A DNA stretch of 60,476 bases from a virus. Its lineage: Duplodnaviria; Caudoviricetes. How positions within the stretch are numbered: the stretch's first letter is position 1; each line of letters starts with the position of its first letter. The DNA lies in the IMG/VR virus record IMGVR_UViG_3300021437_000022, positions 1 through 60,476 of that record; one strand, 5' to 3'. The position numbers were made by a program, and so were the translations under genes. The notes below the pieces were generated by a model. The model was not told the DNA's origin, did not search any database, and saw nothing but the letters and a program-made list of their open reading frames with translations. This document shows, one piece after another, positions 1 through 60,476 of this stretch.

Positions 1-131
1 GGGGCCGACATCACAATAAAGATTGTGCAGTTGGCCAAGTTGATCGCAGGTGTCGTGAATTTCGACGTGCCGTTGAGATTGACCGCAGGGTAACCATTGA
101 TCGCCGACTTCTTGTAAGTCGGAGAACCAGT
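1..131. repeat. Terminal direct repeat, left copy (circular assembly overlap)
   Basis: 1-131 matches 60346-60476 except C127 vs A60472. Confidence 0.95.
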
Positions 132-323
132 CGATGGGGCAAGCGGCGCGTTTCCTGTCGTCGAACGGTCAGGCCAAAACGCAATCACATCGCCATCATT
201 TGCGCACTGCGCGGCATACGCCGCCGTGAACATTGGCTGCTGCGCATCTAACCAAAGCGCAAGCCCTGCAATCTGATCCGGCGTCGCTTGTGTGGCGGTG
301 TCGAAAACGATCGGAGAAACCAT
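1..323 (-). CDS. 5' part of origin-spanning LamG-like + SGNH esterase virion protein (continues at 60345->59304; 454 aa total)
   Basis: ATG at 323 gives MVSPIVFDTATQATPDQIAGLALWLDA...WPDRS...INLANCTIF, in frame with the 59304 ORF across the repeat; 323+1042=1365 nt. Confidence 0.85.
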   Translation of the reverse strand, partial: MVSPIVFDTATQATPDQIAGLALWLDAQQPMFTAAYAAQCANDGDVIAFWPDRSTTGNAPLAPSTGSPTYKKSAINGYPAVNLNGTSKFTTPAINLANCTIFIVMSA

Positions 324-327
324 GGGT

Positions 328-855
328 TCACCCAATCAACTTGGACGCTTGCGAACGAATGGCATCGATCGCGATTCGCGCAGAATTCAATTCGACCTTG
401 GCCACCTCGACGCGGGACAAGTAATCTTGCAATTCCCGCAGCGCCACATCTCGGTCGGCAAGCGCGGAATCGCGAAGGGTTTCCGCCTGGACCACGGCAA
501 GGTGCGACTCTGCGACCGCGTCGCTCTTTGCCGCTGATGCTTCTGCCTCGGCATCTGCGATAATCCTGGCCGCGGCATCTGTAGCATCCGCCGACACTTT
601 CGTCACGTAGTCATCCGCCGCTGTCTTGGTCTTCTTGACCGCCGCCTTGGCGTCCGACAACTCCGACTTTGCGGCGTCAATCTGCACATTCAGCGCATCG
701 AGATCGGCGCGTGCGGTAATAGCCGCAGCTTTTGCTTCATTCGCGGCTTGCTCCAGCGACGCCACCTCGGTGATGACTTCCACCAGATTCACCAAGCCTT
801 GAATCCGGGCCAGCTCTGCCTTGAGCGCAGCCCCTGCGTTTTGATAATCAGCCAT
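328..855 (-). CDS. Ala-rich coiled-coil protein, late module
   Basis: 175-aa ORF, heptad-like A/E/K/L composition, co-oriented with portal. Confidence 0.75.
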   Translation of the reverse strand: MADYQNAGAALKAELARIQGLVNLVEVITEVASLEQAANEAKAAAITARADLDALNVQIDAAKSELSDAKAAVKKTKTAADDYVTKVSADATDAAARIIADAEAEASAAKSDAVAESHLAVVQAETLRDSALADRDVALRELQDYLSRVEVAKVELNSARIAIDAIRSQASKLIG

Positions 856-866
856 GCTGCTGCCCC

Positions 867-1232
867 TTACAGGAATTGGTAGAGACGACGGCAGACCACG
901 GTAGCCGTCAAGGAAGTGGTGCCGTCACCCGCTGATACCCTGGGTCGGATGAACAGTGGCGCTTCGCTCATCTGGCGCAGCGACGCCGCGGTGAGCGAAA
1001 GCGCCACACCGTTCGTATCGTTGAGCGTGCCCCAGTTGACGCCATCGTTCGACCCTTCAATCAGGATCGTGCCGCCCGCGCCGAAGGTGCCGAACACTTG
1101 AATGCAGCGATCTGCCCAATCGGGGAACTGGAAAAGGTCACCCGTGTCCGTGTTCAACAGACCGGTCCAGGTGCCTCGTTTGATGGTGCTTTGTGCGTCC
1201 GGTTGATCGATGACCGGGATTCGGATTGCCAT
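867..1232 (-). CDS. Small beta-sandwich virion/decoration protein (putative)
   Basis: IQVFGTF..GTILIEGSNDGVNW motif, also seen twice in 57193-58575; directly after portal. Confidence 0.65.
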   Translation of the reverse strand: MAIRIPVIDQPDAQSTIKRGTWTGLLNTDTGDLFQFPDWADRCIQVFGTFGAGGTILIEGSNDGVNWGTLNDTNGVALSLTAASLRQMSEAPLFIRPRVSAGDGTTSLTATVVCRRLYQFL

Positions 1233-1235
1233 GGT

Positions 1236-3491
1236 TTATACCCCTTGATGATTGCCGGTCTGGACGGCGGTTTGAAGTGCTGAGTTTGCTGCGGCCAATT
1301 CGTGCCGCGAACGTTCCTTGATCGCCGTCTCCGCAAGGGAGGCCTTGATCTGTTCGATGGATATCTTTTCCTGCAGCGCCAGCTTCAGGATCATCAGCTC
1401 GCGCTCTGCTTGCAACTCTTGCAAGCGCATCCGTTGATTCTGTTGGGCGATTTCCAATTCGCCTTGGGCCTTCGCCTGGGCCACCTGTACATCTGCCGCA
1501 TTGCGCGCGGCTTCCGATTGCGCCCGGATCGTTGCGGCCTGAATCCGCGGGTCTTGTGGCGCGGCCTGCTGCTGTGCCTTGGCGGCGTTCGCTTCGACTT
1601 CCTCGTCCGTCAACATGATTTCTGTCGGATCGATGTGCTGCGCCTTGAGCGAATTCTCGAACAGCTTTTTCAGGTTCAGCATCGGTGCAAAGACCGGGTT
1701 GGTCGCGAGCGCCAACATCTGCATATACGCTTGGTTCTGAATGTCCCGGATCAACAGGGTCGAACTACCGCGAGCGTCAACGTTGAAGTCGCCCTTGATG
1801 GACGAATCGTCGTTGTACATCATGTTGTAGTCGTAGTACCGGCGGATATGCGGCTTGGTGATGTAATCATCGAACTGCTTCACCAGACGCCGCAGCACCA
1901 CGTTCGCCGAATTCATGAGCATCTGCATGCCGCCCACCGTGTCCGGTGCGTTGCCTTGCTCGCCTTGCGTCAACTGCGGCACGCCGGTTTCGTCATCCAC
2001 GAACTTCAATGCCATGTCGATGATGGCCGACAACTCGCTTTGATGCGACGACACCTCGACCATGGTGAATGCAGACCGCACATCTGCGACTTCGTCGTTT
2101 GCGTACCAAATCTTGCGCGGCGTGACCGTCATCATCCCATCGGCCGGGGTGATCATGCCGTTCTTGATCACGATCTGCGGACCCGACGACACCCCGGCGT
2201 TGTCCATCAACTGACGCCATGCCGCATTGATGACGCTCTGCTGCCACTTCATGAGGCGCGGCACGCCCCAACCCCACACTTGTCCCGTGACTTTTTCCCA
2301 CGGGCAAATGTCGTACGGCAAGTCGCCGTTTTCTTGTGGGTTGAGGTACGCCTTCACCACGGTTGAATTGATCATGATCACGCAAGCCGACACACTGACC
2401 AACTCGTCATCATTGAGCATTGAGTCTTTCACACCCACCGTCTTCAGGTCTTCGGGGGACACCTCGCCCCAGTATTCCCAGACCTCGAACAGTTTGTCCT
2501 CGACATCCTTCGTCTGCTCGTCAAGGTCTTCCATGAGGGCGGATCGCTTCGGCCCTTCTTCCAACACCGCTCGCAGCGCTGTCGCGGAGTACCCTGGCTG
2601 CTTCGCCAGTCCCCGCACCAGCTTCGTCGTTTTCTTCTCGACCTCGAACACACCTTCGCCATCGTGCACGTTCTCACCGCACGCCGGGTCAGGGAACACC
2701 TTGCGCGGATCAACCCGGTATGACGCAGGCACCAGCTCTTCCTTGATCTCGATCACATGCACCGTTTGCCCCGAGGCATCGGTGTGAGGCGACCATGCAC
2801 GGCGAACGTGGTTCTCAACCACAGGACCCTTGACCACACCAGTGCCGAGCACCGCCATGTCATGGATCATCTTGCGAAGCTCGCCGTTGTAATCGGTCTC
2901 GTTCAACTGATCGTCGATGGCGTCCTGCATCCCTTCTGCAGCTTCCGTGCAGATGCGATGCACTTCGGCAGCGAGTTGCTTCTTCGTGACGGGTTGGCCA
3001 TCCTTGCCCACCATCGGCTGCCCCGTTGTCGGGTGCGAAGCCTGGGAAGCGTCCCTGCCCATGCGCGTCACATCGGCCATCGGGGTCGGTTGAATCCCCC
3101 AGTTGCGATCATCCGTCGGCAGCAAAATGTCAGATAGGCGCGCCTCTGCGGCATTGGTCTTCTGGCGCGTGATGCCGATGCGCACTGTCGAGCGTTGCGG
3201 CAAAGCCCCCTGGTTCGTGACCGGGTAACCTTGTTGCACCGAATCCATCATGTTCGCGACGCGACCCGTCGTGTTGTCGCGGCCGTGATACTGGTCCGTG
3301 TCTTCCTTCCACTGGCGATCGATGCCGAGCGCACGACGCGCTTTCACCCACTCGTCACGCTTCTTCGCGAGGCCTTGCCCGAACATCTGCAGTTTCAGCG
3401 CACGAGCTTCGTCCTGTGCCGCTGGGTCTGCATTGGCCGCGGAGTTGATATCCGGGTCAATCTCGTTCGTCGGGAAATCTGAGATGGCCAT
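1236..3491 (-). CDS. Portal protein (podovirus/P22-like)
   Basis: ~750 aa after terminase; DMAVLGTGVVK, EVWEYWG, WGWGVPRLMKWQQ, TGV motifs, Gln/Ala-rich C-terminal barrel. Confidence 0.9.
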   Translation of the reverse strand: MAISDFPTNEIDPDINSAANADPAAQDEARALKLQMFGQGLAKKRDEWVKARRALGIDRQWKEDTDQYHGRDNTTGRVANMMDSVQQGYPVTNQGALPQRSTVRIGITRQKTNAAEARLSDILLPTDDRNWGIQPTPMADVTRMGRDASQASHPTTGQPMVGKDGQPVTKKQLAAEVHRICTEAAEGMQDAIDDQLNETDYNGELRKMIHDMAVLGTGVVKGPVVENHVRRAWSPHTDASGQTVHVIEIKEELVPASYRVDPRKVFPDPACGENVHDGEGVFEVEKKTTKLVRGLAKQPGYSATALRAVLEEGPKRSALMEDLDEQTKDVEDKLFEVWEYWGEVSPEDLKTVGVKDSMLNDDELVSVSACVIMINSTVVKAYLNPQENGDLPYDICPWEKVTGQVWGWGVPRLMKWQQSVINAAWRQLMDNAGVSSGPQIVIKNGMITPADGMMTVTPRKIWYANDEVADVRSAFTMVEVSSHQSELSAIIDMALKFVDDETGVPQLTQGEQGNAPDTVGGMQMLMNSANVVLRRLVKQFDDYITKPHIRRYYDYNMMYNDDSSIKGDFNVDARGSSTLLIRDIQNQAYMQMLALATNPVFAPMLNLKKLFENSLKAQHIDPTEIMLTDEEVEANAAKAQQQAAPQDPRIQAATIRAQSEAARNAADVQVAQAKAQGELEIAQQNQRMRLQELQAERELMILKLALQEKISIEQIKASLAETAIKERSRHELAAANSALQTAVQTGNHQGV

Positions 3492-3496
3492 GGTGG

Positions 3497-4963
3497 TCAA
3501 TACCCTATGTCAGGATCAAGCACCCCAAACGAGGGCGCCACGATATGTCGTTGCAGTTTCTGCGCGGCCACTGCCGTCGCTTCGTCTTGCGTCTTGGCGA
3601 ATCGTTTCATCATGAGCGCGTACCGCGTCGCCGATATCGCATCATCAAATTCTTTCACCAACTTGCCATCCTTGCGGTGGTACTGCCTGAACTCGTCGAA
3701 CCAGTGCGTCAGGTGAGAAAACACCTTGAACCGCCCCGTTTGCATCCGGTCCAGCATCTCGGCAACCCCGGCCTCCACACCACTACCGCCGTCATCGAAC
3801 GTGGCTCGGTCTTTCAGCATGTTCAGTCCGGCCGTCTTGTACTGGGCGGCGAGCGTCTCGCCTGAACCCTTGTCATGTTGCAAGCCGTCGTGCGGCCACG
3901 CCACAGGGAACCAATCCCCTTTCGCACGAATCACCATCGCATTCTCAGGGACGGAACTCTTGCGCTTGATGTACACGTCGTATACGTACACCGTATCAGT
4001 GTCACGGTCCCAGGCCAGCCACACGGCGGCGGTGGGGTGATCCCATCCAAAATCCAAACCAATGATCTTCGGCCAATGCTTCGGGATTGCGAAGCCTTGG
4101 ACCTTGATCCCTGATTCCGTGACAGGGAACACCGCACCCTCACCCATCATCGGTACACCGTTGGCGCGTGCCTCGCGCTCATGCTCCGGATAAGCCGCGA
4201 TGATGGCGTCGCGCTGTTCCTGGGTGTAGTGCAGCGCGTCTGCAATGGTCATCTGTGTCACATGCGTGCCTGCCGGCCGCTCTTGCATGAACCGGCGTAC
4301 CACCTGCGACATGCCAAGCAGTGGCGTGAAAGTGAGCGCCACAATGCCTTGCGTCGCGTTCGTCCGTGTCAGGCCTTCGGTGTACAGGTCGAGCGGTGGT
4401 TCTTCGTCGAACCACACATAATCCAACGTGTCGGCCTGCCACTTGGTGCGACCCTGGTCATAAGATTGAAGCTGTATCACTGAGTCATCACCACAGCGAT
4501 GCCGTACGACAATGCTTGCTACTGCATCGGGCACACCGGTTCGCAACGCCGTGTTGCGCAGTGCAACTTTTGGTATGGCGCCAGTGCCCCACTGGTCCCG
4601 CTCTTCAGGGGAACCGAGCAATAGGCGTTGCACGCCTTTCTTCGTAAGCTCTGCCGACTCCGACCCTGCCATGGCACGGATTGCGTACGGGAACTTGCGC
4701 CCTTTCCACCAGTCCGGATATACGCCTGTCGCGTGCATCGCCATCTCAAAGGCGCCGCTTAACGTCTTGCCGAGCTGATTACCTGCGGCGAACAGGCGCT
4801 CACGGTGATCTGCGCCTGCGGTATGAAACTCTTCCTGTTTGGGGTAGGGCTTGTACCCTGCCAGCCGATTCTCTTTCTCTCTGCGGTGGCGCGTCTCTAG
4901 CACCCGGAGTAGCTCGCGCCTTTCTTCGGGTGTCAGGGTTGTGAGGTCAACACTCGGGGTCAC
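3497..4963 (-). CDS. terL: Terminase large subunit
   Basis: Walker A AGNQLGKT, Walker B WFDEEP, TFTP coupling motif, nuclease GLDFGWDHPTA and DDAISATRYA. Confidence 0.95.
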   Translation of the reverse strand: MTPSVDLTTLTPEERRELLRVLETRHRREKENRLAGYKPYPKQEEFHTAGADHRERLFAAGNQLGKTLSGAFEMAMHATGVYPDWWKGRKFPYAIRAMAGSESAELTKKGVQRLLLGSPEERDQWGTGAIPKVALRNTALRTGVPDAVASIVVRHRCGDDSVIQLQSYDQGRTKWQADTLDYVWFDEEPPLDLYTEGLTRTNATQGIVALTFTPLLGMSQVVRRFMQERPAGTHVTQMTIADALHYTQEQRDAIIAAYPEHEREARANGVPMMGEGAVFPVTESGIKVQGFAIPKHWPKIIGLDFGWDHPTAAVWLAWDRDTDTVYVYDVYIKRKSSVPENAMVIRAKGDWFPVAWPHDGLQHDKGSGETLAAQYKTAGLNMLKDRATFDDGGSGVEAGVAEMLDRMQTGRFKVFSHLTHWFDEFRQYHRKDGKLVKEFDDAISATRYALMMKRFAKTQDEATAVAAQKLQRHIVAPSFGVLDPDIGY

Positions 4964-5586
4964 AGGTCTACCGTGCGTGCTTCGTCGATGATGTGTTGAT
5001 TCATCGCCTTGCCGAGTAGCTGGCTTAGACGTTCGTCCACCTGTTCGTCAGTGAGCGCCACGGTCGTGTTTACTTGCACTTCGCGCTTCGCCTTGTACAC
5101 GTCGATAAGCCGCTCCACGACAAACTGCCGCGACTTAACGCGGAGTTCTGCCCGCTTGATCTCAGCCATGGATGCACTGCGTGGCACGTCATCGGCCAGA
5201 CTGATGATCTCCTCGGCGTAGGCCTGGGCACGGCGCCCGAGCGAATTCACGTACCTGGAGTACAGCGCCGGGTCAGAGTCGGCGAGGTCGTTAAACGCTT
5301 CACGGGTCAAGCCGTGCTTGCGTGTCGCTTCTTCGATCGTGGACCCTGCACCAATTTCACGGCAGATCGTCTCGAACCATTCCGCACGCTGTTCGATCGC
5401 TATGTCAGCGATGCGATCAAACAGGTTATTGCGCAGCGTTTCTTGCAAGCGTGCTTTCTTCTCTTTCTTCAACTGCGGCACTGCCCCCGAGGCAGGTGAA
5501 AGCGTGGTCAAGATATCGCCAGGGATGCCGCGCTTCGCCCGGTTCGGGTAACTCTTGCGCTGCTTGACAGGTGCTTCGTCGCTCAT
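4960..5586 (-). CDS. terS: Terminase small subunit
   Basis: Overlaps terL start; HTH-like ICREIGAG segment followed by YAEEIISLADD...RAELRVKSRQF. Confidence 0.8.
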   Translation of the reverse strand: MSDEAPVKQRKSYPNRAKRGIPGDILTTLSPASGAVPQLKKEKKARLQETLRNNLFDRIADIAIEQRAEWFETICREIGAGSTIEEATRKHGLTREAFNDLADSDPALYSRYVNSLGRRAQAYAEEIISLADDVPRSASMAEIKRAELRVKSRQFVVERLIDVYKAKREVQVNTTVALTDEQVDERLSQLLGKAMNQHIIDEARTVDL

Positions 5587-5603
5587 GAGGTGTGGTGCTG
5601 CAG

Positions 5604-5792
5604 TTAAATCTTGCCCGGCAGAACGTTGCTCGTGAAGCCAGGGATGTTCTTCAGGCCACCAGTGCCCTTGCCCGCTTGCACGGGGTATCCATCGGTGGGG
5701 ATTTTCTGGGTCGGCACGTTCACGGTGCCGTCAACGACGCCCGCATTTTTCTGGGTGTTGCGTGATGCGCTGGGTTTGCTGTAGTTCTGCAT
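5604..5792 (-). CDS. Small hypothetical protein
   Basis: 62-aa ORF with GGAG RBS, co-oriented with terS. Confidence 0.65.
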   Translation of the reverse strand: MQNYSKPSASRNTQKNAGVVDGTVNVPTQKIPTDGYPVQAGKGTGGLKNIPGFTSNVLPGKI

Positions 5793-5811
5793 TTGATTAA
5801 CTCCGTAGTGG

Positions 5812-6294
5812 TTAGACTTGTGACCCTGGGGCTATCAGGCTTCGTGACGAACCCTGACGTTTCTTCGCTTCCTGCTTCCACATCGTGGCGGCGTCAGGCA
5901 CGGCATCACCCCCGCTCGTGCTCTGATCGCCACCGGCGCCGCTTGCATCGGAGTCATCCGACTCACCTGCATCGCTCGCCTCTTGCGCTTCTGCATCCGG
6001 GCCTTCGCTTTGCTCCGATCCGTTCAGACACTCGGTGATTTCTTCCATGGCTTCGTCCATGCTGTCGGTGTCTTCATCGCACAGGACTTGACCCTTCTGT
6101 GTCACCGTGACATGCACGCTGCCGTCAGTGCCGACATGGATGATCGCTTTGTAGGTGCCGGGCTGCGCTTGTGTCGCTTGTGTCACGCCTGCACTCGGGT
6201 CTTGTGCCGCACCTGGGTCGCTGCCTTGCGAGGCTTGCTGCCCCAGGTCGGCGCTGGACAAGCTGGACGGGGGAAAATTGCTGGACATGAGCAT
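5812..6294 (-). CDS. Acidic, low-complexity hypothetical protein (first gene of late block)
   Basis: ATG 6294/6288 with GGAG upstream; D/E/S/Q-rich. Confidence 0.65.
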   Translation of the reverse strand: MLMSSNFPPSSLSSADLGQQASQGSDPGAAQDPSAGVTQATQAQPGTYKAIIHVGTDGSVHVTVTQKGQVLCDEDTDSMDEAMEEITECLNGSEQSEGPDAEAQEASDAGESDDSDASGAGGDQSTSGGDAVPDAATMWKQEAKKRQGSSRSLIAPGSQV

Positions 6295-6543
6295 GGCTCC
6301 GGTTTTGTTCAATTCATTTGAATGTTCACGAAACATGAACGCGGTTTGTCCCGTGAACAAGTGGCGCATTTGCGAGGCGTCGCGCTTGTTCAGAAAATAG
6401 ACGAAATGGGGCGAGGCAAAGTGTAGCTTTACGAGCGTACAAACACAACACGCGCGCATTTGCAAGCTTTTTTCTGTAAGTGGAAACCCTCATTCTGTTT
6501 ACAATTGTTTACACATTTGTGTTGAAACCTAGGGTTTACCCTG

Positions 6544-6571
6544 TAGACAAAGCTGTCTGCAAAAGTAGAAT
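6544..6571 (+). promoter_or_regulatory. Candidate sigma70 early promoter
   Basis: TAGACA-16 nt-TAGAAT in AT-rich divergent intergenic region, ~40 nt upstream of first + gene. Confidence 0.5.
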
Positions 6572-6608
6572 GACTTATATCAACTCACCCCACCTGAAAG
6601 GAACTGAC

Positions 6609-6878
6609 ATGAACGCCGTTCAATACCGCAAAAAATGCATGGCCCTTGCCGGGCAAATTGCCGGGCAAATTGCCGCGATCCCCTTCGATGATCAATTCTC
6701 CGCCATCGTGAACATTTTCAAGGCAGCCACCACGTCGCCCGCCTTGCGCGCTGATGTGTTTTGGTTGCTTGATAACGAGCCGGGGCACTGGGCATCGCTG
6801 GGCCAGTGGCACGGTGCCTTGCGCCAAGTGCGCAACACTCCGAGCGAAGGCGAAAAGCTTTTCGCCTTGTTTGCGTAA
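6609..6878 (+). CDS. Early hypothetical protein
   Basis: TGAAAGGAA RBS then ATG; MNAVQYRKKC... Confidence 0.75.
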   Translation: MNAVQYRKKCMALAGQIAGQIAAIPFDDQFSAIVNIFKAATTSPALRADVFWLLDNEPGHWASLGQWHGALRQVRNTPSEGEKLFALFA

Positions 6879-6911
6879 TCGATTTCGTTCCTAACCCTGA
6901 AAGGAAATACC

Positions 6912-7412
6912 ATGTTCTCAGACTTTTCCGATCCGCTACCCTTTTCACGCACAAGCCCCGTGGGTCAACCCTTGCCTGTGCGCACCAAATTTTGCGAGGC
7001 GTTCATTGCTCATCCTGATCGTTATTATTCGGAACCGGATTGGGCGATTGTGTCCGCGCACAGAGCGAGCAACACAGAGGAGCAAAACCGGTTTGCGCGC
7101 AACACCTTTGCCGCGTACCTGCGCATGCACAATTACGCCTTCTCTTCGGTAGTGGGTCACTACAACGGGGTCCGCGAACACGCGTTTTTTATCGTGTGCT
7201 CTGCATACGGTGCTCGCCACTTCGGCCGGGTGCTCGGGCAAGAGTCAGTGCTGACGCACGAGGGTTTGGTTTGGACCGATGGCCGCAACCAAGACCCGGT
7301 GCCGTTTAATCATCTCGCACCGGCAATCCTGGGCGACGCCGCCAGGGAGGAACAAAATTTTACAACTTTCATCGAATCTGGCGTGCACTGGTCAGCAGCT
7401 CTGTTATTCTGA
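6912..7412 (+). CDS. SAM lyase (T3 gp0.3 SAMase-like), anti-restriction
   Basis: IVSAHRASNTEEQN...GHYNGVREHAF...LGQESVL..GLVW parallels T3 SAMase VSAFRSN..EVN...GCY..E..EQDCVL..GLVY; early location; strong RBS. Confidence 0.8.
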   Translation: MFSDFSDPLPFSRTSPVGQPLPVRTKFCEAFIAHPDRYYSEPDWAIVSAHRASNTEEQNRFARNTFAAYLRMHNYAFSSVVGHYNGVREHAFFIVCSAYGARHFGRVLGQESVLTHEGLVWTDGRNQDPVPFNHLAPAILGDAAREEQNFTTFIESGVHWSAALLF

Positions 7413-7420
7413 CTGCACCA

Positions 7421-7472
7421 GGACGAAACCGGCGCGAGCCGGTCTGCAGGTTGTGCCTGCACTGACGAGTCC
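7421..7472 (+). ncRNA. Hammerhead ribozyme, type II, copy 1 (cleavage after C7444)
   Basis: GGAC-GAAA-CCGGC(GCGA)GCCGG-UC-UGCAGG(UUGUG)CCUGCA-CUGACGA-GUCC: full CUGANGA/GAAA/GUC core with three perfect stems. Confidence 0.93.
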
Positions 7473-7500
7473 AGACGATTCACCTTTTTGGTGTATTACC

Positions 7501-7788
7501 ATGCGCGGATATGAAGACATTGTGAGAGGCAACGCGGCGGCGCAAGCCTTGGGCATCGAATTGCCGACCGGCGCCATTGGCACGACGGCGCTTGAATCGA
7601 AGGGCCACAGCTCGGCGCAAGGCGGCCTGCGCGGCCACAGCATCGGTTCGGATTACCCGTTCACCGTCACGCGATTTGGCGATCGGTATCAGGCCTACCA
7701 TTGCTTGCACCCCGAGCAATCGGGCCCCGTAGTTGACACCTACTCCGAAGCCGCGGCTTACATTGCCTCCCAGCACCTCCACGCCTGA
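7501..7788 (+). CDS. Hypothetical protein, sole gene between ribozymes 1 and 2
   Basis: MRGYEDIVRG..., 95 aa, fills the inter-ribozyme space; weak RBS. Confidence 0.7.
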   Translation: MRGYEDIVRGNAAAQALGIELPTGAIGTTALESKGHSSAQGGLRGHSIGSDYPFTVTRFGDRYQAYHCLHPEQSGPVVDTYSEAAAYIASQHLHA

Positions 7789-7791
7789 CCA

Positions 7792-7843
7792 GGACGAAAC
7801 CGGCGCGAGCCGGTCTGCAGGTTGTGCCTGCACTGACGAGTCC
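7792..7843 (+). ncRNA. Hammerhead ribozyme, type II, copy 2 (cleavage after C7815)
   Basis: Identical to copy 1 over 52 nt; starts 3 nt after TGA. Confidence 0.93.
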
Positions 7844-7867
7844 AACCAACCCTTGAAAGGAAACACC

Positions 7868-8182
7868 GTGAACATGAATTCTCTCCCAAATGCCAAGGTG
7901 CGCAGCGCCGTAGAGGGGCGCCTCACATTCTGCAACGCCAATGCCACGCTCTACGGCAAGTGGTTTGATGACGGTCAAACGTACGTCGTTTTTTCGTACG
8001 GCTCGCATTGGCCCTTGTTTCTCTATCGCGCGGGCTTGTGGTACGAGAACAAGCAACGTGCTAGCACCACGACCACGCGTCATGCGACCGTTGCCCGTCC
8101 GCGCTCGTGCCTTCCGATTCTCGACGCCACCACAGAATCCTTGTTCGTGTTGATCGCTTCCGCTCGTGAGGTAGCAGCATGA
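7868..8182 (+). CDS. Early hypothetical protein
   Basis: TGAAAGGAA RBS, GTG/ATG start; YVVFSYGSHWPL...STTTTRH motif. Confidence 0.8.
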   Translation: MNMNSLPNAKVRSAVEGRLTFCNANATLYGKWFDDGQTYVVFSYGSHWPLFLYRAGLWYENKQRASTTTTRHATVARPRSCLPILDATTESLFVLIASAREVAA

Positions 8183-8478
8183 GCACATACCACACTCCGG
8201 GCCCGTGGGCTGCTTACGGCCAGACCGTCATGGCGGTTTCGCATGGCAAGTGGTTCACCATTTGCCACGTTAATGGCACGAACCACACAAAGGAAGGCAA
8301 TGAAGCAAATGCCGCATTCATTGCTTCCGCACCCAAGATCAAGAAGCAGCGGGACGAATTGCTTGCTGCGCTTGATGCAATAGTGACTGCTGTTTATAAC
8401 GAGGAGGCGGTATCGCCGTGGTCGCCCGAGTACCGCAACGCACTTACCGCAATCGCCAAGGCACGGGGGCAAGCATGA
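8179..8478 (+). CDS. Conserved phage protein (HTPGPW...ANAAFIASAP family)
   Basis: Widespread small phage protein motif; ATGA overlaps. Confidence 0.8.
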   Translation: MSTYHTPGPWAAYGQTVMAVSHGKWFTICHVNGTNHTKEGNEANAAFIASAPKIKKQRDELLAALDAIVTAVYNEEAVSPWSPEYRNALTAIAKARGQA

Positions 8479-8591
8479 GCCGCTCCGAGAAAGTGTGGAA
8501 CGCAATCGCCTGCATCTGTTTCGTGTTGCTGCCGTTCGTGTTTGCGTGGCTCGGCATGTTGCTTGCTGAAATTGCTCGCAACCCAATCTGA
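8475..8591 (+). CDS. 38-aa single-pass membrane protein (not in ORF track)
   Basis: MSRSEKVWNAIACICFVLLPFVFAWLGMLLAEIARNPI; ATGA overlap with upstream gene. Confidence 0.55.
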   Translation: MSRSEKVWNAIACICFVLLPFVFAWLGMLLAEIARNPI

Positions 8592-8601
8592 AAGGTTCGT
8601 C

Positions 8602-9087
8602 ATGAAAACAATCCAAGTCTCTGAAGCGTCGGGCACAGTGCTCGACTATCTGGTGGCGAAGGCGCAAGGTTTTGAAGTGGAAATTCGCACAGGTGAACAG
8701 CGCTACGCCGATCTCATGGCGTCAAACCCTGATACTGATCTCGACTTCGCCGAGGTTATACGCTTCGGCAAACCGCGCCTGACTTACAACAATCCTGTTC
8801 CCGGCATGTCATTGCCTCGTTTTTCGTCTTGCTGGACGCAAAGTGGACCGATCATTGATCGAGAAGGCATCTTGCTGCGCCCGCTGCGCCGTGCCGGGCA
8901 TGCACTGGACGGGCAGTGTCTGGCGATGTACGACGGCGGAAACACAGGGTCCGTGGTGCAGTGGATTAAGAATAAAGATTGGAGGCACCACTATTTGAGC
9001 GGTCCCACGTCCCTCGTGGCAGCCATGCGTTGCTTCGTGGTGCGCAAATTGGGCGACACTGCTGAAGTGCCCGACGAATTAGTTTGA
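8602..9087 (+). CDS. DUF2591/NinX-like phage protein
   Basis: LDYLVAKAQG...FSSCW..SGPIIDRE.I...GPTSLVAAMRCFV..LGD..EVPDEL. Confidence 0.75.
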   Translation: MKTIQVSEASGTVLDYLVAKAQGFEVEIRTGEQRYADLMASNPDTDLDFAEVIRFGKPRLTYNNPVPGMSLPRFSSCWTQSGPIIDREGILLRPLRRAGHALDGQCLAMYDGGNTGSVVQWIKNKDWRHHYLSGPTSLVAAMRCFVVRKLGDTAEVPDELV

Positions 9088-9089
9088 CA

Positions 9090-9141
9090 GGACGAAACCG
9101 GCGTGAGCCGGTCTGCAGGTTGTGCCTGCACTGACGAGTCC
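9090..9141 (+). ncRNA. Hammerhead ribozyme, type II, copy 3 (cleavage after C9113)
   Basis: Same as copies 1/2 except stem III loop GCGA->GUGA, still a GNRA tetraloop; starts 2 nt after TGA. Confidence 0.93.
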
Positions 9142-9161
9142 AACCATTGAAAGGAATCACC

Positions 9162-9599
9162 ATGTTGCGCTACATCGCCCCCGGCGTGGAGAACGAGCCC
9201 GAATACTACGGCACCCTCCAAGCCATGCCCAATCCCCAATTTATTCCGGCCTGGGTTGTCCACACGTTCACGTTTTCGTGTGGCGCCCCGGTCTGGGTCG
9301 GACACTCCGGCAACGTGCCGGAGGATCGCACCTACACCCTCACGCTGGCCGAAGTGGACGAGATGATCCAGGCCAAGGGTGACAGCGTGGTGCTTTCGCG
9401 CATCGTGCTGTCCGGATTGAATCGCCGCGAGAAAGCCGCCGCCGCGATAGCGCCGGCAACCGAAGCGTGGCTTGCCGCGACGCGTGATTTTGGTGCTTTC
9501 TCTGGCGAAGAGTCCGCGGCCTGGGACGCTTTCGAAAACGCGCAGATCACCTATCTGGCTTTCTCGGAACGCGCACGCGGAGAATCGACATGCGCCTGA
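9162..9599 (+). CDS. Early hypothetical protein
   Basis: TGAAAGGAA RBS then ATG, 20 nt after ribozyme 3. Confidence 0.75.
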   Translation: MLRYIAPGVENEPEYYGTLQAMPNPQFIPAWVVHTFTFSCGAPVWVGHSGNVPEDRTYTLTLAEVDEMIQAKGDSVVLSRIVLSGLNRREKAAAAIAPATEAWLAATRDFGAFSGEESAAWDAFENAQITYLAFSERARGESTCA

Positions 9600-9859
9600 C
9601 CAATTACCGCGATGGCCGGGTGTTTGGCGCCTACGCTTCCACCAAACACCATGACCCAATGTACTCGACTGCAGAACTGGCGATTGTGCTGTTCACCACG
9701 ACGCGCAGCCTGACGCATCTGATCCGCCTGCAAACCGTAGCAGGCAACCCACCGCCGCCGTGCTGCACCCTGGCCACCTGCGGAGGCAAGGTCAAGCGCT
9801 ATCCTTTGCACGCCTTCACGGCGTGGTTCGAGTCAACCAAGGAAATATCATGCAAGTAG
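9590..9859 (+). CDS. Hypothetical protein
   Basis: 89 aa, GGAG RBS, overlaps neighbours. Confidence 0.6.
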   Translation: MRLTNYRDGRVFGAYASTKHHDPMYSTAELAIVLFTTTRSLTHLIRLQTVAGNPPPPCCTLATCGGKVKRYPLHAFTAWFESTKEISCK

Positions 9860-10065
9860 ATCGCATTGCATCTTGGGAACAAATCGCCGCCCTGGCCCAC
9901 GATCTGCGGGTCTCGACGGACGCCGCCCAATACGTGCACCACGAGATGATCCGACACGGGTACTTCGACACGGCGCTCGTGCCTGCGCATCTGTGGGAGC
10001 GCTGGACCCGAGGCGACCGTTTCCCTGTCCCCGAAAGTTTCTACACCCGCTACCGCCTCGACTGA
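9850..10065 (+). CDS. Hypothetical protein
   Basis: AAGGA RBS, MQVDRIASW... Confidence 0.65.
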   Translation: MQVDRIASWEQIAALAHDLRVSTDAAQYVHHEMIRHGYFDTALVPAHLWERWTRGDRFPVPESFYTRYRLD

Positions 10066-10075
10066 GAGAACCCTC

Positions 10076-10468
10076 ATGAACAACACTGCCCATCACCCCG
10101 CGCTCGACAAGCACCTGACTGCGCAGGTGCACAAGTATCTCGCCATGCCCGGCACGTTCGGCATGGTCACGGGCCGCGACCGCATGCGCGAACTGGACAT
10201 CACGTTTTTTGGCCCGGCCTGGGACTTCCGATCATTGGACGAAGCGAAGCATCACCAGATTTCAAAAGGCAATGACATCTTGTCGGAGTTTCTGAAGGCG
10301 CGAAACCGCACACAGGAAGCGGTGGCCTTGCTGGAAGCCAACCCCGGCATGTCCGCCCGGGAGGCTTCGCGGCGGTGCGGTGTCGATGTGATGGCGGTGC
10401 TGCGCGCCTTGCGCATTTCCGACAAGCCGCGATGCCCTCACTGCGGCTCACTCATTCGTCATTCGTAG
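10076..10468 (+). CDS. HTH + CxxC protein (putative DNA-binding)
   Basis: NPGMSAREASRRCGV HTH-like segment, C-terminal CPHCG. Confidence 0.65.
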   Translation: MNNTAHHPALDKHLTAQVHKYLAMPGTFGMVTGRDRMRELDITFFGPAWDFRSLDEAKHHQISKGNDILSEFLKARNRTQEAVALLEANPGMSAREASRRCGVDVMAVLRALRISDKPRCPHCGSLIRHS

Positions 10469-10977
10469 GACCGGCGCCCGAGTCGTCGCATCACCTGGGC
10501 GTCTGTCTCAAACTCTTTTTGCAGTATCAGGCCGCGCACCCACTTGGCGGCCTCGTTTCTTCCAGGCATGTCAGGCAACGCCCGTTCTCCCGTCCCGCCA
10601 CAGTGTGGGCAATCCGCTTCCTGCAGCACCTGCACATTGCCGTCGATGGTCAGGTGCCCTCTTCCCCCGCACACCTTGCAGTTGCAATCCAGGTAGTGAT
10701 CCAGCACCTGCATCACCACCTTGCGGGCGTCCTGCCAATTCACAATAGGCGCGTATTTGCTGCGCCGCAGCTCTTTCTCCAGCAGCTCGACGGTGATCTG
10801 CGCCACGCTGCCGTCCTGCGCGTACTTCAATCGCCACAGCGCCGCGCCCAATGGGTTTTTTGCCCCCGCCATGCCCATTGCCCGTACCACGTCAATGTCC
10901 GCAACGTCGTCAAGGTTGTCGGCCTCTCCGAGGTCGCTCGATTCCATTGCACTCGACATCCTTTTATTTCCGCTCAT
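10459..10977 (-). CDS. Antiterminator Q-like zinc-finger protein
   Basis: DVVRAMGMA...ALWRLKY; CKVCGGRG...CPHCGGTG. Confidence 0.7.
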   Translation of the reverse strand: MSGNKRMSSAMESSDLGEADNLDDVADIDVVRAMGMAGAKNPLGAALWRLKYAQDGSVAQITVELLEKELRRSKYAPIVNWQDARKVVMQVLDHYLDCNCKVCGGRGHLTIDGNVQVLQEADCPHCGGTGERALPDMPGRNEAAKWVRGLILQKEFETDAQVMRRLGRRSYE

Positions 10978-11062
10978 TCCGTCGCCTTTTCAATGCCGCC
11001 CCGGCTTGATTCCTGGGGCCTGGGAGCCGCGCAATCTGTTTTCTGGTAGGTGGATGCCTCCT

Positions 11063-12481
11063 CTACCCTTTCAACGCCTCCAGGAGCCCGTTTTGCAAGT
11101 TGCCTTTCCCGGCCAACCGCTCCGGCAGCTTGTCTTCAATCGTGTCGGCCGCACACAACACCCTGACCAGCACATGCCCGGCCTGGGTGCCATGCCGGTG
11201 CAGCCGGGAATTCAATTGCTTGAAGTGATCCAAGTCATGCGGGCATCCGTACCAGACGACATTGTGCCCCGCGCCCTGTAGCCCGTCCAGGCCGTGCCCG
11301 CCTTCCTTCGGATGCATGACCAGCACAGGGAACTTCCCTGCAATCCAGTCCTGCAGCCGATCGATGCGCCCGGCCTTCTTGCCCAAGCGTTTCAGGATGG
11401 CTTCACGGTCCGCCGTGTAGCGATAGCCGACGATGATTCCCCGTTCCGTGTTTTCCACGATTTCCTCCAAGGCGTCCAGCTTCGCCTCGTGCACCACCTG
11501 CGCCGTTTTCTCCCCGTCCTCGGTCTCGACAATCACGCGACCGTTTGCGATCTGCAACAGCTTCGCCAGCTTCGTTCCGGCTTGCGCCGCGGTCAGGATG
11601 TTGCCGTTCACTTCCGCCACCAGCTCGCGCTTGAGTTCGTCGTGCAGCACCTTGGCATGGTTCGGGATGCGCACCCATTCCGGCGTGATAATCAACTCAG
11701 GCAGCTCCAGCCAATCCTCTTGCCGAAACGCAAAACAAATATCCTTGACGGCGTCAATCACGCTTTCCTTGTCGCGCATTTCCCACATCGGCACGGTGCG
11801 GTTTCCCACCTCGATCGTGTGGCTGACGCGCATGAACCGTTCCCGGAATTCCTTCTTGCTCTTTCCCAGGCGCTTGCCTCCGTCCAACAACCCCACTGGC
11901 GAGTAAATATCCTCCAGGCCATTCGCCGCCGGGGTTCCGGTCAACTCCACGAATCGATTCAGGAAAGGGCGCACGGCACGCACGGCCCTGAACACCAGAT
12001 TCTTCGACGACAACAGGCTGCGCGCTTCGTCGATGGCCAATCCGTCATAGGGGAAATTGACCCCGTAGGCCTTGACCAGATGCGGAAACTGTTCATTGCT
12101 CACCAGATGGATCGTTTCCGGCATGCCTTGCAGGCGCTTCTTCGTCCCGGCCCGATCCTTGATTGTCAGCATCTTGCGCGCGGGGTCTTTCGGGTGTTGC
12201 ACCCGGTGCAGGTGGATATCGTCCGTATCCACGATTCGCCAGTCCAGGTGCTGGGTGTGCGCCCACTTGGCAATTTCCTTGGGCCATGTGAGCTGAATCA
12301 CCCGCTTGGGCGCCACAATCAACCACCGCGTGGTCTCGAACCTGTCTTCTTGCAACGCGACGATCGCCGACAACAGACTCACGCTCTTGCCAAGTCCTGG
12401 GTCCGCCCACAAGGCGCAGGCCTCCAGGTCCAGCACGGCCTGCGTCATGCGCTTCTGATACTCCCTCGCCGTGTATTCCAT
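11063..12481 (-). CDS. SNF2-family helicase
   Basis: REYQ Q-motif, DPGLGKS, LIVAP, IDEAR, LTGTPAAN, GHGLD.LQ, Q..SRLHRHG. Confidence 0.92.
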   Translation of the reverse strand: MEYTAREYQKRMTQAVLDLEACALWADPGLGKSVSLLSAIVALQEDRFETTRWLIVAPKRVIQLTWPKEIAKWAHTQHLDWRIVDTDDIHLHRVQHPKDPARKMLTIKDRAGTKKRLQGMPETIHLVSNEQFPHLVKAYGVNFPYDGLAIDEARSLLSSKNLVFRAVRAVRPFLNRFVELTGTPAANGLEDIYSPVGLLDGGKRLGKSKKEFRERFMRVSHTIEVGNRTVPMWEMRDKESVIDAVKDICFAFRQEDWLELPELIITPEWVRIPNHAKVLHDELKRELVAEVNGNILTAAQAGTKLAKLLQIANGRVIVETEDGEKTAQVVHEAKLDALEEIVENTERGIIVGYRYTADREAILKRLGKKAGRIDRLQDWIAGKFPVLVMHPKEGGHGLDGLQGAGHNVVWYGCPHDLDHFKQLNSRLHRHGTQAGHVLVRVLCAADTIEDKLPERLAGKGNLQNGLLEALKG

Positions 12482-12771
12482 CAGGCTTTCATCCTTGCCA
12501 GAAACAAATCGACGCCTTCGCGTGTGTCGGCCCAACCCGCCACGCACCCCATGCGTGTCAGCCGCTCGATCCACCAGCGCTGCAGCCTCTCCGGCTTCTT
12601 TCCTGTTTTCTTCAGCTCGATGAATCCAATGCGGTTCGGCGCAATGATCACCAATCGATCCGGCAGTCCGTCCCACCCCAGCTTGATCGTGAATCCCTTG
12701 CGCCGCTTGACCTCCTGCCCAAGGTAATCCTCCAGGTTCAGCTCTTTCGCCCCGATGCTCAGGTCAATCAT
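12481..12771 (-). CDS. VRR-NUC domain nuclease
   Basis: GLPDRLV...FIELK..GKKP..LQ PD-(D/E)xK motif. Confidence 0.88.
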   Translation of the reverse strand: MIDLSIGAKELNLEDYLGQEVKRRKGFTIKLGWDGLPDRLVIIAPNRIGFIELKKTGKKPERLQRWWIERLTRMGCVAGWADTREGVDLFLARMKA

Positions 12772-13205
12772 CGCAGCCACGCGCCATCTGACTGCCTGCG
12801 CATCCGCAGCTCTCTCGGCACACGCCGATACCCCGCCTCCGGATACGTGGCCTGATTGAGCACCCAGTCAATTTGCTCTTTCGTGCTGACCCATTCCGCC
12901 CACACCCCATTTTCCGCCAACGTGCTGATCCACCGCTCCACCCCCACCCCTGGCGAATATCCCGGCGCCACCAACTCCAGCATGACGGCCATTCCTCCCG
13001 GCGAAGGCAGCACCAGATATCCCGGCAACCCCTTCTTCCGTTTACGCTCTTTCTCGGCCCCCTTCCATACGACCTCCCCGCCAATCTGGGGCTGATCCTT
13101 CACGGCCTCGATCCGGATCACCCCTCGCACCCCTTTGCACAGGTGCTTCTCCAGGAAATCGATCTCGGCCTTCCTTTGCGCCGCTGTTAGCTTGATTCGT
13201 GACAT
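12768..13205 (-). CDS. Degenerate VRR-NUC-like protein
   Basis: GLPGYLV...MLELV..G....W...L...G pattern parallels the neighbour but lacks catalytic D and K. Confidence 0.55.
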   Translation of the reverse strand: MSRIKLTAAQRKAEIDFLEKHLCKGVRGVIRIEAVKDQPQIGGEVVWKGAEKERKRKKGLPGYLVLPSPGGMAVMLELVAPGYSPGVGVERWISTLAENGVWAEWVSTKEQIDWVLNQATYPEAGYRRVPRELRMRRQSDGAWLR

Positions 13206-13254
13206 AAGATTGAGAAAATGTAGTGGAAAATTGAAATGTACATGAAAACCAACG

Positions 13255-13442
13255 AATTTGAAATAGTAGTGCCTTTAACGTCCCGTCCGTCAGCATATCG
13301 TAGAGTAAACGCGTGAGTCTCTTAAAACAGCCGTATAGAAAATCAGCAAGTGATTTTTTTTTTACATGTAGTCACACTCTCTCTCTTTCTACTATACAGA
13401 GTGCTGACGGACGGGACGTTAAACCCTTCACTATTTCAAATT
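13255..13442. repeat. Long inverted repeat in AT-rich non-coding region, candidate replication origin
   Basis: Perfect 22-bp arms 13274-13295/13402-13423 plus outer 13-bp arms 13255-13267/13430-13442; directly downstream of primase. Confidence 0.75.
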
Positions 13443-13470
13443 TACTGTTTTTTGATCGAAAAAACGTACC

Positions 13471-13510
13471 CAAAAAACAAAGGCCGGAACAGTTTTCACT
13501 GCTTCCGGCC
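13471..13510 (-). terminator. Rho-independent terminator after primase
   Basis: GGCCGGAA/TTCCGGCC stem followed on minus strand by TTTGTTTTTT. Confidence 0.65.
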
Positions 13511-13535
13511 CCTGATGAATGGCTAATGTCGCGTG

Positions 13536-16049
13536 TCAGTACAGGTCTGTGCTCTCCAAATCCGCTGCGCGCTGCCGGCGCAACTGTTCTTCCTTCAACT
13601 TTTGGTCGTTGAACATGTCAAACACGGCCGGATTGATCGCCCACGCCGTGCCATCCGCGAACAGGAAGCCACGTTTCGCGCTACGTCGCGCCGACACATC
13701 GGCCACCAACCACCCTGCCGAGTGCAGTGCGTTGATGATTTTCCCCTGTTCCCGCGGCTCCAGGCGCACCCATCCGGTCATGTGTCGGTCCAATTCCCGG
13801 CGTGTCAGGGTTGTGTCGAGGCTTCCATCTTCCTTTCTGTCACGCTGCAGCACCATGGCGCCGATGTTGCGCAGGTGCTTCTTCAGGCTCATCTGGTCGT
13901 TCTGGTCGTAGAAGTTGCGCGCGTGCCCCATGAGCCAACCCACGAATCGGCAGGCTTGTGTCATGGTATCCAGGTTGATTTCCGGGGGGACATCCTCACC
14001 GAGAAAGTTATCGGGGTCCGTATCGGCCCAGGCCCACTTCGCCAGATGCATCGCACAAGCCACCCTGGCCAAGTGCGTCTGCCACTTGTAGAGCCACATC
14101 GCCATGTGTGAGGAGGTTTCCGTGTCGGCCAATCGGCGGGCTCGGGCCGCGCTCTCGTCGAACAGGCGTTGTGCAGATTCGTCGAACCGAATGGTCATCT
14201 CGGGCAGGTTGCGCAGGCGCGGGAACATGGCGCCGTAGTGTGACAACTGTGCCATGTCTTCGTTGATGTGTTCCCCGGAGGGACTGCCGCCACGTAGCAC
14301 CACGGTCAGGAAGCGCGCCATCATGCCGTCCTCGGCGCCGGGCACCAGGACGCGCTGCGCCACCTCGGGTTGCGTGCACCCCATGACGCTCAGGGCGAAC
14401 CTGGGGATGGAGTGCACGCCGGACTTGCGCCCCACGGTGAACGGGTCGCCGTTGTAGCCTTGCAGCAGGTCAGCGCGGTCCGAGGAGGCGCCCACCTTGT
14501 ATTGGCCCATGCCACAAATCCAACCCGACAATTCGTCCGCCTTGAACAGCACGCTGCGGTTTGGGTAGGCGGCGGTGCAGGCGTCGAAGATGTATTCGGT
14601 GGTCGAGTTGTTGATGATGCTGGGAGTGAAGACCGGTTTCTTGCTGAGCAAGACCAGCTTGTCCTCTTTCGAGGCGAACTTCAGATCATCGTTCCACTGT
14701 GCCATGTTCGAGGCGTGGCGCGCGGCTTCGGCTTCGTGGATGGTGGCGAGAGGGGATAGCGGCGCATTCAGAATTGGCGTCTTGCCGATGCCGGAGCCGC
14801 CGATCGCCACGCACCACAGGTTACACGAGGTGGTGAAGCTGGGTTCTCGGCGCGCGGGGTTCACTCTCACATGGAGCGGGATGGCAGAGGCGACGGCGCC
14901 CACGGCGAAGAGTAGATAGCCGGCCGGGTCCTGGCCACGCACGGTGGCGTAGTGATCGGCGAAGCGGTGGAGGAAATCCGGGGCGCTGTCGGGCTTGACT
15001 TCGGGGGGCTCTTCCGTGGCCCAAAGGTCTACGGGTTCCGACAGGTCTACGTGGGGCTTCTCGAACCGCTCCAGTAGCGCCATGAAATCGTCGTGAGCCG
15101 ATGGCCCCCATCCTGTTTTCCTGGCGCGCCAGAAGATGGAGGCGGCGGTCACGAGTTTGCGGTCGGGGGTGAGACTGCCGTCTTTCACGTAGGCCCAGAT
15201 GCGCTCGTCGAAGAACTCGGCGTCGAACTTGTCGCTGCGCGCGCTGAACTGTTCCGCCAGCGCCTTGCCTTCGTCGGAGCCGTTGGTGGCGTAGTGGATG
15301 CCGAAAATGCACTCCAACCACTCCGCATAGGGCAGGCCTTCCCCGTCGTTCGGGATGCTCGCGAGCGCATCTTGCAGGACGTGCAGGTCGTCGGTTGCCG
15401 GAGCGGGTTGTGGTGGTGTTTTGACTTTCTGCGTTTTCGGCACGTCCCGACTGAAGGCAAACTCGAACGGGGCGTCGCGGGTCTCAGGCTCGAACATGAC
15501 CGGGCAGATCGGTACGGACTTGCCTGCGAGCGGGAGGACAAACATGTTTCCCCACTCACCTTCTCCTACTTTGTCTTGCTTCGGGAACACTTCGACTTGA
15601 GCGTTCACGAGCCCCTTCGTGCCGTTGGACAGGTAGGCTTCGGAGAGTAAGGCGGTCAGGGCTGCACGTACGTCGCGCGCTTCCTGCGGGGTTTTCCACA
15701 AGAAGATCATGTGGGCGCCACTGCCCCCGCTCGATCGAAAACAGGTGGGGATGAGGCCCATGGCGTATGCGAAACCGGACAATTGCTCCAGGGTTTTGCA
15801 TACATCGGCGAAGGAGAGTTCACCTTTGTGGGAGTCCAGGTCGAGCAAGCCGACGCGGGTGGTGGAGGTGCCTGCATCCATGGGATAGGCGCCGTACTGG
15901 TTGCTGCCGTGGGCGTGGTTGTGGAGGGCTTCGGTGTCGAGCGGGAGTCGCTGCGCCCGTGGCCCATCCTTGAACTTCTCGGCCCGCACGTCGCGACGAA
16001 CGCGGTCAGTGAGGGGAGACAGCCTTGCAATGATCTGTTGCGTCGTCAT
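13536..16049 (-). CDS. Primase-helicase-like replication protein (AEP primase + PriCT-2 + DUF3987-like P-loop domain)
   Basis: LDLD and SSGGSGAH AEP motifs, YAEWLECIFGIH...FSARSDKFD PriCT-2, GGSGIGKT Walker A, DEL. Confidence 0.85.
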   Translation of the reverse strand: MTTQQIIARLSPLTDRVRRDVRAEKFKDGPRAQRLPLDTEALHNHAHGSNQYGAYPMDAGTSTTRVGLLDLDSHKGELSFADVCKTLEQLSGFAYAMGLIPTCFRSSGGSGAHMIFLWKTPQEARDVRAALTALLSEAYLSNGTKGLVNAQVEVFPKQDKVGEGEWGNMFVLPLAGKSVPICPVMFEPETRDAPFEFAFSRDVPKTQKVKTPPQPAPATDDLHVLQDALASIPNDGEGLPYAEWLECIFGIHYATNGSDEGKALAEQFSARSDKFDAEFFDERIWAYVKDGSLTPDRKLVTAASIFWRARKTGWGPSAHDDFMALLERFEKPHVDLSEPVDLWATEEPPEVKPDSAPDFLHRFADHYATVRGQDPAGYLLFAVGAVASAIPLHVRVNPARREPSFTTSCNLWCVAIGGSGIGKTPILNAPLSPLATIHEAEAARHASNMAQWNDDLKFASKEDKLVLLSKKPVFTPSIINNSTTEYIFDACTAAYPNRSVLFKADELSGWICGMGQYKVGASSDRADLLQGYNGDPFTVGRKSGVHSIPRFALSVMGCTQPEVAQRVLVPGAEDGMMARFLTVVLRGGSPSGEHINEDMAQLSHYGAMFPRLRNLPEMTIRFDESAQRLFDESAARARRLADTETSSHMAMWLYKWQTHLARVACAMHLAKWAWADTDPDNFLGEDVPPEINLDTMTQACRFVGWLMGHARNFYDQNDQMSLKKHLRNIGAMVLQRDRKEDGSLDTTLTRRELDRHMTGWVRLEPREQGKIINALHSAGWLVADVSARRSAKRGFLFADGTAWAINPAVFDMFNDQKLKEEQLRRQRAADLESTDLY

Positions 16050-16072
16050 GAAAAGTCTCGGTGGGAAGGAAA

Positions 16073-16106
16073 TTCGCCTTGTTCACTGTGCAGTGAACAA
16101 GGCGAA
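16073..16106. promoter_or_regulatory. Perfect 16-bp inverted repeat upstream of primase
   Basis: TTCGCCTTGTTCACTG-TG-CAGTGAACAAGGCGAA. Confidence 0.6.
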
Positions 16107-16129
16107 AAGGGACGAACGTCACCAGAGGA

Positions 16130-16471
16130 TCAATTGTCCGCGCTGTTTTTCCACTGGGTGGAAGGCAGGTGCGGGTCAGAGCTGTCGTCAGGAACCTCAG
16201 CGTCATCATCGGTGACCACGAGCACCTGACAATTCTTGCCGGCGCTGTTCAAGGCGATGATGGAATCTCGAATCTGCGTCATCTGATCGAGCATGTGGCC
16301 GGGCATGGTGAGACTGCCGCACCGTGTCAAGGAATGGGAATGCTTCTCCCAGACCAAGGCTTGCTCGGTAGCAGTCAGCTTTTGTAGGAGGCAAGCCTGG
16401 GTAGCGGTCAAACTGGTCAATACATCAAACAAACTCTGAAAAGGCAGGTGTTCGGGAAGGGATTCGCTCAT
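16130..16471 (-). CDS. Hypothetical protein
   Basis: MSESLPEHL..., GAGAG RBS. Confidence 0.6.
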   Translation of the reverse strand: MSESLPEHLPFQSLFDVLTSLTATQACLLQKLTATEQALVWEKHSHSLTRCGSLTMPGHMLDQMTQIRDSIIALNSAGKNCQVLVVTDDDAEVPDDSSDPHLPSTQWKNSADN

Positions 16472-16678
16472 GTCGGTTCTCTCAATGAAAAAGTGAAAAG
16501 GTTGTGGCCGTCTGTTCCGACCTGTCATGCGCATCGGCACCTTCCCACGCGCTTGTGAGGATGCCCGACGTACAGGGAAAGGTACCTGTAGCATCGGGAG
16601 AGAGACCGAGGAGCCAACTCCCCGCGGCAGGTGCCATACCGGACGCGATACCGCGCGCCTTCCCAACGTCGCAACAAC

Positions 16679-16888
16679 TCAGTGCAACAACGGCGGCCCT
16701 TCGTCCAGCGCCCACTCCGCCACGTCGATCGTGTCCTCCAAAAGCTTTTTGTCGAACGCACTCCCCAGGCTCAGCTCGATCGTGTTCTCGCCGTCAGCTT
16801 CGAACTCGATGGAGTCCCCCAGCAACAACGCCTCCAGGTCATCGGCGTCAAGAAACAAACTGAACACGGTAGGAAGCTTGGTCGTCAT
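16679..16888 (-). CDS. Small acidic hypothetical protein
   Basis: MTTKLPTVF..., 69 aa, very D/E-rich; first gene of the minus block. Confidence 0.6.
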   Translation of the reverse strand: MTTKLPTVFSLFLDADDLEALLLGDSIEFEADGENTIELSLGSAFDKKLLEDTIDVAEWALDEGPPLLH

Positions 16889-17073
16889 GGTGCGCACTAT
16901 ACCGCGAGAAAAGAAAGCACGGGAAGGGTTTGCATCTTGATACAAAAAAGCGCTAGACACATGCTTTCGAGGGGTTCAATCTTCGGGGCATGGAGTAGCA
17001 AGTGCGTCACCTGCACATCCAAAAGTGGTGAGTCTCCCGGCGCTGGCCGGTCCACATCTTGAAAGGGTTTGCC

Positions 17074-17274
17074 ATGCTTTTCTGCACTGGATTGACACTG
17101 ATCTTCTTTCTGTTCGCGGTCGGGACGCTCCTGGACTCTTGGCAACATCGATTGGGTTCGTGGGAACCCCACGTGATCAACATCCTTGCGGCTGGTCTGG
17201 TCGTGGGTCTGAGCCTGATGGCGTGGAGCCTGGGTTCCGCGTTCTACCATCTGTGCGCCACGTACCTGCCTTGA
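17074..17274 (+). CDS. Two-TM small membrane protein
   Basis: Two hydrophobic stretches; TGAAAGGG RBS. Confidence 0.6.
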   Translation: MLFCTGLTLIFFLFAVGTLLDSWQHRLGSWEPHVINILAAGLVVGLSLMAWSLGSAFYHLCATYLP

Positions 17275-17284
17275 AAGGGATGTG

Positions 17285-17617
17285 ATGCCACGGGAATACA
17301 AGCATTGGACGCCAGAGGATTTGGCATATCTGGAGGCGGAGTATGCCTCCGCCACGATTGATCAATTGGCCGAGCGGATGAATCGCACGGTCGATTCGAT
17401 CAAAGGGAAGCTTGCGAAGCGGGACATCCGCAAGCGCAAGGGGCCTCGGCAATTCTGGACGGTCCGGGAGGATGATTTCCTGCGTGACAACTACCCTGAC
17501 CACGGGCGCGAGCATTGCGCCCTGGCGCTGGAGCGGTCGCCATGGAGTGTCGGCGCCCGCGCCAATCGACTCGGGTTGATTCGCAGCTATCGCTTGCAAG
17601 GAAAGGTGAAACCATGA
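17285..17617 (+). CDS. Tandem Myb/SANT-like HTH repeat protein
   Basis: Two WT.ED..L...Y.......A..L.R(T/S)..S repeats. Confidence 0.7.
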   Translation: MPREYKHWTPEDLAYLEAEYASATIDQLAERMNRTVDSIKGKLAKRDIRKRKGPRQFWTVREDDFLRDNYPDHGREHCALALERSPWSVGARANRLGLIRSYRLQGKVKP

Positions 17618-18229
17618 ACACAGCCATGAAAGTATACCCAAACCCTGCCTCCACAGGGGATGAGGATTGGGAAGCGATGGAGAAGGCCACCAATCTGACG
17701 ATTGATGACGCCCTCACCTTGTGGTCGTACATTCCGGCAGGGAAGAACTTTGCGGAGGATGTGCATCGCTTCGGACTGGCCTGCATGATGATAGCGAAGT
17801 CGGAGGCCGCGAAATGAGTCAGCTCGACGATGACGCCGACAAATACTGGTCGGAATGCGATTGGGAGCGGCCGAAGTCGCTTCGGTGGGCAACGACTGCG
17901 GCGTGTAGCCTTTGCGGGGAAGACGGTCTTGTCTGGAGTTTGATCAAAGGGAGCTATCGGCTGACCACGGACGACGGCGATGTTCATGAGTGTGACTCCC
18001 TGGCCGTGGCCAAACGGGAATTTCAAGGAAAGGATGAATCATGACTGGCCCAACAAAGAAGTTATCAGAGCGTGTGAAGGAAATGGAGGAAGAGAACCTA
18101 GACTTGGTGTACGCCGTGGCCACACTCTCGAAAGTGGTGGTGGCGTATCGCACACGCTACCCCCTCACGCCCGATACTTCTCCCCGAAGACTTGGATTTG
18201 TACCTGAAGGGAAAAGTCGCGTTGCATGA
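17614..18229 (+). CDS. Three small coupled hypothetical ORFs (17614-17817, 17814-18044, 18041-18229)
   Basis: ATGA stop/start overlaps, RBS-like purine runs. Confidence 0.65.
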
Positions 18230-18259
18230 GTCGGATCATTTGATGAGGGAGTTTTTGAA

Positions 18260-18673
18260 ATGAGTGAGCCCGACGCGAAAAGCCAGCAATCGAAACAATG
18301 GCTCGATGCAATGAATACCACCGCGCAGCCGCCTATTCCGACGCTTTGGAAATGCTTGGGATGCGGTGAAACAGGTGATGGTGATCCGCCAATTTCGCAC
18401 GAATGCAAGCAACCCGCCGCGCCTGCTTTCTGCCGTGACGATGGGCGATGCCAGTACGCGATTGACCACGGCGCTGAAGGCATGGGTCATTGCCCCGATG
18501 GAAAGTGTGTGCAACCCGCCGCGCCTGACTGCGAAGTGATCTACACCGTGCCGGTCATGCGCGAGCTGAGTGATAGTGATCTTTACAAACTGTGGTTGGA
18601 GACAGCCGATTCAGGGGAGATGTTCCCGATCAAATACGCCCGCGCAGTTCTGGCGGCGGCGAGGCCGTCATGA
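18260..18673 (+). CDS. Cys-rich modular hypothetical protein (QPAAP linkers)
   Basis: CxxC modules separated by two QPAAP; C-terminal RELSD...AAAR module. Confidence 0.7.
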   Translation: MSEPDAKSQQSKQWLDAMNTTAQPPIPTLWKCLGCGETGDGDPPISHECKQPAAPAFCRDDGRCQYAIDHGAEGMGHCPDGKCVQPAAPDCEVIYTVPVMRELSDSDLYKLWLETADSGEMFPIKYARAVLAAARPS

Positions 18674-18870
18674 GAGACGCGAAGATCGAAGGTGATGCAC
18701 CCGCATTCCCGGTACCCAATCTTGCTGAGTCAGGCATGACGCTGCGCGATTATTTCGCGGCGCGAGTGATGACGCAAGTCAAGTGGGACGACCACTATTT
18801 CGAAGCTTGTGCTCGGCGGTGTTACGAGAAAGCCGACGCCATGTTGAAAGTACGAAAGGAAAAGCCATGA
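18670..18870 (+). CDS. Conserved phage protein (PAFP...GMTLRDYFAA family)
   Basis: Widespread motif GMTLRDYFAA...Y..ADAML..R. Confidence 0.8.
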   Translation: MRDAKIEGDAPAFPVPNLAESGMTLRDYFAARVMTQVKWDDHYFEACARRCYEKADAMLKVRKEKP

Positions 18871-19064
18871 CCAAAACAAGATGGTACCCCGGTAATGTGA
18901 GGCCGGTGCACCCCGGATTTTATGAGCGCATGGGGGGAGGTACCCATCCCGCCGCGTTCTTCGGCGGCGTCTGGTATTGGGAGGATAAGGATTGTTGGAA
19001 GTGTTCCTATTGGCAATCCCTCCCCTGGCGGGGAATTGTTCGTGAGGAGGAAAGCCATGATTGA
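18867..19064 (+). CDS. Small WYPG...PWRG protein, paralog of 20852-21067
   Basis: T.WYPG...PV..G.YER...LPWRG. Confidence 0.75.
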   Translation: MTKTRWYPGNVRPVHPGFYERMGGGTHPAAFFGGVWYWEDKDCWKCSYWQSLPWRGIVREEESHD

Positions 19065-19380
19065 CGAGCTGAAGCTTTTGATCGAAGCCATTGCCGGCCT
19101 GCCCCACCTTGCGATCTGGGTGGTTGTGATGTTGTTTGCCTACAAGGTCGTGTTCATCGGTTCGGTGTACGGCATCGTCCGCTACGCCATTGGAAAGCTG
19201 CATGAGTGCGTCGTCAAGCCCAAGCAATACATGATCGAAGACATCACGATCAACGCGACAGTGGCGAGGGAACTTCGGCAAGTGCTCCAGGGCCTCTCCT
19301 CTACACCATATGTCCATGCACATCATGTGGCTTGGCTTGAGGGCGCAATTGCGGAGAAGAAAGCGCGGGAGGCGAAATGA
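19057..19380 (+). CDS. Membrane-anchored hypothetical protein
   Basis: MIDELKLLIE..., hydrophobic N-terminal half, GAGGAGG RBS. Confidence 0.7.
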   Translation: MIDELKLLIEAIAGLPHLAIWVVVMLFAYKVVFIGSVYGIVRYAIGKLHECVVKPKQYMIEDITINATVARELRQVLQGLSSTPYVHAHHVAWLEGAIAEKKAREAK

Positions 19381-20057
19381 CCAGCGAGACAACAAGCTGC
19401 CCCGACTGCGGAAAGCAAGGCATCCACACATGTAGTCCGCAAGTGCAACCCGCCGCGCCCGTTGCCATTTGCCCGACTTGCGGTGAAGAGGATAGCGGAA
19501 CTTCATGTGGGCCGAACTGCGGATGGATTACAGGTGGGGATGATGAGGAGGGTGATGAGGAGGGTGATGATGGACCTGCTTTGCTCGGTGATCTTGCGTT
19601 GCCCGTTCTTAAAAACGCGCTGGGCGCCCTGCGAGATACCCTTTGCATTGCACACCCCAATTGCAACCCTGTCGAACATGATGTGAGTGGCTGGTATGCC
19701 GCAAAGGATGCGTTGGAGAACCTGCTGTACGAAATGACATTCGACGAGAGGTGTACGGACTACCACTGCGCCGGGGATTGTGGCCTGCGCGGTCACGACA
19801 TAGCAAAACCTCCCACGCATGCGGCATCCCTGACGGATGAGCGCATCCGGGAAATCTACGTATCAAGAACGTGGACTGAGTGGCTTGGATTTGCGCGAGA
19901 CATTGAGGCGGAAGTGTTGAAGCAAGCGCCTGCCCTGCGGGAGTTGAGCGACAAAGAAATTAGGGACATAGCAGAAGAAATTCAATACACACGAGAGTGG
20001 GATGATGTTGATATCGCCTTAGTTCGTGCCTGTATTGCCGCCGCGAGGTCAGCATGA
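19377..20057 (+). CDS. Cys-rich modular hypothetical protein
   Basis: CPDCG, QPAAP, CPTCG, acidic run, LTDE and RELSD modules. Confidence 0.7.
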   Translation: MTSETTSCPDCGKQGIHTCSPQVQPAAPVAICPTCGEEDSGTSCGPNCGWITGGDDEEGDEEGDDGPALLGDLALPVLKNALGALRDTLCIAHPNCNPVEHDVSGWYAAKDALENLLYEMTFDERCTDYHCAGDCGLRGHDIAKPPTHAASLTDERIREIYVSRTWTEWLGFARDIEAEVLKQAPALRELSDKEIRDIAEEIQYTREWDDVDIALVRACIAAARSA

Positions 20058-21306
20058 ACGAAGACCAATTGAAAACTGAACTAGTCCGTGCGTACCGCTG
20101 CATTCAAGGAATGCACCACGCGATAAATAAAGGTGGTCAATTCAATGAGACGTATCACGCGATGACGATTGCCGCAGCGAAGCGATACGTGTTTGAGGAC
20201 GACTTGAGCGGATCGGACTATTTCATTGGCAAGCCGGTTGAAGTGATGCATGCCGCACTGCGACTGCCTAAGAAAGATGGAGGTGAGGCATGAACACTGA
20301 CCGCGAGTTACTTGAGATGGCAGCGAAGGCTGCGGGATTGAAAAACCACCGACACTCAGCATGTGGAATGCGGGAAGAACGGGTTCACAGCGTGACTCAT
20401 TGTGGGTTTACTGGTCCAGATTGGAACCCGCTCACTGACGATGGCGACGCCTTCCGACTTTTGGTGAGGCTTGGAATTAGCCTTGAGAGTGATGCCAGAA
20501 TCGAAATGGACGGTGACGGAGATTACGAATCCGGTGTCGAAGCGTGGAAAGTAACAAATGAGATAACAGCGATTAAAGCCAAAGAAGTTTTCGGACGTGA
20601 TGCGTGTGCCACGACACGCCGCGCAGTAGTCAGAGTGGCCGCCGCCATCGGGGAGCAGATGCCATGACCGAACCGACTGACGTATGCCACTGGTTTCAAG
20701 ACGGCGATGAAGAGTCCGACTTGTGGGGCACAAGTTGCCGCAAGTATTTCAGATTGGGTGAAGGCACACCCGAGGATAACGAGTTCAAGTTTTGCTGCTT
20801 CTGCGGAAAGACTCTCATTGGTGAGCCGTACAAATTCGAGGACGAAGAAGAATGACCACTACTGACTGGTATCCCGGCACCACGAAGCCGGTGAGAGTTG
20901 GGGTGTACGAACGCACAACCCCTAGAGGATACCTACTGTGGAGCCGCTGGGACGGAAGGCATTGGCGCATTCATTGGTACGATTTTGACCTTGCAGCACG
21001 CGAAAAATTTTGCAGTGGATTTCAAGAGTTGCCGTGGCGCGGACTGACTGAAAAGGTGATGCCATGAGCGCCTCGACCACGCCTGAGACACTCAAAGCCC
21101 GCAAGCAACACTGCTGCACATGGTGTTATGAGCACATCGAGATTGGAAGACTTTACATGAGGTATCGCTACTTCGATCTTGGTGACGCAGGAACCGTGAA
21201 GATGCACCCGGAATGCATGTCGGCTATGGAGGACATGGCGGATGAAGAAGGTGGAAATATCGAATGGACGCCGGGAGAATTCGAGAGGCCAAAGGTGACC
21301 GCATGA
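20054..21306 (+). CDS. Five small coupled ORFs (20054-20293; 20290-20667 WNPLTDDGDA family; 20664-20855 Cys-rich; 20852-21067 WYPG paralog; 21064-21306 Cys-rich)
   Basis: Continuous ATGA overlaps. Confidence 0.7.
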
Positions 21307-21381
21307 TCATCAAGCTACTTGGTAAAAATTACGAGTAAGTGAGCACTCGACAAATGCTCACACTATTGGAGATAAAACCCG

Positions 21382-22382
21382 ATGAATACCTCAATCAACA
21401 ATGCAATCAAATTGCTGGCGGAAAAGATCGTCAACGAGACCAAAGCCGATGACGCGCTCAAATATACGCAGGCGGCGCTGAACCTCGCTCATGTGCTGCA
21501 GGTCTTTGCCCAGACGGAAAACACGAAAGGGAAGCAATGACCATCCCATTACCGCCCCTAGTAACTGGACGAAACCCCGAGCATTTAGGTGCTGCTGTGA
21601 AAGCCTACGGCGACGCACGAGCCGCAGAGGCGCTGGACGTGGACAAGGAAAAGATTATCGAGATACTGGACACGCATTTTGCCTGCGTTGACGACGCATA
21701 CATCGGACGTGCCGCTGATGCGATTGTGGCACTACTGAAAGGAACGACATGAGCACGAATCAGGAAATCGTTGTTGAAAAAGCGCTTCGCAAAGCCTTCA
21801 ATGAGGGTCAGCGTTACTGGCAAGACGCAGACAGGGACTCGTATAAAGCACATGACCGCGCTGCAATTACGCGACAACGCTTTGAGGCAAGCATCAAGGC
21901 CACCCTTGAAATGCTGAAGGTGAACGCATGAAGCCGGCAGTAGTTTGGCAGCCATCCCTTTGGGAATGGCATCGATTCAAGGCCAATGCAGAGGACTACC
22001 GGCCTGTGAAATCTCCACCGCCGGGGCCGTACTGGTGCACGGGAGAGGGGGAGGACTACAGCATTATCGTTGCGTACCTGCCTGCCGGAGAGACGGTAAC
22101 GGACTGGTGGCCGGAAGCAAGAGACATCGACAGTGAGCCAGTGGACAGAATTCGCTACTCCGATCGCATGCCTCGCCCCGATTGGTGGACGGGTGAATAG
22201 TCAATGAAAGGAACGACATGTCTGACAACGAAGCAAGGCTGCTGTGGGCTATCGCTCAGATGATCGATCTCGATAACTACCGTGCAGACATGGGGCAAGG
22301 TGATGGCGCTCGATTGAACGCGTTCCGTGCGGCATGTGCCGTACTGATCGCGGGCTACGATTTTGAGGAGCAAGAGAAATGA
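21382..22382 (+). CDS. Five small ORFs (21382-21540, 21537-21752, 21749-21931, 21928-22200, 22218-22382)
   Basis: ATGA overlaps; GGAGA and TGAAAGGAA RBS; first and last are <60 aa and absent from the ORF track. Confidence 0.65.
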
Positions 22383-22690
22383 ACATTGAAGAAGTGAAGC
22401 AAGCTAGTGCGGTGATGCAGGCGTTTGCGGAGGGGAAGAAGATTGAGTACAAAGCACGGGATTATACGACCCTTGCCCCGTGGTCACCTAATGATCGTCC
22501 TGTCTGGAACTGGGTCGCCTTTGAATATCGCGTCAAGCGTGAGGTCGTGAAATATCGCATGGCGCTGATGCAAAACAGCGAGGGCGCCTATTGGGTCGGA
22601 GTCGCTAATAGTGTCGCTCAAGCGGAAAATTATGAATCTCACAATCGATTCGTCCGCTGGCTGACGGATTGGCAAGAGGTGAACGCATGA
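22379..22690 (+). CDS. Hypothetical protein, tandem paralog A
   Basis: MNIEEVKQA.AVMQA...WNW...YRVK...F.RWLTDWQEV. Confidence 0.8.
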   Translation: MNIEEVKQASAVMQAFAEGKKIEYKARDYTTLAPWSPNDRPVWNWVAFEYRVKREVVKYRMALMQNSEGAYWVGVANSVAQAENYESHNRFVRWLTDWQEVNA

Positions 22691-22980
22691 ACATCGAAGA
22701 AACGAAGCAAGCCATTGCAGTGATGCAGGCCGCATTGGATGGGAAAAAGATCGAGGCGCGGATAGGCCAAGCGCCATGGGTCGAAGTGAGGGACCCAATA
22801 TGGAATTTCCACAATGCGCAGTACCGCGTCAAGCCCGAAGTCGTGCGGTATCGCGTGGCGCTGATGCAGCCGGATAGCGGGCGGTTTTACACCGCAATCA
22901 CAGAAGACACAGGCCCGCGATTGGAAGAATCACGTTATTTCATCCGCTGGCTGACGGACTGGCAAGAGGTGAGCGCATGA
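22687..22980 (+). CDS. Hypothetical protein, tandem paralog B
   Basis: MNIEETKQA.AVMQA...WNF...YRVK...F.RWLTDWQEV. Confidence 0.8.
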   Translation: MNIEETKQAIAVMQAALDGKKIEARIGQAPWVEVRDPIWNFHNAQYRVKPEVVRYRVALMQPDSGRFYTAITEDTGPRLEESRYFIRWLTDWQEVSA

Positions 22981-24391
22981 ACGAAGAACACATCACAATC
23001 CCTCGGAGATATTTTGCCAAGCTTGAAGCGCTCCACACATACATCAGGGAACTCGAAACGGAATGCCTTCAATTGAGCGGATTGCAAGTAGCCGCTGACA
23101 AAGCCGCAGCGGAGTACGAGCAAGACGCAATGCGGTATCGGTGGGCTATCGAGAATATAAGAACCGGGAGCGTTGGCTTCGGTGCTTTTATCCTTTGCGC
23201 CGATGATCCGAAAAGGATGTGGGACATCACAATCGATGAGGCAATGAAATCATGAGTGACACGGAAAACGAAAAGCTTCAGACCAAGATCACGCGTCTGC
23301 GAAAAGCGCTGCAGTTTTACGCCGACCCACAACTGTACCGTGGCCGAGTGGTCAACGATGGCGGTGGCTATTACGACATGGTGGGCTTCGACATCTTGAG
23401 CGATGAAGGGAAGCGGGCGAAACGCACGCTGGCGGTGACACAGAAATGAAAACGATCATCCATGTGAACCAACACGTCATCAAGAAAAACCGATTGACGG
23501 GGGCGAGAGAACCAGTGCTCACAGTCAAGACGTACAAGAACAACACCTACGCCCATGACGTTGAGATATTGGGGCCGAGCAAAGTGGTGTATTCACCAGA
23601 CAAACCGCTTTCCTGTGGAGCCCACGTTTGGATTGAAACGGAGTCGAGAGTAGTTTTGAGGGGAGAGGTATGACCAAACATTGCGAGACTTGTCAGAACG
23701 GGGAGCCCATCCCGGACAGTTGGTACATCAACCCCTCTTCAGAGCGTGCCGCAAGAATCGGGAAGGGCGGGTGGTGCACAAGCAAAAAAATTCAAGAAGA
23801 CTTGCACTACGAAGAAGACAGTCTCCAGTATTCGTATTCTGAAGGGGGTCGATTCTGGGTAGGCCCAAAGTTTGGGTGCGTGAATCACCAGGAGATGGAA
23901 CAGTGAACCTCTTGATTGGGCTGATCCTGTTGTCCTGCATTCCTGTGGCGGTGCTGATCGGTGGCGCGATCCTGGTCGGCATCATTCTCATTGACGCGCG
24001 TGAAGGGGATGAAGATGTTTGATCTTTTTTGGACCGGTGTTGTTCTCGGGGTGGGGTTGGCTTCCGCAGCTATCACTGCCACGGCGTGGTTGGTGCTATG
24101 GCTCGACAATCGCAAGATGGATAAAGCCATCGAAGAATCGACGTGGAGGAAATGATCATGCGACCGATATTTATTCCGCTTCATGCGTCTGGAGTGGATG
24201 ATTCAAAACCTCCCGCGGTAGTTTGGGTGAACGTAGAGCACATCGTGGTCATGGAGCGCGACAAAGAGATGGGCAGAACGATGATGGTCCTGAGCAACGG
24301 TATCGAGGAGTGTGTGATCGAGCATCCCGAGGACATCCGCGCAATGGTCTGTTCCTGCGCCAACGCTGCAGAAGCAATCCGATACAAATAA
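22977..24391 (+). CDS. Run of small ORFs (22977-23255, 23252-23449, 23446-23673, 23670-23906, 24015-24155, 24152-24391)
   Basis: ATGA-coupled ORFs with RBS; functions not recognised. Confidence 0.65.
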
Positions 24392-24468
24392 TCTCGTGCA
24401 AAGCGTACCTCCTCCAGGTACGCTTTGCCTCAGATTCATCACTCCCCAATTTTCAAGAGAGACAGACC

Positions 24469-25032
24469 ATGCAATTGACCGTGAACGGCTACGAATCAGC
24501 CGAGGTGTACCGCGAAATCGCGTCCTTCCTGCAGGCCATGGCCCGGATAAAGGAAGATGATGAGCAAATCCAGACATACCAAATGAAGCTGTCCCAGCGG
24601 GAAGATCGACAGGAGCATCCGCTTGACGCGGGCGCTGGTTCCGGCGAACAGATCGTAGCGGCTCACCAGACGAGCCAGGGGCTGACCAAGAAGCGCACCC
24701 GCAAGACCCCGCCGGTTGAGGCGACAACGGAGCCCACGCCCGAGCCGATCGCCGGAGAACTCCCGCCTTCCGAAGACAAGACGGAAGCCCCGTTCGACGG
24801 TGGGATAGAAGTTGCGGACGCGCCGGCGGCAGATATCTCGGCGCCCACGGTGAGTCTTGAACAGGTGCGCGCCGTCCTGGTGAAGTTGAGTCAGGCCGGA
24901 CATGCCGAGCGCAGTAAGGCGCTGATCCGCGGATACGGGGTGAATAGCCTGAGCGAACTGGCCGGGAACAACACCGCCCTTGCGCAGTTGTACGAGCGCG
25001 CCAACAAGGAACTGGAGAGCCCGAATGAGTGA
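24469..25032 (+). CDS. Conserved protein of DUF2800/DUF2815/PolA modules
   Basis: Pro/Glu-rich linker then VSLEQVRAVL...KALI..YG...LSEL C-terminal domain. Confidence 0.7.
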   Translation: MQLTVNGYESAEVYREIASFLQAMARIKEDDEQIQTYQMKLSQREDRQEHPLDAGAGSGEQIVAAHQTSQGLTKKRTRKTPPVEATTEPTPEPIAGELPPSEDKTEAPFDGGIEVADAPAADISAPTVSLEQVRAVLVKLSQAGHAERSKALIRGYGVNSLSELAGNNTALAQLYERANKELESPNE

Positions 25033-25601
25033 GATCGCCTTCATTGTACGCGACGCCACCGGAGAGAATGGCGAGGCGTTGTGCGAGTACGAGCTGCGCG
25101 TCAACAACGACCAGCAAGGTTACGACCCGGAGAGCCCTGCATCGTGCGTGGGGGCGTACCTTTCCGCCTTTGCAAACTCCGGTCAGCTCGGTGTCATGGC
25201 GCTGCAGGTGAGCCAGAAATACCATGAAGCCAAGCGCAAGGCGGAGGAAGAGAAGACGATAGTCGAGTCTTCGGCAAAGGTGATCGGCATTGACGGAAAG
25301 CCTCTCTCTGCGGAAGCCGCAAATGAAACTTGAGCTGCTCGAACGGGGGAGTATTTACATTCTCCCCTCCAAGAATCCGGCGCAGTTTCAAGGGCGCACG
25401 GAGCTGGCGATCGACCCGAAGGCCGAGGATTTCTATCTCCGAAACCACACCTCCGCTTTTTTTCCGGAGTCTCAGACTGTTCTGGTATTCCGCTACGTCG
25501 ATATCAAGACCCGGATGTTGACCAAGAACGAGGTGCACTTCACCTTGGCCGGGTTCAAGTTGATCGAACATAACGTGACGCAAGGCTACCTCTATGATTG
25601 A
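25025..25601 (+). CDS. Two hypothetical ORFs (25025-25333, 25323-25601)
   Basis: Overlapping starts and stops within the replication operon. Confidence 0.65.
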
Positions 25602-26766
25602 AATTTTCAGAGACCCATCAGCCCCTCGTGCTCACGCCATCCTCAGCGCCAGCGGGTCGGCAATGTGGCTGAATTGTCCGCCCTCTGCCCGGCTCAATGA
25701 GTTTGAGCCGGACCAGGAATCGGTGTACAGCAAAGAGGGCACCGATGCGCACGATATCGCGTCGCGGTGGCTCAATGATTGGTTGCAGCGTGAACTGGTG
25801 GATTGCTGGACGGAGGAAGAAATCAAGGTGATCGAGCAACTGCAGCCGTACCTCGATCTCTGTCTTGAACGCATCACTGCGGCGTACGCGCGGTGCACTG
25901 ATCCCGTCATCTACGTCGAGATCAAGCTGGACTATAGCCGGTTTGTCCCGGAGGGTTTTGGGACGCTGGACCTGGGGATCATCACGGACGGTGTGGCGGA
26001 AATCGTGGACCTGAAGTATGGGAAGGGGGAGCCGGTCGAGACCCAAGGAAATACACAGTTGAAGCTCTACGCCCTGGGCCTTTGCGAGGAATTCAATCAC
26101 CTGTACGGCATCAAACAGGTGACGTATTACATCAGCCAACCCCGGCTATTCGAGGATGTGTTGCCGGAAACATTGGACGTTGCAAATCTTTACCAATGGG
26201 CTGAAGAGGTAGTGAAGCCGGCTGCTACACTGGCTTGGTCAGGTGGAGGAAAATTCAACCCGAGTCGCAAGACCTGTCGGTGGTGCAAAGTCGCACCGCG
26301 GTGCAGGGCCAACGCTGAGTATCACATGGCACTGGCAAAGCACGAGGCCAAAAGCCCCGATCTTTTGAGCGATGAAGAAATCTCGGAAGTGCTTTCAAAA
26401 GCAGATAGCATCAAGTTATGGGCGGGCAAGGTCGAATCGTACGCCCAATTGAGGGCCGAGCGAGGGCATGCAATACCGGGATGGAAGTTGGTGGAAGGTC
26501 GTAGTAACCGGTACTTGACGGACCCGGAAGCCGTGGCGAAGTTGCTCATTGCGGAAGGGATTGCAGAAGAGGTGCTGTACGAGCGCAGCATGCTTGGGTT
26601 GACGGCACTTGAAGGTGTAGTAGGCAAGAAGACATTCGGGGAATTGGCGAAGGCGTATATCGCCAAGCCGAAAGGGAAACCGACGTTGGTCCCCGAGAGT
26701 GACAAGAGAGCGGTGTACGCGTTCGAGGCCATGTCGGCCAAGGACGAATTCAAAAGTGAACCCTGA
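25594..26766 (+). CDS. DUF2800 PD-(D/E)xK (Cas4-like) exonuclease
   Basis: HAILSAS..WLNCPPS, EGT.AH, FGTLD, DLKYGKG, QL.LYALG, CRWCK...CRA. Confidence 0.9.
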   Translation: MIEIFRDPSAPRAHAILSASGSAMWLNCPPSARLNEFEPDQESVYSKEGTDAHDIASRWLNDWLQRELVDCWTEEEIKVIEQLQPYLDLCLERITAAYARCTDPVIYVEIKLDYSRFVPEGFGTLDLGIITDGVAEIVDLKYGKGEPVETQGNTQLKLYALGLCEEFNHLYGIKQVTYYISQPRLFEDVLPETLDVANLYQWAEEVVKPAATLAWSGGGKFNPSRKTCRWCKVAPRCRANAEYHMALAKHEAKSPDLLSDEEISEVLSKADSIKLWAGKVESYAQLRAERGHAIPGWKLVEGRSNRYLTDPEAVAKLLIAEGIAEEVLYERSMLGLTALEGVVGKKTFGELAKAYIAKPKGKPTLVPESDKRAVYAFEAMSAKDEFKSEP

Positions 26767-26783
26767 TTGGCTAGGAGCCAGAA

Positions 26784-27344
26784 ATGACTGAAGCAAAACT
26801 GAACACGAAGTTCATCACCAAGTCGTGCCGTCTGTCGTACTTGAGTTTGTTGAACCCGCGCAAGACCGACGATGGCAAGGAAGCGTATCAGTGCACGGTG
26901 CTGATCCCGAAGACGGACAAGGACAGCGTCGCCAAGATCAAGGAACTGATCGAGAACGCCAAGAAGAAGGATGCCGGCAAGCTGGCTACCGGTTCTGGCG
27001 CGATCAAGAGTCCTTTGCTTGATGGCGACAAGAAGGACGAGGAGGGCGCGTTCCACTACAAGGATGAGAACGTTCGCGGCCACTACTTCCTTCGCACTGC
27101 CAGCACGACCCGCAAGCCTGAGATTGTCGATCTTCAACTGGAGCCGATCATCAGCCCTTCCGAGGTCTACAGCGGCATGTGGGGTCAGGTGAGCATCAAC
27201 TTCTACGGTTGGGCGAGCAAGACCGGCCGAGGTATTGCCGCAGGCCTGGGCAATGTACGCAAAACCAAGGACGACGAATCGTTTGCCGGTGGCGCGCGCG
27301 CTGCCGATGAGTTCTCCGCCGTGGATGACGACTTCTTGTCGTGA
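26784..27344 (+). CDS. DUF2815 single-stranded DNA-binding protein
   Basis: RLSY, LIPK.D, PL.DGD, YSG, GIAAGLGNV, acidic tail DDDFLS. Confidence 0.9.
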   Translation: MTEAKLNTKFITKSCRLSYLSLLNPRKTDDGKEAYQCTVLIPKTDKDSVAKIKELIENAKKKDAGKLATGSGAIKSPLLDGDKKDEEGAFHYKDENVRGHYFLRTASTTRKPEIVDLQLEPIISPSEVYSGMWGQVSINFYGWASKTGRGIAAGLGNVRKTKDDESFAGGARAADEFSAVDDDFLS

Positions 27345-27352
27345 TCTTTAAT

Positions 27353-27390
27353 AGCCGCGGGTCTTGTTCAAGACTCGTGGCTTTTTCTTT
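27353..27390 (+). terminator. Rho-independent terminator after SSB
   Basis: AGCCGCGGGTCTTG/CAAGACTCGTGGCT stem plus TTTTCTTT. Confidence 0.75.
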
Positions 27391-27408
27391 AACATGAGGA
27401 GTAGTGCA

Positions 27409-27642
27409 ATGCCCGCCCCAGTTTTCACCCTTTCCGACTTGAGCCAGGACGATGCGAATCTTCTGATCTTCGCGCTTGAGAACGCCCCGCTCAGTATCGC
27501 GAAGGGCACACCGTTGCTCGCCAAGGTCGTGAACGACTTGAAGGTCCAAGCCGACAAGATCAATGCCGCGAACAAGCCTTCCCCCGAACCCGCTCCTCCG
27601 GTAGCCGAAGTCGCGCTTCCTGAGATCGCCACTCCGGAGTAA
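27409..27642 (+). CDS. Hypothetical protein
   Basis: GAGGAG RBS, MPAPVFTLS... Confidence 0.7.
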   Translation: MPAPVFTLSDLSQDDANLLIFALENAPLSIAKGTPLLAKVVNDLKVQADKINAANKPSPEPAPPVAEVALPEIATPE

Positions 27643-27646
27643 CTCC

Positions 27647-28051
27647 ATGAAGACCTTTCTTGCCGCTGTTCTGCTGGGCTTGGTTGCCGCCGTCGCATTC
27701 GCACAGGCCCCCGACACCACGATCCGGTCGGAAGACAAGACCGTGGAGATCGTGATCATTCCGAAGTCGTTCACCTACTTCGCGGAGTCGAAGTGGAAAC
27801 AGGTGGAAGGCCAGATCATCCTGATCAACACCGGCATGAAAGGTCAATTCAAGGTCGAGGTTGGTGGGTGTTACGCCGGCACAGGCCACATGACGCTCAC
27901 GGGGGAGGACGGGAAGCAGCAGGGCCAGGGCACGTGGCGCATGGGCGACAACCACTTGTACTCCGTGCTGGCCATGAACTTCTGTCAGCACTTCCTGCAA
28001 TTCATTGCGCCGCCTGAGACCAAGACTCCACAAGGGGCGCATCAGACATGA
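27647..28051 (+). CDS. Secreted/periplasmic protein
   Basis: Sec signal MKTFLAAVLLGLVAAVAFA|Q; two Cys. Confidence 0.75.
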   Translation: MKTFLAAVLLGLVAAVAFAQAPDTTIRSEDKTVEIVIIPKSFTYFAESKWKQVEGQIILINTGMKGQFKVEVGGCYAGTGHMTLTGEDGKQQGQGTWRMGDNHLYSVLAMNFCQHFLQFIAPPETKTPQGAHQT

Positions 28052-28254
28052 CCTTCTCTGTTTCCTCTTCTGATTTCTTCGATATGGCGTGGGAGGCCAT
28101 GCCGTTGCAAGAGAAAGCCACCACAGCGGACGCCGCCTGGGCAGGATTCAAGGCCGGTATCCAGTATGCCAACCAATTTATGAGAGACGACCAACATGGA
28201 CTACATCATCACTTACACGGGCAAGAAAATTCGCCTGACGAACCCGCAGCCTGA
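28048..28254 (+). CDS. Hypothetical protein
   Basis: ATGA overlap; AAWAGFKAG motif. Confidence 0.55.
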   Translation: MTFSVSSSDFFDMAWEAMPLQEKATTADAAWAGFKAGIQYANQFMRDDQHGLHHHLHGQENSPDEPAA

Positions 28255-28741
28255 AGACATTTGCATCGACGACATCTCTATCGCGCTGTCAAACCTGTGC
28301 CGATTCAATGGCCACGTGGGGGAGTTTCTCAGCGTATCGGATCACAGCCTGCATGTCTTGAAGATCGTGTCGGAGAAGACCCGAGCGCGGGACGTATTGC
28401 GCGCGGCATTGCTGCACGATGCATCGGAAGCCTACCTGGGCGACATGTCCACCCCGCTCAAGAGTTTGTGCCGAGACTACCAAGGCATTGAGCTGCTTTT
28501 CCAAGGCGTGATCGAGCAAAGGTTCGACTTGCAGAACGTGACGCAATCGGGATGGGAGCTGATCAAGGAAGCAGACTACACGGCCTTGCAGATTGAAGCG
28601 GTGGATGGCCACTGGAATCTGGCGCTGCATGAAGGTTGGGCCGATGATTTGGAGGTAACTTCTGCTGGGCCTTTCCGATATGGCTCTGCGGAGGATCGCC
28701 GTGAAGCTTTCACGCTGGCCTACTCTCTTCTCGCCGAATGA
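28196..28741 (+). CDS. HD-domain phosphohydrolase (YfdR/5'-deoxynucleotidase-like)
   Basis: DI..ALSNLCRFNGH..SV..HS...LLHDASEAYLGD..PLK...AD...E. Confidence 0.88.
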   Translation: MDYIITYTGKKIRLTNPQPEDICIDDISIALSNLCRFNGHVGEFLSVSDHSLHVLKIVSEKTRARDVLRAALLHDASEAYLGDMSTPLKSLCRDYQGIELLFQGVIEQRFDLQNVTQSGWELIKEADYTALQIEAVDGHWNLALHEGWADDLEVTSAGPFRYGSAEDRREAFTLAYSLLAE

Positions 28742-30729
28742 TCCTCCGCATCGACATTGAGACGTACTCAAGCGCCGACCTGAAAAAGGTTGGCGTTTTT
28801 CGCTATGCAGAGGACCCTGACTTTCAGGTCCTCATGCTGAGCTATTGCCACGATGACGGCCCCGTGGCGAATATCGACTTGGTCAACGAGCCGTTCCCCG
28901 AGTGGCTTTACAACGAGCTTCGCGACCCTGTAGTGACGAAGACGGCATGGAATGCCATGTTTGAAATCACGTGCTTGTCGCGCGCTTTGAAGCTGGAGCT
29001 GGACCCAGCGCAATGGAGGTGCACCATGGTGCACGCTCTGACGCTGGGGTTTCCCGGCAGCCTCGCTCATGCGGCAGCCGTGGCCAATTTACCTTCCGAC
29101 AAACAGAAAATGTCAGAAGGCCGCGCACTGATTAGCTATTTCTGCAAACCCTGCAAGCCGACCAAGAAGAACGGATTGCGCACACGGAACCTGCCTCACC
29201 ATGACAGACTCAAATGGAACCTCTTCAGAGAATACTGCAACCGGGACGTTGAGTCCGAGGCCGCGATGGCTTCGAAGCTTGACCGCTTCCCCCTACCGCA
29301 GATCGAACTTGAGGCTTGGGTTCTGGATATGCGCATCAATGGCCGCGGTGTTTTGGTCGATCGCCATATGGCGTCTTGCGCGATAAAGCTTGACGAGGCG
29401 TACGCGAAGAAGTGCACGGCCGAAGTTATTTCACTCACTGGACTGAGTAATCCGAGGAGCGTGGCGCAGCTCAAGGATTGGCTCCTCACCGAAGAAGGGG
29501 TAGACCTTGAAAGCCTGAGCAAGGAAACCGTTCCGATTGAGCTGGCCAAGGCGGTTGAAGGGAGCCGGCTGCACCGTGTGCTAGAGCTGCGCATGGAGCT
29601 GGCCAAGTCGAGCGTGAAGAAGTACGCCGCCATGGAGCGAGCCGTTTGCAAGGATGGCCGTCTGCGCGGGATGCTCCAGTTTTGCGGCGCCAATCGGACG
29701 TGGCGGTGGGCTGCACGGCTGGTTCAGTTTCAGAACATGGCGGTGAATCGGCTACCCGACCTGCATGCATTGCGCGAGACGTTGGTGCGTGGAGATTTCG
29801 AGTTGCTGGAGATGTTGTGGGGTTCTCCTCCGGGAGCGCTTTCGCAGCTAGTACGTACCGCATTAATCCCTTCTCCAGGCAAGAAGTTCTGGGACGCCGA
29901 CTTCAACTCAATCGAGGCGAGGCTGATCGCCTGGGCCGCGCAAGTGCCTTGGCGCCTTGAGGTATTCGAGACGCATGGCCGTATCTATGAGACATCGGCC
30001 GAGCAAATGTTCGGCTTGCCGCCAGGGAGTATCACGAAGAAAGACCCACTCCGGCAAAAAGGCAAGGTCGCGGAATTGGCGCTCGGGTTTGGCGGGTCTG
30101 TCGGCGCCATGGAGCGCATGGGTGCGCAGAAGATGGGCATCACCGAAGATGAAATTCCCTTGCTGGTGGACCTGTGGCGCAAGGCCTCTCCGGAGCTGAC
30201 CGATTGGAACACCGGACTATGGTCTGCATTTGGGGATGCAGCGGTTCGGAGCGTGAAGTACAAGAAGAAAGAGAAGGTTCGGGTAGGCCCGAAGCACGAG
30301 AACATCTTCGTCGAGTTCGAGTACCGAAGCGGCTTCTTGTTCATGCACCTGCCGTGTGGGTTCAGTCTGAGCTATATCAAGCCGGTAGTCGTAATTGGGA
30401 AGTTCGGGAATGAACAAGTGAGCTACGAAGGCCAGGACCAAGTCACGAAACAGTGGTCACGATTTGAAACATACGGCGCACAATTTTTTCAGAATTTTAC
30501 ACAGGCGATGGCCCGCGGGTGTTTGAGGGACGCGATCACCATGCTGGAGGACGCCGGTATTCCGGTACTATTCCATGTGCATGATGAGGTCGTGGGCGAG
30601 ATCGAACCCGGAGACGACAAGACCCTGAAGATCATCAGCCGGGTCATGTCAACCACGCCGGAATGGGCGCCAGGATTGCGCCTCAAAGGCGAGCCGGAAC
30701 TGCTGGATTTCTACATGAAGGGGGAGTGA
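28738..30729 (+). CDS. DNA polymerase, family A, with 3'-5' exonuclease
   Basis: DIET, NAMFE, YC.RD exonuclease motifs; DFNSIEAR motif A, RQKGKVAELALGFG motif B, HVHDE motif C. Confidence 0.95.
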   Translation: MILRIDIETYSSADLKKVGVFRYAEDPDFQVLMLSYCHDDGPVANIDLVNEPFPEWLYNELRDPVVTKTAWNAMFEITCLSRALKLELDPAQWRCTMVHALTLGFPGSLAHAAAVANLPSDKQKMSEGRALISYFCKPCKPTKKNGLRTRNLPHHDRLKWNLFREYCNRDVESEAAMASKLDRFPLPQIELEAWVLDMRINGRGVLVDRHMASCAIKLDEAYAKKCTAEVISLTGLSNPRSVAQLKDWLLTEEGVDLESLSKETVPIELAKAVEGSRLHRVLELRMELAKSSVKKYAAMERAVCKDGRLRGMLQFCGANRTWRWAARLVQFQNMAVNRLPDLHALRETLVRGDFELLEMLWGSPPGALSQLVRTALIPSPGKKFWDADFNSIEARLIAWAAQVPWRLEVFETHGRIYETSAEQMFGLPPGSITKKDPLRQKGKVAELALGFGGSVGAMERMGAQKMGITEDEIPLLVDLWRKASPELTDWNTGLWSAFGDAAVRSVKYKKKEKVRVGPKHENIFVEFEYRSGFLFMHLPCGFSLSYIKPVVVIGKFGNEQVSYEGQDQVTKQWSRFETYGAQFFQNFTQAMARGCLRDAITMLEDAGIPVLFHVHDEVVGEIEPGDDKTLKIISRVMSTTPEWAPGLRLKGEPELLDFYMKGE

Positions 30730-30731
30730 GA

Positions 30732-31271
30732 ATGCTGATCGGATTGAGTGGATACGCGGGAGCGGGCAAGTCGGAGGCCGCGAAGATTCTGTACGAAGAC
30801 GCGGTAGCGGAAGACCAAAAAGTGGTCATCCTGAAATTTGCGGCAGGGCTGAAGAACATGCTCGCCGCAATTGGCCTGACTCGTGACGAGATCGAAGGCA
30901 GCTTGAAGGAACGGCCACGAGCCATGCTCAGTGGTCATACTCCTCGCTTCGCCATGCAGACCTTGGGTACGGAGTGGGGTCGTAAGATCATGGGCGAGGA
31001 CTTCTGGGTGAACCTGTGGGAGGCCAAGGTCCACGATTACCTGGAGGAAGAGTATCTCGTGATTGCCGATGATGTGCGCTTCGACAACGAGTTGCAGTCC
31101 ATCTATAGGCTAGGCGGCCATGTGATGCGGATCAACGGTGTGACCGCGTGTGGCACCGGAACGCATGAGTCTGAACGCCTACCGCAAGACCCTCGGATCA
31201 TCGACGTGTACAACACCTATGATGAGAGTTTTCAGGACAACGTACGCGGCGCGCTGCGGGCGGTGTTTTGA
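30732..31271 (+). CDS. Deoxynucleoside monophosphate kinase
   Basis: GYAGAGKS, FA..LK, PR.AMQTLGTEWGR, DVRF.NE, HESE. Confidence 0.9.
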   Translation: MLIGLSGYAGAGKSEAAKILYEDAVAEDQKVVILKFAAGLKNMLAAIGLTRDEIEGSLKERPRAMLSGHTPRFAMQTLGTEWGRKIMGEDFWVNLWEAKVHDYLEEEYLVIADDVRFDNELQSIYRLGGHVMRINGVTACGTGTHESERLPQDPRIIDVYNTYDESFQDNVRGALRAVF

Positions 31272-31447
31272 TCTGGACCTTGCTGTTCTGGGGAGTGATC
31301 GCCTGCGCCGCGGTCATCACCCACTGCACCACCCGAGTCGAGCGTAATGATTTTGCGTTCTGGCTCGTGGTGGGGTGCAGTGTTATCGGTCTGATCGGGT
31401 TCACCTGGGAGTGTGTCACCGCCGGCCGGATCATCTTCACATGGTAG
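31268..31447 (+). CDS. 59-aa two-TM membrane protein
   Basis: TTG start overlapping kinase stop; two hydrophobic segments. Confidence 0.5.
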   Translation: MIWTLLFWGVIACAAVITHCTTRVERNDFAFWLVVGCSVIGLIGFTWECVTAGRIIFTW

Positions 31448-34400
31448 ACAGCGACTTCGCTCTTTCCGCTATTCCATTGCGTTGCTGGTAGAGTTTGTCC
31501 AGAACGGCGCGTTTTGTCTCCCCCGAGAGCGACATCGACGAGTCCACGTTTCGGATCATCGTGTTGACGGCGCTCAATTCTTTCGCCACCTTGGCTTCTT
31601 CCGGCTGCGCCTTGATCAAGTCACCCGACTCACTGGCGATCTGGCGCGCGGAGGCGACATCTCCACGAGTCACCGCGGCATGGTAGGACTGGTAGGCCTG
31701 GGTGATCTTCTGTGCTGACTGGTAGAACTGGTCCACATACCGGCTGTTCTGTTCCGGAACTGTTGACACAAAGTCTCCCGCCAGGAATACATCCTTCAAG
31801 CGCATGTCCGGCCGGGAACCTTGCCCGCTGAGCGGGCGCAGGCCGTAATCGAGGGCCGTCACGCTCATGGCTCCCACGCTGCCCAAGTAGCCTTTGATCA
31901 TGAAGTCGATCTGCTTCGGGCTCAGACCTTCGTACTGCCCCTTGGCAAGGGCCGCAGGGTTCGGCAGCCCCATCTGCCCCAGTGCGCGGGCGATCATCGA
32001 CGTATGCTCGTCATAGCGATCTTGGGGTCGTTCTTGCTGATCTCGGGTTGACTCGATCGAACGCCCGGTGAAGCTATCCTTATTGGCGTAGATATCCAGG
32101 ATCGGCTTCACGATCTGCGGTGTCGGGTCCATGCTGAATGTCTGAAACATCGCGGCGGAGACACGAGACGCAAATCGGCTACTGGTCATTTCCTTGTCGA
32201 AAGCGTATTCCCACGACCGCTCCGCCATGGTTCCGATCGTTCCCAACTCAAACGGCTTCGGGATGTGGATCGCGGTGTCACCCACCTTGAACCACCAGTA
32301 GGTGTCGCGATCCCAGTCCGGTCTCTGTTTCCAGTCCTTGTCATCCTTGTAGGCCATCATCAAACCCCAGCTTGCCATGGACACGGCGCCGGCAACTGCG
32401 GCAAACCGGGCAGCTTGTTGGGGGTTCTCCGAAGCGAATTTCCCCATCTTGTACAGGCCTTGAATGCGAGCGTTGAGGAAGGGGACGGACTGCACCAGGA
32501 AGCGGACCAGTGGCCAACGGCCACTCATGGTGAAGTCAAGCAAGTCGCGTGACATGTAACTCGCTTCTGCGTGGGTCTTGCCTCGGGCCAGGAGTTGTTC
32601 ATAGAGCGCCGCGCGGTTGATGTTTTCGCTGCGATCCCCGAGTTCGGCGTAGGCGTCGTACAGCTCGCGCACTTGGCCGGTGATCTCTTTCCACCCTTTT
32701 CGGTCGAGCAACTTTCCACCCGTCTTCTCGATCATGTCTTCGGCGTACCGGGTCATGCCGTCACGGCCTGCCCCGAAGCGGATGATCCCGCCGGAGGCCA
32801 GCATGCTCGCGCGGGTTTGGCTGTCGTGGGCCGTGGCTTTCCATCCCTGGGCCAGATTCTTGACGATGTTCTTGTCTACATCGCTGATGCCTACCGTGGT
32901 GAGTGTGTCACGGATCAAGTTGCGAATCTTGAACACGGGCGTCGCGGTGGCGCCGAACGTGAGCAAATGCTTGAACGTCGAGAAGGGCTTCGCCCATTCC
33001 GGATTGACATAGTTGATCGCGCTGATGGCCTCCAGGAGATGAGGGTCCATCACTTGGAAGTGTTCCCGTGCACCATCACGCAAAATCGCAACGGAACCTT
33101 TTGCAGCAGAGGGCAACTTGTACGCTACCCCGAGGTTCTCTGCCGCGTCCATGGTCTCCCGCGCCGCACGGTTCTTCGCCGCAGCGTCGAACATGTGGCC
33201 CCAATTCATGAGCACGTTAGAAAGCAGATCACTGTTGAGTTGATCCGTGCCGCCCTTCAGTTTCTTCCATGCGTATTGATTCATCAGGCCGGAGCTGAAC
33301 TTCGGGCCTTGCAAACCGTCGTCATCTGCGATGCGATAGAACGGCACGTAGGGTTGATCGCGATACATGTCATATGCAGCCTGATCAATGAGCCCGCTGT
33401 CGAGCGCGATCTTGAGCACCGCCTTGTTGTAGTCATTCAGCTTCGACTCGAATTCAGAGTAGACCTGTTTGCGGGATGTGCCATCCGCGAAGTTGCCTTG
33501 ATCCAAGGTCTTGAGCGCCGTGATATCGGTGTCGGTGAACAGGTTCTCTTTACCCTGGGCCTTGAGTTGCTCGGCGCGCTTGGCAGCAATCCACAACAGT
33601 GCGCGCTGATGCTCGCCTTGCAAGGGAGTGAGTGCGTCCACGAACCCACCCTTGCCTATCTTCACATCGGGCAAGTCGCCATTCATTTCGGGGGCGCCGT
33701 AGAGCAAGGTGGCTTCCAAGGTGCCGTCCGTACCTTTGCTCATGCGGGCCAGCATGTAGCCCTTCTGGCTCACCTCTTTGATCGCGGCGAACTGATCCAC
33801 CAGACCCTGCTTGATTCTGAGCCCCAGGTTCGCTTTGAATTTGTCGATCGACTCCTTCATCGTCAGGTCTTGCTTGAGGCCAACCACGGCCCGCATAGCG
33901 GCTTCCTGGGCAGGATTCAAGTCCCCGAACACTTGCCGATCGGCGCTGAGTTGTGCTTTTCCAGTGGGGGCGAAGCGGCCGTTCTCGTCACGCACGTCAT
34001 GGCGCTTGGGGGTTTCTTCTACCTCACGCTCAGGCGAATACAACGCACGGGTCAGCGATTCACCCCGAGGCCGTAGCTCTGCGCCATCGCCCGAAGATGC
34101 GCGTCGGAGCAAAGTGCCAACGACGGCAGCCCTCTTAAGAGTTGAAACTCCCGCTCGACCATCTTCTGCCTTTCCTGATGCCACTTCTCCAGCTCCGGAT
34201 CGGCTCGCATCTCGTCCAGCCAGTTTGGCGAAATCGGGGTCGGTGAAGAGTTCACCTTTTCCATTGACAAAATCTCCGTGTTCAGTAGCCGTGATATCCG
34301 CAATTTCCGGAACTTCCTTGACGGTCTTATTGTACGACGCGCGGAGCATTTCGCCGAGGTTGTGATTGGTGCGCTCCACCCCCCAGTTGATATCTTGGTC

Positions 34401-37400
34401 GGCCTTCTGGTCAGGGTGCAGGCGCAAGTGATCCGTCGAGTCGTGGCGAATCGCGCTGCTGATCATGTTCTCTGTACGGCGGCTCATGCCGGCCCCGCTG
34501 ATCCCCTTGGGGTCGCCTTCAAAAATGTAGCCGTTGGCGTGCGCCCAAGATGAAATAGTTTGGTAGGCAGCCGTGCCCCGAGACTTGCCTGACTCCAGGC
34601 TCGCCAAGTCTGCAAACACATCCTTGCCTTTGCGCTCGACGTACACCGGCTTGCCGTCAGGCATGCGCATGATCCACGCCTGATCATTGATCGGGTTCTC
34701 TTCTTCCGTCACCTTGATCGGCAATCCTGTTTGGTTTGCGGTCTTCTGCAAATCCTTGTCGCCCTTGAGCCTGGGATACTGGAATGCCTCGTCGCCGATT
34801 TCCTTGGCCATGTCCTTGAAGTCGCGGCCAAGATTCTCGGAGGCTTGCTCGCGAGAAGGTGCTTTCGTCGGCGCGGCGTCGTTCTCCGACATCGTCTTGC
34901 CGTTGGGCTCAATAAAGTAGTCAGGGTTGAATCGCCCGTTATCCCACTTCTGTTTCTCTGGACCGTGAAGCGCGCCCTTCTTGCCGTCCCACTGCGGGAT
35001 GGCTTCCTGCTTCAGATCGACGGAGAGCTGGTGCATGTCGGCGTCGGAGAGCGGCTTGTCGAGCGTGGCCACCAGGGTTTGCTCAGTGTTGCTGCGCTGA
35101 ATCCGTTCCGCCTTGATCTTCACACCGAACTTGGCCAGTGCGTCACGGGCGTGCTGGGCATCCAAGCCCCCACCGCCAGGAACGTCGAGGCCAATGTTCA
35201 CCACTGGCTCGCCCCGATCGGGGCTCATTTGCACGTGTTCGGGCTTGACCTTGGGTGTCGGCGCTGCGCGAGAAATATCTTCACGAGGAGGACGACCACC
35301 CATGCCTTTGTATTCCACGGGAATCTTGTGGTCCCCCAGCATGACCGCGGCGCCATGTGCACCGAACGCCTTGGGCGCGTAGTAGCCTGAATAGCCGTTG
35401 TCGAGCACCCCTTGCTCCAAGGCATTGCCTCCCTTGCCAGTGAGCCCCAGGTGATCGGCGTCGGTGTCGTACAGGTTGTCGAGTTTTGCTTCGTGAGCGT
35501 GGTAACCCACACCAGATTCCGGCTTGACCCCCTTACCTTCGTTCACGTAGAAGTAAGCACGCTTCTTGAGACGTGCGTCGCCGGAAGACGCGATCCGGCC
35601 AGCGGCGGCGTCACGCTCCCCCGTGCCGTATTTCGAGGTATCGATTTCGGTGCGCTTGGCCGTGGAGTAGTGGGTCCCTGTGACGCTCACCCCTCCACGA
35701 TCCGGCGACATAATCGCGCCTTTTTCGTTCCTGGCCTTGTGTTGCTCGAAAGGCGTCAACGCAAGGTCAGGTTTTTCGAGGGACAAGACTGTCGGGTCGC
35801 GGGTTTCCTTGGCGTACTGCACCATGGCGTCGTGCACTGCGTCGCTCACCTCTCGCAGATTCTTGACGAACTTCTCCGAGTCGAACCCTTTCCCACCTAC
35901 CACCTTCAGCACGCGATCAATCGTGTCGCGAAGCAGCCGGCCCAAGTGGGCAATGATCTGGCGTGCCTCGCCGCTGTGCTCGCGGCTGATCTCCGTGAAT
36001 ACCTTGTGCCAGAATTCCGGCTTCATGAAGTGGTTGCCTACCAAGTCATTCGTCAACTCGTCGATATGATCTTCCGCGTCAAGCTTGTAATACTTCTTGA
36101 ACTTGGCAAGGTCTTCTTCGCTCAGGTTTTTCTCAATGACGGCGCGCAGCGCAGAGAACGCTTTCGGGCTTTCCTTTGCCATCAGATGCGTGAGTTCATG
36201 GCCGACAACGGCCAAGTGGGATTCGCGGGCATTCACATTCAGGAAGATTTTTCCCGGAGCGGAAGGGTGTACGAAGCCGCCTTCCCTGCCTCCGTTCGGG
36301 GCTCTGTAGAGCACCACCTGCTTGTTGAAAATGCGCGCCACCGCAGAGACAAGTCGGTGCCCCCGTTGGGTCATGCCGGACTCTCCGGGTCCGCCCATCT
36401 TGGGCAGAGACTCCGGGCTCACCTTCTCGATCGTGTCAGGATGCCGCTCGTCTGACTCTTCAGACAGAGGCTTCTCTTCAGATTTCCCTTCCGCCGCATC
36501 AGATCGATCCGTGGAGCGCAAAGCGATACCGCCGGGACTCGTGGGAGGGGCGGCCTCCGCCAATCGATCCTGGGCCTCTTTTTGCGCTTGAGCCACTTCT
36601 TCTTGTCGTGCTCGCGCGGCTGCCTCGATAGGGTCAACGGTCTTGTTCTTTTCCGCGATCTGGTTGGCGCGCTCCAGGCGAACGGTGGGATTGATCTCCG
36701 TCGGTACCATGGCGTGCTTGCCTTGCACTTCCGGCGACAAAGGCGGCGACTGATCCGGCGTCTTGGCATTGTCGGTTTCGTACTTTCCTGCATGGTTCAG
36801 GATTTCCTGGTCCGACATCTTGCCGTCCAGATACCCGATGCCGTTCTGATCCCGGTAGTCTTGCAAGAATTTCTGGGCGTAGGGCGACGTACCTTCCGCG
36901 ATATCGGCTTTGATATCGGCAACTCGCGAGCCAACTCCCGACATGGGCTTCGGCTGAGTATCGGGGCGCGGAGGAATGGCAAGGTTCGGGTCGATCGAAT
37001 CGTAGGGGCGTTGACCCGGCATGGCGGTGTCGAGATGCGCCGCTTCTTCCGGCGATGCTACCCCGCCGCGCTGTTCAATCGAGCGCAGGGCTGAACCCGT
37101 GAGAGGATTCGACGGCAATGGGCCGAGTACAGAGTTCGCAGAAGCGTCGGCGATACGTTGATCGGCGCTAACCTCTGCTTCTTGCAGTGGCGCCTTGTAC
37201 GCATCGATCCCTTGATCCAGCATTCCGAGGTGTTGGTCAGCGCTGACTTCGGGCTGCGTTGCTGCGGGGTGCTGCGAAGAATCCAATGCCTCCGAGATCG
37301 CGGTGTCTATATCCGGCGCGGACATGACACGGTCGAACACTTCCCGTGCAGAGGTAGCCGGGCGTGGCCCTGCAACTGCACCGCCGATGGCCCCCACCCC

Positions 37401-39047
37401 TGCGCCAGGGAGGCCGCCCATTACGGCCGCGTTGGCATATTCCCGCTGGGCTTCGTCACTGGTGATATCTTTCCCGGCAGCGCCACGCAAAGCCGCGGTC
37501 ATACCCACCATGCTCGCGGCGCCAGTGGCGGTCCCGGCTACGGCGCCAGTGGCGGTCCGGCCAAGCGTGGTGGCGCCGGGCATGGGAATCTTGCCTGCGA
37601 CGGCATTGACCCCTGTCGCGGCCATGATCTCGTGCATCTTGCCGGCGACTGTTCCCAGACCCCAGACGCGCAAGAGATCAACCCCATCCAATTCCCTGCC
37701 ATCTTTTTCCGCTTGCTCCGCCGCGCCGCCGTACGCCATGCCCAATGTTTGGCCGACGTTCAGGAGGTTACTTGCGGCAGTTTGACCCAGGTCTTTTCCG
37801 ACTGCTTTCACCGCGGCGGACCTGACCGCGTCATTGGCCATCCACGCGGAGACTTCGCGCTTGGCCAGTGCGTCAGGGATTCCGCTCGCGATCATCTTGG
37901 CTGACTTCTCCGCCGCCCATTCCGAGACTTTCTCTGCGATCGCCTTGTCGGCCATGCTGCGCACAAGCCCTTTGATTGCAGTCGGAGCCACGGCGCCAGA
38001 GACAGCGCCGCCCACGGTTCCTTCCGGGCCAACAGCCGAGCCTACAAGTCCACCCAGGAAAGTCGCCGCGGCTTGCTCCGTCATCATGCCGAGCGCCATC
38101 CCCACCGCGTCGCCGCCGAGATCGAGCAAGGACTGGTAGTCTCCTTTCTCGCGAACGTTGTGTAGCGCCGTCGTGATATCGGAATTGAATTGAGTGTGCT
38201 TCTGCTCTTCGGCTTGATGCGCTTGGTAGTAGCTCAATCCGGTGTCGGCAAGCCAACTTGCTGCGCCACCGGTGCCCACCACACGTTCGAGTGATTTTCC
38301 GAGCAAGCCCACCGCAGCCATGCCGAGCGCCGGCAAACCGGAGATGGTGTCGGAGTAGGAGCCGAGGAAGTGCTTTCCGGCGCCGTGGGATTGGTACTCC
38401 CGCATCTGCGCCGCGTAGTCAGGAACCTCGTCAGACGCGCCTTGCGTTGCGTCAGGAGTGTCTGGAGCTGTATCCGGAGTGTCGAAACCTAGCTCTGCGA
38501 AAGGGCTGCGCGCTCGCGGTGTAGTTGGCGCTTGAGCCGCAGGAGGTTGATCCACGGGCGCCGGAGCGGGGGCGTTCGACAAGGCGGAAGCCACAGCGCC
38601 ACTGATCTGTTCCGGGCTGTACGGCTGCTTTCCGTTTTCCTTCTTGACGATCGCGACGGTCAGCTTGGCCAGGGTTTGCGGATCGGTCAGGTCCAACGGG
38701 GTGTCGGGATTGACGCCGAGCGCGCGGGACACATCCGTGATGTAGGCGTCGGTCTTGTTCTCGTTGGGAGGCGCCCACTTGCTGATGATCGCCGCGGGAG
38801 TGTTGACCCCCTGGGCGTTGTAATTCAGAAGATTTTTCGAGATCGCACGCAGGCCATTCTCCGCCGAGTCGTACACCCCGAAGCGCCCACTATCTCCAAT
38901 CTCGCCGTTGAACTTGGTTCCCTTCCCCAGATTTCCAGGGTTGTTGTTTCGCACCCCGAGCGGCTCGGCGGCATTCACGGGAGCGGAAGGCGCGGGGCTG
39001 CTATCGGGAGAGTCGAATCCAAGCGCTTGCCAGGGATTGGTGGGCAT
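31437..39047 (-). CDS. Giant polyvalent internal virion/ejection protein (lysozyme-like, HExxH peptidase, ART-like, SAM-lyase-like, GNAT-like, LPD38-like domains)
   Basis: 2536 aa; RNNNPGN...W(A)PPNEN.T..Y N-terminus, GHELTH, C-terminal PFLNARIQG...IPKPFELG. Confidence 0.8.
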   Translation of the reverse strand: MPTNPWQALGFDSPDSSPAPSAPVNAAEPLGVRNNNPGNLGKGTKFNGEIGDSGRFGVYDSAENGLRAISKNLLNYNAQGVNTPAAIISKWAPPNENKTDAYITDVSRALGVNPDTPLDLTDPQTLAKLTVAIVKKENGKQPYSPEQISGAVASALSNAPAPAPVDQPPAAQAPTTPRARSPFAELGFDTPDTAPDTPDATQGASDEVPDYAAQMREYQSHGAGKHFLGSYSDTISGLPALGMAAVGLLGKSLERVVGTGGAASWLADTGLSYYQAHQAEEQKHTQFNSDITTALHNVREKGDYQSLLDLGGDAVGMALGMMTEQAAATFLGGLVGSAVGPEGTVGGAVSGAVAPTAIKGLVRSMADKAIAEKVSEWAAEKSAKMIASGIPDALAKREVSAWMANDAVRSAAVKAVGKDLGQTAASNLLNVGQTLGMAYGGAAEQAEKDGRELDGVDLLRVWGLGTVAGKMHEIMAATGVNAVAGKIPMPGATTLGRTATGAVAGTATGAASMVGMTAALRGAAGKDITSDEAQREYANAAVMGGLPGAGVGAIGGAVAGPRPATSAREVFDRVMSAPDIDTAISEALDSSQHPAATQPEVSADQHLGMLDQGIDAYKAPLQEAEVSADQRIADASANSVLGPLPSNPLTGSALRSIEQRGGVASPEEAAHLDTAMPGQRPYDSIDPNLAIPPRPDTQPKPMSGVGSRVADIKADIAEGTSPYAQKFLQDYRDQNGIGYLDGKMSDQEILNHAGKYETDNAKTPDQSPPLSPEVQGKHAMVPTEINPTVRLERANQIAEKNKTVDPIEAAARARQEEVAQAQKEAQDRLAEAAPPTSPGGIALRSTDRSDAAEGKSEEKPLSEESDERHPDTIEKVSPESLPKMGGPGESGMTQRGHRLVSAVARIFNKQVVLYRAPNGGREGGFVHPSAPGKIFLNVNARESHLAVVGHELTHLMAKESPKAFSALRAVIEKNLSEEDLAKFKKYYKLDAEDHIDELTNDLVGNHFMKPEFWHKVFTEISREHSGEARQIIAHLGRLLRDTIDRVLKVVGGKGFDSEKFVKNLREVSDAVHDAMVQYAKETRDPTVLSLEKPDLALTPFEQHKARNEKGAIMSPDRGGVSVTGTHYSTAKRTEIDTSKYGTGERDAAAGRIASSGDARLKKRAYFYVNEGKGVKPESGVGYHAHEAKLDNLYDTDADHLGLTGKGGNALEQGVLDNGYSGYYAPKAFGAHGAAVMLGDHKIPVEYKGMGGRPPREDISRAAPTPKVKPEHVQMSPDRGEPVVNIGLDVPGGGGLDAQHARDALAKFGVKIKAERIQRSNTEQTLVATLDKPLSDADMHQLSVDLKQEAIPQWDGKKGALHGPEKQKWDNGRFNPDYFIEPNGKTMSENDAAPTKAPSREQASENLGRDFKDMAKEIGDEAFQYPRLKGDKDLQKTANQTGLPIKVTEEENPINDQAWIMRMPDGKPVYVERKGKDVFADLASLESGKSRGTAAYQTISSWAHANGYIFEGDPKGISGAGMSRRTENMISSAIRHDSTDHLRLHPDQKADQDINWGVERTNHNLGEMLRASYNKTVKEVPEIADITATEHGDFVNGKGELFTDPDFAKLAGRDASRSGAGEVASGKAEDGRAGVSTLKRAAVVGTLLRRASSGDGAELRPRGESLTRALYSPEREVEETPKRHDVRDENGRFAPTGKAQLSADRQVFGDLNPAQEAAMRAVVGLKQDLTMKESIDKFKANLGLRIKQGLVDQFAAIKEVSQKGYMLARMSKGTDGTLEATLLYGAPEMNGDLPDVKIGKGGFVDALTPLQGEHQRALLWIAAKRAEQLKAQGKENLFTDTDITALKTLDQGNFADGTSRKQVYSEFESKLNDYNKAVLKIALDSGLIDQAAYDMYRDQPYVPFYRIADDDGLQGPKFSSGLMNQYAWKKLKGGTDQLNSDLLSNVLMNWGHMFDAAAKNRAARETMDAAENLGVAYKLPSAAKGSVAILRDGAREHFQVMDPHLLEAISAINYVNPEWAKPFSTFKHLLTFGATATPVFKIRNLIRDTLTTVGISDVDKNIVKNLAQGWKATAHDSQTRASMLASGGIIRFGAGRDGMTRYAEDMIEKTGGKLLDRKGWKEITGQVRELYDAYAELGDRSENINRAALYEQLLARGKTHAEASYMSRDLLDFTMSGRWPLVRFLVQSVPFLNARIQGLYKMGKFASENPQQAARFAAVAGAVSMASWGLMMAYKDDKDWKQRPDWDRDTYWWFKVGDTAIHIPKPFELGTIGTMAERSWEYAFDKEMTSSRFASRVSAAMFQTFSMDPTPQIVKPILDIYANKDSFTGRSIESTRDQQERPQDRYDEHTSMIARALGQMGLPNPAALAKGQYEGLSPKQIDFMIKGYLGSVGAMSVTALDYGLRPLSGQGSRPDMRLKDVFLAGDFVSTVPEQNSRYVDQFYQSAQKITQAYQSYHAAVTRGDVASARQIASESGDLIKAQPEEAKVAKELSAVNTMIRNVDSSMSLSGETKRAVLDKLYQQRNGIAERAKSLSTM

Positions 39048-39054
39048 CAGTTTC

Positions 39055-40341
39055 TCAGTCGTTGTATTTGGACAAGGATGCGCTCATGCCCGAGGGACCG
39101 GAAGGGTTAGCGGCCTTGTACGCCGCGATGGCTTCCTCTCGGGTCTTGAACAATCCGGGAAGTCCGGTGACCCTGAAATACTGGCCGCCTCGAACTTGCG
39201 ACACCATATCATCGAAAGGGGTTGAAGGCTTGCTTTGCGCCGCGGCTACAAGACCCGTGGCCGGAGCGCTCGCTGCCGCAGGGGCAGGCGCTGCGGTTTC
39301 TTTCGGCGCAGGTGTTGGCGCTGGGGCGGCCTTCGCCGGCGCAGCCGTCGAGGCAGATGCGGTGGGCGCCGAATCACTGCCTGTGAAAGACGCCAAACCC
39401 TTGTCTCGCGCGGCAAGGAAGATCGTGCGGCGCACGGCGTCAGCATCCCCGGTCAACTGATCCGGAGGAATCTGGAGCCCACCCTTGGTCTGGTAGGCGA
39501 TATTCTTCGACAACAGCGCGGCCAACTTGGCGTCTACCGTTTTCCCTTGAAGCAGGGGCCCATTCTTGTCTGTCGTGGAAGCCGTCACCGCGGCATCTGC
39601 CAGTTGGTTGATCCGTGTGTAGGCCGGCATGGCTTGAGACAAAAGCGTGCTGGGCGAGACCGGCTCCGGGCTATCTCCCGAGAGTTTGGTCTGGGCAATC
39701 TTCAGTGCCATCATCTTTACGTTGCGAGCGGCGTCCTTGTCCACCGTGCCCCCGATAGGATCAAGAGGGTCCGCGGCATAGGCGGGCAAGTTCACGGGTT
39801 TGATCAAGTCTTTCGCCACGGAGTCGTAGCCTTGCTCCAGCTTTGTGAGCTGGATCGACTTTTGCTCCGGGGTCATCTCTTTCGAGCCGGCCTTGTTGCG
39901 AGACTCCGCACGCAATACCGAGCTGCCCCAATCCTCAATCCGCTGGCCCGTTGACATATCGCCAGCTTCTTGGCCATACCCGATGTTGTGGATGCTGCTC
40001 TTTGCGGCGTCGTAGTGAGCATTCGCAAGGGGGATTTCCCCTTGAGACAAGGCGTAGTCCCCGCGCTGACGCGCTTGGGCGAATCCCGGCGTTGAAGGGT
40101 CTACCGGCGCCGCGGCGTTAACTGCCATGAGACGCTGACGTTCCATCTGAGCGGCTTCGACATTTGCGGCGTGCGTGTTCTCTTCGATTCGCTTTTGCTT
40201 CTCAACATCGAGGTCAGCCATGGTCTTCGCAAGCTTTTGCTTGTTCTCCACGTCCATATCTTTTTCAGCGATATCAGAGAGCGCTTCCGATGCGCCTCCG
40301 ATACCACCTGCTACCGCACGGCCGATCAATCCCCAATCCAT
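39055..40341 (-). CDS. Putative internal virion (ejection) protein
   Basis: Gly-rich amphipathic N-terminus plus coiled coil; upstream of giant protein. Confidence 0.65.
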   Translation of the reverse strand: MDWGLIGRAVAGGIGGASEALSDIAEKDMDVENKQKLAKTMADLDVEKQKRIEENTHAANVEAAQMERQRLMAVNAAAPVDPSTPGFAQARQRGDYALSQGEIPLANAHYDAAKSSIHNIGYGQEAGDMSTGQRIEDWGSSVLRAESRNKAGSKEMTPEQKSIQLTKLEQGYDSVAKDLIKPVNLPAYAADPLDPIGGTVDKDAARNVKMMALKIAQTKLSGDSPEPVSPSTLLSQAMPAYTRINQLADAAVTASTTDKNGPLLQGKTVDAKLAALLSKNIAYQTKGGLQIPPDQLTGDADAVRRTIFLAARDKGLASFTGSDSAPTASASTAAPAKAAPAPTPAPKETAAPAPAAASAPATGLVAAAQSKPSTPFDDMVSQVRGGQYFRVTGLPGLFKTREEAIAAYKAANPSGPSGMSASLSKYND

Positions 40342-40343
40342 GA

Positions 40344-40820
40344 TTACGCTCCTGCTGGAGCGGCCTGGGGCGCCGCGCCTTGTTGGTCGATATGCGACAT
40401 CATTTTGTCAGGGTCGATGTGGAATTTCTGCAAAATGAGACCAAGCATCATCTGCGTGGCTTGGCCTTCGTCTTGGGGCGAGATCGGACGCACGCCCGTT
40501 TTCTTGATGTAGTCGATCGCCTGGGCCACAAGGTACATGCCGGCAGGAACGAGCACTGAGGGCGGCAGCGTCTGGTTGCTTTCCTTGAAGATGTAGAGCA
40601 CCACATCTGCGATGCCTTTCCCGACAAGCGGCCCCAAGGGGCCGGGCTTCTTCAGGTAGTCAGCGACCATCTGGTGCGTGGAAGCGTCGAACATCAGCTT
40701 CATTCCCGCTGCGCAGGTTTTCACGTAGGGCGCGTGCAGCTTGGGCGGCACCTTGAAGTGTTGCTGCAGTGCTTCCGGGGTGAGTTGGCCACCGCCGGCT
40801 TGTCGAATGATTCCGCTCAT
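40344..40820 (-). CDS. Hypothetical virion-module protein
   Basis: 158-aa ORF tightly packed in late operon. Confidence 0.7.
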   Translation of the reverse strand: MSGIIRQAGGGQLTPEALQQHFKVPPKLHAPYVKTCAAGMKLMFDASTHQMVADYLKKPGPLGPLVGKGIADVVLYIFKESNQTLPPSVLVPAGMYLVAQAIDYIKKTGVRPISPQDEGQATQMMLGLILQKFHIDPDKMMSHIDQQGAAPQAAPAGA

Positions 40821-40829
40821 GATGATCCT

Positions 40830-41996
40830 TTAGCCTTGTGCACCGGCAATGATGCCGGGAGGAGGAGTGTTCGGGCGCCATGCACCCATCTGCAAAGCGT
40901 TCGGGTTCGGCACGAACCGGGTCGGGTCGAATGTCGGGCCGCCATAAGGGTTCGAGTTGGGATCGAATCCGATGTGTGAACCTGCGGCGCCTTGCACGCT
41001 CTTGTTGTAGTTCGCCACGCGTTGCTTTTCGTAGTTGAACTTGTCGCGCTGGAGCTGGGCTTCCATCAGCGCAGCGCGATCCTTGCCACTCGGGGCGAGC
41101 TGTTGCATGGCTGCGGAACCAAACTTTCCGGCGACATCGATCACCGCTTTATTCTTGTCGATCCAACCACTGGGGTTATCGACAAGGCCTTTCCAGAAAG
41201 AATCCTTGGCAACGGTCGGCCCATCTTGCACTCCAGGGATCGACGGCGAGGGACTATACGTTGTGGTTCCCGATCCTGAGCCAGTGGAGGTATTGGCGCC
41301 ACCGGACGTGTCATTCGGCGTGAACGAGTCAGAGGAAGACGCCGGGGCAGAAGACGCATTCTGAATCAGACCGCCACTATCGCCTGCCGGAGCACCGGTG
41401 AAATCAATACCAGGAGGAGTTACGGCCGAAGGGTCTGCGAATGAAGTCGTGCCAGCGCCAGAACCGGTCATCACATTCGGTCCGGCAATCGCTCCGCCAC
41501 CCGCCGGCGCGGCGTCAGCCACACCAGATACGCCTTGCTGGGCAGCCAAGTTGGCATTGACAGACTGGGCTGCGGCGGGGTCTACCGCGGCATTCACGCC
41601 GGTATTCAAATCGCTGATCGCGGTATTCCCGGCTTGCTCCCCAAGGGCGGTAGTCGCAGGAGCGGCGGCAATCTCGGAACTGGCCGCAACCGTAGCGCCG
41701 CCTTCTTGCGTAGCGAGCGTTGTCGAGGCAGAGGCGAGGTTGGAGGCAAGAGAAGCAACACCGCCGGCCATCCCCAGGTAGCCCCCAATTCGTTCGAGCG
41801 ACTTGTTTTGCGTCAGGCCCCCGACGATGCTCAACGCGCCCGCTGCGTACATCACGCCGGTGATAATCGCAGAGCCCATCTCTGCGGCAGAAGCGATCTC
41901 CATTACCCCGACAGCAATCGTGATCGGGTCTGCAAAGGCAGAGGAGCAAGTCAACAGAGCCGCGAGGCCCAAGAGAATTTTTCCAAAGCGGTTCAT
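40830..41996 (-). CDS. Putative DNA pilot/ejection protein with signal-peptide-like N-terminus
   Basis: MNRFGKILLGLAALLTCSSAFA|DPIT; G/A-rich hydrophobic helices then low-complexity region. Confidence 0.65.
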   Translation of the reverse strand: MNRFGKILLGLAALLTCSSAFADPITIAVGVMEIASAAEMGSAIITGVMYAAGALSIVGGLTQNKSLERIGGYLGMAGGVASLASNLASASTTLATQEGGATVAASSEIAAAPATTALGEQAGNTAISDLNTGVNAAVDPAAAQSVNANLAAQQGVSGVADAAPAGGGAIAGPNVMTGSGAGTTSFADPSAVTPPGIDFTGAPAGDSGGLIQNASSAPASSSDSFTPNDTSGGANTSTGSGSGTTTYSPSPSIPGVQDGPTVAKDSFWKGLVDNPSGWIDKNKAVIDVAGKFGSAAMQQLAPSGKDRAALMEAQLQRDKFNYEKQRVANYNKSVQGAAGSHIGFDPNSNPYGGPTFDPTRFVPNPNALQMGAWRPNTPPPGIIAGAQG

Positions 41997-42367
41997 TTTT
42001 TCTTCCTTGTGATCCAGGGCGGCAACTCCGCCATCAAGTAGTAGTTGAAGGTCGTGTCCGACCATGTGTTCTCAAACCCGATTCGACGGACAAACTCGTT
42101 GTTCTCATTGCCGAGCAAAATGCGCGTGGTGAGATAAGGGAAATGCGAAAGCAATGGCGTGAAAAACTCGCGCGCAATTCGACGCGTGATCACCTTGTGC
42201 CTGAAAGACGGCAACACGGCGAAGTGAATCTCTGTTCCCAACATGAACCCACATGCGGCCAACTCTCCGTCGATGTGGATCGGGTATGGCGACCACCGTT
42301 GCAGCTCGTCGGCCACCGGCTGCGAAATGGTCCCGCTGGCCAAGAAGGGCGCGATGAGCGGCGACAT
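41993..42367 (-). CDS. GNAT-like protein of podovirus virion module
   Basis: EIHFAV.P.FR...N...FVRRIGF; position among ejection genes. Confidence 0.65.
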   Translation of the reverse strand: MSPLIAPFLASGTISQPVADELQRWSPYPIHIDGELAACGFMLGTEIHFAVLPSFRHKVITRRIAREFFTPLLSHFPYLTTRILLGNENNEFVRRIGFENTWSDTTFNYYLMAELPPWITRKKK

Positions 42368-42368
42368 G

Positions 42369-43667
42369 TTAGAAATAACCCTTCGTGCGGATCGGTCCGC
42401 CCGAGTAGGTCACCTTTGTCGTCGGGTTGAACCACTGGCCATTCTTGGCCTGCATGTATCCTGCCGAAGTCAAATCTGCACCGGAGGCGTAATAGTTTGC
42501 GGCAGTAGGGTCTGTCGCTTGCGCATCGGGCGGAGCGCCAGTGGCAGGACTGCCGCTGCCTCCCGGCGGAGGAGGCGCGCCTCCAGGCGTTGTTCCCCCG
42601 CCATTATTCGCCGTGTCGATCGTGCCGCCCGTGCCTGTAATGCCTGCCAGATCGAGGTTGCTGATCTTGCCGATGTAGCCAAGAGACGCTTGCAAGTTGT
42701 CGGTCAACTGCTTGATGTAGGCCGTCTTCGACGTGGCGTCCAAGTCCTTGTCGTTCATGATTGCGGACATCTGTTGCAGTGCCTGACTGTAGAGCTGCGC
42801 GCCGGAGCTGTTCGCCTGCATCAGCACTTGATAGTTGGCTTGGATATTGGCGAGGTTGGTCTTGGTATCGCTGTCGAGTTTCGAGAGCTGCAGCTTTGTG
42901 GCGGCGTCGGCATTCTGCATGGCGGCCTTGAGGCCTGCATCGTATTGTTGCATCGACGCTTGGTTCTTCGCCTGGGCGTTCTGTTGATTCGTCGATAGAT
43001 CGCCGGCGTACTGCTGCGCCTTCGATTGGTTGGACGCCGATGCATCCTGCATGTTGCCTTGCGTGTCTGCTGAAAACTTCGCACCGATCTTCTGGTTCTC
43101 TGCCGCAGCGTTGAACTGGCCCGCGCTGGCATTGGTCGAAGCATCTTGTTGAGCAATCGGCAGGGCGCTCTGAATCACGGCCGCTTGTCCGGCCTGTTCA
43201 GCCATGCTGCTGTTCACCAAGCCACGGCCATTCATTGCCTCTAGCGCTTTCGTTTGCGCCTGTTGCATCAAGGGGCTGTTGCTCGCGATGATGCCTTGCA
43301 AGTTGTTCGCTACCGACGACTTGTCATCCACATTCCATTTGGCCACGTCGCCATAGTTCGCTTGCTTGACGTTGGTCGTTGGTTGCGCTGTCGGCGCCTT
43401 GGCGTCCGTCGTCGGCGCGGCAGATGACCCAGCATCGACATTCCCTGCGGGAAGTGCGTAGGGATTCTTGGGGTCCGGCGTAGTCGTGGTATTGGTGGGA
43501 GTCGTGGTGGCGGTTGCCTGGGGCTCTTTATACGTTGCACTGCCGCCAGGATATACCGGCGTCGTTTGTGCCACCCCGGTTGTCTGGACAGGGTCTGCCG
43601 GAGGGGGCGGAGTCTGGCCCGTCAAATTGTTTGCGGCAGTGCCGATGATCCCTGCAGGAGTTGCCAT
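42369..43667 (-). CDS. Putative internal virion (ejection) protein
   Basis: Q/N/A-rich; SPLMQQA...MN.RGL.NSSM...ALPIAQQDA. Confidence 0.7.
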   Translation of the reverse strand: MATPAGIIGTAANNLTGQTPPPPADPVQTTGVAQTTPVYPGGSATYKEPQATATTTPTNTTTTPDPKNPYALPAGNVDAGSSAAPTTDAKAPTAQPTTNVKQANYGDVAKWNVDDKSSVANNLQGIIASNSPLMQQAQTKALEAMNGRGLVNSSMAEQAGQAAVIQSALPIAQQDASTNASAGQFNAAAENQKIGAKFSADTQGNMQDASASNQSKAQQYAGDLSTNQQNAQAKNQASMQQYDAGLKAAMQNADAATKLQLSKLDSDTKTNLANIQANYQVLMQANSSGAQLYSQALQQMSAIMNDKDLDATSKTAYIKQLTDNLQASLGYIGKISNLDLAGITGTGGTIDTANNGGGTTPGGAPPPPGGSGSPATGAPPDAQATDPTAANYYASGADLTSAGYMQAKNGQWFNPTTKVTYSGGPIRTKGYF

Positions 43668-43670
43668 TGC

Positions 43671-44225
43671 TTATCCTCGATTATCCGTCTTGATAGAGGG
43701 GTCCGCTTGCATCTTCCCTCGGAACCACGACGCGATTCCCAGGATCGGAAGCACTGTCGTGTTGATCGCGGCCAAAGCGCCAAGCGCTACAGGAAGCTGG
43801 GTCACGGCAATAGCCGCTTGTGGACTGCCGCCAATGGTCGCCCCGAAAACACCCAGCACAAGGATTGACGCCGCGAAGGTATTGAATCCCACACACAAGC
43901 CGATAAAAGGTCTCCACGAGTAGGTTGCCCAATGGTCCCCCTTGTCTTCCGCGCGCATGGTTTCGTTGATATCGCTGGCATTTTGCACCGCGAATTTTTC
44001 AAACTCGATCTCCTGGTCCAGCACCGCTTGGCGGTACTTGAGCACAAGATTGGGGTCTGCCTGCAAGGCCTTCAGTGCGGCGTCACCTGACGGTGCGCCT
44101 GTCACTGCCTGCGCAATATCTACCGCTTTTTGCGCCACCGCCGAAGCCTTGTCGCTTCCGGTGATCCACTTGGTGATCTGGGGAACGAACTGCGCCAAGC
44201 CCATTGCAATCGTGATCGGGTCCAT
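43671..44225 (-). CDS. Holin (3TM/GTA-type)
   Basis: Coiled coil, WRPFIG, two to three TM segments, LGI..WFRG..Q. Confidence 0.7.
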   Translation of the reverse strand: MDPITIAMGLAQFVPQITKWITGSDKASAVAQKAVDIAQAVTGAPSGDAALKALQADPNLVLKYRQAVLDQEIEFEKFAVQNASDINETMRAEDKGDHWATYSWRPFIGLCVGFNTFAASILVLGVFGATIGGSPQAAIAVTQLPVALGALAAINTTVLPILGIASWFRGKMQADPSIKTDNRG

Positions 44226-44240
44226 GACGTAGTCTCCAGA

Positions 44241-44265
44241 TAAAGAAAAAGCCGCAAGTGCGGCT
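44241..44265 (-). terminator. Intrinsic terminator upstream of holin
   Basis: AGCCGC-ACTT-GCGGCT followed by TTTTCTTT on minus strand. Confidence 0.6.
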
Positions 44266-44290
44266 GATGACAGGCGGAATATCCCGTGGG

Positions 44291-44464
44291 CTATTGTAGG
44301 GGCTTCGACTGGATAATGCCAGATTTCAAGAGTTGATCTCGACCATGTTCCAAACCCTCGGACGAATCGCTCAACTGTTGAGGCTTTGAAACACGGGAAA
44401 GTTGATCAATCAATCGCAGGCATTCTTCTGTCATCTGTTTGCGGCGATCGAAGTGAGCGGTCAT
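44291..44464 (-). CDS. Small hypothetical protein
   Basis: MTAHFDRRKQ..., ATGA overlap. Confidence 0.5.
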   Translation of the reverse strand: MTAHFDRRKQMTEECLRLIDQLSRVSKPQQLSDSSEGLEHGRDQLLKSGIIQSKPLQ

Positions 44465-44943
44465 GTCTTGCGGTTGAAGCGAATCGAGAAGGATGGAATC
44501 GCGATCAAATCCGTCGGTGTCCGTAAAGGATTGGCTCGGTAGACTTTCCAACCCACGGTTCCGCGGAAAATGCTCCAGGTCCAATCCTTGCGCCACAGGG
44601 TGTCTTGGTAGGTGGTCGTCGGGACAGCGAACACCTTGGCCAGGGTGAAGGCGCGATTGCGCCAAAGCCAAGTCACGGCGCAACAATACCACCCGAACCT
44701 GTCGTAGGTGTCACGCACCGCAGGCTCATAGAAACCTCCTGGGAGGCGCTCGTCAAACGTCTCCAACCACTTGAAGCACCAAGGAAGATTGGCGCGCTGA
44801 ACCGCGGGGCCTATGCCATATGAGTCGGTGGAAAGGGTGGAATCCTTGGCGGCAAACAAGACGGCAATCGGGGCTAAAGGAAGCGCGCTCCAACCAATGA
44901 TTTCGAGGAGAATCGCCGTGCAAATATCGAGTAGCTTGCTCAT
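44461..44943 (-). CDS. Membrane-anchored Trp-rich phage protein
   Basis: N-terminal TM; LPW.F.WL.T.D...WLWRN. Confidence 0.65.
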   Translation of the reverse strand: MSKLLDICTAILLEIIGWSALPLAPIAVLFAAKDSTLSTDSYGIGPAVQRANLPWCFKWLETFDERLPGGFYEPAVRDTYDRFGWYCCAVTWLWRNRAFTLAKVFAVPTTTYQDTLWRKDWTWSIFRGTVGWKVYRANPLRTPTDLIAIPSFSIRFNRKT

Positions 44944-44952
44944 GAGAATCCT

Positions 44953-45531
44953 TTATGTGTAGGCGAAGGTGATGCGTCCGGTTGATCCGTTGCCCGCATT
45001 GCCGCCATAGTTTGCGGCGCCGCCGCCGCCCGGAGCCGTACCTGCCGCGCCCGACAAGGTTGCGTCTGCTCCGCCATTCGGTGCGCCTTTACCTGTAACG
45101 ACGCCTCCACCGGGAGAGCTATTACCCGCCGTGTTCGTATCTCCGCCTGTGGCTGCGCCACCTGTGGCTGCCGTACCTGCTACCAACCCGGCGCCACCAC
45201 CCCCTGCAGAAAGTGCAGGGGTTGTAATCGTCGAAGCAACCCCGGCTGTGCCGTTGCCATCCGAAGTAATCCGCCCCGTACCACCATTCCCGACAGCGTA
45301 TGCAAACGTGCTGCCGCCAGATGTAGCTTGCGTTTTCTGCACGTAACCACCCGACGCACCACCTGATCCGATCGAGCTTAAGACGTCTCGTGAGCCTCCA
45401 CCGCCACCGCCCCACAACGTGATGACAACTTGCGACGCGCCGGCAGGTACGGTCTCCGTGCCGGACCCCGTGTTGTAAGTATTGGTGATGGGCGTGAAAC
45501 TGCTCGTCATCATGCGGGCAGCGAAGCTCAT
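44953..45531 (-). CDS. Glycine-rich tail-tip/adhesin-like protein
   Basis: VPAGASQV.ITLWGGGGGG...PGGGG glycine-rich domain. Confidence 0.75.
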   Translation of the reverse strand: MSFAARMMTSSFTPITNTYNTGSGTETVPAGASQVVITLWGGGGGGSRDVLSSIGSGGASGGYVQKTQATSGGSTFAYAVGNGGTGRITSDGNGTAGVASTITTPALSAGGGGAGLVAGTAATGGAATGGDTNTAGNSSPGGGVVTGKGAPNGGADATLSGAAGTAPGGGGAANYGGNAGNGSTGRITFAYT

Positions 45532-47231
45532 GCGAAGGCTTTCGAGAGCGAGCCGTAGAACACACCCCCACGGTTAGTGATGACGGCCAAGTCAACGGCA
45601 TTGGCTGCAGTGCTCAGTGCAGGAGCGGAACCGCCGGGGAATTTCACACCGCTCCATGCCAGCGTACGGCTACCTGTGGCGTCTTGGGTGAAGAAGATGT
45701 TGATCGTCTGCCCGTCCTGCATATTGCTGATGGTGAACGTCGTGGTGTTGCCCGTCAGCGTCACATAGAACAAGTTGGACAACTGGGCGTTCACCGTGAG
45801 CGTCGCCCCCCATGTGAGCGCAGAAGCTGGGGTGTAGGCGTTGCCGTTGACGGTGAGGGCGTTGCCGCTGGTCGGGGCGATGACTGTCACCGCACCACCG
45901 GAAGCGATGGAGACTCGTGTCGTTCCAGCATAATTCAAGTTCAGCGCGGTGGGGGTTGACTGAATTGCCCCTTGCTCCAGCGAAAACGCATTATTGACAA
46001 AGCGAAGGATGCTGGAGTTGTCAGACGCCCTTCCAACAATAGAGGCTCCATACGAGACGGTGCTGGCGTACAAAGTCATGCCTTCGCCAGTGGAGGCCCC
46101 CGCATTCACCACGAGCGCGCCTGAAGTGACTGCAGCCCCTGTTACCGTTAAAGCTGCGCCGCTGCTTGGGGCGTTGACCCCAACGTTGCCCGCCGCGGAA
46201 ATAGCGATACGACTGGTATTGCTCGTATAGACAAGGAGCTGGTGGGCAGTGACCGTCCCAAGAATAACGTTGCCCCCACCGCTGTACCACACAGAACCTG
46301 TGGTTCCATCAGACGCGTTTATGACGTTGTTGTTTGTGGCTACGTTGATTGCAAGCCCCGTGCCGGCGGAAGACGTAATGGTGGTGTTTCCGGTATCCGA
46401 CAACCCAAAAAGCACTGCGGTGTTCCCGCTGTTTACAACCTCAAGGTTGCTACTAGTCCCGACGCGAATGAATTTGTTGACGGCAGTGCTGAAAGTGTTC
46501 CGCAACTGCAACCAGCCGGCGTTACCCGCACTGTCGGTTGCCGTACTGCTGATCACACCGCCAGTGTTCGTGATGCCGCCTACGATGCTTGCTCCACCCG
46601 CTGAGACCGTGAGTCCTGAGGCCGTGATCGTGAGGCCGTTGGCAATGGTCACCAAGCCTGCTGCGGCGATGGAAAGGCGTGTCGTGGCCGAAGTCTGAAA
46701 GTTGATCGGCCCGTATCCACCCGTGGCGAAAGTCGAAGATATCGTGACGCCGTTGACCCCTGATGCGGGGTCAGGAAGGATCGAGAGTACGGTGCCCGCT
46801 GCGGCAGCGCCTTGGAAATAGGACGTGCCAACGGCGGTGAGAACCTGACCTGACGTGGGGGCGTTGAGCAACAAGCCACCAGTTGAAGGGAAACTGGCCC
46901 GAGCAAGACCGCTTGTAGCTACACCCACCGCGCCAGCCGAAGGCAGGTAGAAACCCGTCGTAGGGACTGTAGCGGAGGAAGGGATGAGCGCGGCGGCAGT
47001 CAAATTTCCCGTGAGGGTGACGTTGCCGCTGACATCCACCGAGAGCGAGGTCACGGGAACCAGGGCCGTACCACCGCTGTTCACCGCGACAAAGCGCCCT
47101 GCATTGGCTGACATGCCCGGCAGCTTGTCGAATGCGGCTTGTAGTGCATCCAGCTCCGCGCGCAAAGCCGAGGATGATCCCGCCGATCCGGTCGAAGGGT
47201 AGCCCGAGTGGGTATAAAATTCATTGGCCAT
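45528..47231 (-). CDS. Tail fibre protein
   Basis: Anchor SSALRAELDAL..AFDKLP, repeated TTR.SI...G.V.. beta motifs, C-terminal TQDATGSRTLAW...LSTAANAVD. Confidence 0.8.
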   Translation of the reverse strand: MANEFYTHSGYPSTGSAGSSSALRAELDALQAAFDKLPGMSANAGRFVAVNSGGTALVPVTSLSVDVSGNVTLTGNLTAAALIPSSATVPTTGFYLPSAGAVGVATSGLARASFPSTGGLLLNAPTSGQVLTAVGTSYFQGAAAAGTVLSILPDPASGVNGVTISSTFATGGYGPINFQTSATTRLSIAAAGLVTIANGLTITASGLTVSAGGASIVGGITNTGGVISSTATDSAGNAGWLQLRNTFSTAVNKFIRVGTSSNLEVVNSGNTAVLFGLSDTGNTTITSSAGTGLAINVATNNNVINASDGTTGSVWYSGGGNVILGTVTAHQLLVYTSNTSRIAISAAGNVGVNAPSSGAALTVTGAAVTSGALVVNAGASTGEGMTLYASTVSYGASIVGRASDNSSILRFVNNAFSLEQGAIQSTPTALNLNYAGTTRVSIASGGAVTVIAPTSGNALTVNGNAYTPASALTWGATLTVNAQLSNLFYVTLTGNTTTFTISNMQDGQTINIFFTQDATGSRTLAWSGVKFPGGSAPALSTAANAVDLAVITNRGGVFYGSLSKAFA

Positions 47232-49303
47232 TATCGTATTCCTCGGCGAGACGAGTAATGCATCGTGATGGAATTCAGCGTGTAGGGCTGAACATAGTTT
47301 GATGAGGACGAAATGCGCAAGGCAATGTTCTCGGCGGTGCCTGTCAATTCCAGCTCAGTCGGCTGCAAAGTTGACCCATCCCAGAAGAAATTGTCCCAAG
47401 AGAAAGCGTCCCAGTACGCCGACTGCAGCGCCGCGGCGTAGAACGTCGAAGGCGAAGACTCGTATTGCGAAGTCGCGTACGCCGTATCGTAGGCAAACGA
47501 AAACCCGATGTAGCCCACGCCTTGAATTTCGAGACTGGCTTTGCGGAAGCGCTTGAGCGTGCGCGCGTCGCCCATCGCATTGTAGGTGAACGTCAGGTTC
47601 GCCACGATCGCCGCACCGTCGAAACTGGTGCCGGTGTCGAGCTGATACACGAACCCATTTGTGCTGCCGAAGAAGGCAGTCTCGGCGCCAGTGGTGTTCT
47701 GGCCTTCCGTGATGCACGACACGGGGTTGGGAAACAATACCGGCATCGCCCCCAGGAATTCATCATTGTTGATGGTCAGGTACAACCCATACCCATCACT
47801 GAAAAATACGCGGTACTGCGACTTCTCATGGTTGATCGACGCATCTACGCCAAGCGTGCGGCGCGTTTGAATGAACGGCCGCAAGGCGAAGGTCAACTGT
47901 GCAGAGTCGAAGTTGCCGTAGTTCAAGGACGCCTTGAGGGAATTCACCCCACGAGAATCCAGGAAGTAGGTGTCGCTCATGGTGGCCGACGTGCGGAAGT
48001 AGGTACCTGTACCGGTATTGTAAGGAACCAGATTCCATGTCGTGGAAGAGGTTCCGTACAAAATGAAGGTGTTGTTCTGGCAGGCCACCATCATCGCGCC
48101 CGTGGCTTGGCTGCCAGGAAGTTCGATCAAGTCGGTCACGTCTTCAGGCAGGCCGCCCACTTCGCCGGCGCCCGTGACGACTTGCCATTGATAAGGCAAC
48201 CCAAGAGAACTGAACTGCAGAGATTGCTTGAACCCCATGAAGAGGTAGTTCTTGTGAGGTGAGATCACCTTGGGGGTATCAGGAGAGTTGCCCGTCGCGA
48301 TCGGTACATAAGTGGTGCCATCAAACTCGAACCCGCGATTGACACCGTCAGCGCCGTACGCCTTGGCGTTCTGGCTTCCCCCGAGTGCGGTCCCTGACCC
48401 GCTCACCACACCCTTCACCATGTAATACGTGCCGCCTGGGAGTGGCGCGATTTGAACTTGCGCGCCAGAACCAGTGGCGCAATTGGTGGCGCCCACCTTG
48501 ATAGTTTCGCCAGCGGTGAACGTTCCCGTTGTCGAAGAGAGAATCAGTCGCCCTGCGGCGGTAGAGCCCCACACCCCAGACTGCAGGACTGCGCGAGCAA
48601 CGATGCCCGTGGCGCCGGAAGTTCCGCCTGTAACGGTGGCGCCATCATTGATCTGCACCAGTCCGGCCGTGAAAGAGAGTTCCTTGCCGTAGGCGACCTG
48701 CGTCCATCCGGAGGACGTGCTCTTGTAAAGGTTGCATACTGTCGCGCCAATATTGTCGCGGAAAGCGTAAACCGTTCCGTTCAGATTGATGACGCCTCGA
48801 ATAGGACCACTGCCTGGGACGGCGAGGATCGCAGGGCGGTAAATGTCGGCGGCTGCAGCGGCGTATCGTGCCTGTTGCAATGACGTTCCGCCTCCACCCA
48901 GCGACGAGATCGTGCCGATGGTCGTGACGCCGACCTTGAAAGCTTCTCCACTCAAAAAGGTTCCGGTGGCTTTTGTGTACACGACGACGTTGGGAAGAAC
49001 CGTGATATCGATGTAGCACACGGTTGCGGAAGCCAGGGAGGTGCCACCGGTAATGACGTTGCCTACCGCCAGACCCGTGACCGAGGATGCTTGAAACATT
49101 GCGGCAACGGCCGCTGAAGGGGATGCCTGACCATCGAAGCGCTCGTAGCCCGCGATGCGCGAGTACCCGCCAGTGATGGAGACTTCGTAATTGAGCGCGT
49201 CCCTCAGAACCCCAGGCTCAAGCTTCAGCAGAGGCGTGACAAGGTCAAGGCCGCCTTTGCAGTCGATGACCTTGTGCCGAACTGTGGACCAGTTGTCGGC
49301 CAT
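47231..49303 (-). CDS. Tail tubular/nozzle protein (P22 gp10 / T7 gp12-like)
   Basis: ~690 aa beta-rich; GGLDL N-terminus, LKRFRK near C-terminus; follows adaptor. Confidence 0.75.
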   Translation of the reverse strand: MADNWSTVRHKVIDCKGGLDLVTPLLKLEPGVLRDALNYEVSITGGYSRIAGYERFDGQASPSAAVAAMFQASSVTGLAVGNVITGGTSLASATVCYIDITVLPNVVVYTKATGTFLSGEAFKVGVTTIGTISSLGGGGTSLQQARYAAAAADIYRPAILAVPGSGPIRGVINLNGTVYAFRDNIGATVCNLYKSTSSGWTQVAYGKELSFTAGLVQINDGATVTGGTSGATGIVARAVLQSGVWGSTAAGRLILSSTTGTFTAGETIKVGATNCATGSGAQVQIAPLPGGTYYMVKGVVSGSGTALGGSQNAKAYGADGVNRGFEFDGTTYVPIATGNSPDTPKVISPHKNYLFMGFKQSLQFSSLGLPYQWQVVTGAGEVGGLPEDVTDLIELPGSQATGAMMVACQNNTFILYGTSSTTWNLVPYNTGTGTYFRTSATMSDTYFLDSRGVNSLKASLNYGNFDSAQLTFALRPFIQTRRTLGVDASINHEKSQYRVFFSDGYGLYLTINNDEFLGAMPVLFPNPVSCITEGQNTTGAETAFFGSTNGFVYQLDTGTSFDGAAIVANLTFTYNAMGDARTLKRFRKASLEIQGVGYIGFSFAYDTAYATSQYESSPSTFYAAALQSAYWDAFSWDNFFWDGSTLQPTELELTGTAENIALRISSSSNYVQPYTLNSITMHYSSRRGIR

Positions 49304-49304
49304 G

Positions 49305-49991
49305 TCAAGCCAATGCAGGGCCGGATACAAGCGCCGGGGTTTGTTCCCGAAGGAAGACGGGCCAGAGTTTGTTTCGAGCCTTCTGGGCGCGGGTATCCAC
49401 CTCAGGCGCGGACTCGAACGCCGCGTAGGCGCTCATGGCGTCGTACACCAGAAGCATGTGGAACCGGGTGGGAATCGCAGGTGTATCCGTGTCTGCGGAG
49501 AGCACGACCGGACTGGAGAAGTATTCTCCCGTGATGACGTACGGCTGATCGGGGGTCATCCCCAAGGCCAAGTGCTTCTCCGGCGTCACCGAAACCTGCA
49601 CCGGCCGCGAGTAGTTCGTGCGCATCGCGCCGAACTGGTAGAGGTTGCGGAAGCTATCCCACGGCTCGAACCCAAGACGATATTCGTCGGCAAGTGCGGA
49701 ACCCACGGTCGAACAACGGAAGCTATCCACTTTGAAGTTGGCAAAGTCGGAAAGAGACAAAGGCGTCAACGCGGGGTCGTATTCCCACTGGTTGGCCACC
49801 GTGGTGAACTGCAGGTTCTTGCGCAAGAAAATCCAATCCTCGCGCAAGGACTGCAGGTCACTCCAGGCTTGCTGAATCCAATTGTAGAATCGCTTCGACT
49901 CTACAGAAGTCAAAGAGGAGAGCGTCGAAAGATCGCTGCCTTGCACGCCGCATTCCTGGCGCGCCCGATTGACCAATTGAAGGAAATTCAT
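49305..49991 (-). CDS. Head-tail adaptor (tail tubular A-like)
   Basis: MNFLQLVNR...W.FL...DTPAIP.RFH.LLVY. Confidence 0.8.
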   Translation of the reverse strand: MNFLQLVNRARQECGVQGSDLSTLSSLTSVESKRFYNWIQQAWSDLQSLREDWIFLRKNLQFTTVANQWEYDPALTPLSLSDFANFKVDSFRCSTVGSALADEYRLGFEPWDSFRNLYQFGAMRTNYSRPVQVSVTPEKHLALGMTPDQPYVITGEYFSSPVVLSADTDTPAIPTRFHMLLVYDAMSAYAAFESAPEVDTRAQKARNKLWPVFLREQTPALVSGPALA

Positions 49992-50410
49992 TACGCAGGC
50001 TCATTCAGGATGTGGGAAATCCACTCGCGGCCCTTGGGGTTCTCGTCCTTGAGAACCTCGAACGGATACACCAGACCAGAGCGCGGGATCATTTCCATGC
50101 GGTCCGGCTCCGAAGGGTTCACCATGCGTTGGTTGTACTTGGTCTCTTTCATGCGGGCCAAGACTTCCACAAACTTGCGCTTCACCGTCGTGGTGACGCC
50201 GCGGGCAATCGGTTGATTCACACCGTTGCAGTTGATCGTGGCGATCTGCTGCAGATTCTCGTCAGAGGTCTCGTGCAGGCGGATCGTGACCGGCTCATTC
50301 ATGAAAGCATCCGAAGCCACCAGCTCGCGCAGGTCCACGTTGGCCGCTACCGGCTCAATCAAGGATTCTTCCTCGCGGACCGTGACCGCCGGCCTATTGA
50401 TGTTCGCCAT
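49991..50410 (-). CDS. Conserved head-module protein
   Basis: NCNG...I.RG...V...FVEVL; YPFEV. Confidence 0.7.
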   Translation of the reverse strand: MANINRPAVTVREEESLIEPVAANVDLRELVASDAFMNEPVTIRLHETSDENLQQIATINCNGVNQPIARGVTTTVKRKFVEVLARMKETKYNQRMVNPSEPDRMEMIPRSGLVYPFEVLKDENPKGREWISHILNEPA

Positions 50411-50487
50411 ATCTCTTCTCCAGGTTGACAACAAAAAAGCGGGCAGCCCCTAGGTACACTCCCGGAAGCCGCCCGATCAAAATAAAA

Positions 50488-50928
50488 TTACTGCGCAGTG
50501 CCCGGCAGCAAGCTGCAATCGCGGTATACCGCGGTCACACCGGCGGCGGACAGCGCCGTGGTGCCAGGAACAAACGTGGCGGCCGAGTTGGTCGAGAGGA
50601 TGATCAAACCAATCAAGGCAACTGCGCCACGCATGGCCGGGGGCGGGGCCAAATCCGTGGACGCCACAACTGCACCCGAGGTGACAGTCAGAGCACCAGC
50701 GGTGTCCACCCAAACGGCGTAGGCCACCTTCTGGTTGATCGCCAGGGACGGCAAACCGAAACCGGTGAGCACGTTGTTGTCGATTGCGGCACGAGTCTTG
50801 AAGACGCCGTCAATCGTGTAGGTCACGGAGTTGGCGGTCTTGTAGGTCGTGGTCGTGGTACCGATGGCAAGGCCGCCGGCGGTGAAGGTGAAATTGCCAC
50901 CGTTTGCTTCTTCGAGGTTCTGTGCCAT
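50488..50928 (-). CDS. Putative capsid decoration protein
   Basis: T/A/G-rich, strong GGAG RBS, just after MCP. Confidence 0.65.
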   Translation of the reverse strand: MAQNLEEANGGNFTFTAGGLAIGTTTTTYKTANSVTYTIDGVFKTRAAIDNNVLTGFGLPSLAINQKVAYAVWVDTAGALTVTSGAVVASTDLAPPPAMRGAVALIGLIILSTNSAATFVPGTTALSAAGVTAVYRDCSLLPGTAQ

Positions 50929-50940
50929 TTGGCGCTCCTG

Positions 50941-51150
50941 TTAAGGTTGGGTGTTCAGCGTTGCCAGGGTCGTCGTCGGGGCCGCGGAGTTCGAGGCGCC
51001 CGTGGTGATGCCACTGTGCACGTGAGTGTTCAATTGCGTTTGAAGCGCGACCAAGTCGGCTTGGATCGCCACGATCAATTGGTACAAATGGTAATTCGAT
51101 TGACCCGGCGACATGCCGCCTACGACGCGCTGCTTGACTGATTCAGCCAT
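50941..51150 (-). CDS. Small virion protein (H.H trimer-like motif)
   Basis: LNTHVHSG motif; after MCP. Confidence 0.65.
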   Translation of the reverse strand: MAESVKQRVVGGMSPGQSNYHLYQLIVAIQADLVALQTQLNTHVHSGITTGASNSAAPTTTLATLNTQP

Positions 51151-51169
51151 GAGGTTCTCCGGTTGAGAA

Positions 51170-51191
51170 GAGGCCGGTGTTACCCGGCCTC
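51170..51191 (-). terminator. Hairpin after major capsid gene
   Basis: GAGGCCGG/CCGGCCTC stem; weak U tract. Confidence 0.45.
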
Positions 51192-51197
51192 ATTCAA

Positions 51198-52256
51198 TTA
51201 CAGGGCGGTGACCGCGGCTTCGATACGCGCCATCCAGGCTTCATTCAGGCGCACCGAAGCGAACCAGCAAGAAGCACCGACGTAGCCGAACTGACCAAGC
51301 GGGTTGGCATGGGACTTCAGCTTGGCCGGCAGGATCGTCGGGCTGATGGCGGACATGCCCTTCAGCGCCACTTGACCCCAGGCGTCCTCACCGATGACCA
51401 CGAACGGATACACGTCCACGTTGGCACCGGCAACGCTGAGCGAGCCGTTCAGCGTGGCAGAGCCAGAGGCCAGGAACGGAGCGAACAGCGGCGAGCTGAT
51501 AAAGCGGAAGTCTTCCACCGCGCCGAATTCACGATCGTGGATCGGCTTGAAGGAACCGTATTCTTCCACCTTCGTGAAGCCCGGCAGGTTGCGGCAGTCG
51601 GCTACGGCGTCCGTGTGCACGAAGACGATGAACGCAGGTTGAATGGCACGGGTATTGAAGTTGACCCCCGGAGCCAGACGCGAGGTGACACGACGTGCGC
51701 GGTTGGATTCCAGCGTACGTGCGGCCTTGCGCAGCGTGTTCAACGAGATCACGGTGTTCACCGCGGCACGCGAGGCGCCGTTGGTGTAAAGCACCGTCGA
51801 GCCGGCCTTGAGCACGCCGTAACGAATGAGTTCCATGACTTCCGCCATGGTCTCGCCCGTCAGCTTTTGCATCTCGGTCGGGATATCGTCTTCATACAGC
51901 GACTCGGTCTTCGATGTGAACTTGAAGAGCAGACCGAACTGTTGCAGGGTCACACTCACGTCTTGAAACGAAATCGTGTTGGCCGTCGGCGTGGCGCCTT
52001 CACCCAATACGAAGTTGTTCGCCACGATGTTCGGCGCGCCGGCATAGCGTTGCGTACCTTCAATCGTGGTACCCGTCGTGGTGGCGCCGAAGGGCAGCGT
52101 GCGGCGGAACACCAGAGTGTCCGTCGAGTTCAGAGGCATTTCCTTCTGGGTGCCGAAGTCACCAAGAACGGTAATGGGTTGGGCATGGTCCAGCATGCCT
52201 TGTGCAGCGCGGATGAGGTTCCGCGATGCTTGGGTCGTATAACCTTGAAAGGCCAT
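51198..52256 (-). CDS. Major capsid protein (N4-gp56 family)
   Basis: MP.N.T.TL.FRR, L.EG.TP, L.QFG, E.G.V..FRF, NPLGQFGYVG. Confidence 0.92.
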   Translation of the reverse strand: MAFQGYTTQASRNLIRAAQGMLDHAQPITVLGDFGTQKEMPLNSTDTLVFRRTLPFGATTTGTTIEGTQRYAGAPNIVANNFVLGEGATPTANTISFQDVSVTLQQFGLLFKFTSKTESLYEDDIPTEMQKLTGETMAEVMELIRYGVLKAGSTVLYTNGASRAAVNTVISLNTLRKAARTLESNRARRVTSRLAPGVNFNTRAIQPAFIVFVHTDAVADCRNLPGFTKVEEYGSFKPIHDREFGAVEDFRFISSPLFAPFLASGSATLNGSLSVAGANVDVYPFVVIGEDAWGQVALKGMSAISPTILPAKLKSHANPLGQFGYVGASCWFASVRLNEAWMARIEAAVTAL

Positions 52257-52277
52257 TTGGCGCTCCTAGATAGTGGG

Positions 52278-53159
52278 TCAGTACCCTCGTTGCGCTTTCA
52301 GCTTTTCACGCCGATTCGCTTCAAGGTTCCAAAGTTCAGTGGGGTCAAGTTCTTCCTCGCCTCGTGAGACGGGGACGTTCGACCGAGAAGGTGTTCCTGC
52401 GGCAGCGGCGAGTCGCGACTGACGTTCCTGCTTTACCTGTGGCGCCGGCTTTGCCTGACTCGTCTTGAACGAATCGAGCAACTTGATCGCATCCGAAGCA
52501 TCCTCACTGATCGCAAGAGTCTTCATCGCATCGTTCTGCGCGGCGAGCCACGAGTTGAACGCAGGCGTGTTGACTGTTTGCTTCCATCCTGAGTGCTTAT
52601 TTTCGACCAAAATTTCCGAGACTTTGCGAAGCATTCCTGCCTCACCTGAAGCCAAACGGGCTGCAACGAGTTCGTCGATCTTTGAAGGATCAACTTCGCC
52701 AGCGCGCAAGCCACTCAGGCGTGCATCGACAAAAGCTTCCATCGCCCGGCCCCATTCAGGGAAGTCGGACTTCAACTGCTCCCATTCCTCCGGGTTGGCG
52801 GCAGCCTTGCTAATCTCTTTCTGACTCGGTGCAGCCGAGGAAATTTCCTGGGCCTTCTTCGACTCAGCGAGTTCGCGCTGAAATGCTGCCACCCGACCTT
52901 CGGCGGACTTGAGTTGATGCATCATTTGAGAATTGGCGTTTGCAAGCTGGTCAATCTGCTCCAGCTTTGCGCGCACCGCGGCTGATACTCCCGCGTACGG
53001 GTCTTCCTGATCCACTGGTGTAGTGGGGGGTGTTTCCGGTTTCTCCAACAGGGCCGGTTCCGGCGCTGTCTTCTCTTCCGTTATCGGCTCACCGTTATCG
53101 CGTGCCGCCGACTCCTGGTCCCACATTGCCTGCAGATCGTTCTCTTGTGATTCAGCCAT
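52278..53159 (-). CDS. Scaffolding protein
   Basis: Directly upstream of MCP; acidic N-terminus, coiled coil, L..DFPE, H.GW...V....F..WL. Confidence 0.8.
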   Translation of the reverse strand: MAESQENDLQAMWDQESAARDNGEPITEEKTAPEPALLEKPETPPTTPVDQEDPYAGVSAAVRAKLEQIDQLANANSQMMHQLKSAEGRVAAFQRELAESKKAQEISSAAPSQKEISKAAANPEEWEQLKSDFPEWGRAMEAFVDARLSGLRAGEVDPSKIDELVAARLASGEAGMLRKVSEILVENKHSGWKQTVNTPAFNSWLAAQNDAMKTLAISEDASDAIKLLDSFKTSQAKPAPQVKQERQSRLAAAAGTPSRSNVPVSRGEEELDPTELWNLEANRREKLKAQRGY

Positions 53160-53175
53160 GGTGTGTACAACCCTC

Positions 53176-53204
53176 AAAAAGAAAAAGCCACTCGAAAGTG
53201 GCTT
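53176..53204 (-). terminator. Intrinsic terminator upstream of scaffold gene
   Basis: AAGCCACT-UUCG-AGTGGCTT plus TTTCTTTTT on minus strand. Confidence 0.7.
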
Positions 53205-53228
53205 CAGCAATGACAAAGCGGATCAATC

Positions 53229-53438
53229 TCAGATGATCGGCTTTATCCCCTCGGATCGAGCTGCCGCGTTTGGCAGGTCGATGAATTTTCGTAGTTGTCT
53301 TATCTCGCCCCGCAAGGCCGCGGTCTGTTCGGCAGTAAGCTCGAACGCCTCGTTGGCTTTGCGCTTTTTGGCGAGTTCTTCTTCGGCCCACTTGAGAAGC
53401 TGGTGCCAAGCGTCAGATTGAAAGATAACTAGGTTCAT
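53229..53438 (-). CDS. Small conserved head-module protein
   Basis: W..L..W...EL...R..N.....TA.LRGEI..L. Confidence 0.7.
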   Translation of the reverse strand: MNLVIFQSDAWHQLLKWAEEELAKKRKANEAFELTAEQTAALRGEIRQLRKFIDLPNAAARSEGIKPII

Positions 53439-53493
53439 ATTTTGGGCGTAATGATCCGAGGGGGAGTGTAAGTCGCTTTTGCAGACCACGCAA

Positions 53494-54723
53494 CTACTGT
53501 GCCCATGACACCCACTTTTTGTCTTTTGTTACAGAAGAATCTCGGGTGTCATCCACATTCACGGCCATGCGGAAAGTGATCCCTTGGTCGGGGTGAGTCA
53601 ACCACAAGGCTTGCCTGGGCGGCTCGAATCCGAAGTTGTTGGCCATGGCGTATTCGTTGTATCCACACAAAGAACCGTTGACTACGAGGCGCTCCAGTTG
53701 AATGAGTTGGTGCCAGTGTCCCAGAAGCATCGTGTCATAGGACATGCCGATCTGGCCGTTACGCGACCGCTTCTTATGGTCGCCTCGGATGATGGGGCCA
53801 AGTGCGCCGATGACCCCATCGCCACCGCGGAACTGATCCCCATGGGTGAGCAAATACCGATAGCCGAAAACGGAGAAGAGAGCGTCGGCGCCATCAGGGA
53901 TGTGGAACTGCACGCGCTTGTCCCCCTCGAACCGCTTCGCCAGGAACTGGTAAAGCAACCAATCGAAGCTTGTGAAGTTCCGACCCTTCGCTCGAATCTT
54001 GTGCGTATCTCGGCCGTGATTCCCAGTGACACAAGGAAGGAACACTTGACCAAACTTGTCGCGAAGCGTCTCAATAACCCAGACCAGTACGCCGTACAGA
54101 TCGATGACGCAGGCCATGATCTCTTTTTCATTTGTCGCCACCAATTCGTCGTGGATATCCCCGCTCACCATGTCACCCCCAAGCACTACCACGATGCCTG
54201 GATAGGAAGGGTTGGCGATGTGGTGGAAGCACAGCGAGATCGTTTTCTCCACCAAGGTCTTGTATCTGCGGTGGGCGATCGCGATGTTGTACTCGTTCAC
54301 ATTGTTGATCTGCGCGGGGTCGATGATCTCGCCGTGATGCGTATCCGAGATAAAAAGCGTCGGTACTCCTGGGGATTTACCGGCTTTTGGTGTCACCAAC
54401 CATTTTGGAATTGGCTTCTCGGAAGTATCCAATTTCAGAATGGTCTTCTTGACGTATTCATCAGAAAGCGTGGATTCCTTCATCAACTTGATCGATAGCT
54501 CAAGTTCTTGAATGCGATCCTGGGCTTCCGCGGAAAAATCTTCCACGGCCTTCTTCCTCGCCACGCCCAATCTTTCTTGATGCAGTTTTGATTCTGAGAA
54601 GCGGGTGGCTAGGGTGCTGCGGCTCAACCCCATCTCTCGGGCGGCTGCCGAGACACTGCCATACTTTTCAACTTGCGCCAGTGTCTGGCGCATGACGCTA
54701 TCGGATAAGGGCTTTGCTGCCAC
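53494..54723 (-). CDS. HTH + calcineurin-like metallophosphoesterase
   Basis: SDTHHG, GGDMV, GNHG, HGD, GHWH motifs; N-terminal SVSAAAREMGLSRSTL. Confidence 0.88.
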   Translation of the reverse strand: MAAKPLSDSVMRQTLAQVEKYGSVSAAAREMGLSRSTLATRFSESKLHQERLGVARKKAVEDFSAEAQDRIQELELSIKLMKESTLSDEYVKKTILKLDTSEKPIPKWLVTPKAGKSPGVPTLFISDTHHGEIIDPAQINNVNEYNIAIAHRRYKTLVEKTISLCFHHIANPSYPGIVVVLGGDMVSGDIHDELVATNEKEIMACVIDLYGVLVWVIETLRDKFGQVFLPCVTGNHGRDTHKIRAKGRNFTSFDWLLYQFLAKRFEGDKRVQFHIPDGADALFSVFGYRYLLTHGDQFRGGDGVIGALGPIIRGDHKKRSRNGQIGMSYDTMLLGHWHQLIQLERLVVNGSLCGYNEYAMANNFGFEPPRQALWLTHPDQGITFRMAVNVDDTRDSSVTKDKKWVSWAQ

Positions 54724-55171
54724 GGAATCTCCCGGTCAAGGTAGGTAGTGCACTGGAGCTATCGACAGTGCAAGCGATTTCGACTGCACGGGTGGCCTTG
54801 ATTCCGCCGATATGACAGGCAAGCGCCGCCTGTGCTCCCGTTCCAATTGCGGTGGCATCCCCTGGGTACGGGATGAATAGCATTTCAACCAAGTCGAAAT
54901 ACGCGATGATGTTCTGCGACGAAAGAATGATGACTTCCGCCCCTTGCGATTTCTTGAGTATCTTTCCTTCCTTGGCATCCATCCCTCTCGACATCCACGA
55001 GATGAAAGCAAGGCAAGCTGTGTAATCCCCTGAGAATCCAGCGATGCATTCCCCAAACGAAGGAACCTGAATCGAAAACAATTTCTTGACTGGTGCGGCG
55101 TCTGGGCCGCTGCTCATGCGGCTGTCGGCCACAATGACCTTGTCTCTTGACGACGCGAGGACGGTCGTCAT
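54698..55171 (-). CDS. Ntn-hydrolase (proteasome beta/HslV-like) protein
   Basis: N-terminal TT, ADSR, K, G.SG, AIGTG...A motifs. Confidence 0.7.
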   Translation of the reverse strand: MTTVLASSRDKVIVADSRMSSGPDAAPVKKLFSIQVPSFGECIAGFSGDYTACLAFISWMSRGMDAKEGKILKKSQGAEVIILSSQNIIAYFDLVEMLFIPYPGDATAIGTGAQAALACHIGGIKATRAVEIACTVDSSSALPTLTGRFRGSKALIR

Positions 55172-55172
55172 G

Positions 55173-55427
55173 CTACTTGTCTTGCTTTGAGTCCAGCTTG
55201 TCCAGGATGCGTTCGAGGGTTCGATTGATCGAGCTGAACCCTTCTTTCAATTCATCACGCCGGGCGTATGTCTCCGGAAGGTCTTCTTTCAGCTTGATCA
55301 TCCTCGCGTTGGTCTCATTCAATTCCGCTTTCACTTCGCGGTTTGAGTCCCATAGGATTTTCATGATCCACCCCATCAATCCGCCGACGCACATCATCAA
55401 GGCATCAATGATCCGAATGCTATCCAT
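55173..55427 (-). CDS. Single-TM + coiled-coil protein (possible holin/lysis accessory)
   Basis: N-terminal TM, then Y.RRD....F..I...L..I..KLD. Confidence 0.65.
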   Translation of the reverse strand: MDSIRIIDALMMCVGGLMGWIMKILWDSNREVKAELNETNARMIKLKEDLPETYARRDELKEGFSSINRTLERILDKLDSKQDK

Positions 55428-57178
55428 TACGCTGACCTCTTTCCTCGGCGGCGACTGAGTGTCAGCCAGTTTGCATGGTTACCTTGCGGTGCAACCCCGT
55501 TGGAAAGATTTCCGCTGGAGACATCCGTATTTTCAAGGGCCGTGCCTCCGAAGTCAATGCGCACACTTACGGTGCCTGTGGCCAAGTCCGCGATCTCCAA
55601 CACCGCCCCACTGAAGCTGACGACCACCTGGGAGGAGCCCGCCATCAGGTCCGGGTCTTCCGTTGGGGCACCGGACAACGTGAGGGGCGAAAATCCAACA
55701 GTAATAGAGCCTGTGCTCGTGTCCGCTGATTCGGTCATTGCCCCATTCAGATCGACCGTTACCCCCATTGCACCGGCGCAAAGGTCAGGAATTTCTGTAG
55801 CTACACCCGATATGTTGATCTGCACAGCCAACGCGCCCGTGCTCGAATCGTTCCCTTCCACTGCTGTTCCGGATATCACCGCCGGGCCGCCTGACACGGT
55901 GACCGTTGCGGCCATGGTATCGGCTGTCTCTGTTGCGGTGCCGCTCAAGTCCACTTGTACTGCAAACGTCGCAGCCTGGGTGTCGGCTGTCTCTGTCGCG
56001 GTGCCGCTGAGCACAGGCAAGGTGACGGTGATTGTTCCGGTGCTGGTATCGGCACCTTCAGTCGGGGCACCGGTCAAATCCACGATCGGGCCAATCACGC
56101 CAGTGCTCGTGTCCGCGCCTTCCGTGGGTGTACCTGAGAAACTCACGATCGGACCCAGGGTTCCCGTCGAGCTGTCGTTGGCTTCGATCGCGTTTCCGCT
56201 GACCACTACGGCAACTGCAAAGCTTGCAGTGCTGGTATCGGGTGTCTCTGTCGCGGTGCCGCTGATGCTCGGCAGGGTGACGGCGACACTGCCCGTGCTT
56301 GTGTCGGCAGATTCTGTGGGTGTGCCACTGAGCGACACGGCCACCGCGAAGCTGCCGGTGCTCGTGTCCGCGCCTTCTGTGGGTGTTCCGCTGAGGGTCG
56401 GCAGAGTGACCGTGACACTGCCGGTGCTGGTATCGGGTGTCTCTGTCGCGGTGCCGCTCAGTGTCAAGCCAGAGGAGGCGTTGAGCAATCGACCGATAGC
56501 GACGTTGCCGCCAATTGGCCAGCCGTCCGAGTTACCGCTTGGGCCGACCGGCGCCACCTTAATGATGAACTGCGCTGCATGGCCAATCGTGCTGCCGCTC
56601 CACGTCAACGATGCCGATGGGACAGCCCCGGCTGTTGCTGAACTGCTGTACACCACACTCGTTGTGGCGGCTGCAACAGTCAGCGTTGTGACGTTGGTCA
56701 GGCCCGTTGGCGGCGTTGTGACCGACGCTCCAGTCAGTACATCATCGAACCACGAGATAACCCACGAGCCCGTGGTGGTGCACGTCGTTGCTGGCGCTAC
56801 GAACGGGTTCGTGCTGGATACGTTGTTCTGGAACCAGACAGGGTTCTCAAGCGGAACGCCGGAAACATTCGCGCCAGATACCGCAAAGCAGATGCCGGTC
56901 TGTGTGTGGGAGAACTGCTCCGTGCAGGTGAACGACGCGGCTTCAGTACCATCGACCACGCGATACCAGATGCCGGGGTATTGTCCGTTCGGGACATCGT
57001 CGCTGTTCGCCCACCGGGTAAAGCCTGTTGGGCCTACCGCACCCGCTGCCGTCTGAGAGTCGGCTGACTCCCAAAGAATAATCAGCAGGTCGCCGACCGC
57101 AACACCAGCAGGTTTTGTGAGGGTGAGCGACCCTACCGCAGTGCCCGTAGATACTGCGCCGACGAAGGCGAGCGCCAT
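55427..57178 (-). CDS. Repetitive virion surface protein (fibre/whisker-like)
   Basis: N-terminal KPAGVAVGDLLI domain then many SG(T/A).TE..DTSTG...V repeats. Confidence 0.75.
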   Translation of the reverse strand: MALAFVGAVSTGTAVGSLTLTKPAGVAVGDLLIILWESADSQTAAGAVGPTGFTRWANSDDVPNGQYPGIWYRVVDGTEAASFTCTEQFSHTQTGICFAVSGANVSGVPLENPVWFQNNVSSTNPFVAPATTCTTTGSWVISWFDDVLTGASVTTPPTGLTNVTTLTVAAATTSVVYSSSATAGAVPSASLTWSGSTIGHAAQFIIKVAPVGPSGNSDGWPIGGNVAIGRLLNASSGLTLSGTATETPDTSTGSVTVTLPTLSGTPTEGADTSTGSFAVAVSLSGTPTESADTSTGSVAVTLPSISGTATETPDTSTASFAVAVVVSGNAIEANDSSTGTLGPIVSFSGTPTEGADTSTGVIGPIVDLTGAPTEGADTSTGTITVTLPVLSGTATETADTQAATFAVQVDLSGTATETADTMAATVTVSGGPAVISGTAVEGNDSSTGALAVQINISGVATEIPDLCAGAMGVTVDLNGAMTESADTSTGSITVGFSPLTLSGAPTEDPDLMAGSSQVVVSFSGAVLEIADLATGTVSVRIDFGGTALENTDVSSGNLSNGVAPQGNHANWLTLSRRRGKRSA

Positions 57179-57192
57179 TTGGCGTTACCTCG

Positions 57193-58575
57193 TCAATTCG
57201 GCAGGTAGTTGTATTGCACGTTGGTGATCGTGAACGAAGGCGTCGTACCGCCAATCGTCCAGACAATGCGCCATGTGCGCGGCAAAGGCATGTTCGCAGT
57301 CGCCGCAGTTCCCGTCGTGGTTGTGCCTGCAGTCACCGCGATGCCGGGGTATATCGTGATGCCGAACACCCCCGTAGCAGTCAATGACGCCGTCGTTGCC
57401 CCCGGTACGTCGTACCACGTCGTACCACCGTCCGCTGATCCCTGTACCTTGATGACGCACGTCGGGGTAGTGCCTGTGACTGCTCCCATGTTGACCACGA
57501 TGGCAACGCCTTTGTTACCCACGTTCGCAATGGTCGCGCCGTTACCCGTTGCGGTCTTTGCACCCGTATCGCCGGTGGTCAGGTTGCCTGACATGCCGCG
57601 CTGCAAATCCCAGGTCGTGCCGTTGTAGAGCGCATTCAGGACAGCAATACGACCGAGTGTCGGATTTGCCAGGGCATCTGCTAACGCTGCGGAAGCAGAT
57701 ACCAACGCTTCGCCAGGGCGTACTGAAACTGTCGCCGCTGGGTCGGTGAACGCTGAGGCTGTACTCGCCGCTTTCACCGCAGCGTTGTTCGTTCCGTCGC
57801 CAATCTTCACGGCGCTATTCGCACCTGCCATCGACACAACCAAAGCAGTATCAGTAGTTGCCGCTGCCGTCGATGCCGCCTTGATCGTTGCCGACACCGC
57901 GCCGATGGAAAGCGCGCAATAGACCTCACCCCTTGCGGTTGTCTGCAGGTCTGTTTGCTGGCCAGTGGTGTACGTCGGCAACGCTGTTGTAAACGTTCCG
58001 CCGATGCGCGTCGGGTTGCCGAGGATCGCCGTCGCTGCAGCCGCTGGCCCTTGGGTAATTGCAGCTACAGATGGCGAACCTTCTTCCATGTTCTGAAGAA
58101 TACTGATCGCCGCTGAGCCTGACGTGAAGGCAGTTGAGATAACTTTGAAGAACGCCGCGCCACCGATGTCTACATCCCATGCACGCGTCTGGTTCGCCGG
58201 CAGCACCCCTGTCGTTGTCTCCGAGATGCTCGTGTCCGTGCGCACGGCGTTGACCGGCCAGTAGGTCGTATTGTCGTTCGATGCCCAAAAGCCGAAGTTG
58301 ACGCCCGCATAGGTGCCTGACACCTGCACCGTCACACTGACATATGACCCCATCGTCACCGGGCCAACCGTCGTTGCGGCTGTAGTGATTGCACCCGTGG
58401 TGTTGGCCGCAGCACCTGAGATCACCTGCACTGGCAAAGGGGAGGCTACGGAAGTTTGATTCACCGCTCCCGCAGCGCCCCAAGCAGACTTTGCTAGGGG
58501 ATACTCCACCGCCGTGATGGTGTCGGATGCAAAGGTCGAACCGCCAGACCCAGCATTAGTAACGAAATTGGCCAC
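57193..58575 (-). CDS. T/A-rich virion structural protein
   Basis: GTG start; two (A/G)S.D..TW/Y beta-sandwich modules, VKAASTA repeats. Confidence 0.7.
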   Translation of the reverse strand: MANFVTNAGSGGSTFASDTITAVEYPLAKSAWGAAGAVNQTSVASPLPVQVISGAAANTTGAITTAATTVGPVTMGSYVSVTVQVSGTYAGVNFGFWASNDNTTYWPVNAVRTDTSISETTTGVLPANQTRAWDVDIGGAAFFKVISTAFTSGSAAISILQNMEEGSPSVAAITQGPAAAATAILGNPTRIGGTFTTALPTYTTGQQTDLQTTARGEVYCALSIGAVSATIKAASTAAATTDTALVVSMAGANSAVKIGDGTNNAAVKAASTASAFTDPAATVSVRPGEALVSASAALADALANPTLGRIAVLNALYNGTTWDLQRGMSGNLTTGDTGAKTATGNGATIANVGNKGVAIVVNMGAVTGTTPTCVIKVQGSADGGTTWYDVPGATTASLTATGVFGITIYPGIAVTAGTTTTGTAATANMPLPRTWRIVWTIGGTTPSFTITNVQYNYLPN

Positions 58576-58594
58576 TATCCGCCCCTATGAGGTA

Positions 58595-58885
58595 TCAGAC
58601 TACGGAGCCTGATATTTTGTTTTTCTTTGCCAAGTCAATTTCGACTTGCTTTGTAAACCGCGCGCCAATGGGCTTGGTGACCACCAAGGTCACCGGGTCC
58701 ACAACATCAGCGAAGAAGAAATCCCAGTCAACCCCGGTGTACGTGATATCGATCTCGTTGCGGTCAAGCCCGTCGATATTGATCAAGTATTTAGCCGTCA
58801 GCGACTTGGCTTGAAAATCGATCTCCATACCAATCATGGTATAGGTCGTCAACTTGGAAACGGTCAAGGCGCTGACGATCGGCAT
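58595..58885 (-). CDS. Hypothetical late protein
   Basis: 96-aa ORF packed in operon. Confidence 0.65.
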   Translation of the reverse strand: MPIVSALTVSKLTTYTMIGMEIDFQAKSLTAKYLINIDGLDRNEIDITYTGVDWDFFFADVVDPVTLVVTKPIGARFTKQVEIDLAKKNKISGSVV

Positions 58886-58887
58886 GA

Positions 58888-59283
58888 TTACGCGCCCGTT
58901 GCGGTGATGACCAACGACGATGCACTGACCGTTTGGCCTGAAGCAATTGAGGTATTGTTGATCGTGATATCTGCACCCGACGTGTTCACTGTTCCTTGCA
59001 CCACATCCGTGCCGCCACTGGTAGCGATCCGGAAGTAGCCCGCCGCACCTGTTGCGGCCGCCACACCCGAAGTGATTGCACCTGCGGTGAGTGCGCCGGC
59101 AGACGCTGAGCCGAAGGCGGTTGCGTTACCTGTCAGCGTCACAAGCAAGGTGCCGGTAGCTGCGGCCGCCACATTGGCCGGGGCAGCGCCTGAGTAAATC
59201 TTGATGAGCGCATTGACCCCGATATCCGTGTTCAACTGCGTCATCGAGTTGGTGCGGTGGGTCGTGCTGTATTGGATTGCCAT
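58888..59283 (-). CDS. Conserved small virion protein
   Basis: IYSG..PA....ATGTLL...ATG.A.YFRI...G.V. Confidence 0.75.
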   Translation of the reverse strand: MAIQYSTTHRTNSMTQLNTDIGVNALIKIYSGAAPANVAAAATGTLLVTLTGNATAFGSASAGALTAGAITSGVAAATGAAGYFRIATSGGTDVVQGTVNTSGADITINNTSIASGQTVSASSLVITATGA

Positions 59284-59303
59284 GGTGTCTTTTCCTTGAA
59301 AAT

Positions 59304-60476
59304 TTAGAGTTGCTGTACCGCGAAGGCCATGGCATTCGCCACGAGTTGATGCCCTGCATCAGTCAAATGCACTTTATCGGCATTGAAATACGTTGTATTG
59401 GCAGGGTTGGTGAGCTGAGGAATTGCGGTCAAGTCCACCAGATAGTCAGCGAACTGCGTGTAGTTCGCACGCAACCATGTGTTGAAGGCAGCCTGATTAA
59501 GTGCAAAAGCAGCTTGTTGAGTCGCTGTCCCGTCTTGACGAAGAAGCATCGTGGCGGCGATGACTTTCCACCCAAATGATTTTTTCTGTTTGCACAATTT
59601 TTGGTATTGAGAAATCGCTTGGCCAGCGGAGCTGTACGCCGCGACATCGTTGGTGCCGCCCCAGATGATCTGAATATTTTTTCCTGATCCTCGTGGAGAG
59701 AAAAGCAAATCTCCATACGTCAGAGTTTCAGTGTTCATTTGCACCAAGTTACGCCCTGGGTAAGAGTCGCACTTCACTTGCCAAGTGCCGGCCCCTAATG
59801 AATTCCACATCCTGTTCGGATAATTCGTACCCCCTACAGGAGTCAACATCGCTTGCGCCGCGCCCCCGGTGGACCCTTGCCCTGAAGTCAAGGAATCTCC
59901 GGTGCATATAACCAGATTGGATGCCCCAATACCCCACTTGGCTTGCAAGTAGTCATAAACCTGACGCGTGTTGTCTTGCGAAAGTGCCACGTTATAAATG
60001 AGAACTTCGCCGATGTAACCCGGCCAAGTGAATCCGCCTGCGGCGAGGTCTCCAAGAGTCACGGCAACCGAAGCCGCTAACGTTCCGGTGCAGGCGAAGG
60101 TGGACAAACTAGCTGTCGCGCTTGGCCCATTATTCGCGAACTGCCGGTCATACATCAAACACATCGACGCACCGTCATACCTCACAACGCCAATGCTTGT
60201 ATCTGCGGAAATATTCAGTGGCGCCCCGGCCGAACTGGCGGGGACAGTGCCGCCGCTGGCGTAGTTGAAAGTATTCGTCGTCCGATTGCACTCGATCCAA
60301 AAGCCGGAGCCCGCTTGCATGATCACTTTATTGGTGGCTAACCCAGGGGCCGACATCACAATAAAGATTGTGCAGTTGGCCAAGTTGATCGCAGGTGTCG
60401 TGAATTTCGACGTGCCGTTGAGATTGACCGCAGGGTAACCATTGATCGCCGACTTCTTGTAAGTCGGAGAAACAGT
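59304..60476 (-). CDS. 3' part of LamG-like + SGNH/GDSL esterase protein (starts at 323)
   Basis: GYIGEVLIYN.AL....YL..KW LamG end; GDSLT, PG, GGTND, DKVH SGNH blocks. Confidence 0.88.
   Translation of the reverse strand, partial: TVSPTYKKSAINGYPAVNLNGTSKFTTPAINLANCTIFIVMSAPGLATNKVIMQAGSGFWIECNRTTNTFNYASGGTVPASSAGAPLNISADTSIGVVRYDGASMCLMYDRQFANNGPSATASLSTFACTGTLAASVAVTLGDLAAGGFTWPGYIGEVLIYNVALSQDNTRQVYDYLQAKWGIGASNLVICTGDSLTSGQGSTGGAAQAMLTPVGGTNYPNRMWNSLGAGTWQVKCDSYPGRNLVQMNTETLTYGDLLFSPRGSGKNIQIIWGGTNDVAAYSSAGQAISQYQKLCKQKKSFGWKVIAATMLLRQDGTATQQAAFALNQAAFNTWLRANYTQFADYLVDLTAIPQLTNPANTTYFNADKVHLTDAGHQLVANAMAFAVQQL
60346..60476. repeat. Terminal direct repeat, right copy
   Basis: Matches 1-131 with one mismatch. 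Confidence 0.95.

What the first reader, a model, noticed from the sequence alone, without database searches (positions are those of the whole stretch)
7412..9162. Early operon punctuated by three near-identical hammerhead ribozymes
Seen: a 52-nt element at 7421, 7792 and 9090 has the complete hammerhead core (CUGACGA, GAAA, GUC cleavage triplet) and three perfect stems in type II topology. Each copy starts 2-8 nt after a stop codon and ends 20-28 nt before the next start, on the sense strand. The only difference among copies (GCGA->GUGA) preserves a GNRA tetraloop, as expected under selection on RNA structure. Established: hammerheads self-cleave to give 5'-OH and 2',3'-cyclic phosphate ends. 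They have been found in phage and bacterial intergenic DNA, mostly with unknown function. Inference: the phage processes its earliest polycistronic mRNA without proteins, analogous to RNase III cutting of the T7 early transcript. Each downstream piece would begin with 5'-OH plus the stem I hairpin, and each upstream piece would end in a GNRA hairpin plus cyclic phosphate, so both ends may be nuclease-resistant. This would be a natural insulator/stabiliser system for host-takeover genes.
Basis: partly seen in the sequence, partly recalled or inferred. Interest (0 to 1): 0.93.

Follow-up and report, generated by a model that had tools for sequence, protein, structure and literature searches.

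The report
Three hammerhead ribozymes between phage genes
Three almost identical self-cutting RNA motifs (type II hammerhead ribozymes) sit between small genes of an uncultured freshwater phage and probably cut one long message into four pieces. Arrays like this in phages have been known since 2011, so this is a genuine but ordinary example.

Summary
A 52-nt element lies at 7421-7472, 7792-7843 and 9090-9141 on the + strand. The copies differ at one loop base. Each has the full hammerhead core and three perfect stems in type II topology.

Rfam's Hammerhead_II model hits all three, but below its gathering score (28.6-31.3 vs 37 bits). That threshold also misses 65 of 67 similar elements in other phages.

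Independent support is strong. A core-only pattern finds at least 119 viral contigs, and its reversed control finds none. Stems I and III pair in 156 of 161 of those hits and covary. A model built only from other phages scores the window's copies at 68 bits, with the next best at 11.

The interpretation, protein-free processing of a polycistronic phage mRNA, is plausible but not new. Perreault et al. 2011 (PMC3088659) described clustered hammerheads flanking phage genes and showed cleavage of a triple array. This scan has about 495 similar notes on other DNA.

Cleavage, early timing and nuclease resistance are untested here.

The only unusual trait is the near-identity of the three copies.

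Verdict: a real new member of a known kind, of low interest.

The parts
7421..7472 (+). Hammerhead 1 (type II). Stem II 7421-7424/7469-7472; GAA 7425-7427; stem III 7428-7433/7438-7443 with loop GCGA; C17 at 7444 (cut expected between 7444 and 7445); stem I 7445-7450/7456-7461 with loop UUGUG; CUGACGA 7462-7468.
   Evidence: RF02276, 31.3 bits, below gathering 37; 68.4 bits with model R1, built from other phages.
7792..7843 (+). Hammerhead 2, identical to hammerhead 1. C17 at 7815, so the new 5' end would be 7816.
   Evidence: 30.7 bits; 68.4 bits.
9090..9141 (+). Hammerhead 3. It has one difference from the others: loop III is GUGA. C17 at 9113, so the new 5' end would be 9114.
   Evidence: 28.6 bits; 68.8 bits.
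6609..6878 (+). First small ORF of the + strand block (89 aa from ATG 6609). It is preceded by the shared RBS motif AAGGAACTGACATG.
   Evidence: repeat families D3 and D7. No family match.
6912..7412 (+). ORF just upstream of hammerhead 1 (166 aa), with a DUF3293 / S-AdoMet-lyase-like domain that scores below threshold.
   Evidence: PF23780, 26.7 bits against a cut-off of 28; relatives carry DUF3293 and PF23780; the same domain occurs inside 2,000-3,800-aa polyvalent proteins.
7501..7788 (+). Single 95-aa ORF between hammerheads 1 and 2. The excised RNA would be 7445-7815 (371 nt).
   Evidence: weak match to phrog_29226, 4.4e-05.
7868..9087 (+). Four tightly packed ORFs between hammerheads 2 and 3: 7868-8182, 8179-8478, 8475-8591 and 8602-9087 (NinX-like). 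The excised RNA would be 7816-9113 (1,298 nt).
   Evidence: phrog_1273 at 1e-11; phrog_4389 at 2e-19; PF10765 NinX, 46.3 bits against a cut-off of 22.6.
9162..11049 (+). Rest of the + strand block after hammerhead 3: ORFs 9162-9599, 9590-9859, 9850-10065 and 10076-10468, and an ORF that ends at 11049. The block meets the end of the minus-strand helicase gene (11063-12676).
7845..7872 (+). Shared 5' UTR / RBS motif (..AACC..TTGAAAGGAA.CACC-start) downstream of hammerheads 2 and 3 (the second copy is at 9139-9166). A hammerhead-free copy lies at 6889-6916.
   Evidence: families D3 and D4; alignment A3.
6544..6571 (+). The only sigma-70-like promoter match upstream of the block (TAGACA-16-TAGAAT, 10 of 12). 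It is a candidate only.
   Evidence: 1 site found against 1.7 expected, so no better than chance.

Best explanation
The three elements are functional type II hammerhead ribozymes. They are transcribed as part of a + strand polycistronic mRNA that covers the small-gene block from about 6600 to 11050.

Once all 52 nt of an element are made, it folds into the three-way junction and cuts itself 3' of C17 (after 7444, 7815 and 9113). The transcript is thereby split into four pieces:
- genes 1-2
- gene 3 alone (371 nt)
- genes 4-7 (1,298 nt)
- genes 8 onward

Each upstream piece keeps its stop codon. It ends 26-32 nt later in the GC-rich stem III hairpin, with a GNRA loop, a 1-nt overhang and a 2',3'-cyclic phosphate. 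Each downstream piece starts with a 5'-OH directly on the stem I hairpin, followed by a free Shine-Dalgarno site.

The likely consequence is that the expression and decay of each piece become independent of its neighbours. This would make the elements a natural counterpart of ribozyme insulators.

Shown here: motif, fold, strand, placement, and conservation and covariation in relatives. Inferred: cleavage in this phage, the end chemistry, and effects on stability or translation.
For: Core and helices:
- All core positions and the three core-adjacent pairs required by Perreault 2011 are present. Their criteria were read; the sequence is.
- The MFE fold is the hammerhead junction.
- RF02276 hits all three copies at E = 0.00066 to 0.0035 in a 2-kb search.

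Conservation in other phages:
The reversed pattern finds 0.
- The same pattern finds 66 stretches in bacterial genomes of many phyla.
- In 156 of 161 non-window hits, both unconstrained stretches form hairpins of 5 bp or more. Shuffles gave a mean of 0.24 and a maximum of 3.
- In a gapless 35-sequence alignment, 13 of 16 pairs show double changes. The covariation score is 0.824 against 0.161 when shuffled, and 0.10 or less when the partners are slid.
- The stems hold 31 G-U pairs and 2 A-C pairs among 1,296 cells not fixed by the pattern, so the structure is on the sense RNA.
- Model R1, built without the window, scores the window's copies at 68.4-68.8 bits. The next best hit scores 11.1.

Placement: 130 of 227 family members have a same-strand stop within 15 nt upstream and an SD-preceded start within 40 nt downstream. 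Only 3 of 227 do when read antisense. The window's copies fit this pattern.

Product folds: every 3' product starts with the stem I hairpin, and every 5' product ends with the stem III hairpin.

Literature:
- Triple prophage arrays cleave in vitro and in E. coli (PMC3088659, passages).
- Three type II hammerheads cleave in Desulfovibrio vulgaris cells (PMC8782182, passages).
- The ribozyme insulator RiboJ raised protein 2- to 10-fold and transcript about 2-fold in E. coli (PMC6206723, abstract).
Against: - No RNA data exist. No listed sequencing run is RNA, so transcription, cleavage and timing in this phage are untested.
- The Rfam gathering score is not reached.
- The loop I to 3'-tail pseudoknot that Perreault 2011 found critical for fast cleavage in many type II hammerheads is not supported in this sub-family. 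The mean complementarity is 2.87 nt, against 2.86 after re-pairing. Speed under low Mg2+ is therefore unknown.
- In copy 1 the MFE of the wider context is a competing fold that unpairs stem II.
- The alignment was drawn from elements that my script had already required to have stems of 4 bp or more, so its 100% pairing is partly by selection. One search is the unfiltered measure.
- Stabilisation by a 5'-OH depends on the host. From recall, the 5'-OH product of the glmS ribozyme is degraded by RNase J1 in Bacillus. The host of this phage is unknown.
- A 2019 review still calls the role of bacterial hammerheads largely elusive (PMC6765202, passages).
Confidence: 0.62

Rival explanations
1. Active hammerheads whose role is to destabilise or time gene expression. 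Cleavage would expose ends that trigger decay of the upstream or downstream piece, shutting genes off rather than insulating or stabilising them. It might be gated by the ribosome that terminates 2-8 nt upstream.
For: - The stop codon lies 2-8 nt before the element in the window. In the family the median gap is 2 nt, and 171 of 220 are within 15 nt. A terminating ribosome would therefore cover the 5' strand of stem II.
- Perreault 2011 raises regulated cleavage for phage hammerheads.
- From recall, the glmS precedent shows that a 5'-OH can be a decay signal.
Against: - Both new ends are flush hairpins, which usually protect RNA.
- The SD sites are unpaired both before and after cleavage in copies 2 and 3.
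- RiboJ raises expression in E. coli.
Confidence: 0.15
2. The hammerhead-plus-UTR unit is mainly a duplicating or recombining module that marks the borders of exchangeable gene cassettes. Self-cleavage would be tolerated or secondary.
For: - The three copies are 98-100% identical. Copies within other phages average 0.70 identity, barely above copies from different phages (0.66).
- Copies 2 and 3 also share the downstream UTR.
- The genes flanked by hammerheads are not constant, according to Perreault 2011 and in my data. Nine loci with NinX relatives have no hammerhead.
Against: - Strong purifying selection acts on the catalytic core and on pairing across at least 119 contigs, so an active RNA is being selected, not just a DNA repeat.
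- DNA contigs from three runs show no joints or cassette variants at the repeats.
Confidence: 0.12
3. Circular or trans-joined RNAs. All three copies share stem II, so the two ends of each excised piece can rebuild a complete hammerhead. They could then be religated, by the ribozyme or by an RtcB-type ligase, into 371-nt and 1,298-nt circular mRNAs.
For: - The type II topology puts the open helix (stem II) at the ends of the excised piece.
- Stem II is identical in all three copies.
- The products carry a 5'-OH and a 2',3'-cyclic phosphate, which is established hammerhead chemistry.
Against: - Perreault 2011 looked for spliced or circular products of prophage arrays and found none.
- In other phages only 47 of 110 neighbouring hammerhead pairs share stem II. 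Random pairing gives 59 +/- 5. Matching ends are therefore not selected.
Confidence: 0.05
4. Not ribozymes: a structured repeat such as a terminator, a protein-binding site or a REP-like element that matches the hammerhead core by chance.
For: Rfam scores are below the gathering threshold. No activity data exist.
Against: - All 13 core positions are present in all three copies.
- The reversed-pattern control gives 0 hits against at least 119 contigs.
- The core is invariant while the stems covary.
- There is no T-run after the hairpins.
Confidence: 0.03

Closest known systems
Clustered hammerhead ribozymes that flank single genes or short gene blocks in prophages (Perreault et al. 2011, PLoS Comput Biol, PMC3088659), for example the triple array of Agrobacterium tumefaciens around ardA
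   Same: - Several hammerheads, including type II, lie in sense orientation between phage genes.
- Processing of long phage transcripts into single-gene or operon-length mRNAs was proposed there.
- The gene just upstream of hammerhead 1 has a weak S-AdoMet-lyase-like / polyvalent-protein domain. This loosely echoes the anti-restriction gene ardA.
   Different: - This is an uncultured 60-kb freshwater phage record, not a prophage of a cultured bacterium.
- The three copies are nearly identical.
- There is no support for a pseudoknot.
- There are no activity data.
Rfam RF02276 Hammerhead_II
   Same: Same core, same permutation (stems I and III closed, stem II open), and a conserved A before stem II (alignment).
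   Different: - It scores 28.6-31.3 bits against a gathering score of 37.
- Stem II is 4 bp, loop I is 5 nt rather than about 10, and the 3' tail does not match.
- The threshold also misses 65 of 67 such elements in 11 other phage loci.
RiboJ and other synthetic ribozyme insulators (Clifton et al. 2018, PMC6206723, abstract read)
   Same: A self-cleaving hammerhead placed just upstream of an RBS. It removes the upstream RNA context and leaves a 5' hairpin.
   Different: RiboJ is engineered from a satellite-RNA ribozyme of a different permutation (this point is from recall). It sits behind promoters, not between genes of a natural operon.
RNase III processing of the phage T7 early transcript
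   Same: A long early polycistronic phage mRNA is cut at intergenic hairpins into stable single-gene messages.
   Different: In T7 a host protein enzyme cuts and leaves 5'-phosphate and 3'-OH ends. Here the RNA itself would cut and leave 5'-OH and 2',3'-cyclic-phosphate ends.
HHphage of haloviruses HF1 and HF2 (in Perreault et al. 2011)
   Same: A hammerhead lies a few nucleotides upstream of an early phage gene. The mapped 5' end of the transcript lies within 3 nt of the cleavage site.
   Different: It is a single copy, a core variant that needs high salt, and the host is an archaeon.

Membership tests
Hammerhead ribozyme (criteria of Perreault et al. 2011) | Conserved core: C3 U4 G5 A6 N7 G8 A9, G12 A13 A14, A15.1-U16.1, H17 | tested here: met
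   CUGACGA, GAA, an A-U pair closing stem III and C17 are present in all three copies. The criteria were read (Methods passage).
Hammerhead ribozyme (criteria of Perreault et al. 2011) | Three helices meet at the core, with no mispair next to the core (10.1-11.1, 1.1-2.1, 15.1-16.1) | tested here: met
   The pairs are G-C, U-A and A-U. Stems of 4, 6 and 6 bp have no mismatch. The MFE fold equals this junction.
Hammerhead ribozyme, type II permutation | Stems I and III closed by loops, and stem II open, so that it carries the 5' and 3' ends | tested here: met
Hammerhead ribozyme, type II permutation | Helices maintained by compensatory changes in relatives | tested here: met
   - 156 of 161 unfiltered pattern hits pair in both stems, against a shuffled mean of 0.24.
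- 13 of 16 pairs show double changes, with a covariation score of 0.824 against 0.161 (on a pre-filtered set).
- Stem II also varies, for example GGUC/GACC, GACC/GGUC, AGGC/GCCU and GAUC/GAUC.
Hammerhead ribozyme, type II permutation | Tertiary contact between stem I and stem II; in the published type II consensus this is a pseudoknot between loop I and the 3' tail | tested here: inconclusive
   - There is no family-wide pseudoknot signal (2.87 against 2.86).
- In copies 2 and 3 the tail CAACC is complementary to GGUUG at the tip of stem I. Copy 1 lacks this.
- Conserved instead: A before stem II (144 of 150), A after it (110 of 150), and U as the first base of loop I (35 of 35). From recall, this may be the loop-loop type of contact.
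Rfam RF02276 Hammerhead_II | Score at or above the curated gathering score (37 bits) | tested here: not met
   The scores are 31.3, 30.7 and 28.6 bits. This is a model threshold, not a property of the RNA. It misses 65 of 67 like elements in 11 other loci.
Hammerhead ribozyme | Site-specific self-cleavage that gives 5'-OH and 2',3'-cyclic-phosphate ends | not testable with these tools
   No RNA run holds the region. This needs in vitro transcription or end mapping.
Clustered phage hammerheads (Perreault et al. 2011, Fig. 3) | Several hammerheads close together, in sense orientation, flanking single genes or short gene blocks of a phage | tested here: met
   There are three copies within 1.7 kb, flanking one gene and then four genes. 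The record is a phage, with terminase, portal and DNA polymerase genes.

The most novel reading that the evidence does not exclude
All three ribozymes are identical, and a type II hammerhead opens at stem II. Each excised message (7445-7815 and 7816-9113) therefore carries two halves that can re-form a whole hammerhead around its own ends. The phage might in this way make small circular, exonuclease-proof mRNAs, by ribozyme-catalysed or RtcB-type ligation. The unusual sequence identity of the copies would be kept by selection for this end-to-end fit.
Probability: 0.05. Interest if true: 0.75.

Novelty: new member of a known kind. Interest (0 to 1): 0.27.

Why it matters
The biological role of bacterial and phage hammerheads is still open (2019 review). 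This window adds one clean, minimal example: three identical 52-nt ribozymes that cut out a single-gene piece and a four-gene piece.

The family-wide numbers collected here could help design a decisive reporter experiment:
- A stop codon lies a median of 2 nt upstream of the element.
- An SD-preceded start lies a median of 23 nt downstream.
- Stem II is 4 bp in 207 of 230 elements.
- Conserved A residues flank stem II.

The work also shows that Rfam's gathering score misses most of this architecture, which matters for annotating phage genomes. It does not reveal a new kind of system.

Tried and rejected
1. Rfam at gathering threshold over the whole window gave nothing. An E-value search of the whole window gave no ribozyme class other than the three hammerheads. 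A mir-375 hit at 7937-8013 (23 bits against 46.7) is taken as chance.

2. There are no tRNA or tmRNA genes.

3. blastn of 6900-9700 against the phage collection gave no match.

4. Looking for close relatives with syntenic hammerheads:
- Relatives of the NinX-like protein were found in 9 loci at 29-39% identity. None of these loci has a hammerhead.
- The protein of 6912-7412 has no relative in viral contigs and only itself in the 90% clusters.
- The window's exact stems, with free loops, occur in no other viral or genome contig. Conservation of position in near relatives could therefore not be tested.

5. Pseudoknot between loop I and the 3' tail: no signal.

6. A helix between the 5' flank of copy 1 and the region before ATG 7501 (-9.4 kcal/mol), which could mask stem II or the RBS, is not special. 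Family-wide flank-to-flank pairing equals re-paired controls: -6.15 against -6.10 +/- 0.14, and 34 of 217 against a mean of 33.4. I treat it as chance.

7. Coding coverage on the same strand against the opposite strand around hammerheads was uninformative, because long spurious ORFs are common in GC-rich DNA.

8. RNA evidence: no RNA holder is listed. Laying DNA contigs of three freshwater runs showed only that assemblies break at the repeats. There were no joints.

9. PDB sequence search, PADLOC and NCBIfam on the flanking proteins gave nothing useful.

10. Supplementary figures of PMC3088659 (Figs S1-S5) were not seen. They may show the exact triple-array architectures and the tertiary-contact classes.

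Full report
**What is there**

The window is a complete 60,476-bp virus record, classed as linear and 100% complete. It comes from freshwater metagenomes.

A 52-nt element occurs three times on the + strand, at 7421-7472, 7792-7843 and 9090-9141. It occurs nowhere else in the record, and 0 copies are expected by chance. Copies 1 and 2 are identical. Copy 3 differs by one base, which changes the stem III loop from GCGA to GUGA.

Read 5' to 3', each copy runs as follows:
- GGAC, the 5' strand of stem II
- GAA
- ACCGGC-GNGA-GCCGGU, stem III
- C, position 17
- UGCAGG-UUGUG-CCUGCA, stem I
- CUGACGA
- GUCC, the 3' strand of stem II

This is the complete hammerhead core with three uninterrupted helices. 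Stems I and III are capped and stem II is open, which is the type II permutation. The thermodynamic optimum of the 52-mer is exactly this junction. Cleavage would fall after 7444, 7815 and 9113.

**Is it more than a look-alike?**

Rfam's Hammerhead_II model (RF02276) finds all three copies and nothing else of note. The scores are 31.3, 30.7 and 28.6 bits, below the gathering score of 37. I therefore sought evidence that does not depend on that model.

- Pattern search. Many of these contigs hold 2-5 copies. The same pattern read backwards matched none. The forward pattern also matched 66 stretches of bacterial genomes from many phyla.
- Pairing of the free stretches. Among the 161 non-window matches, 156 form hairpins of at least 5 bp in both free stretches. 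Shuffling those stretches gives 0.24 on average and 3 at most.
- Covariation. A gapless alignment of 35 distinct 52-nt elements has an invariant core, with double changes at 13 of 16 pairs. The covariation score is 0.824, against 0.161 when shuffled and 0.10 or less with slid partners. This set had been pre-filtered for stems of at least 4 bp, so one search is the cleaner test.
- Strand. G-U pairs outnumber A-C pairs 31 to 2 among 1,296 cells not fixed by the pattern. This places the structure on the sense RNA.
- Independent model. A covariance model built from 33 elements of other phages, without the window, scores the window's copies at 68.4-68.8 bits. The next best hit in the window scores 11.1 bits. 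The phage therefore has exactly three such ribozymes.
- The Rfam threshold. It is insensitive to this architecture. In 11 other loci, where my structural scan counts 67 elements, Rfam reports 2.

**Architecture of the sub-family**

- Stem II is 4 bp in 207 of 230 elements found with a relaxed scan, and it covaries.
- H17 is C in 227 of 230 elements.
- An A precedes stem II in 144 of 150 elements and follows it in 110 of 150.
- Loop I begins with U in 35 of 35 aligned elements.
- Loop III is mostly a GNRA or UUCG tetraloop.
- The loop I to 3'-tail pseudoknot that Perreault et al. found in many type II hammerheads is not supported here (2.87 against 2.86 nt).
- From recall, the conserved U and A residues may make the loop-loop type of contact. 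That is not tested.

**Genomic setting**

The element-bearing genes form a + strand block of about twelve small ORFs, from 6609 to 11049. Minus-strand small and large terminase and portal genes (1236-5586) lie on one side. Minus-strand helicase (11063-12676) and primase-helicase (13536-16049) genes lie on the other.

Family matches confirm the + strand as coding: phrog_1273, phrog_4389 and Pfam NinX. The three hammerheads fill the three longest intergenic spacers. The other junctions overlap or are 10-33 nt long.

'Early operon' is a reasonable guess for such a block, but it is not shown. The single sigma-70-like site (6544-6571) is within chance expectation.

Across the family, placement is strikingly regular:
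- The element starts a median of 2 nt after a same-strand stop codon.
- An SD-preceded start lies a median of 23 nt after the element.
- 130 of 227 elements show both features in sense orientation, against 3 of 227 in antisense.

**How it most likely works**

The polycistronic RNA would cut itself at three places. Folding of the predicted products puts the stem I hairpin flush at the 5' end of every downstream piece. It puts the stem III hairpin, with a 1-nt overhang, at the 3' end of every upstream piece. The SD sites of genes 7868 and 9162 stay unpaired.

Established hammerhead chemistry gives 5'-OH and 2',3'-cyclic-phosphate ends. Whether such ends slow decay is an inference and depends on the host. 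The engineered analogue RiboJ raised protein 2- to 10-fold and transcript about 2-fold in E. coli (PMC6206723, abstract).

The upstream piece keeps its stop codon, with 26-32 nt behind it. Termination should therefore stay normal (inference).

**What is known**

Perreault et al. 2011 (PMC3088659; passages read) reported the first natural type II hammerheads. They state that multiple hammerheads often flank single genes or short blocks in prophages, and that this implies processing of long phage transcripts. They showed cleavage of three tandem arrays in vitro, and of the A. tumefaciens triple array around ardA in E. coli. They looked for circular or spliced products and found none.

Three type II hammerheads were later shown to cleave in D. 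vulgaris cells (PMC8782182, passages).

A 2019 review still calls the function in bacteria largely elusive, and repeats the idea of polycistronic processing (PMC6765202, passages).

This scan itself holds about 495 notes on phage hammerheads in at least 445 genomes, several of them arrays far denser than this one. In my own fetched loci, arrays reach 9 and 11 copies. The finding is thus a true positive of a described kind.

**What is particular here**

The three copies are 98-100% identical. Copies within other phages average 0.70 identity, hardly more than copies from different phages (0.66). Only one other locus, with two copies, matches the window's level.

Copies 2 and 3 also share the downstream UTR, up to the start codon. 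A hammerhead-free version of that UTR precedes gene 6912. This points to recent duplication or gene conversion of a ribozyme-plus-RBS module.

The shared stem II also means that the ends of each excised piece could rebuild a hammerhead, which allows a circular-RNA reading. Two results argue against that as a general function. Neighbouring hammerheads in other phages share stem II in only 47 of 110 pairs, where random pairing gives 59 +/- 5. Perreault et al. also reported a negative result for such products.

**Side observation**

The protein of 6912-7412, just upstream of hammerhead 1, matches the S-AdoMet-lyase family below threshold (26.7 against 28 bits). An exhaustive search found 49 relatives. 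They are small proteins that carry DUF3293 and PF23780, and 2,000-3,800-aa proteins that carry 'large polyvalent protein' domains. This fits a counter-defence role and loosely parallels ardA, but it is not established.

**Verdict**

This is a new member of a known kind, of low interest.

Noticed in passing
window 6912-7412 (+): This 166-aa protein has a sub-threshold S-AdoMet-lyase (PF23780) match. Its 49 remote relatives include small DUF3293 proteins and a domain inside 2,000-3,800-aa 'large polyvalent' proteins that carry LPD38 and InPase domains. It may be a counter-defence gene sitting next to a ribozyme, as ardA does in A. tumefaciens.
   Followed up: partly
window 6593-6611, 6889-6916, 7845-7872, 9139-9166, 9839-9852: A shared translation-initiation motif (..TGAAAGGAA...ACC/ATC-ATG) recurs five times in the + strand block. 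Two copies follow a hammerhead and three do not (families D3, D4 and D7).
   Followed up: partly
loci L004-L122 (viral contigs): Rfam's gathering threshold for RF02276 reports only 2 of the 67 type II hammerheads that a structural scan finds in 11 phage loci. Standard annotation therefore misses most of this 4-bp stem II architecture.
   Followed up: partly
loci with 2 or more hammerheads: Neighbouring hammerheads in one phage share the same stem II less often than random pairing predicts (47 of 110, against 59 +/- 5). This could reflect avoidance of cross-pairing between adjacent ribozymes. The sample is biased by how the loci were found.
   Followed up: no
L122, L103, L116, L094: Other viral contigs carry 11, 9, 8 and 7 type II hammerheads within a few kb, far denser than this window.
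   Followed up: no
window 31437-39047 (-): A 2,536-aa protein has an N-terminal lysozyme / transglycosylase-like region (phrog_873, phrog_7182) and a large C-terminal region that matches phrog_18222 of unknown function. It is probably an injected or virion-associated giant protein.
   Followed up: no
window 7420-7473, run X1 record 3: A 151-nt DNA contig from one freshwater run carries a hammerhead with 7 differences and unrelated flanks. A second phage with a similar ribozyme is therefore present in that sample.
   Followed up: no
window 7413-7423 with 7486-7495: In copy 1 the 5' flank can pair with the region just before ATG 7501. In the MFE fold this displaces stem II. Family-wide, such flank pairing is no more than chance.
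   Followed up: yes
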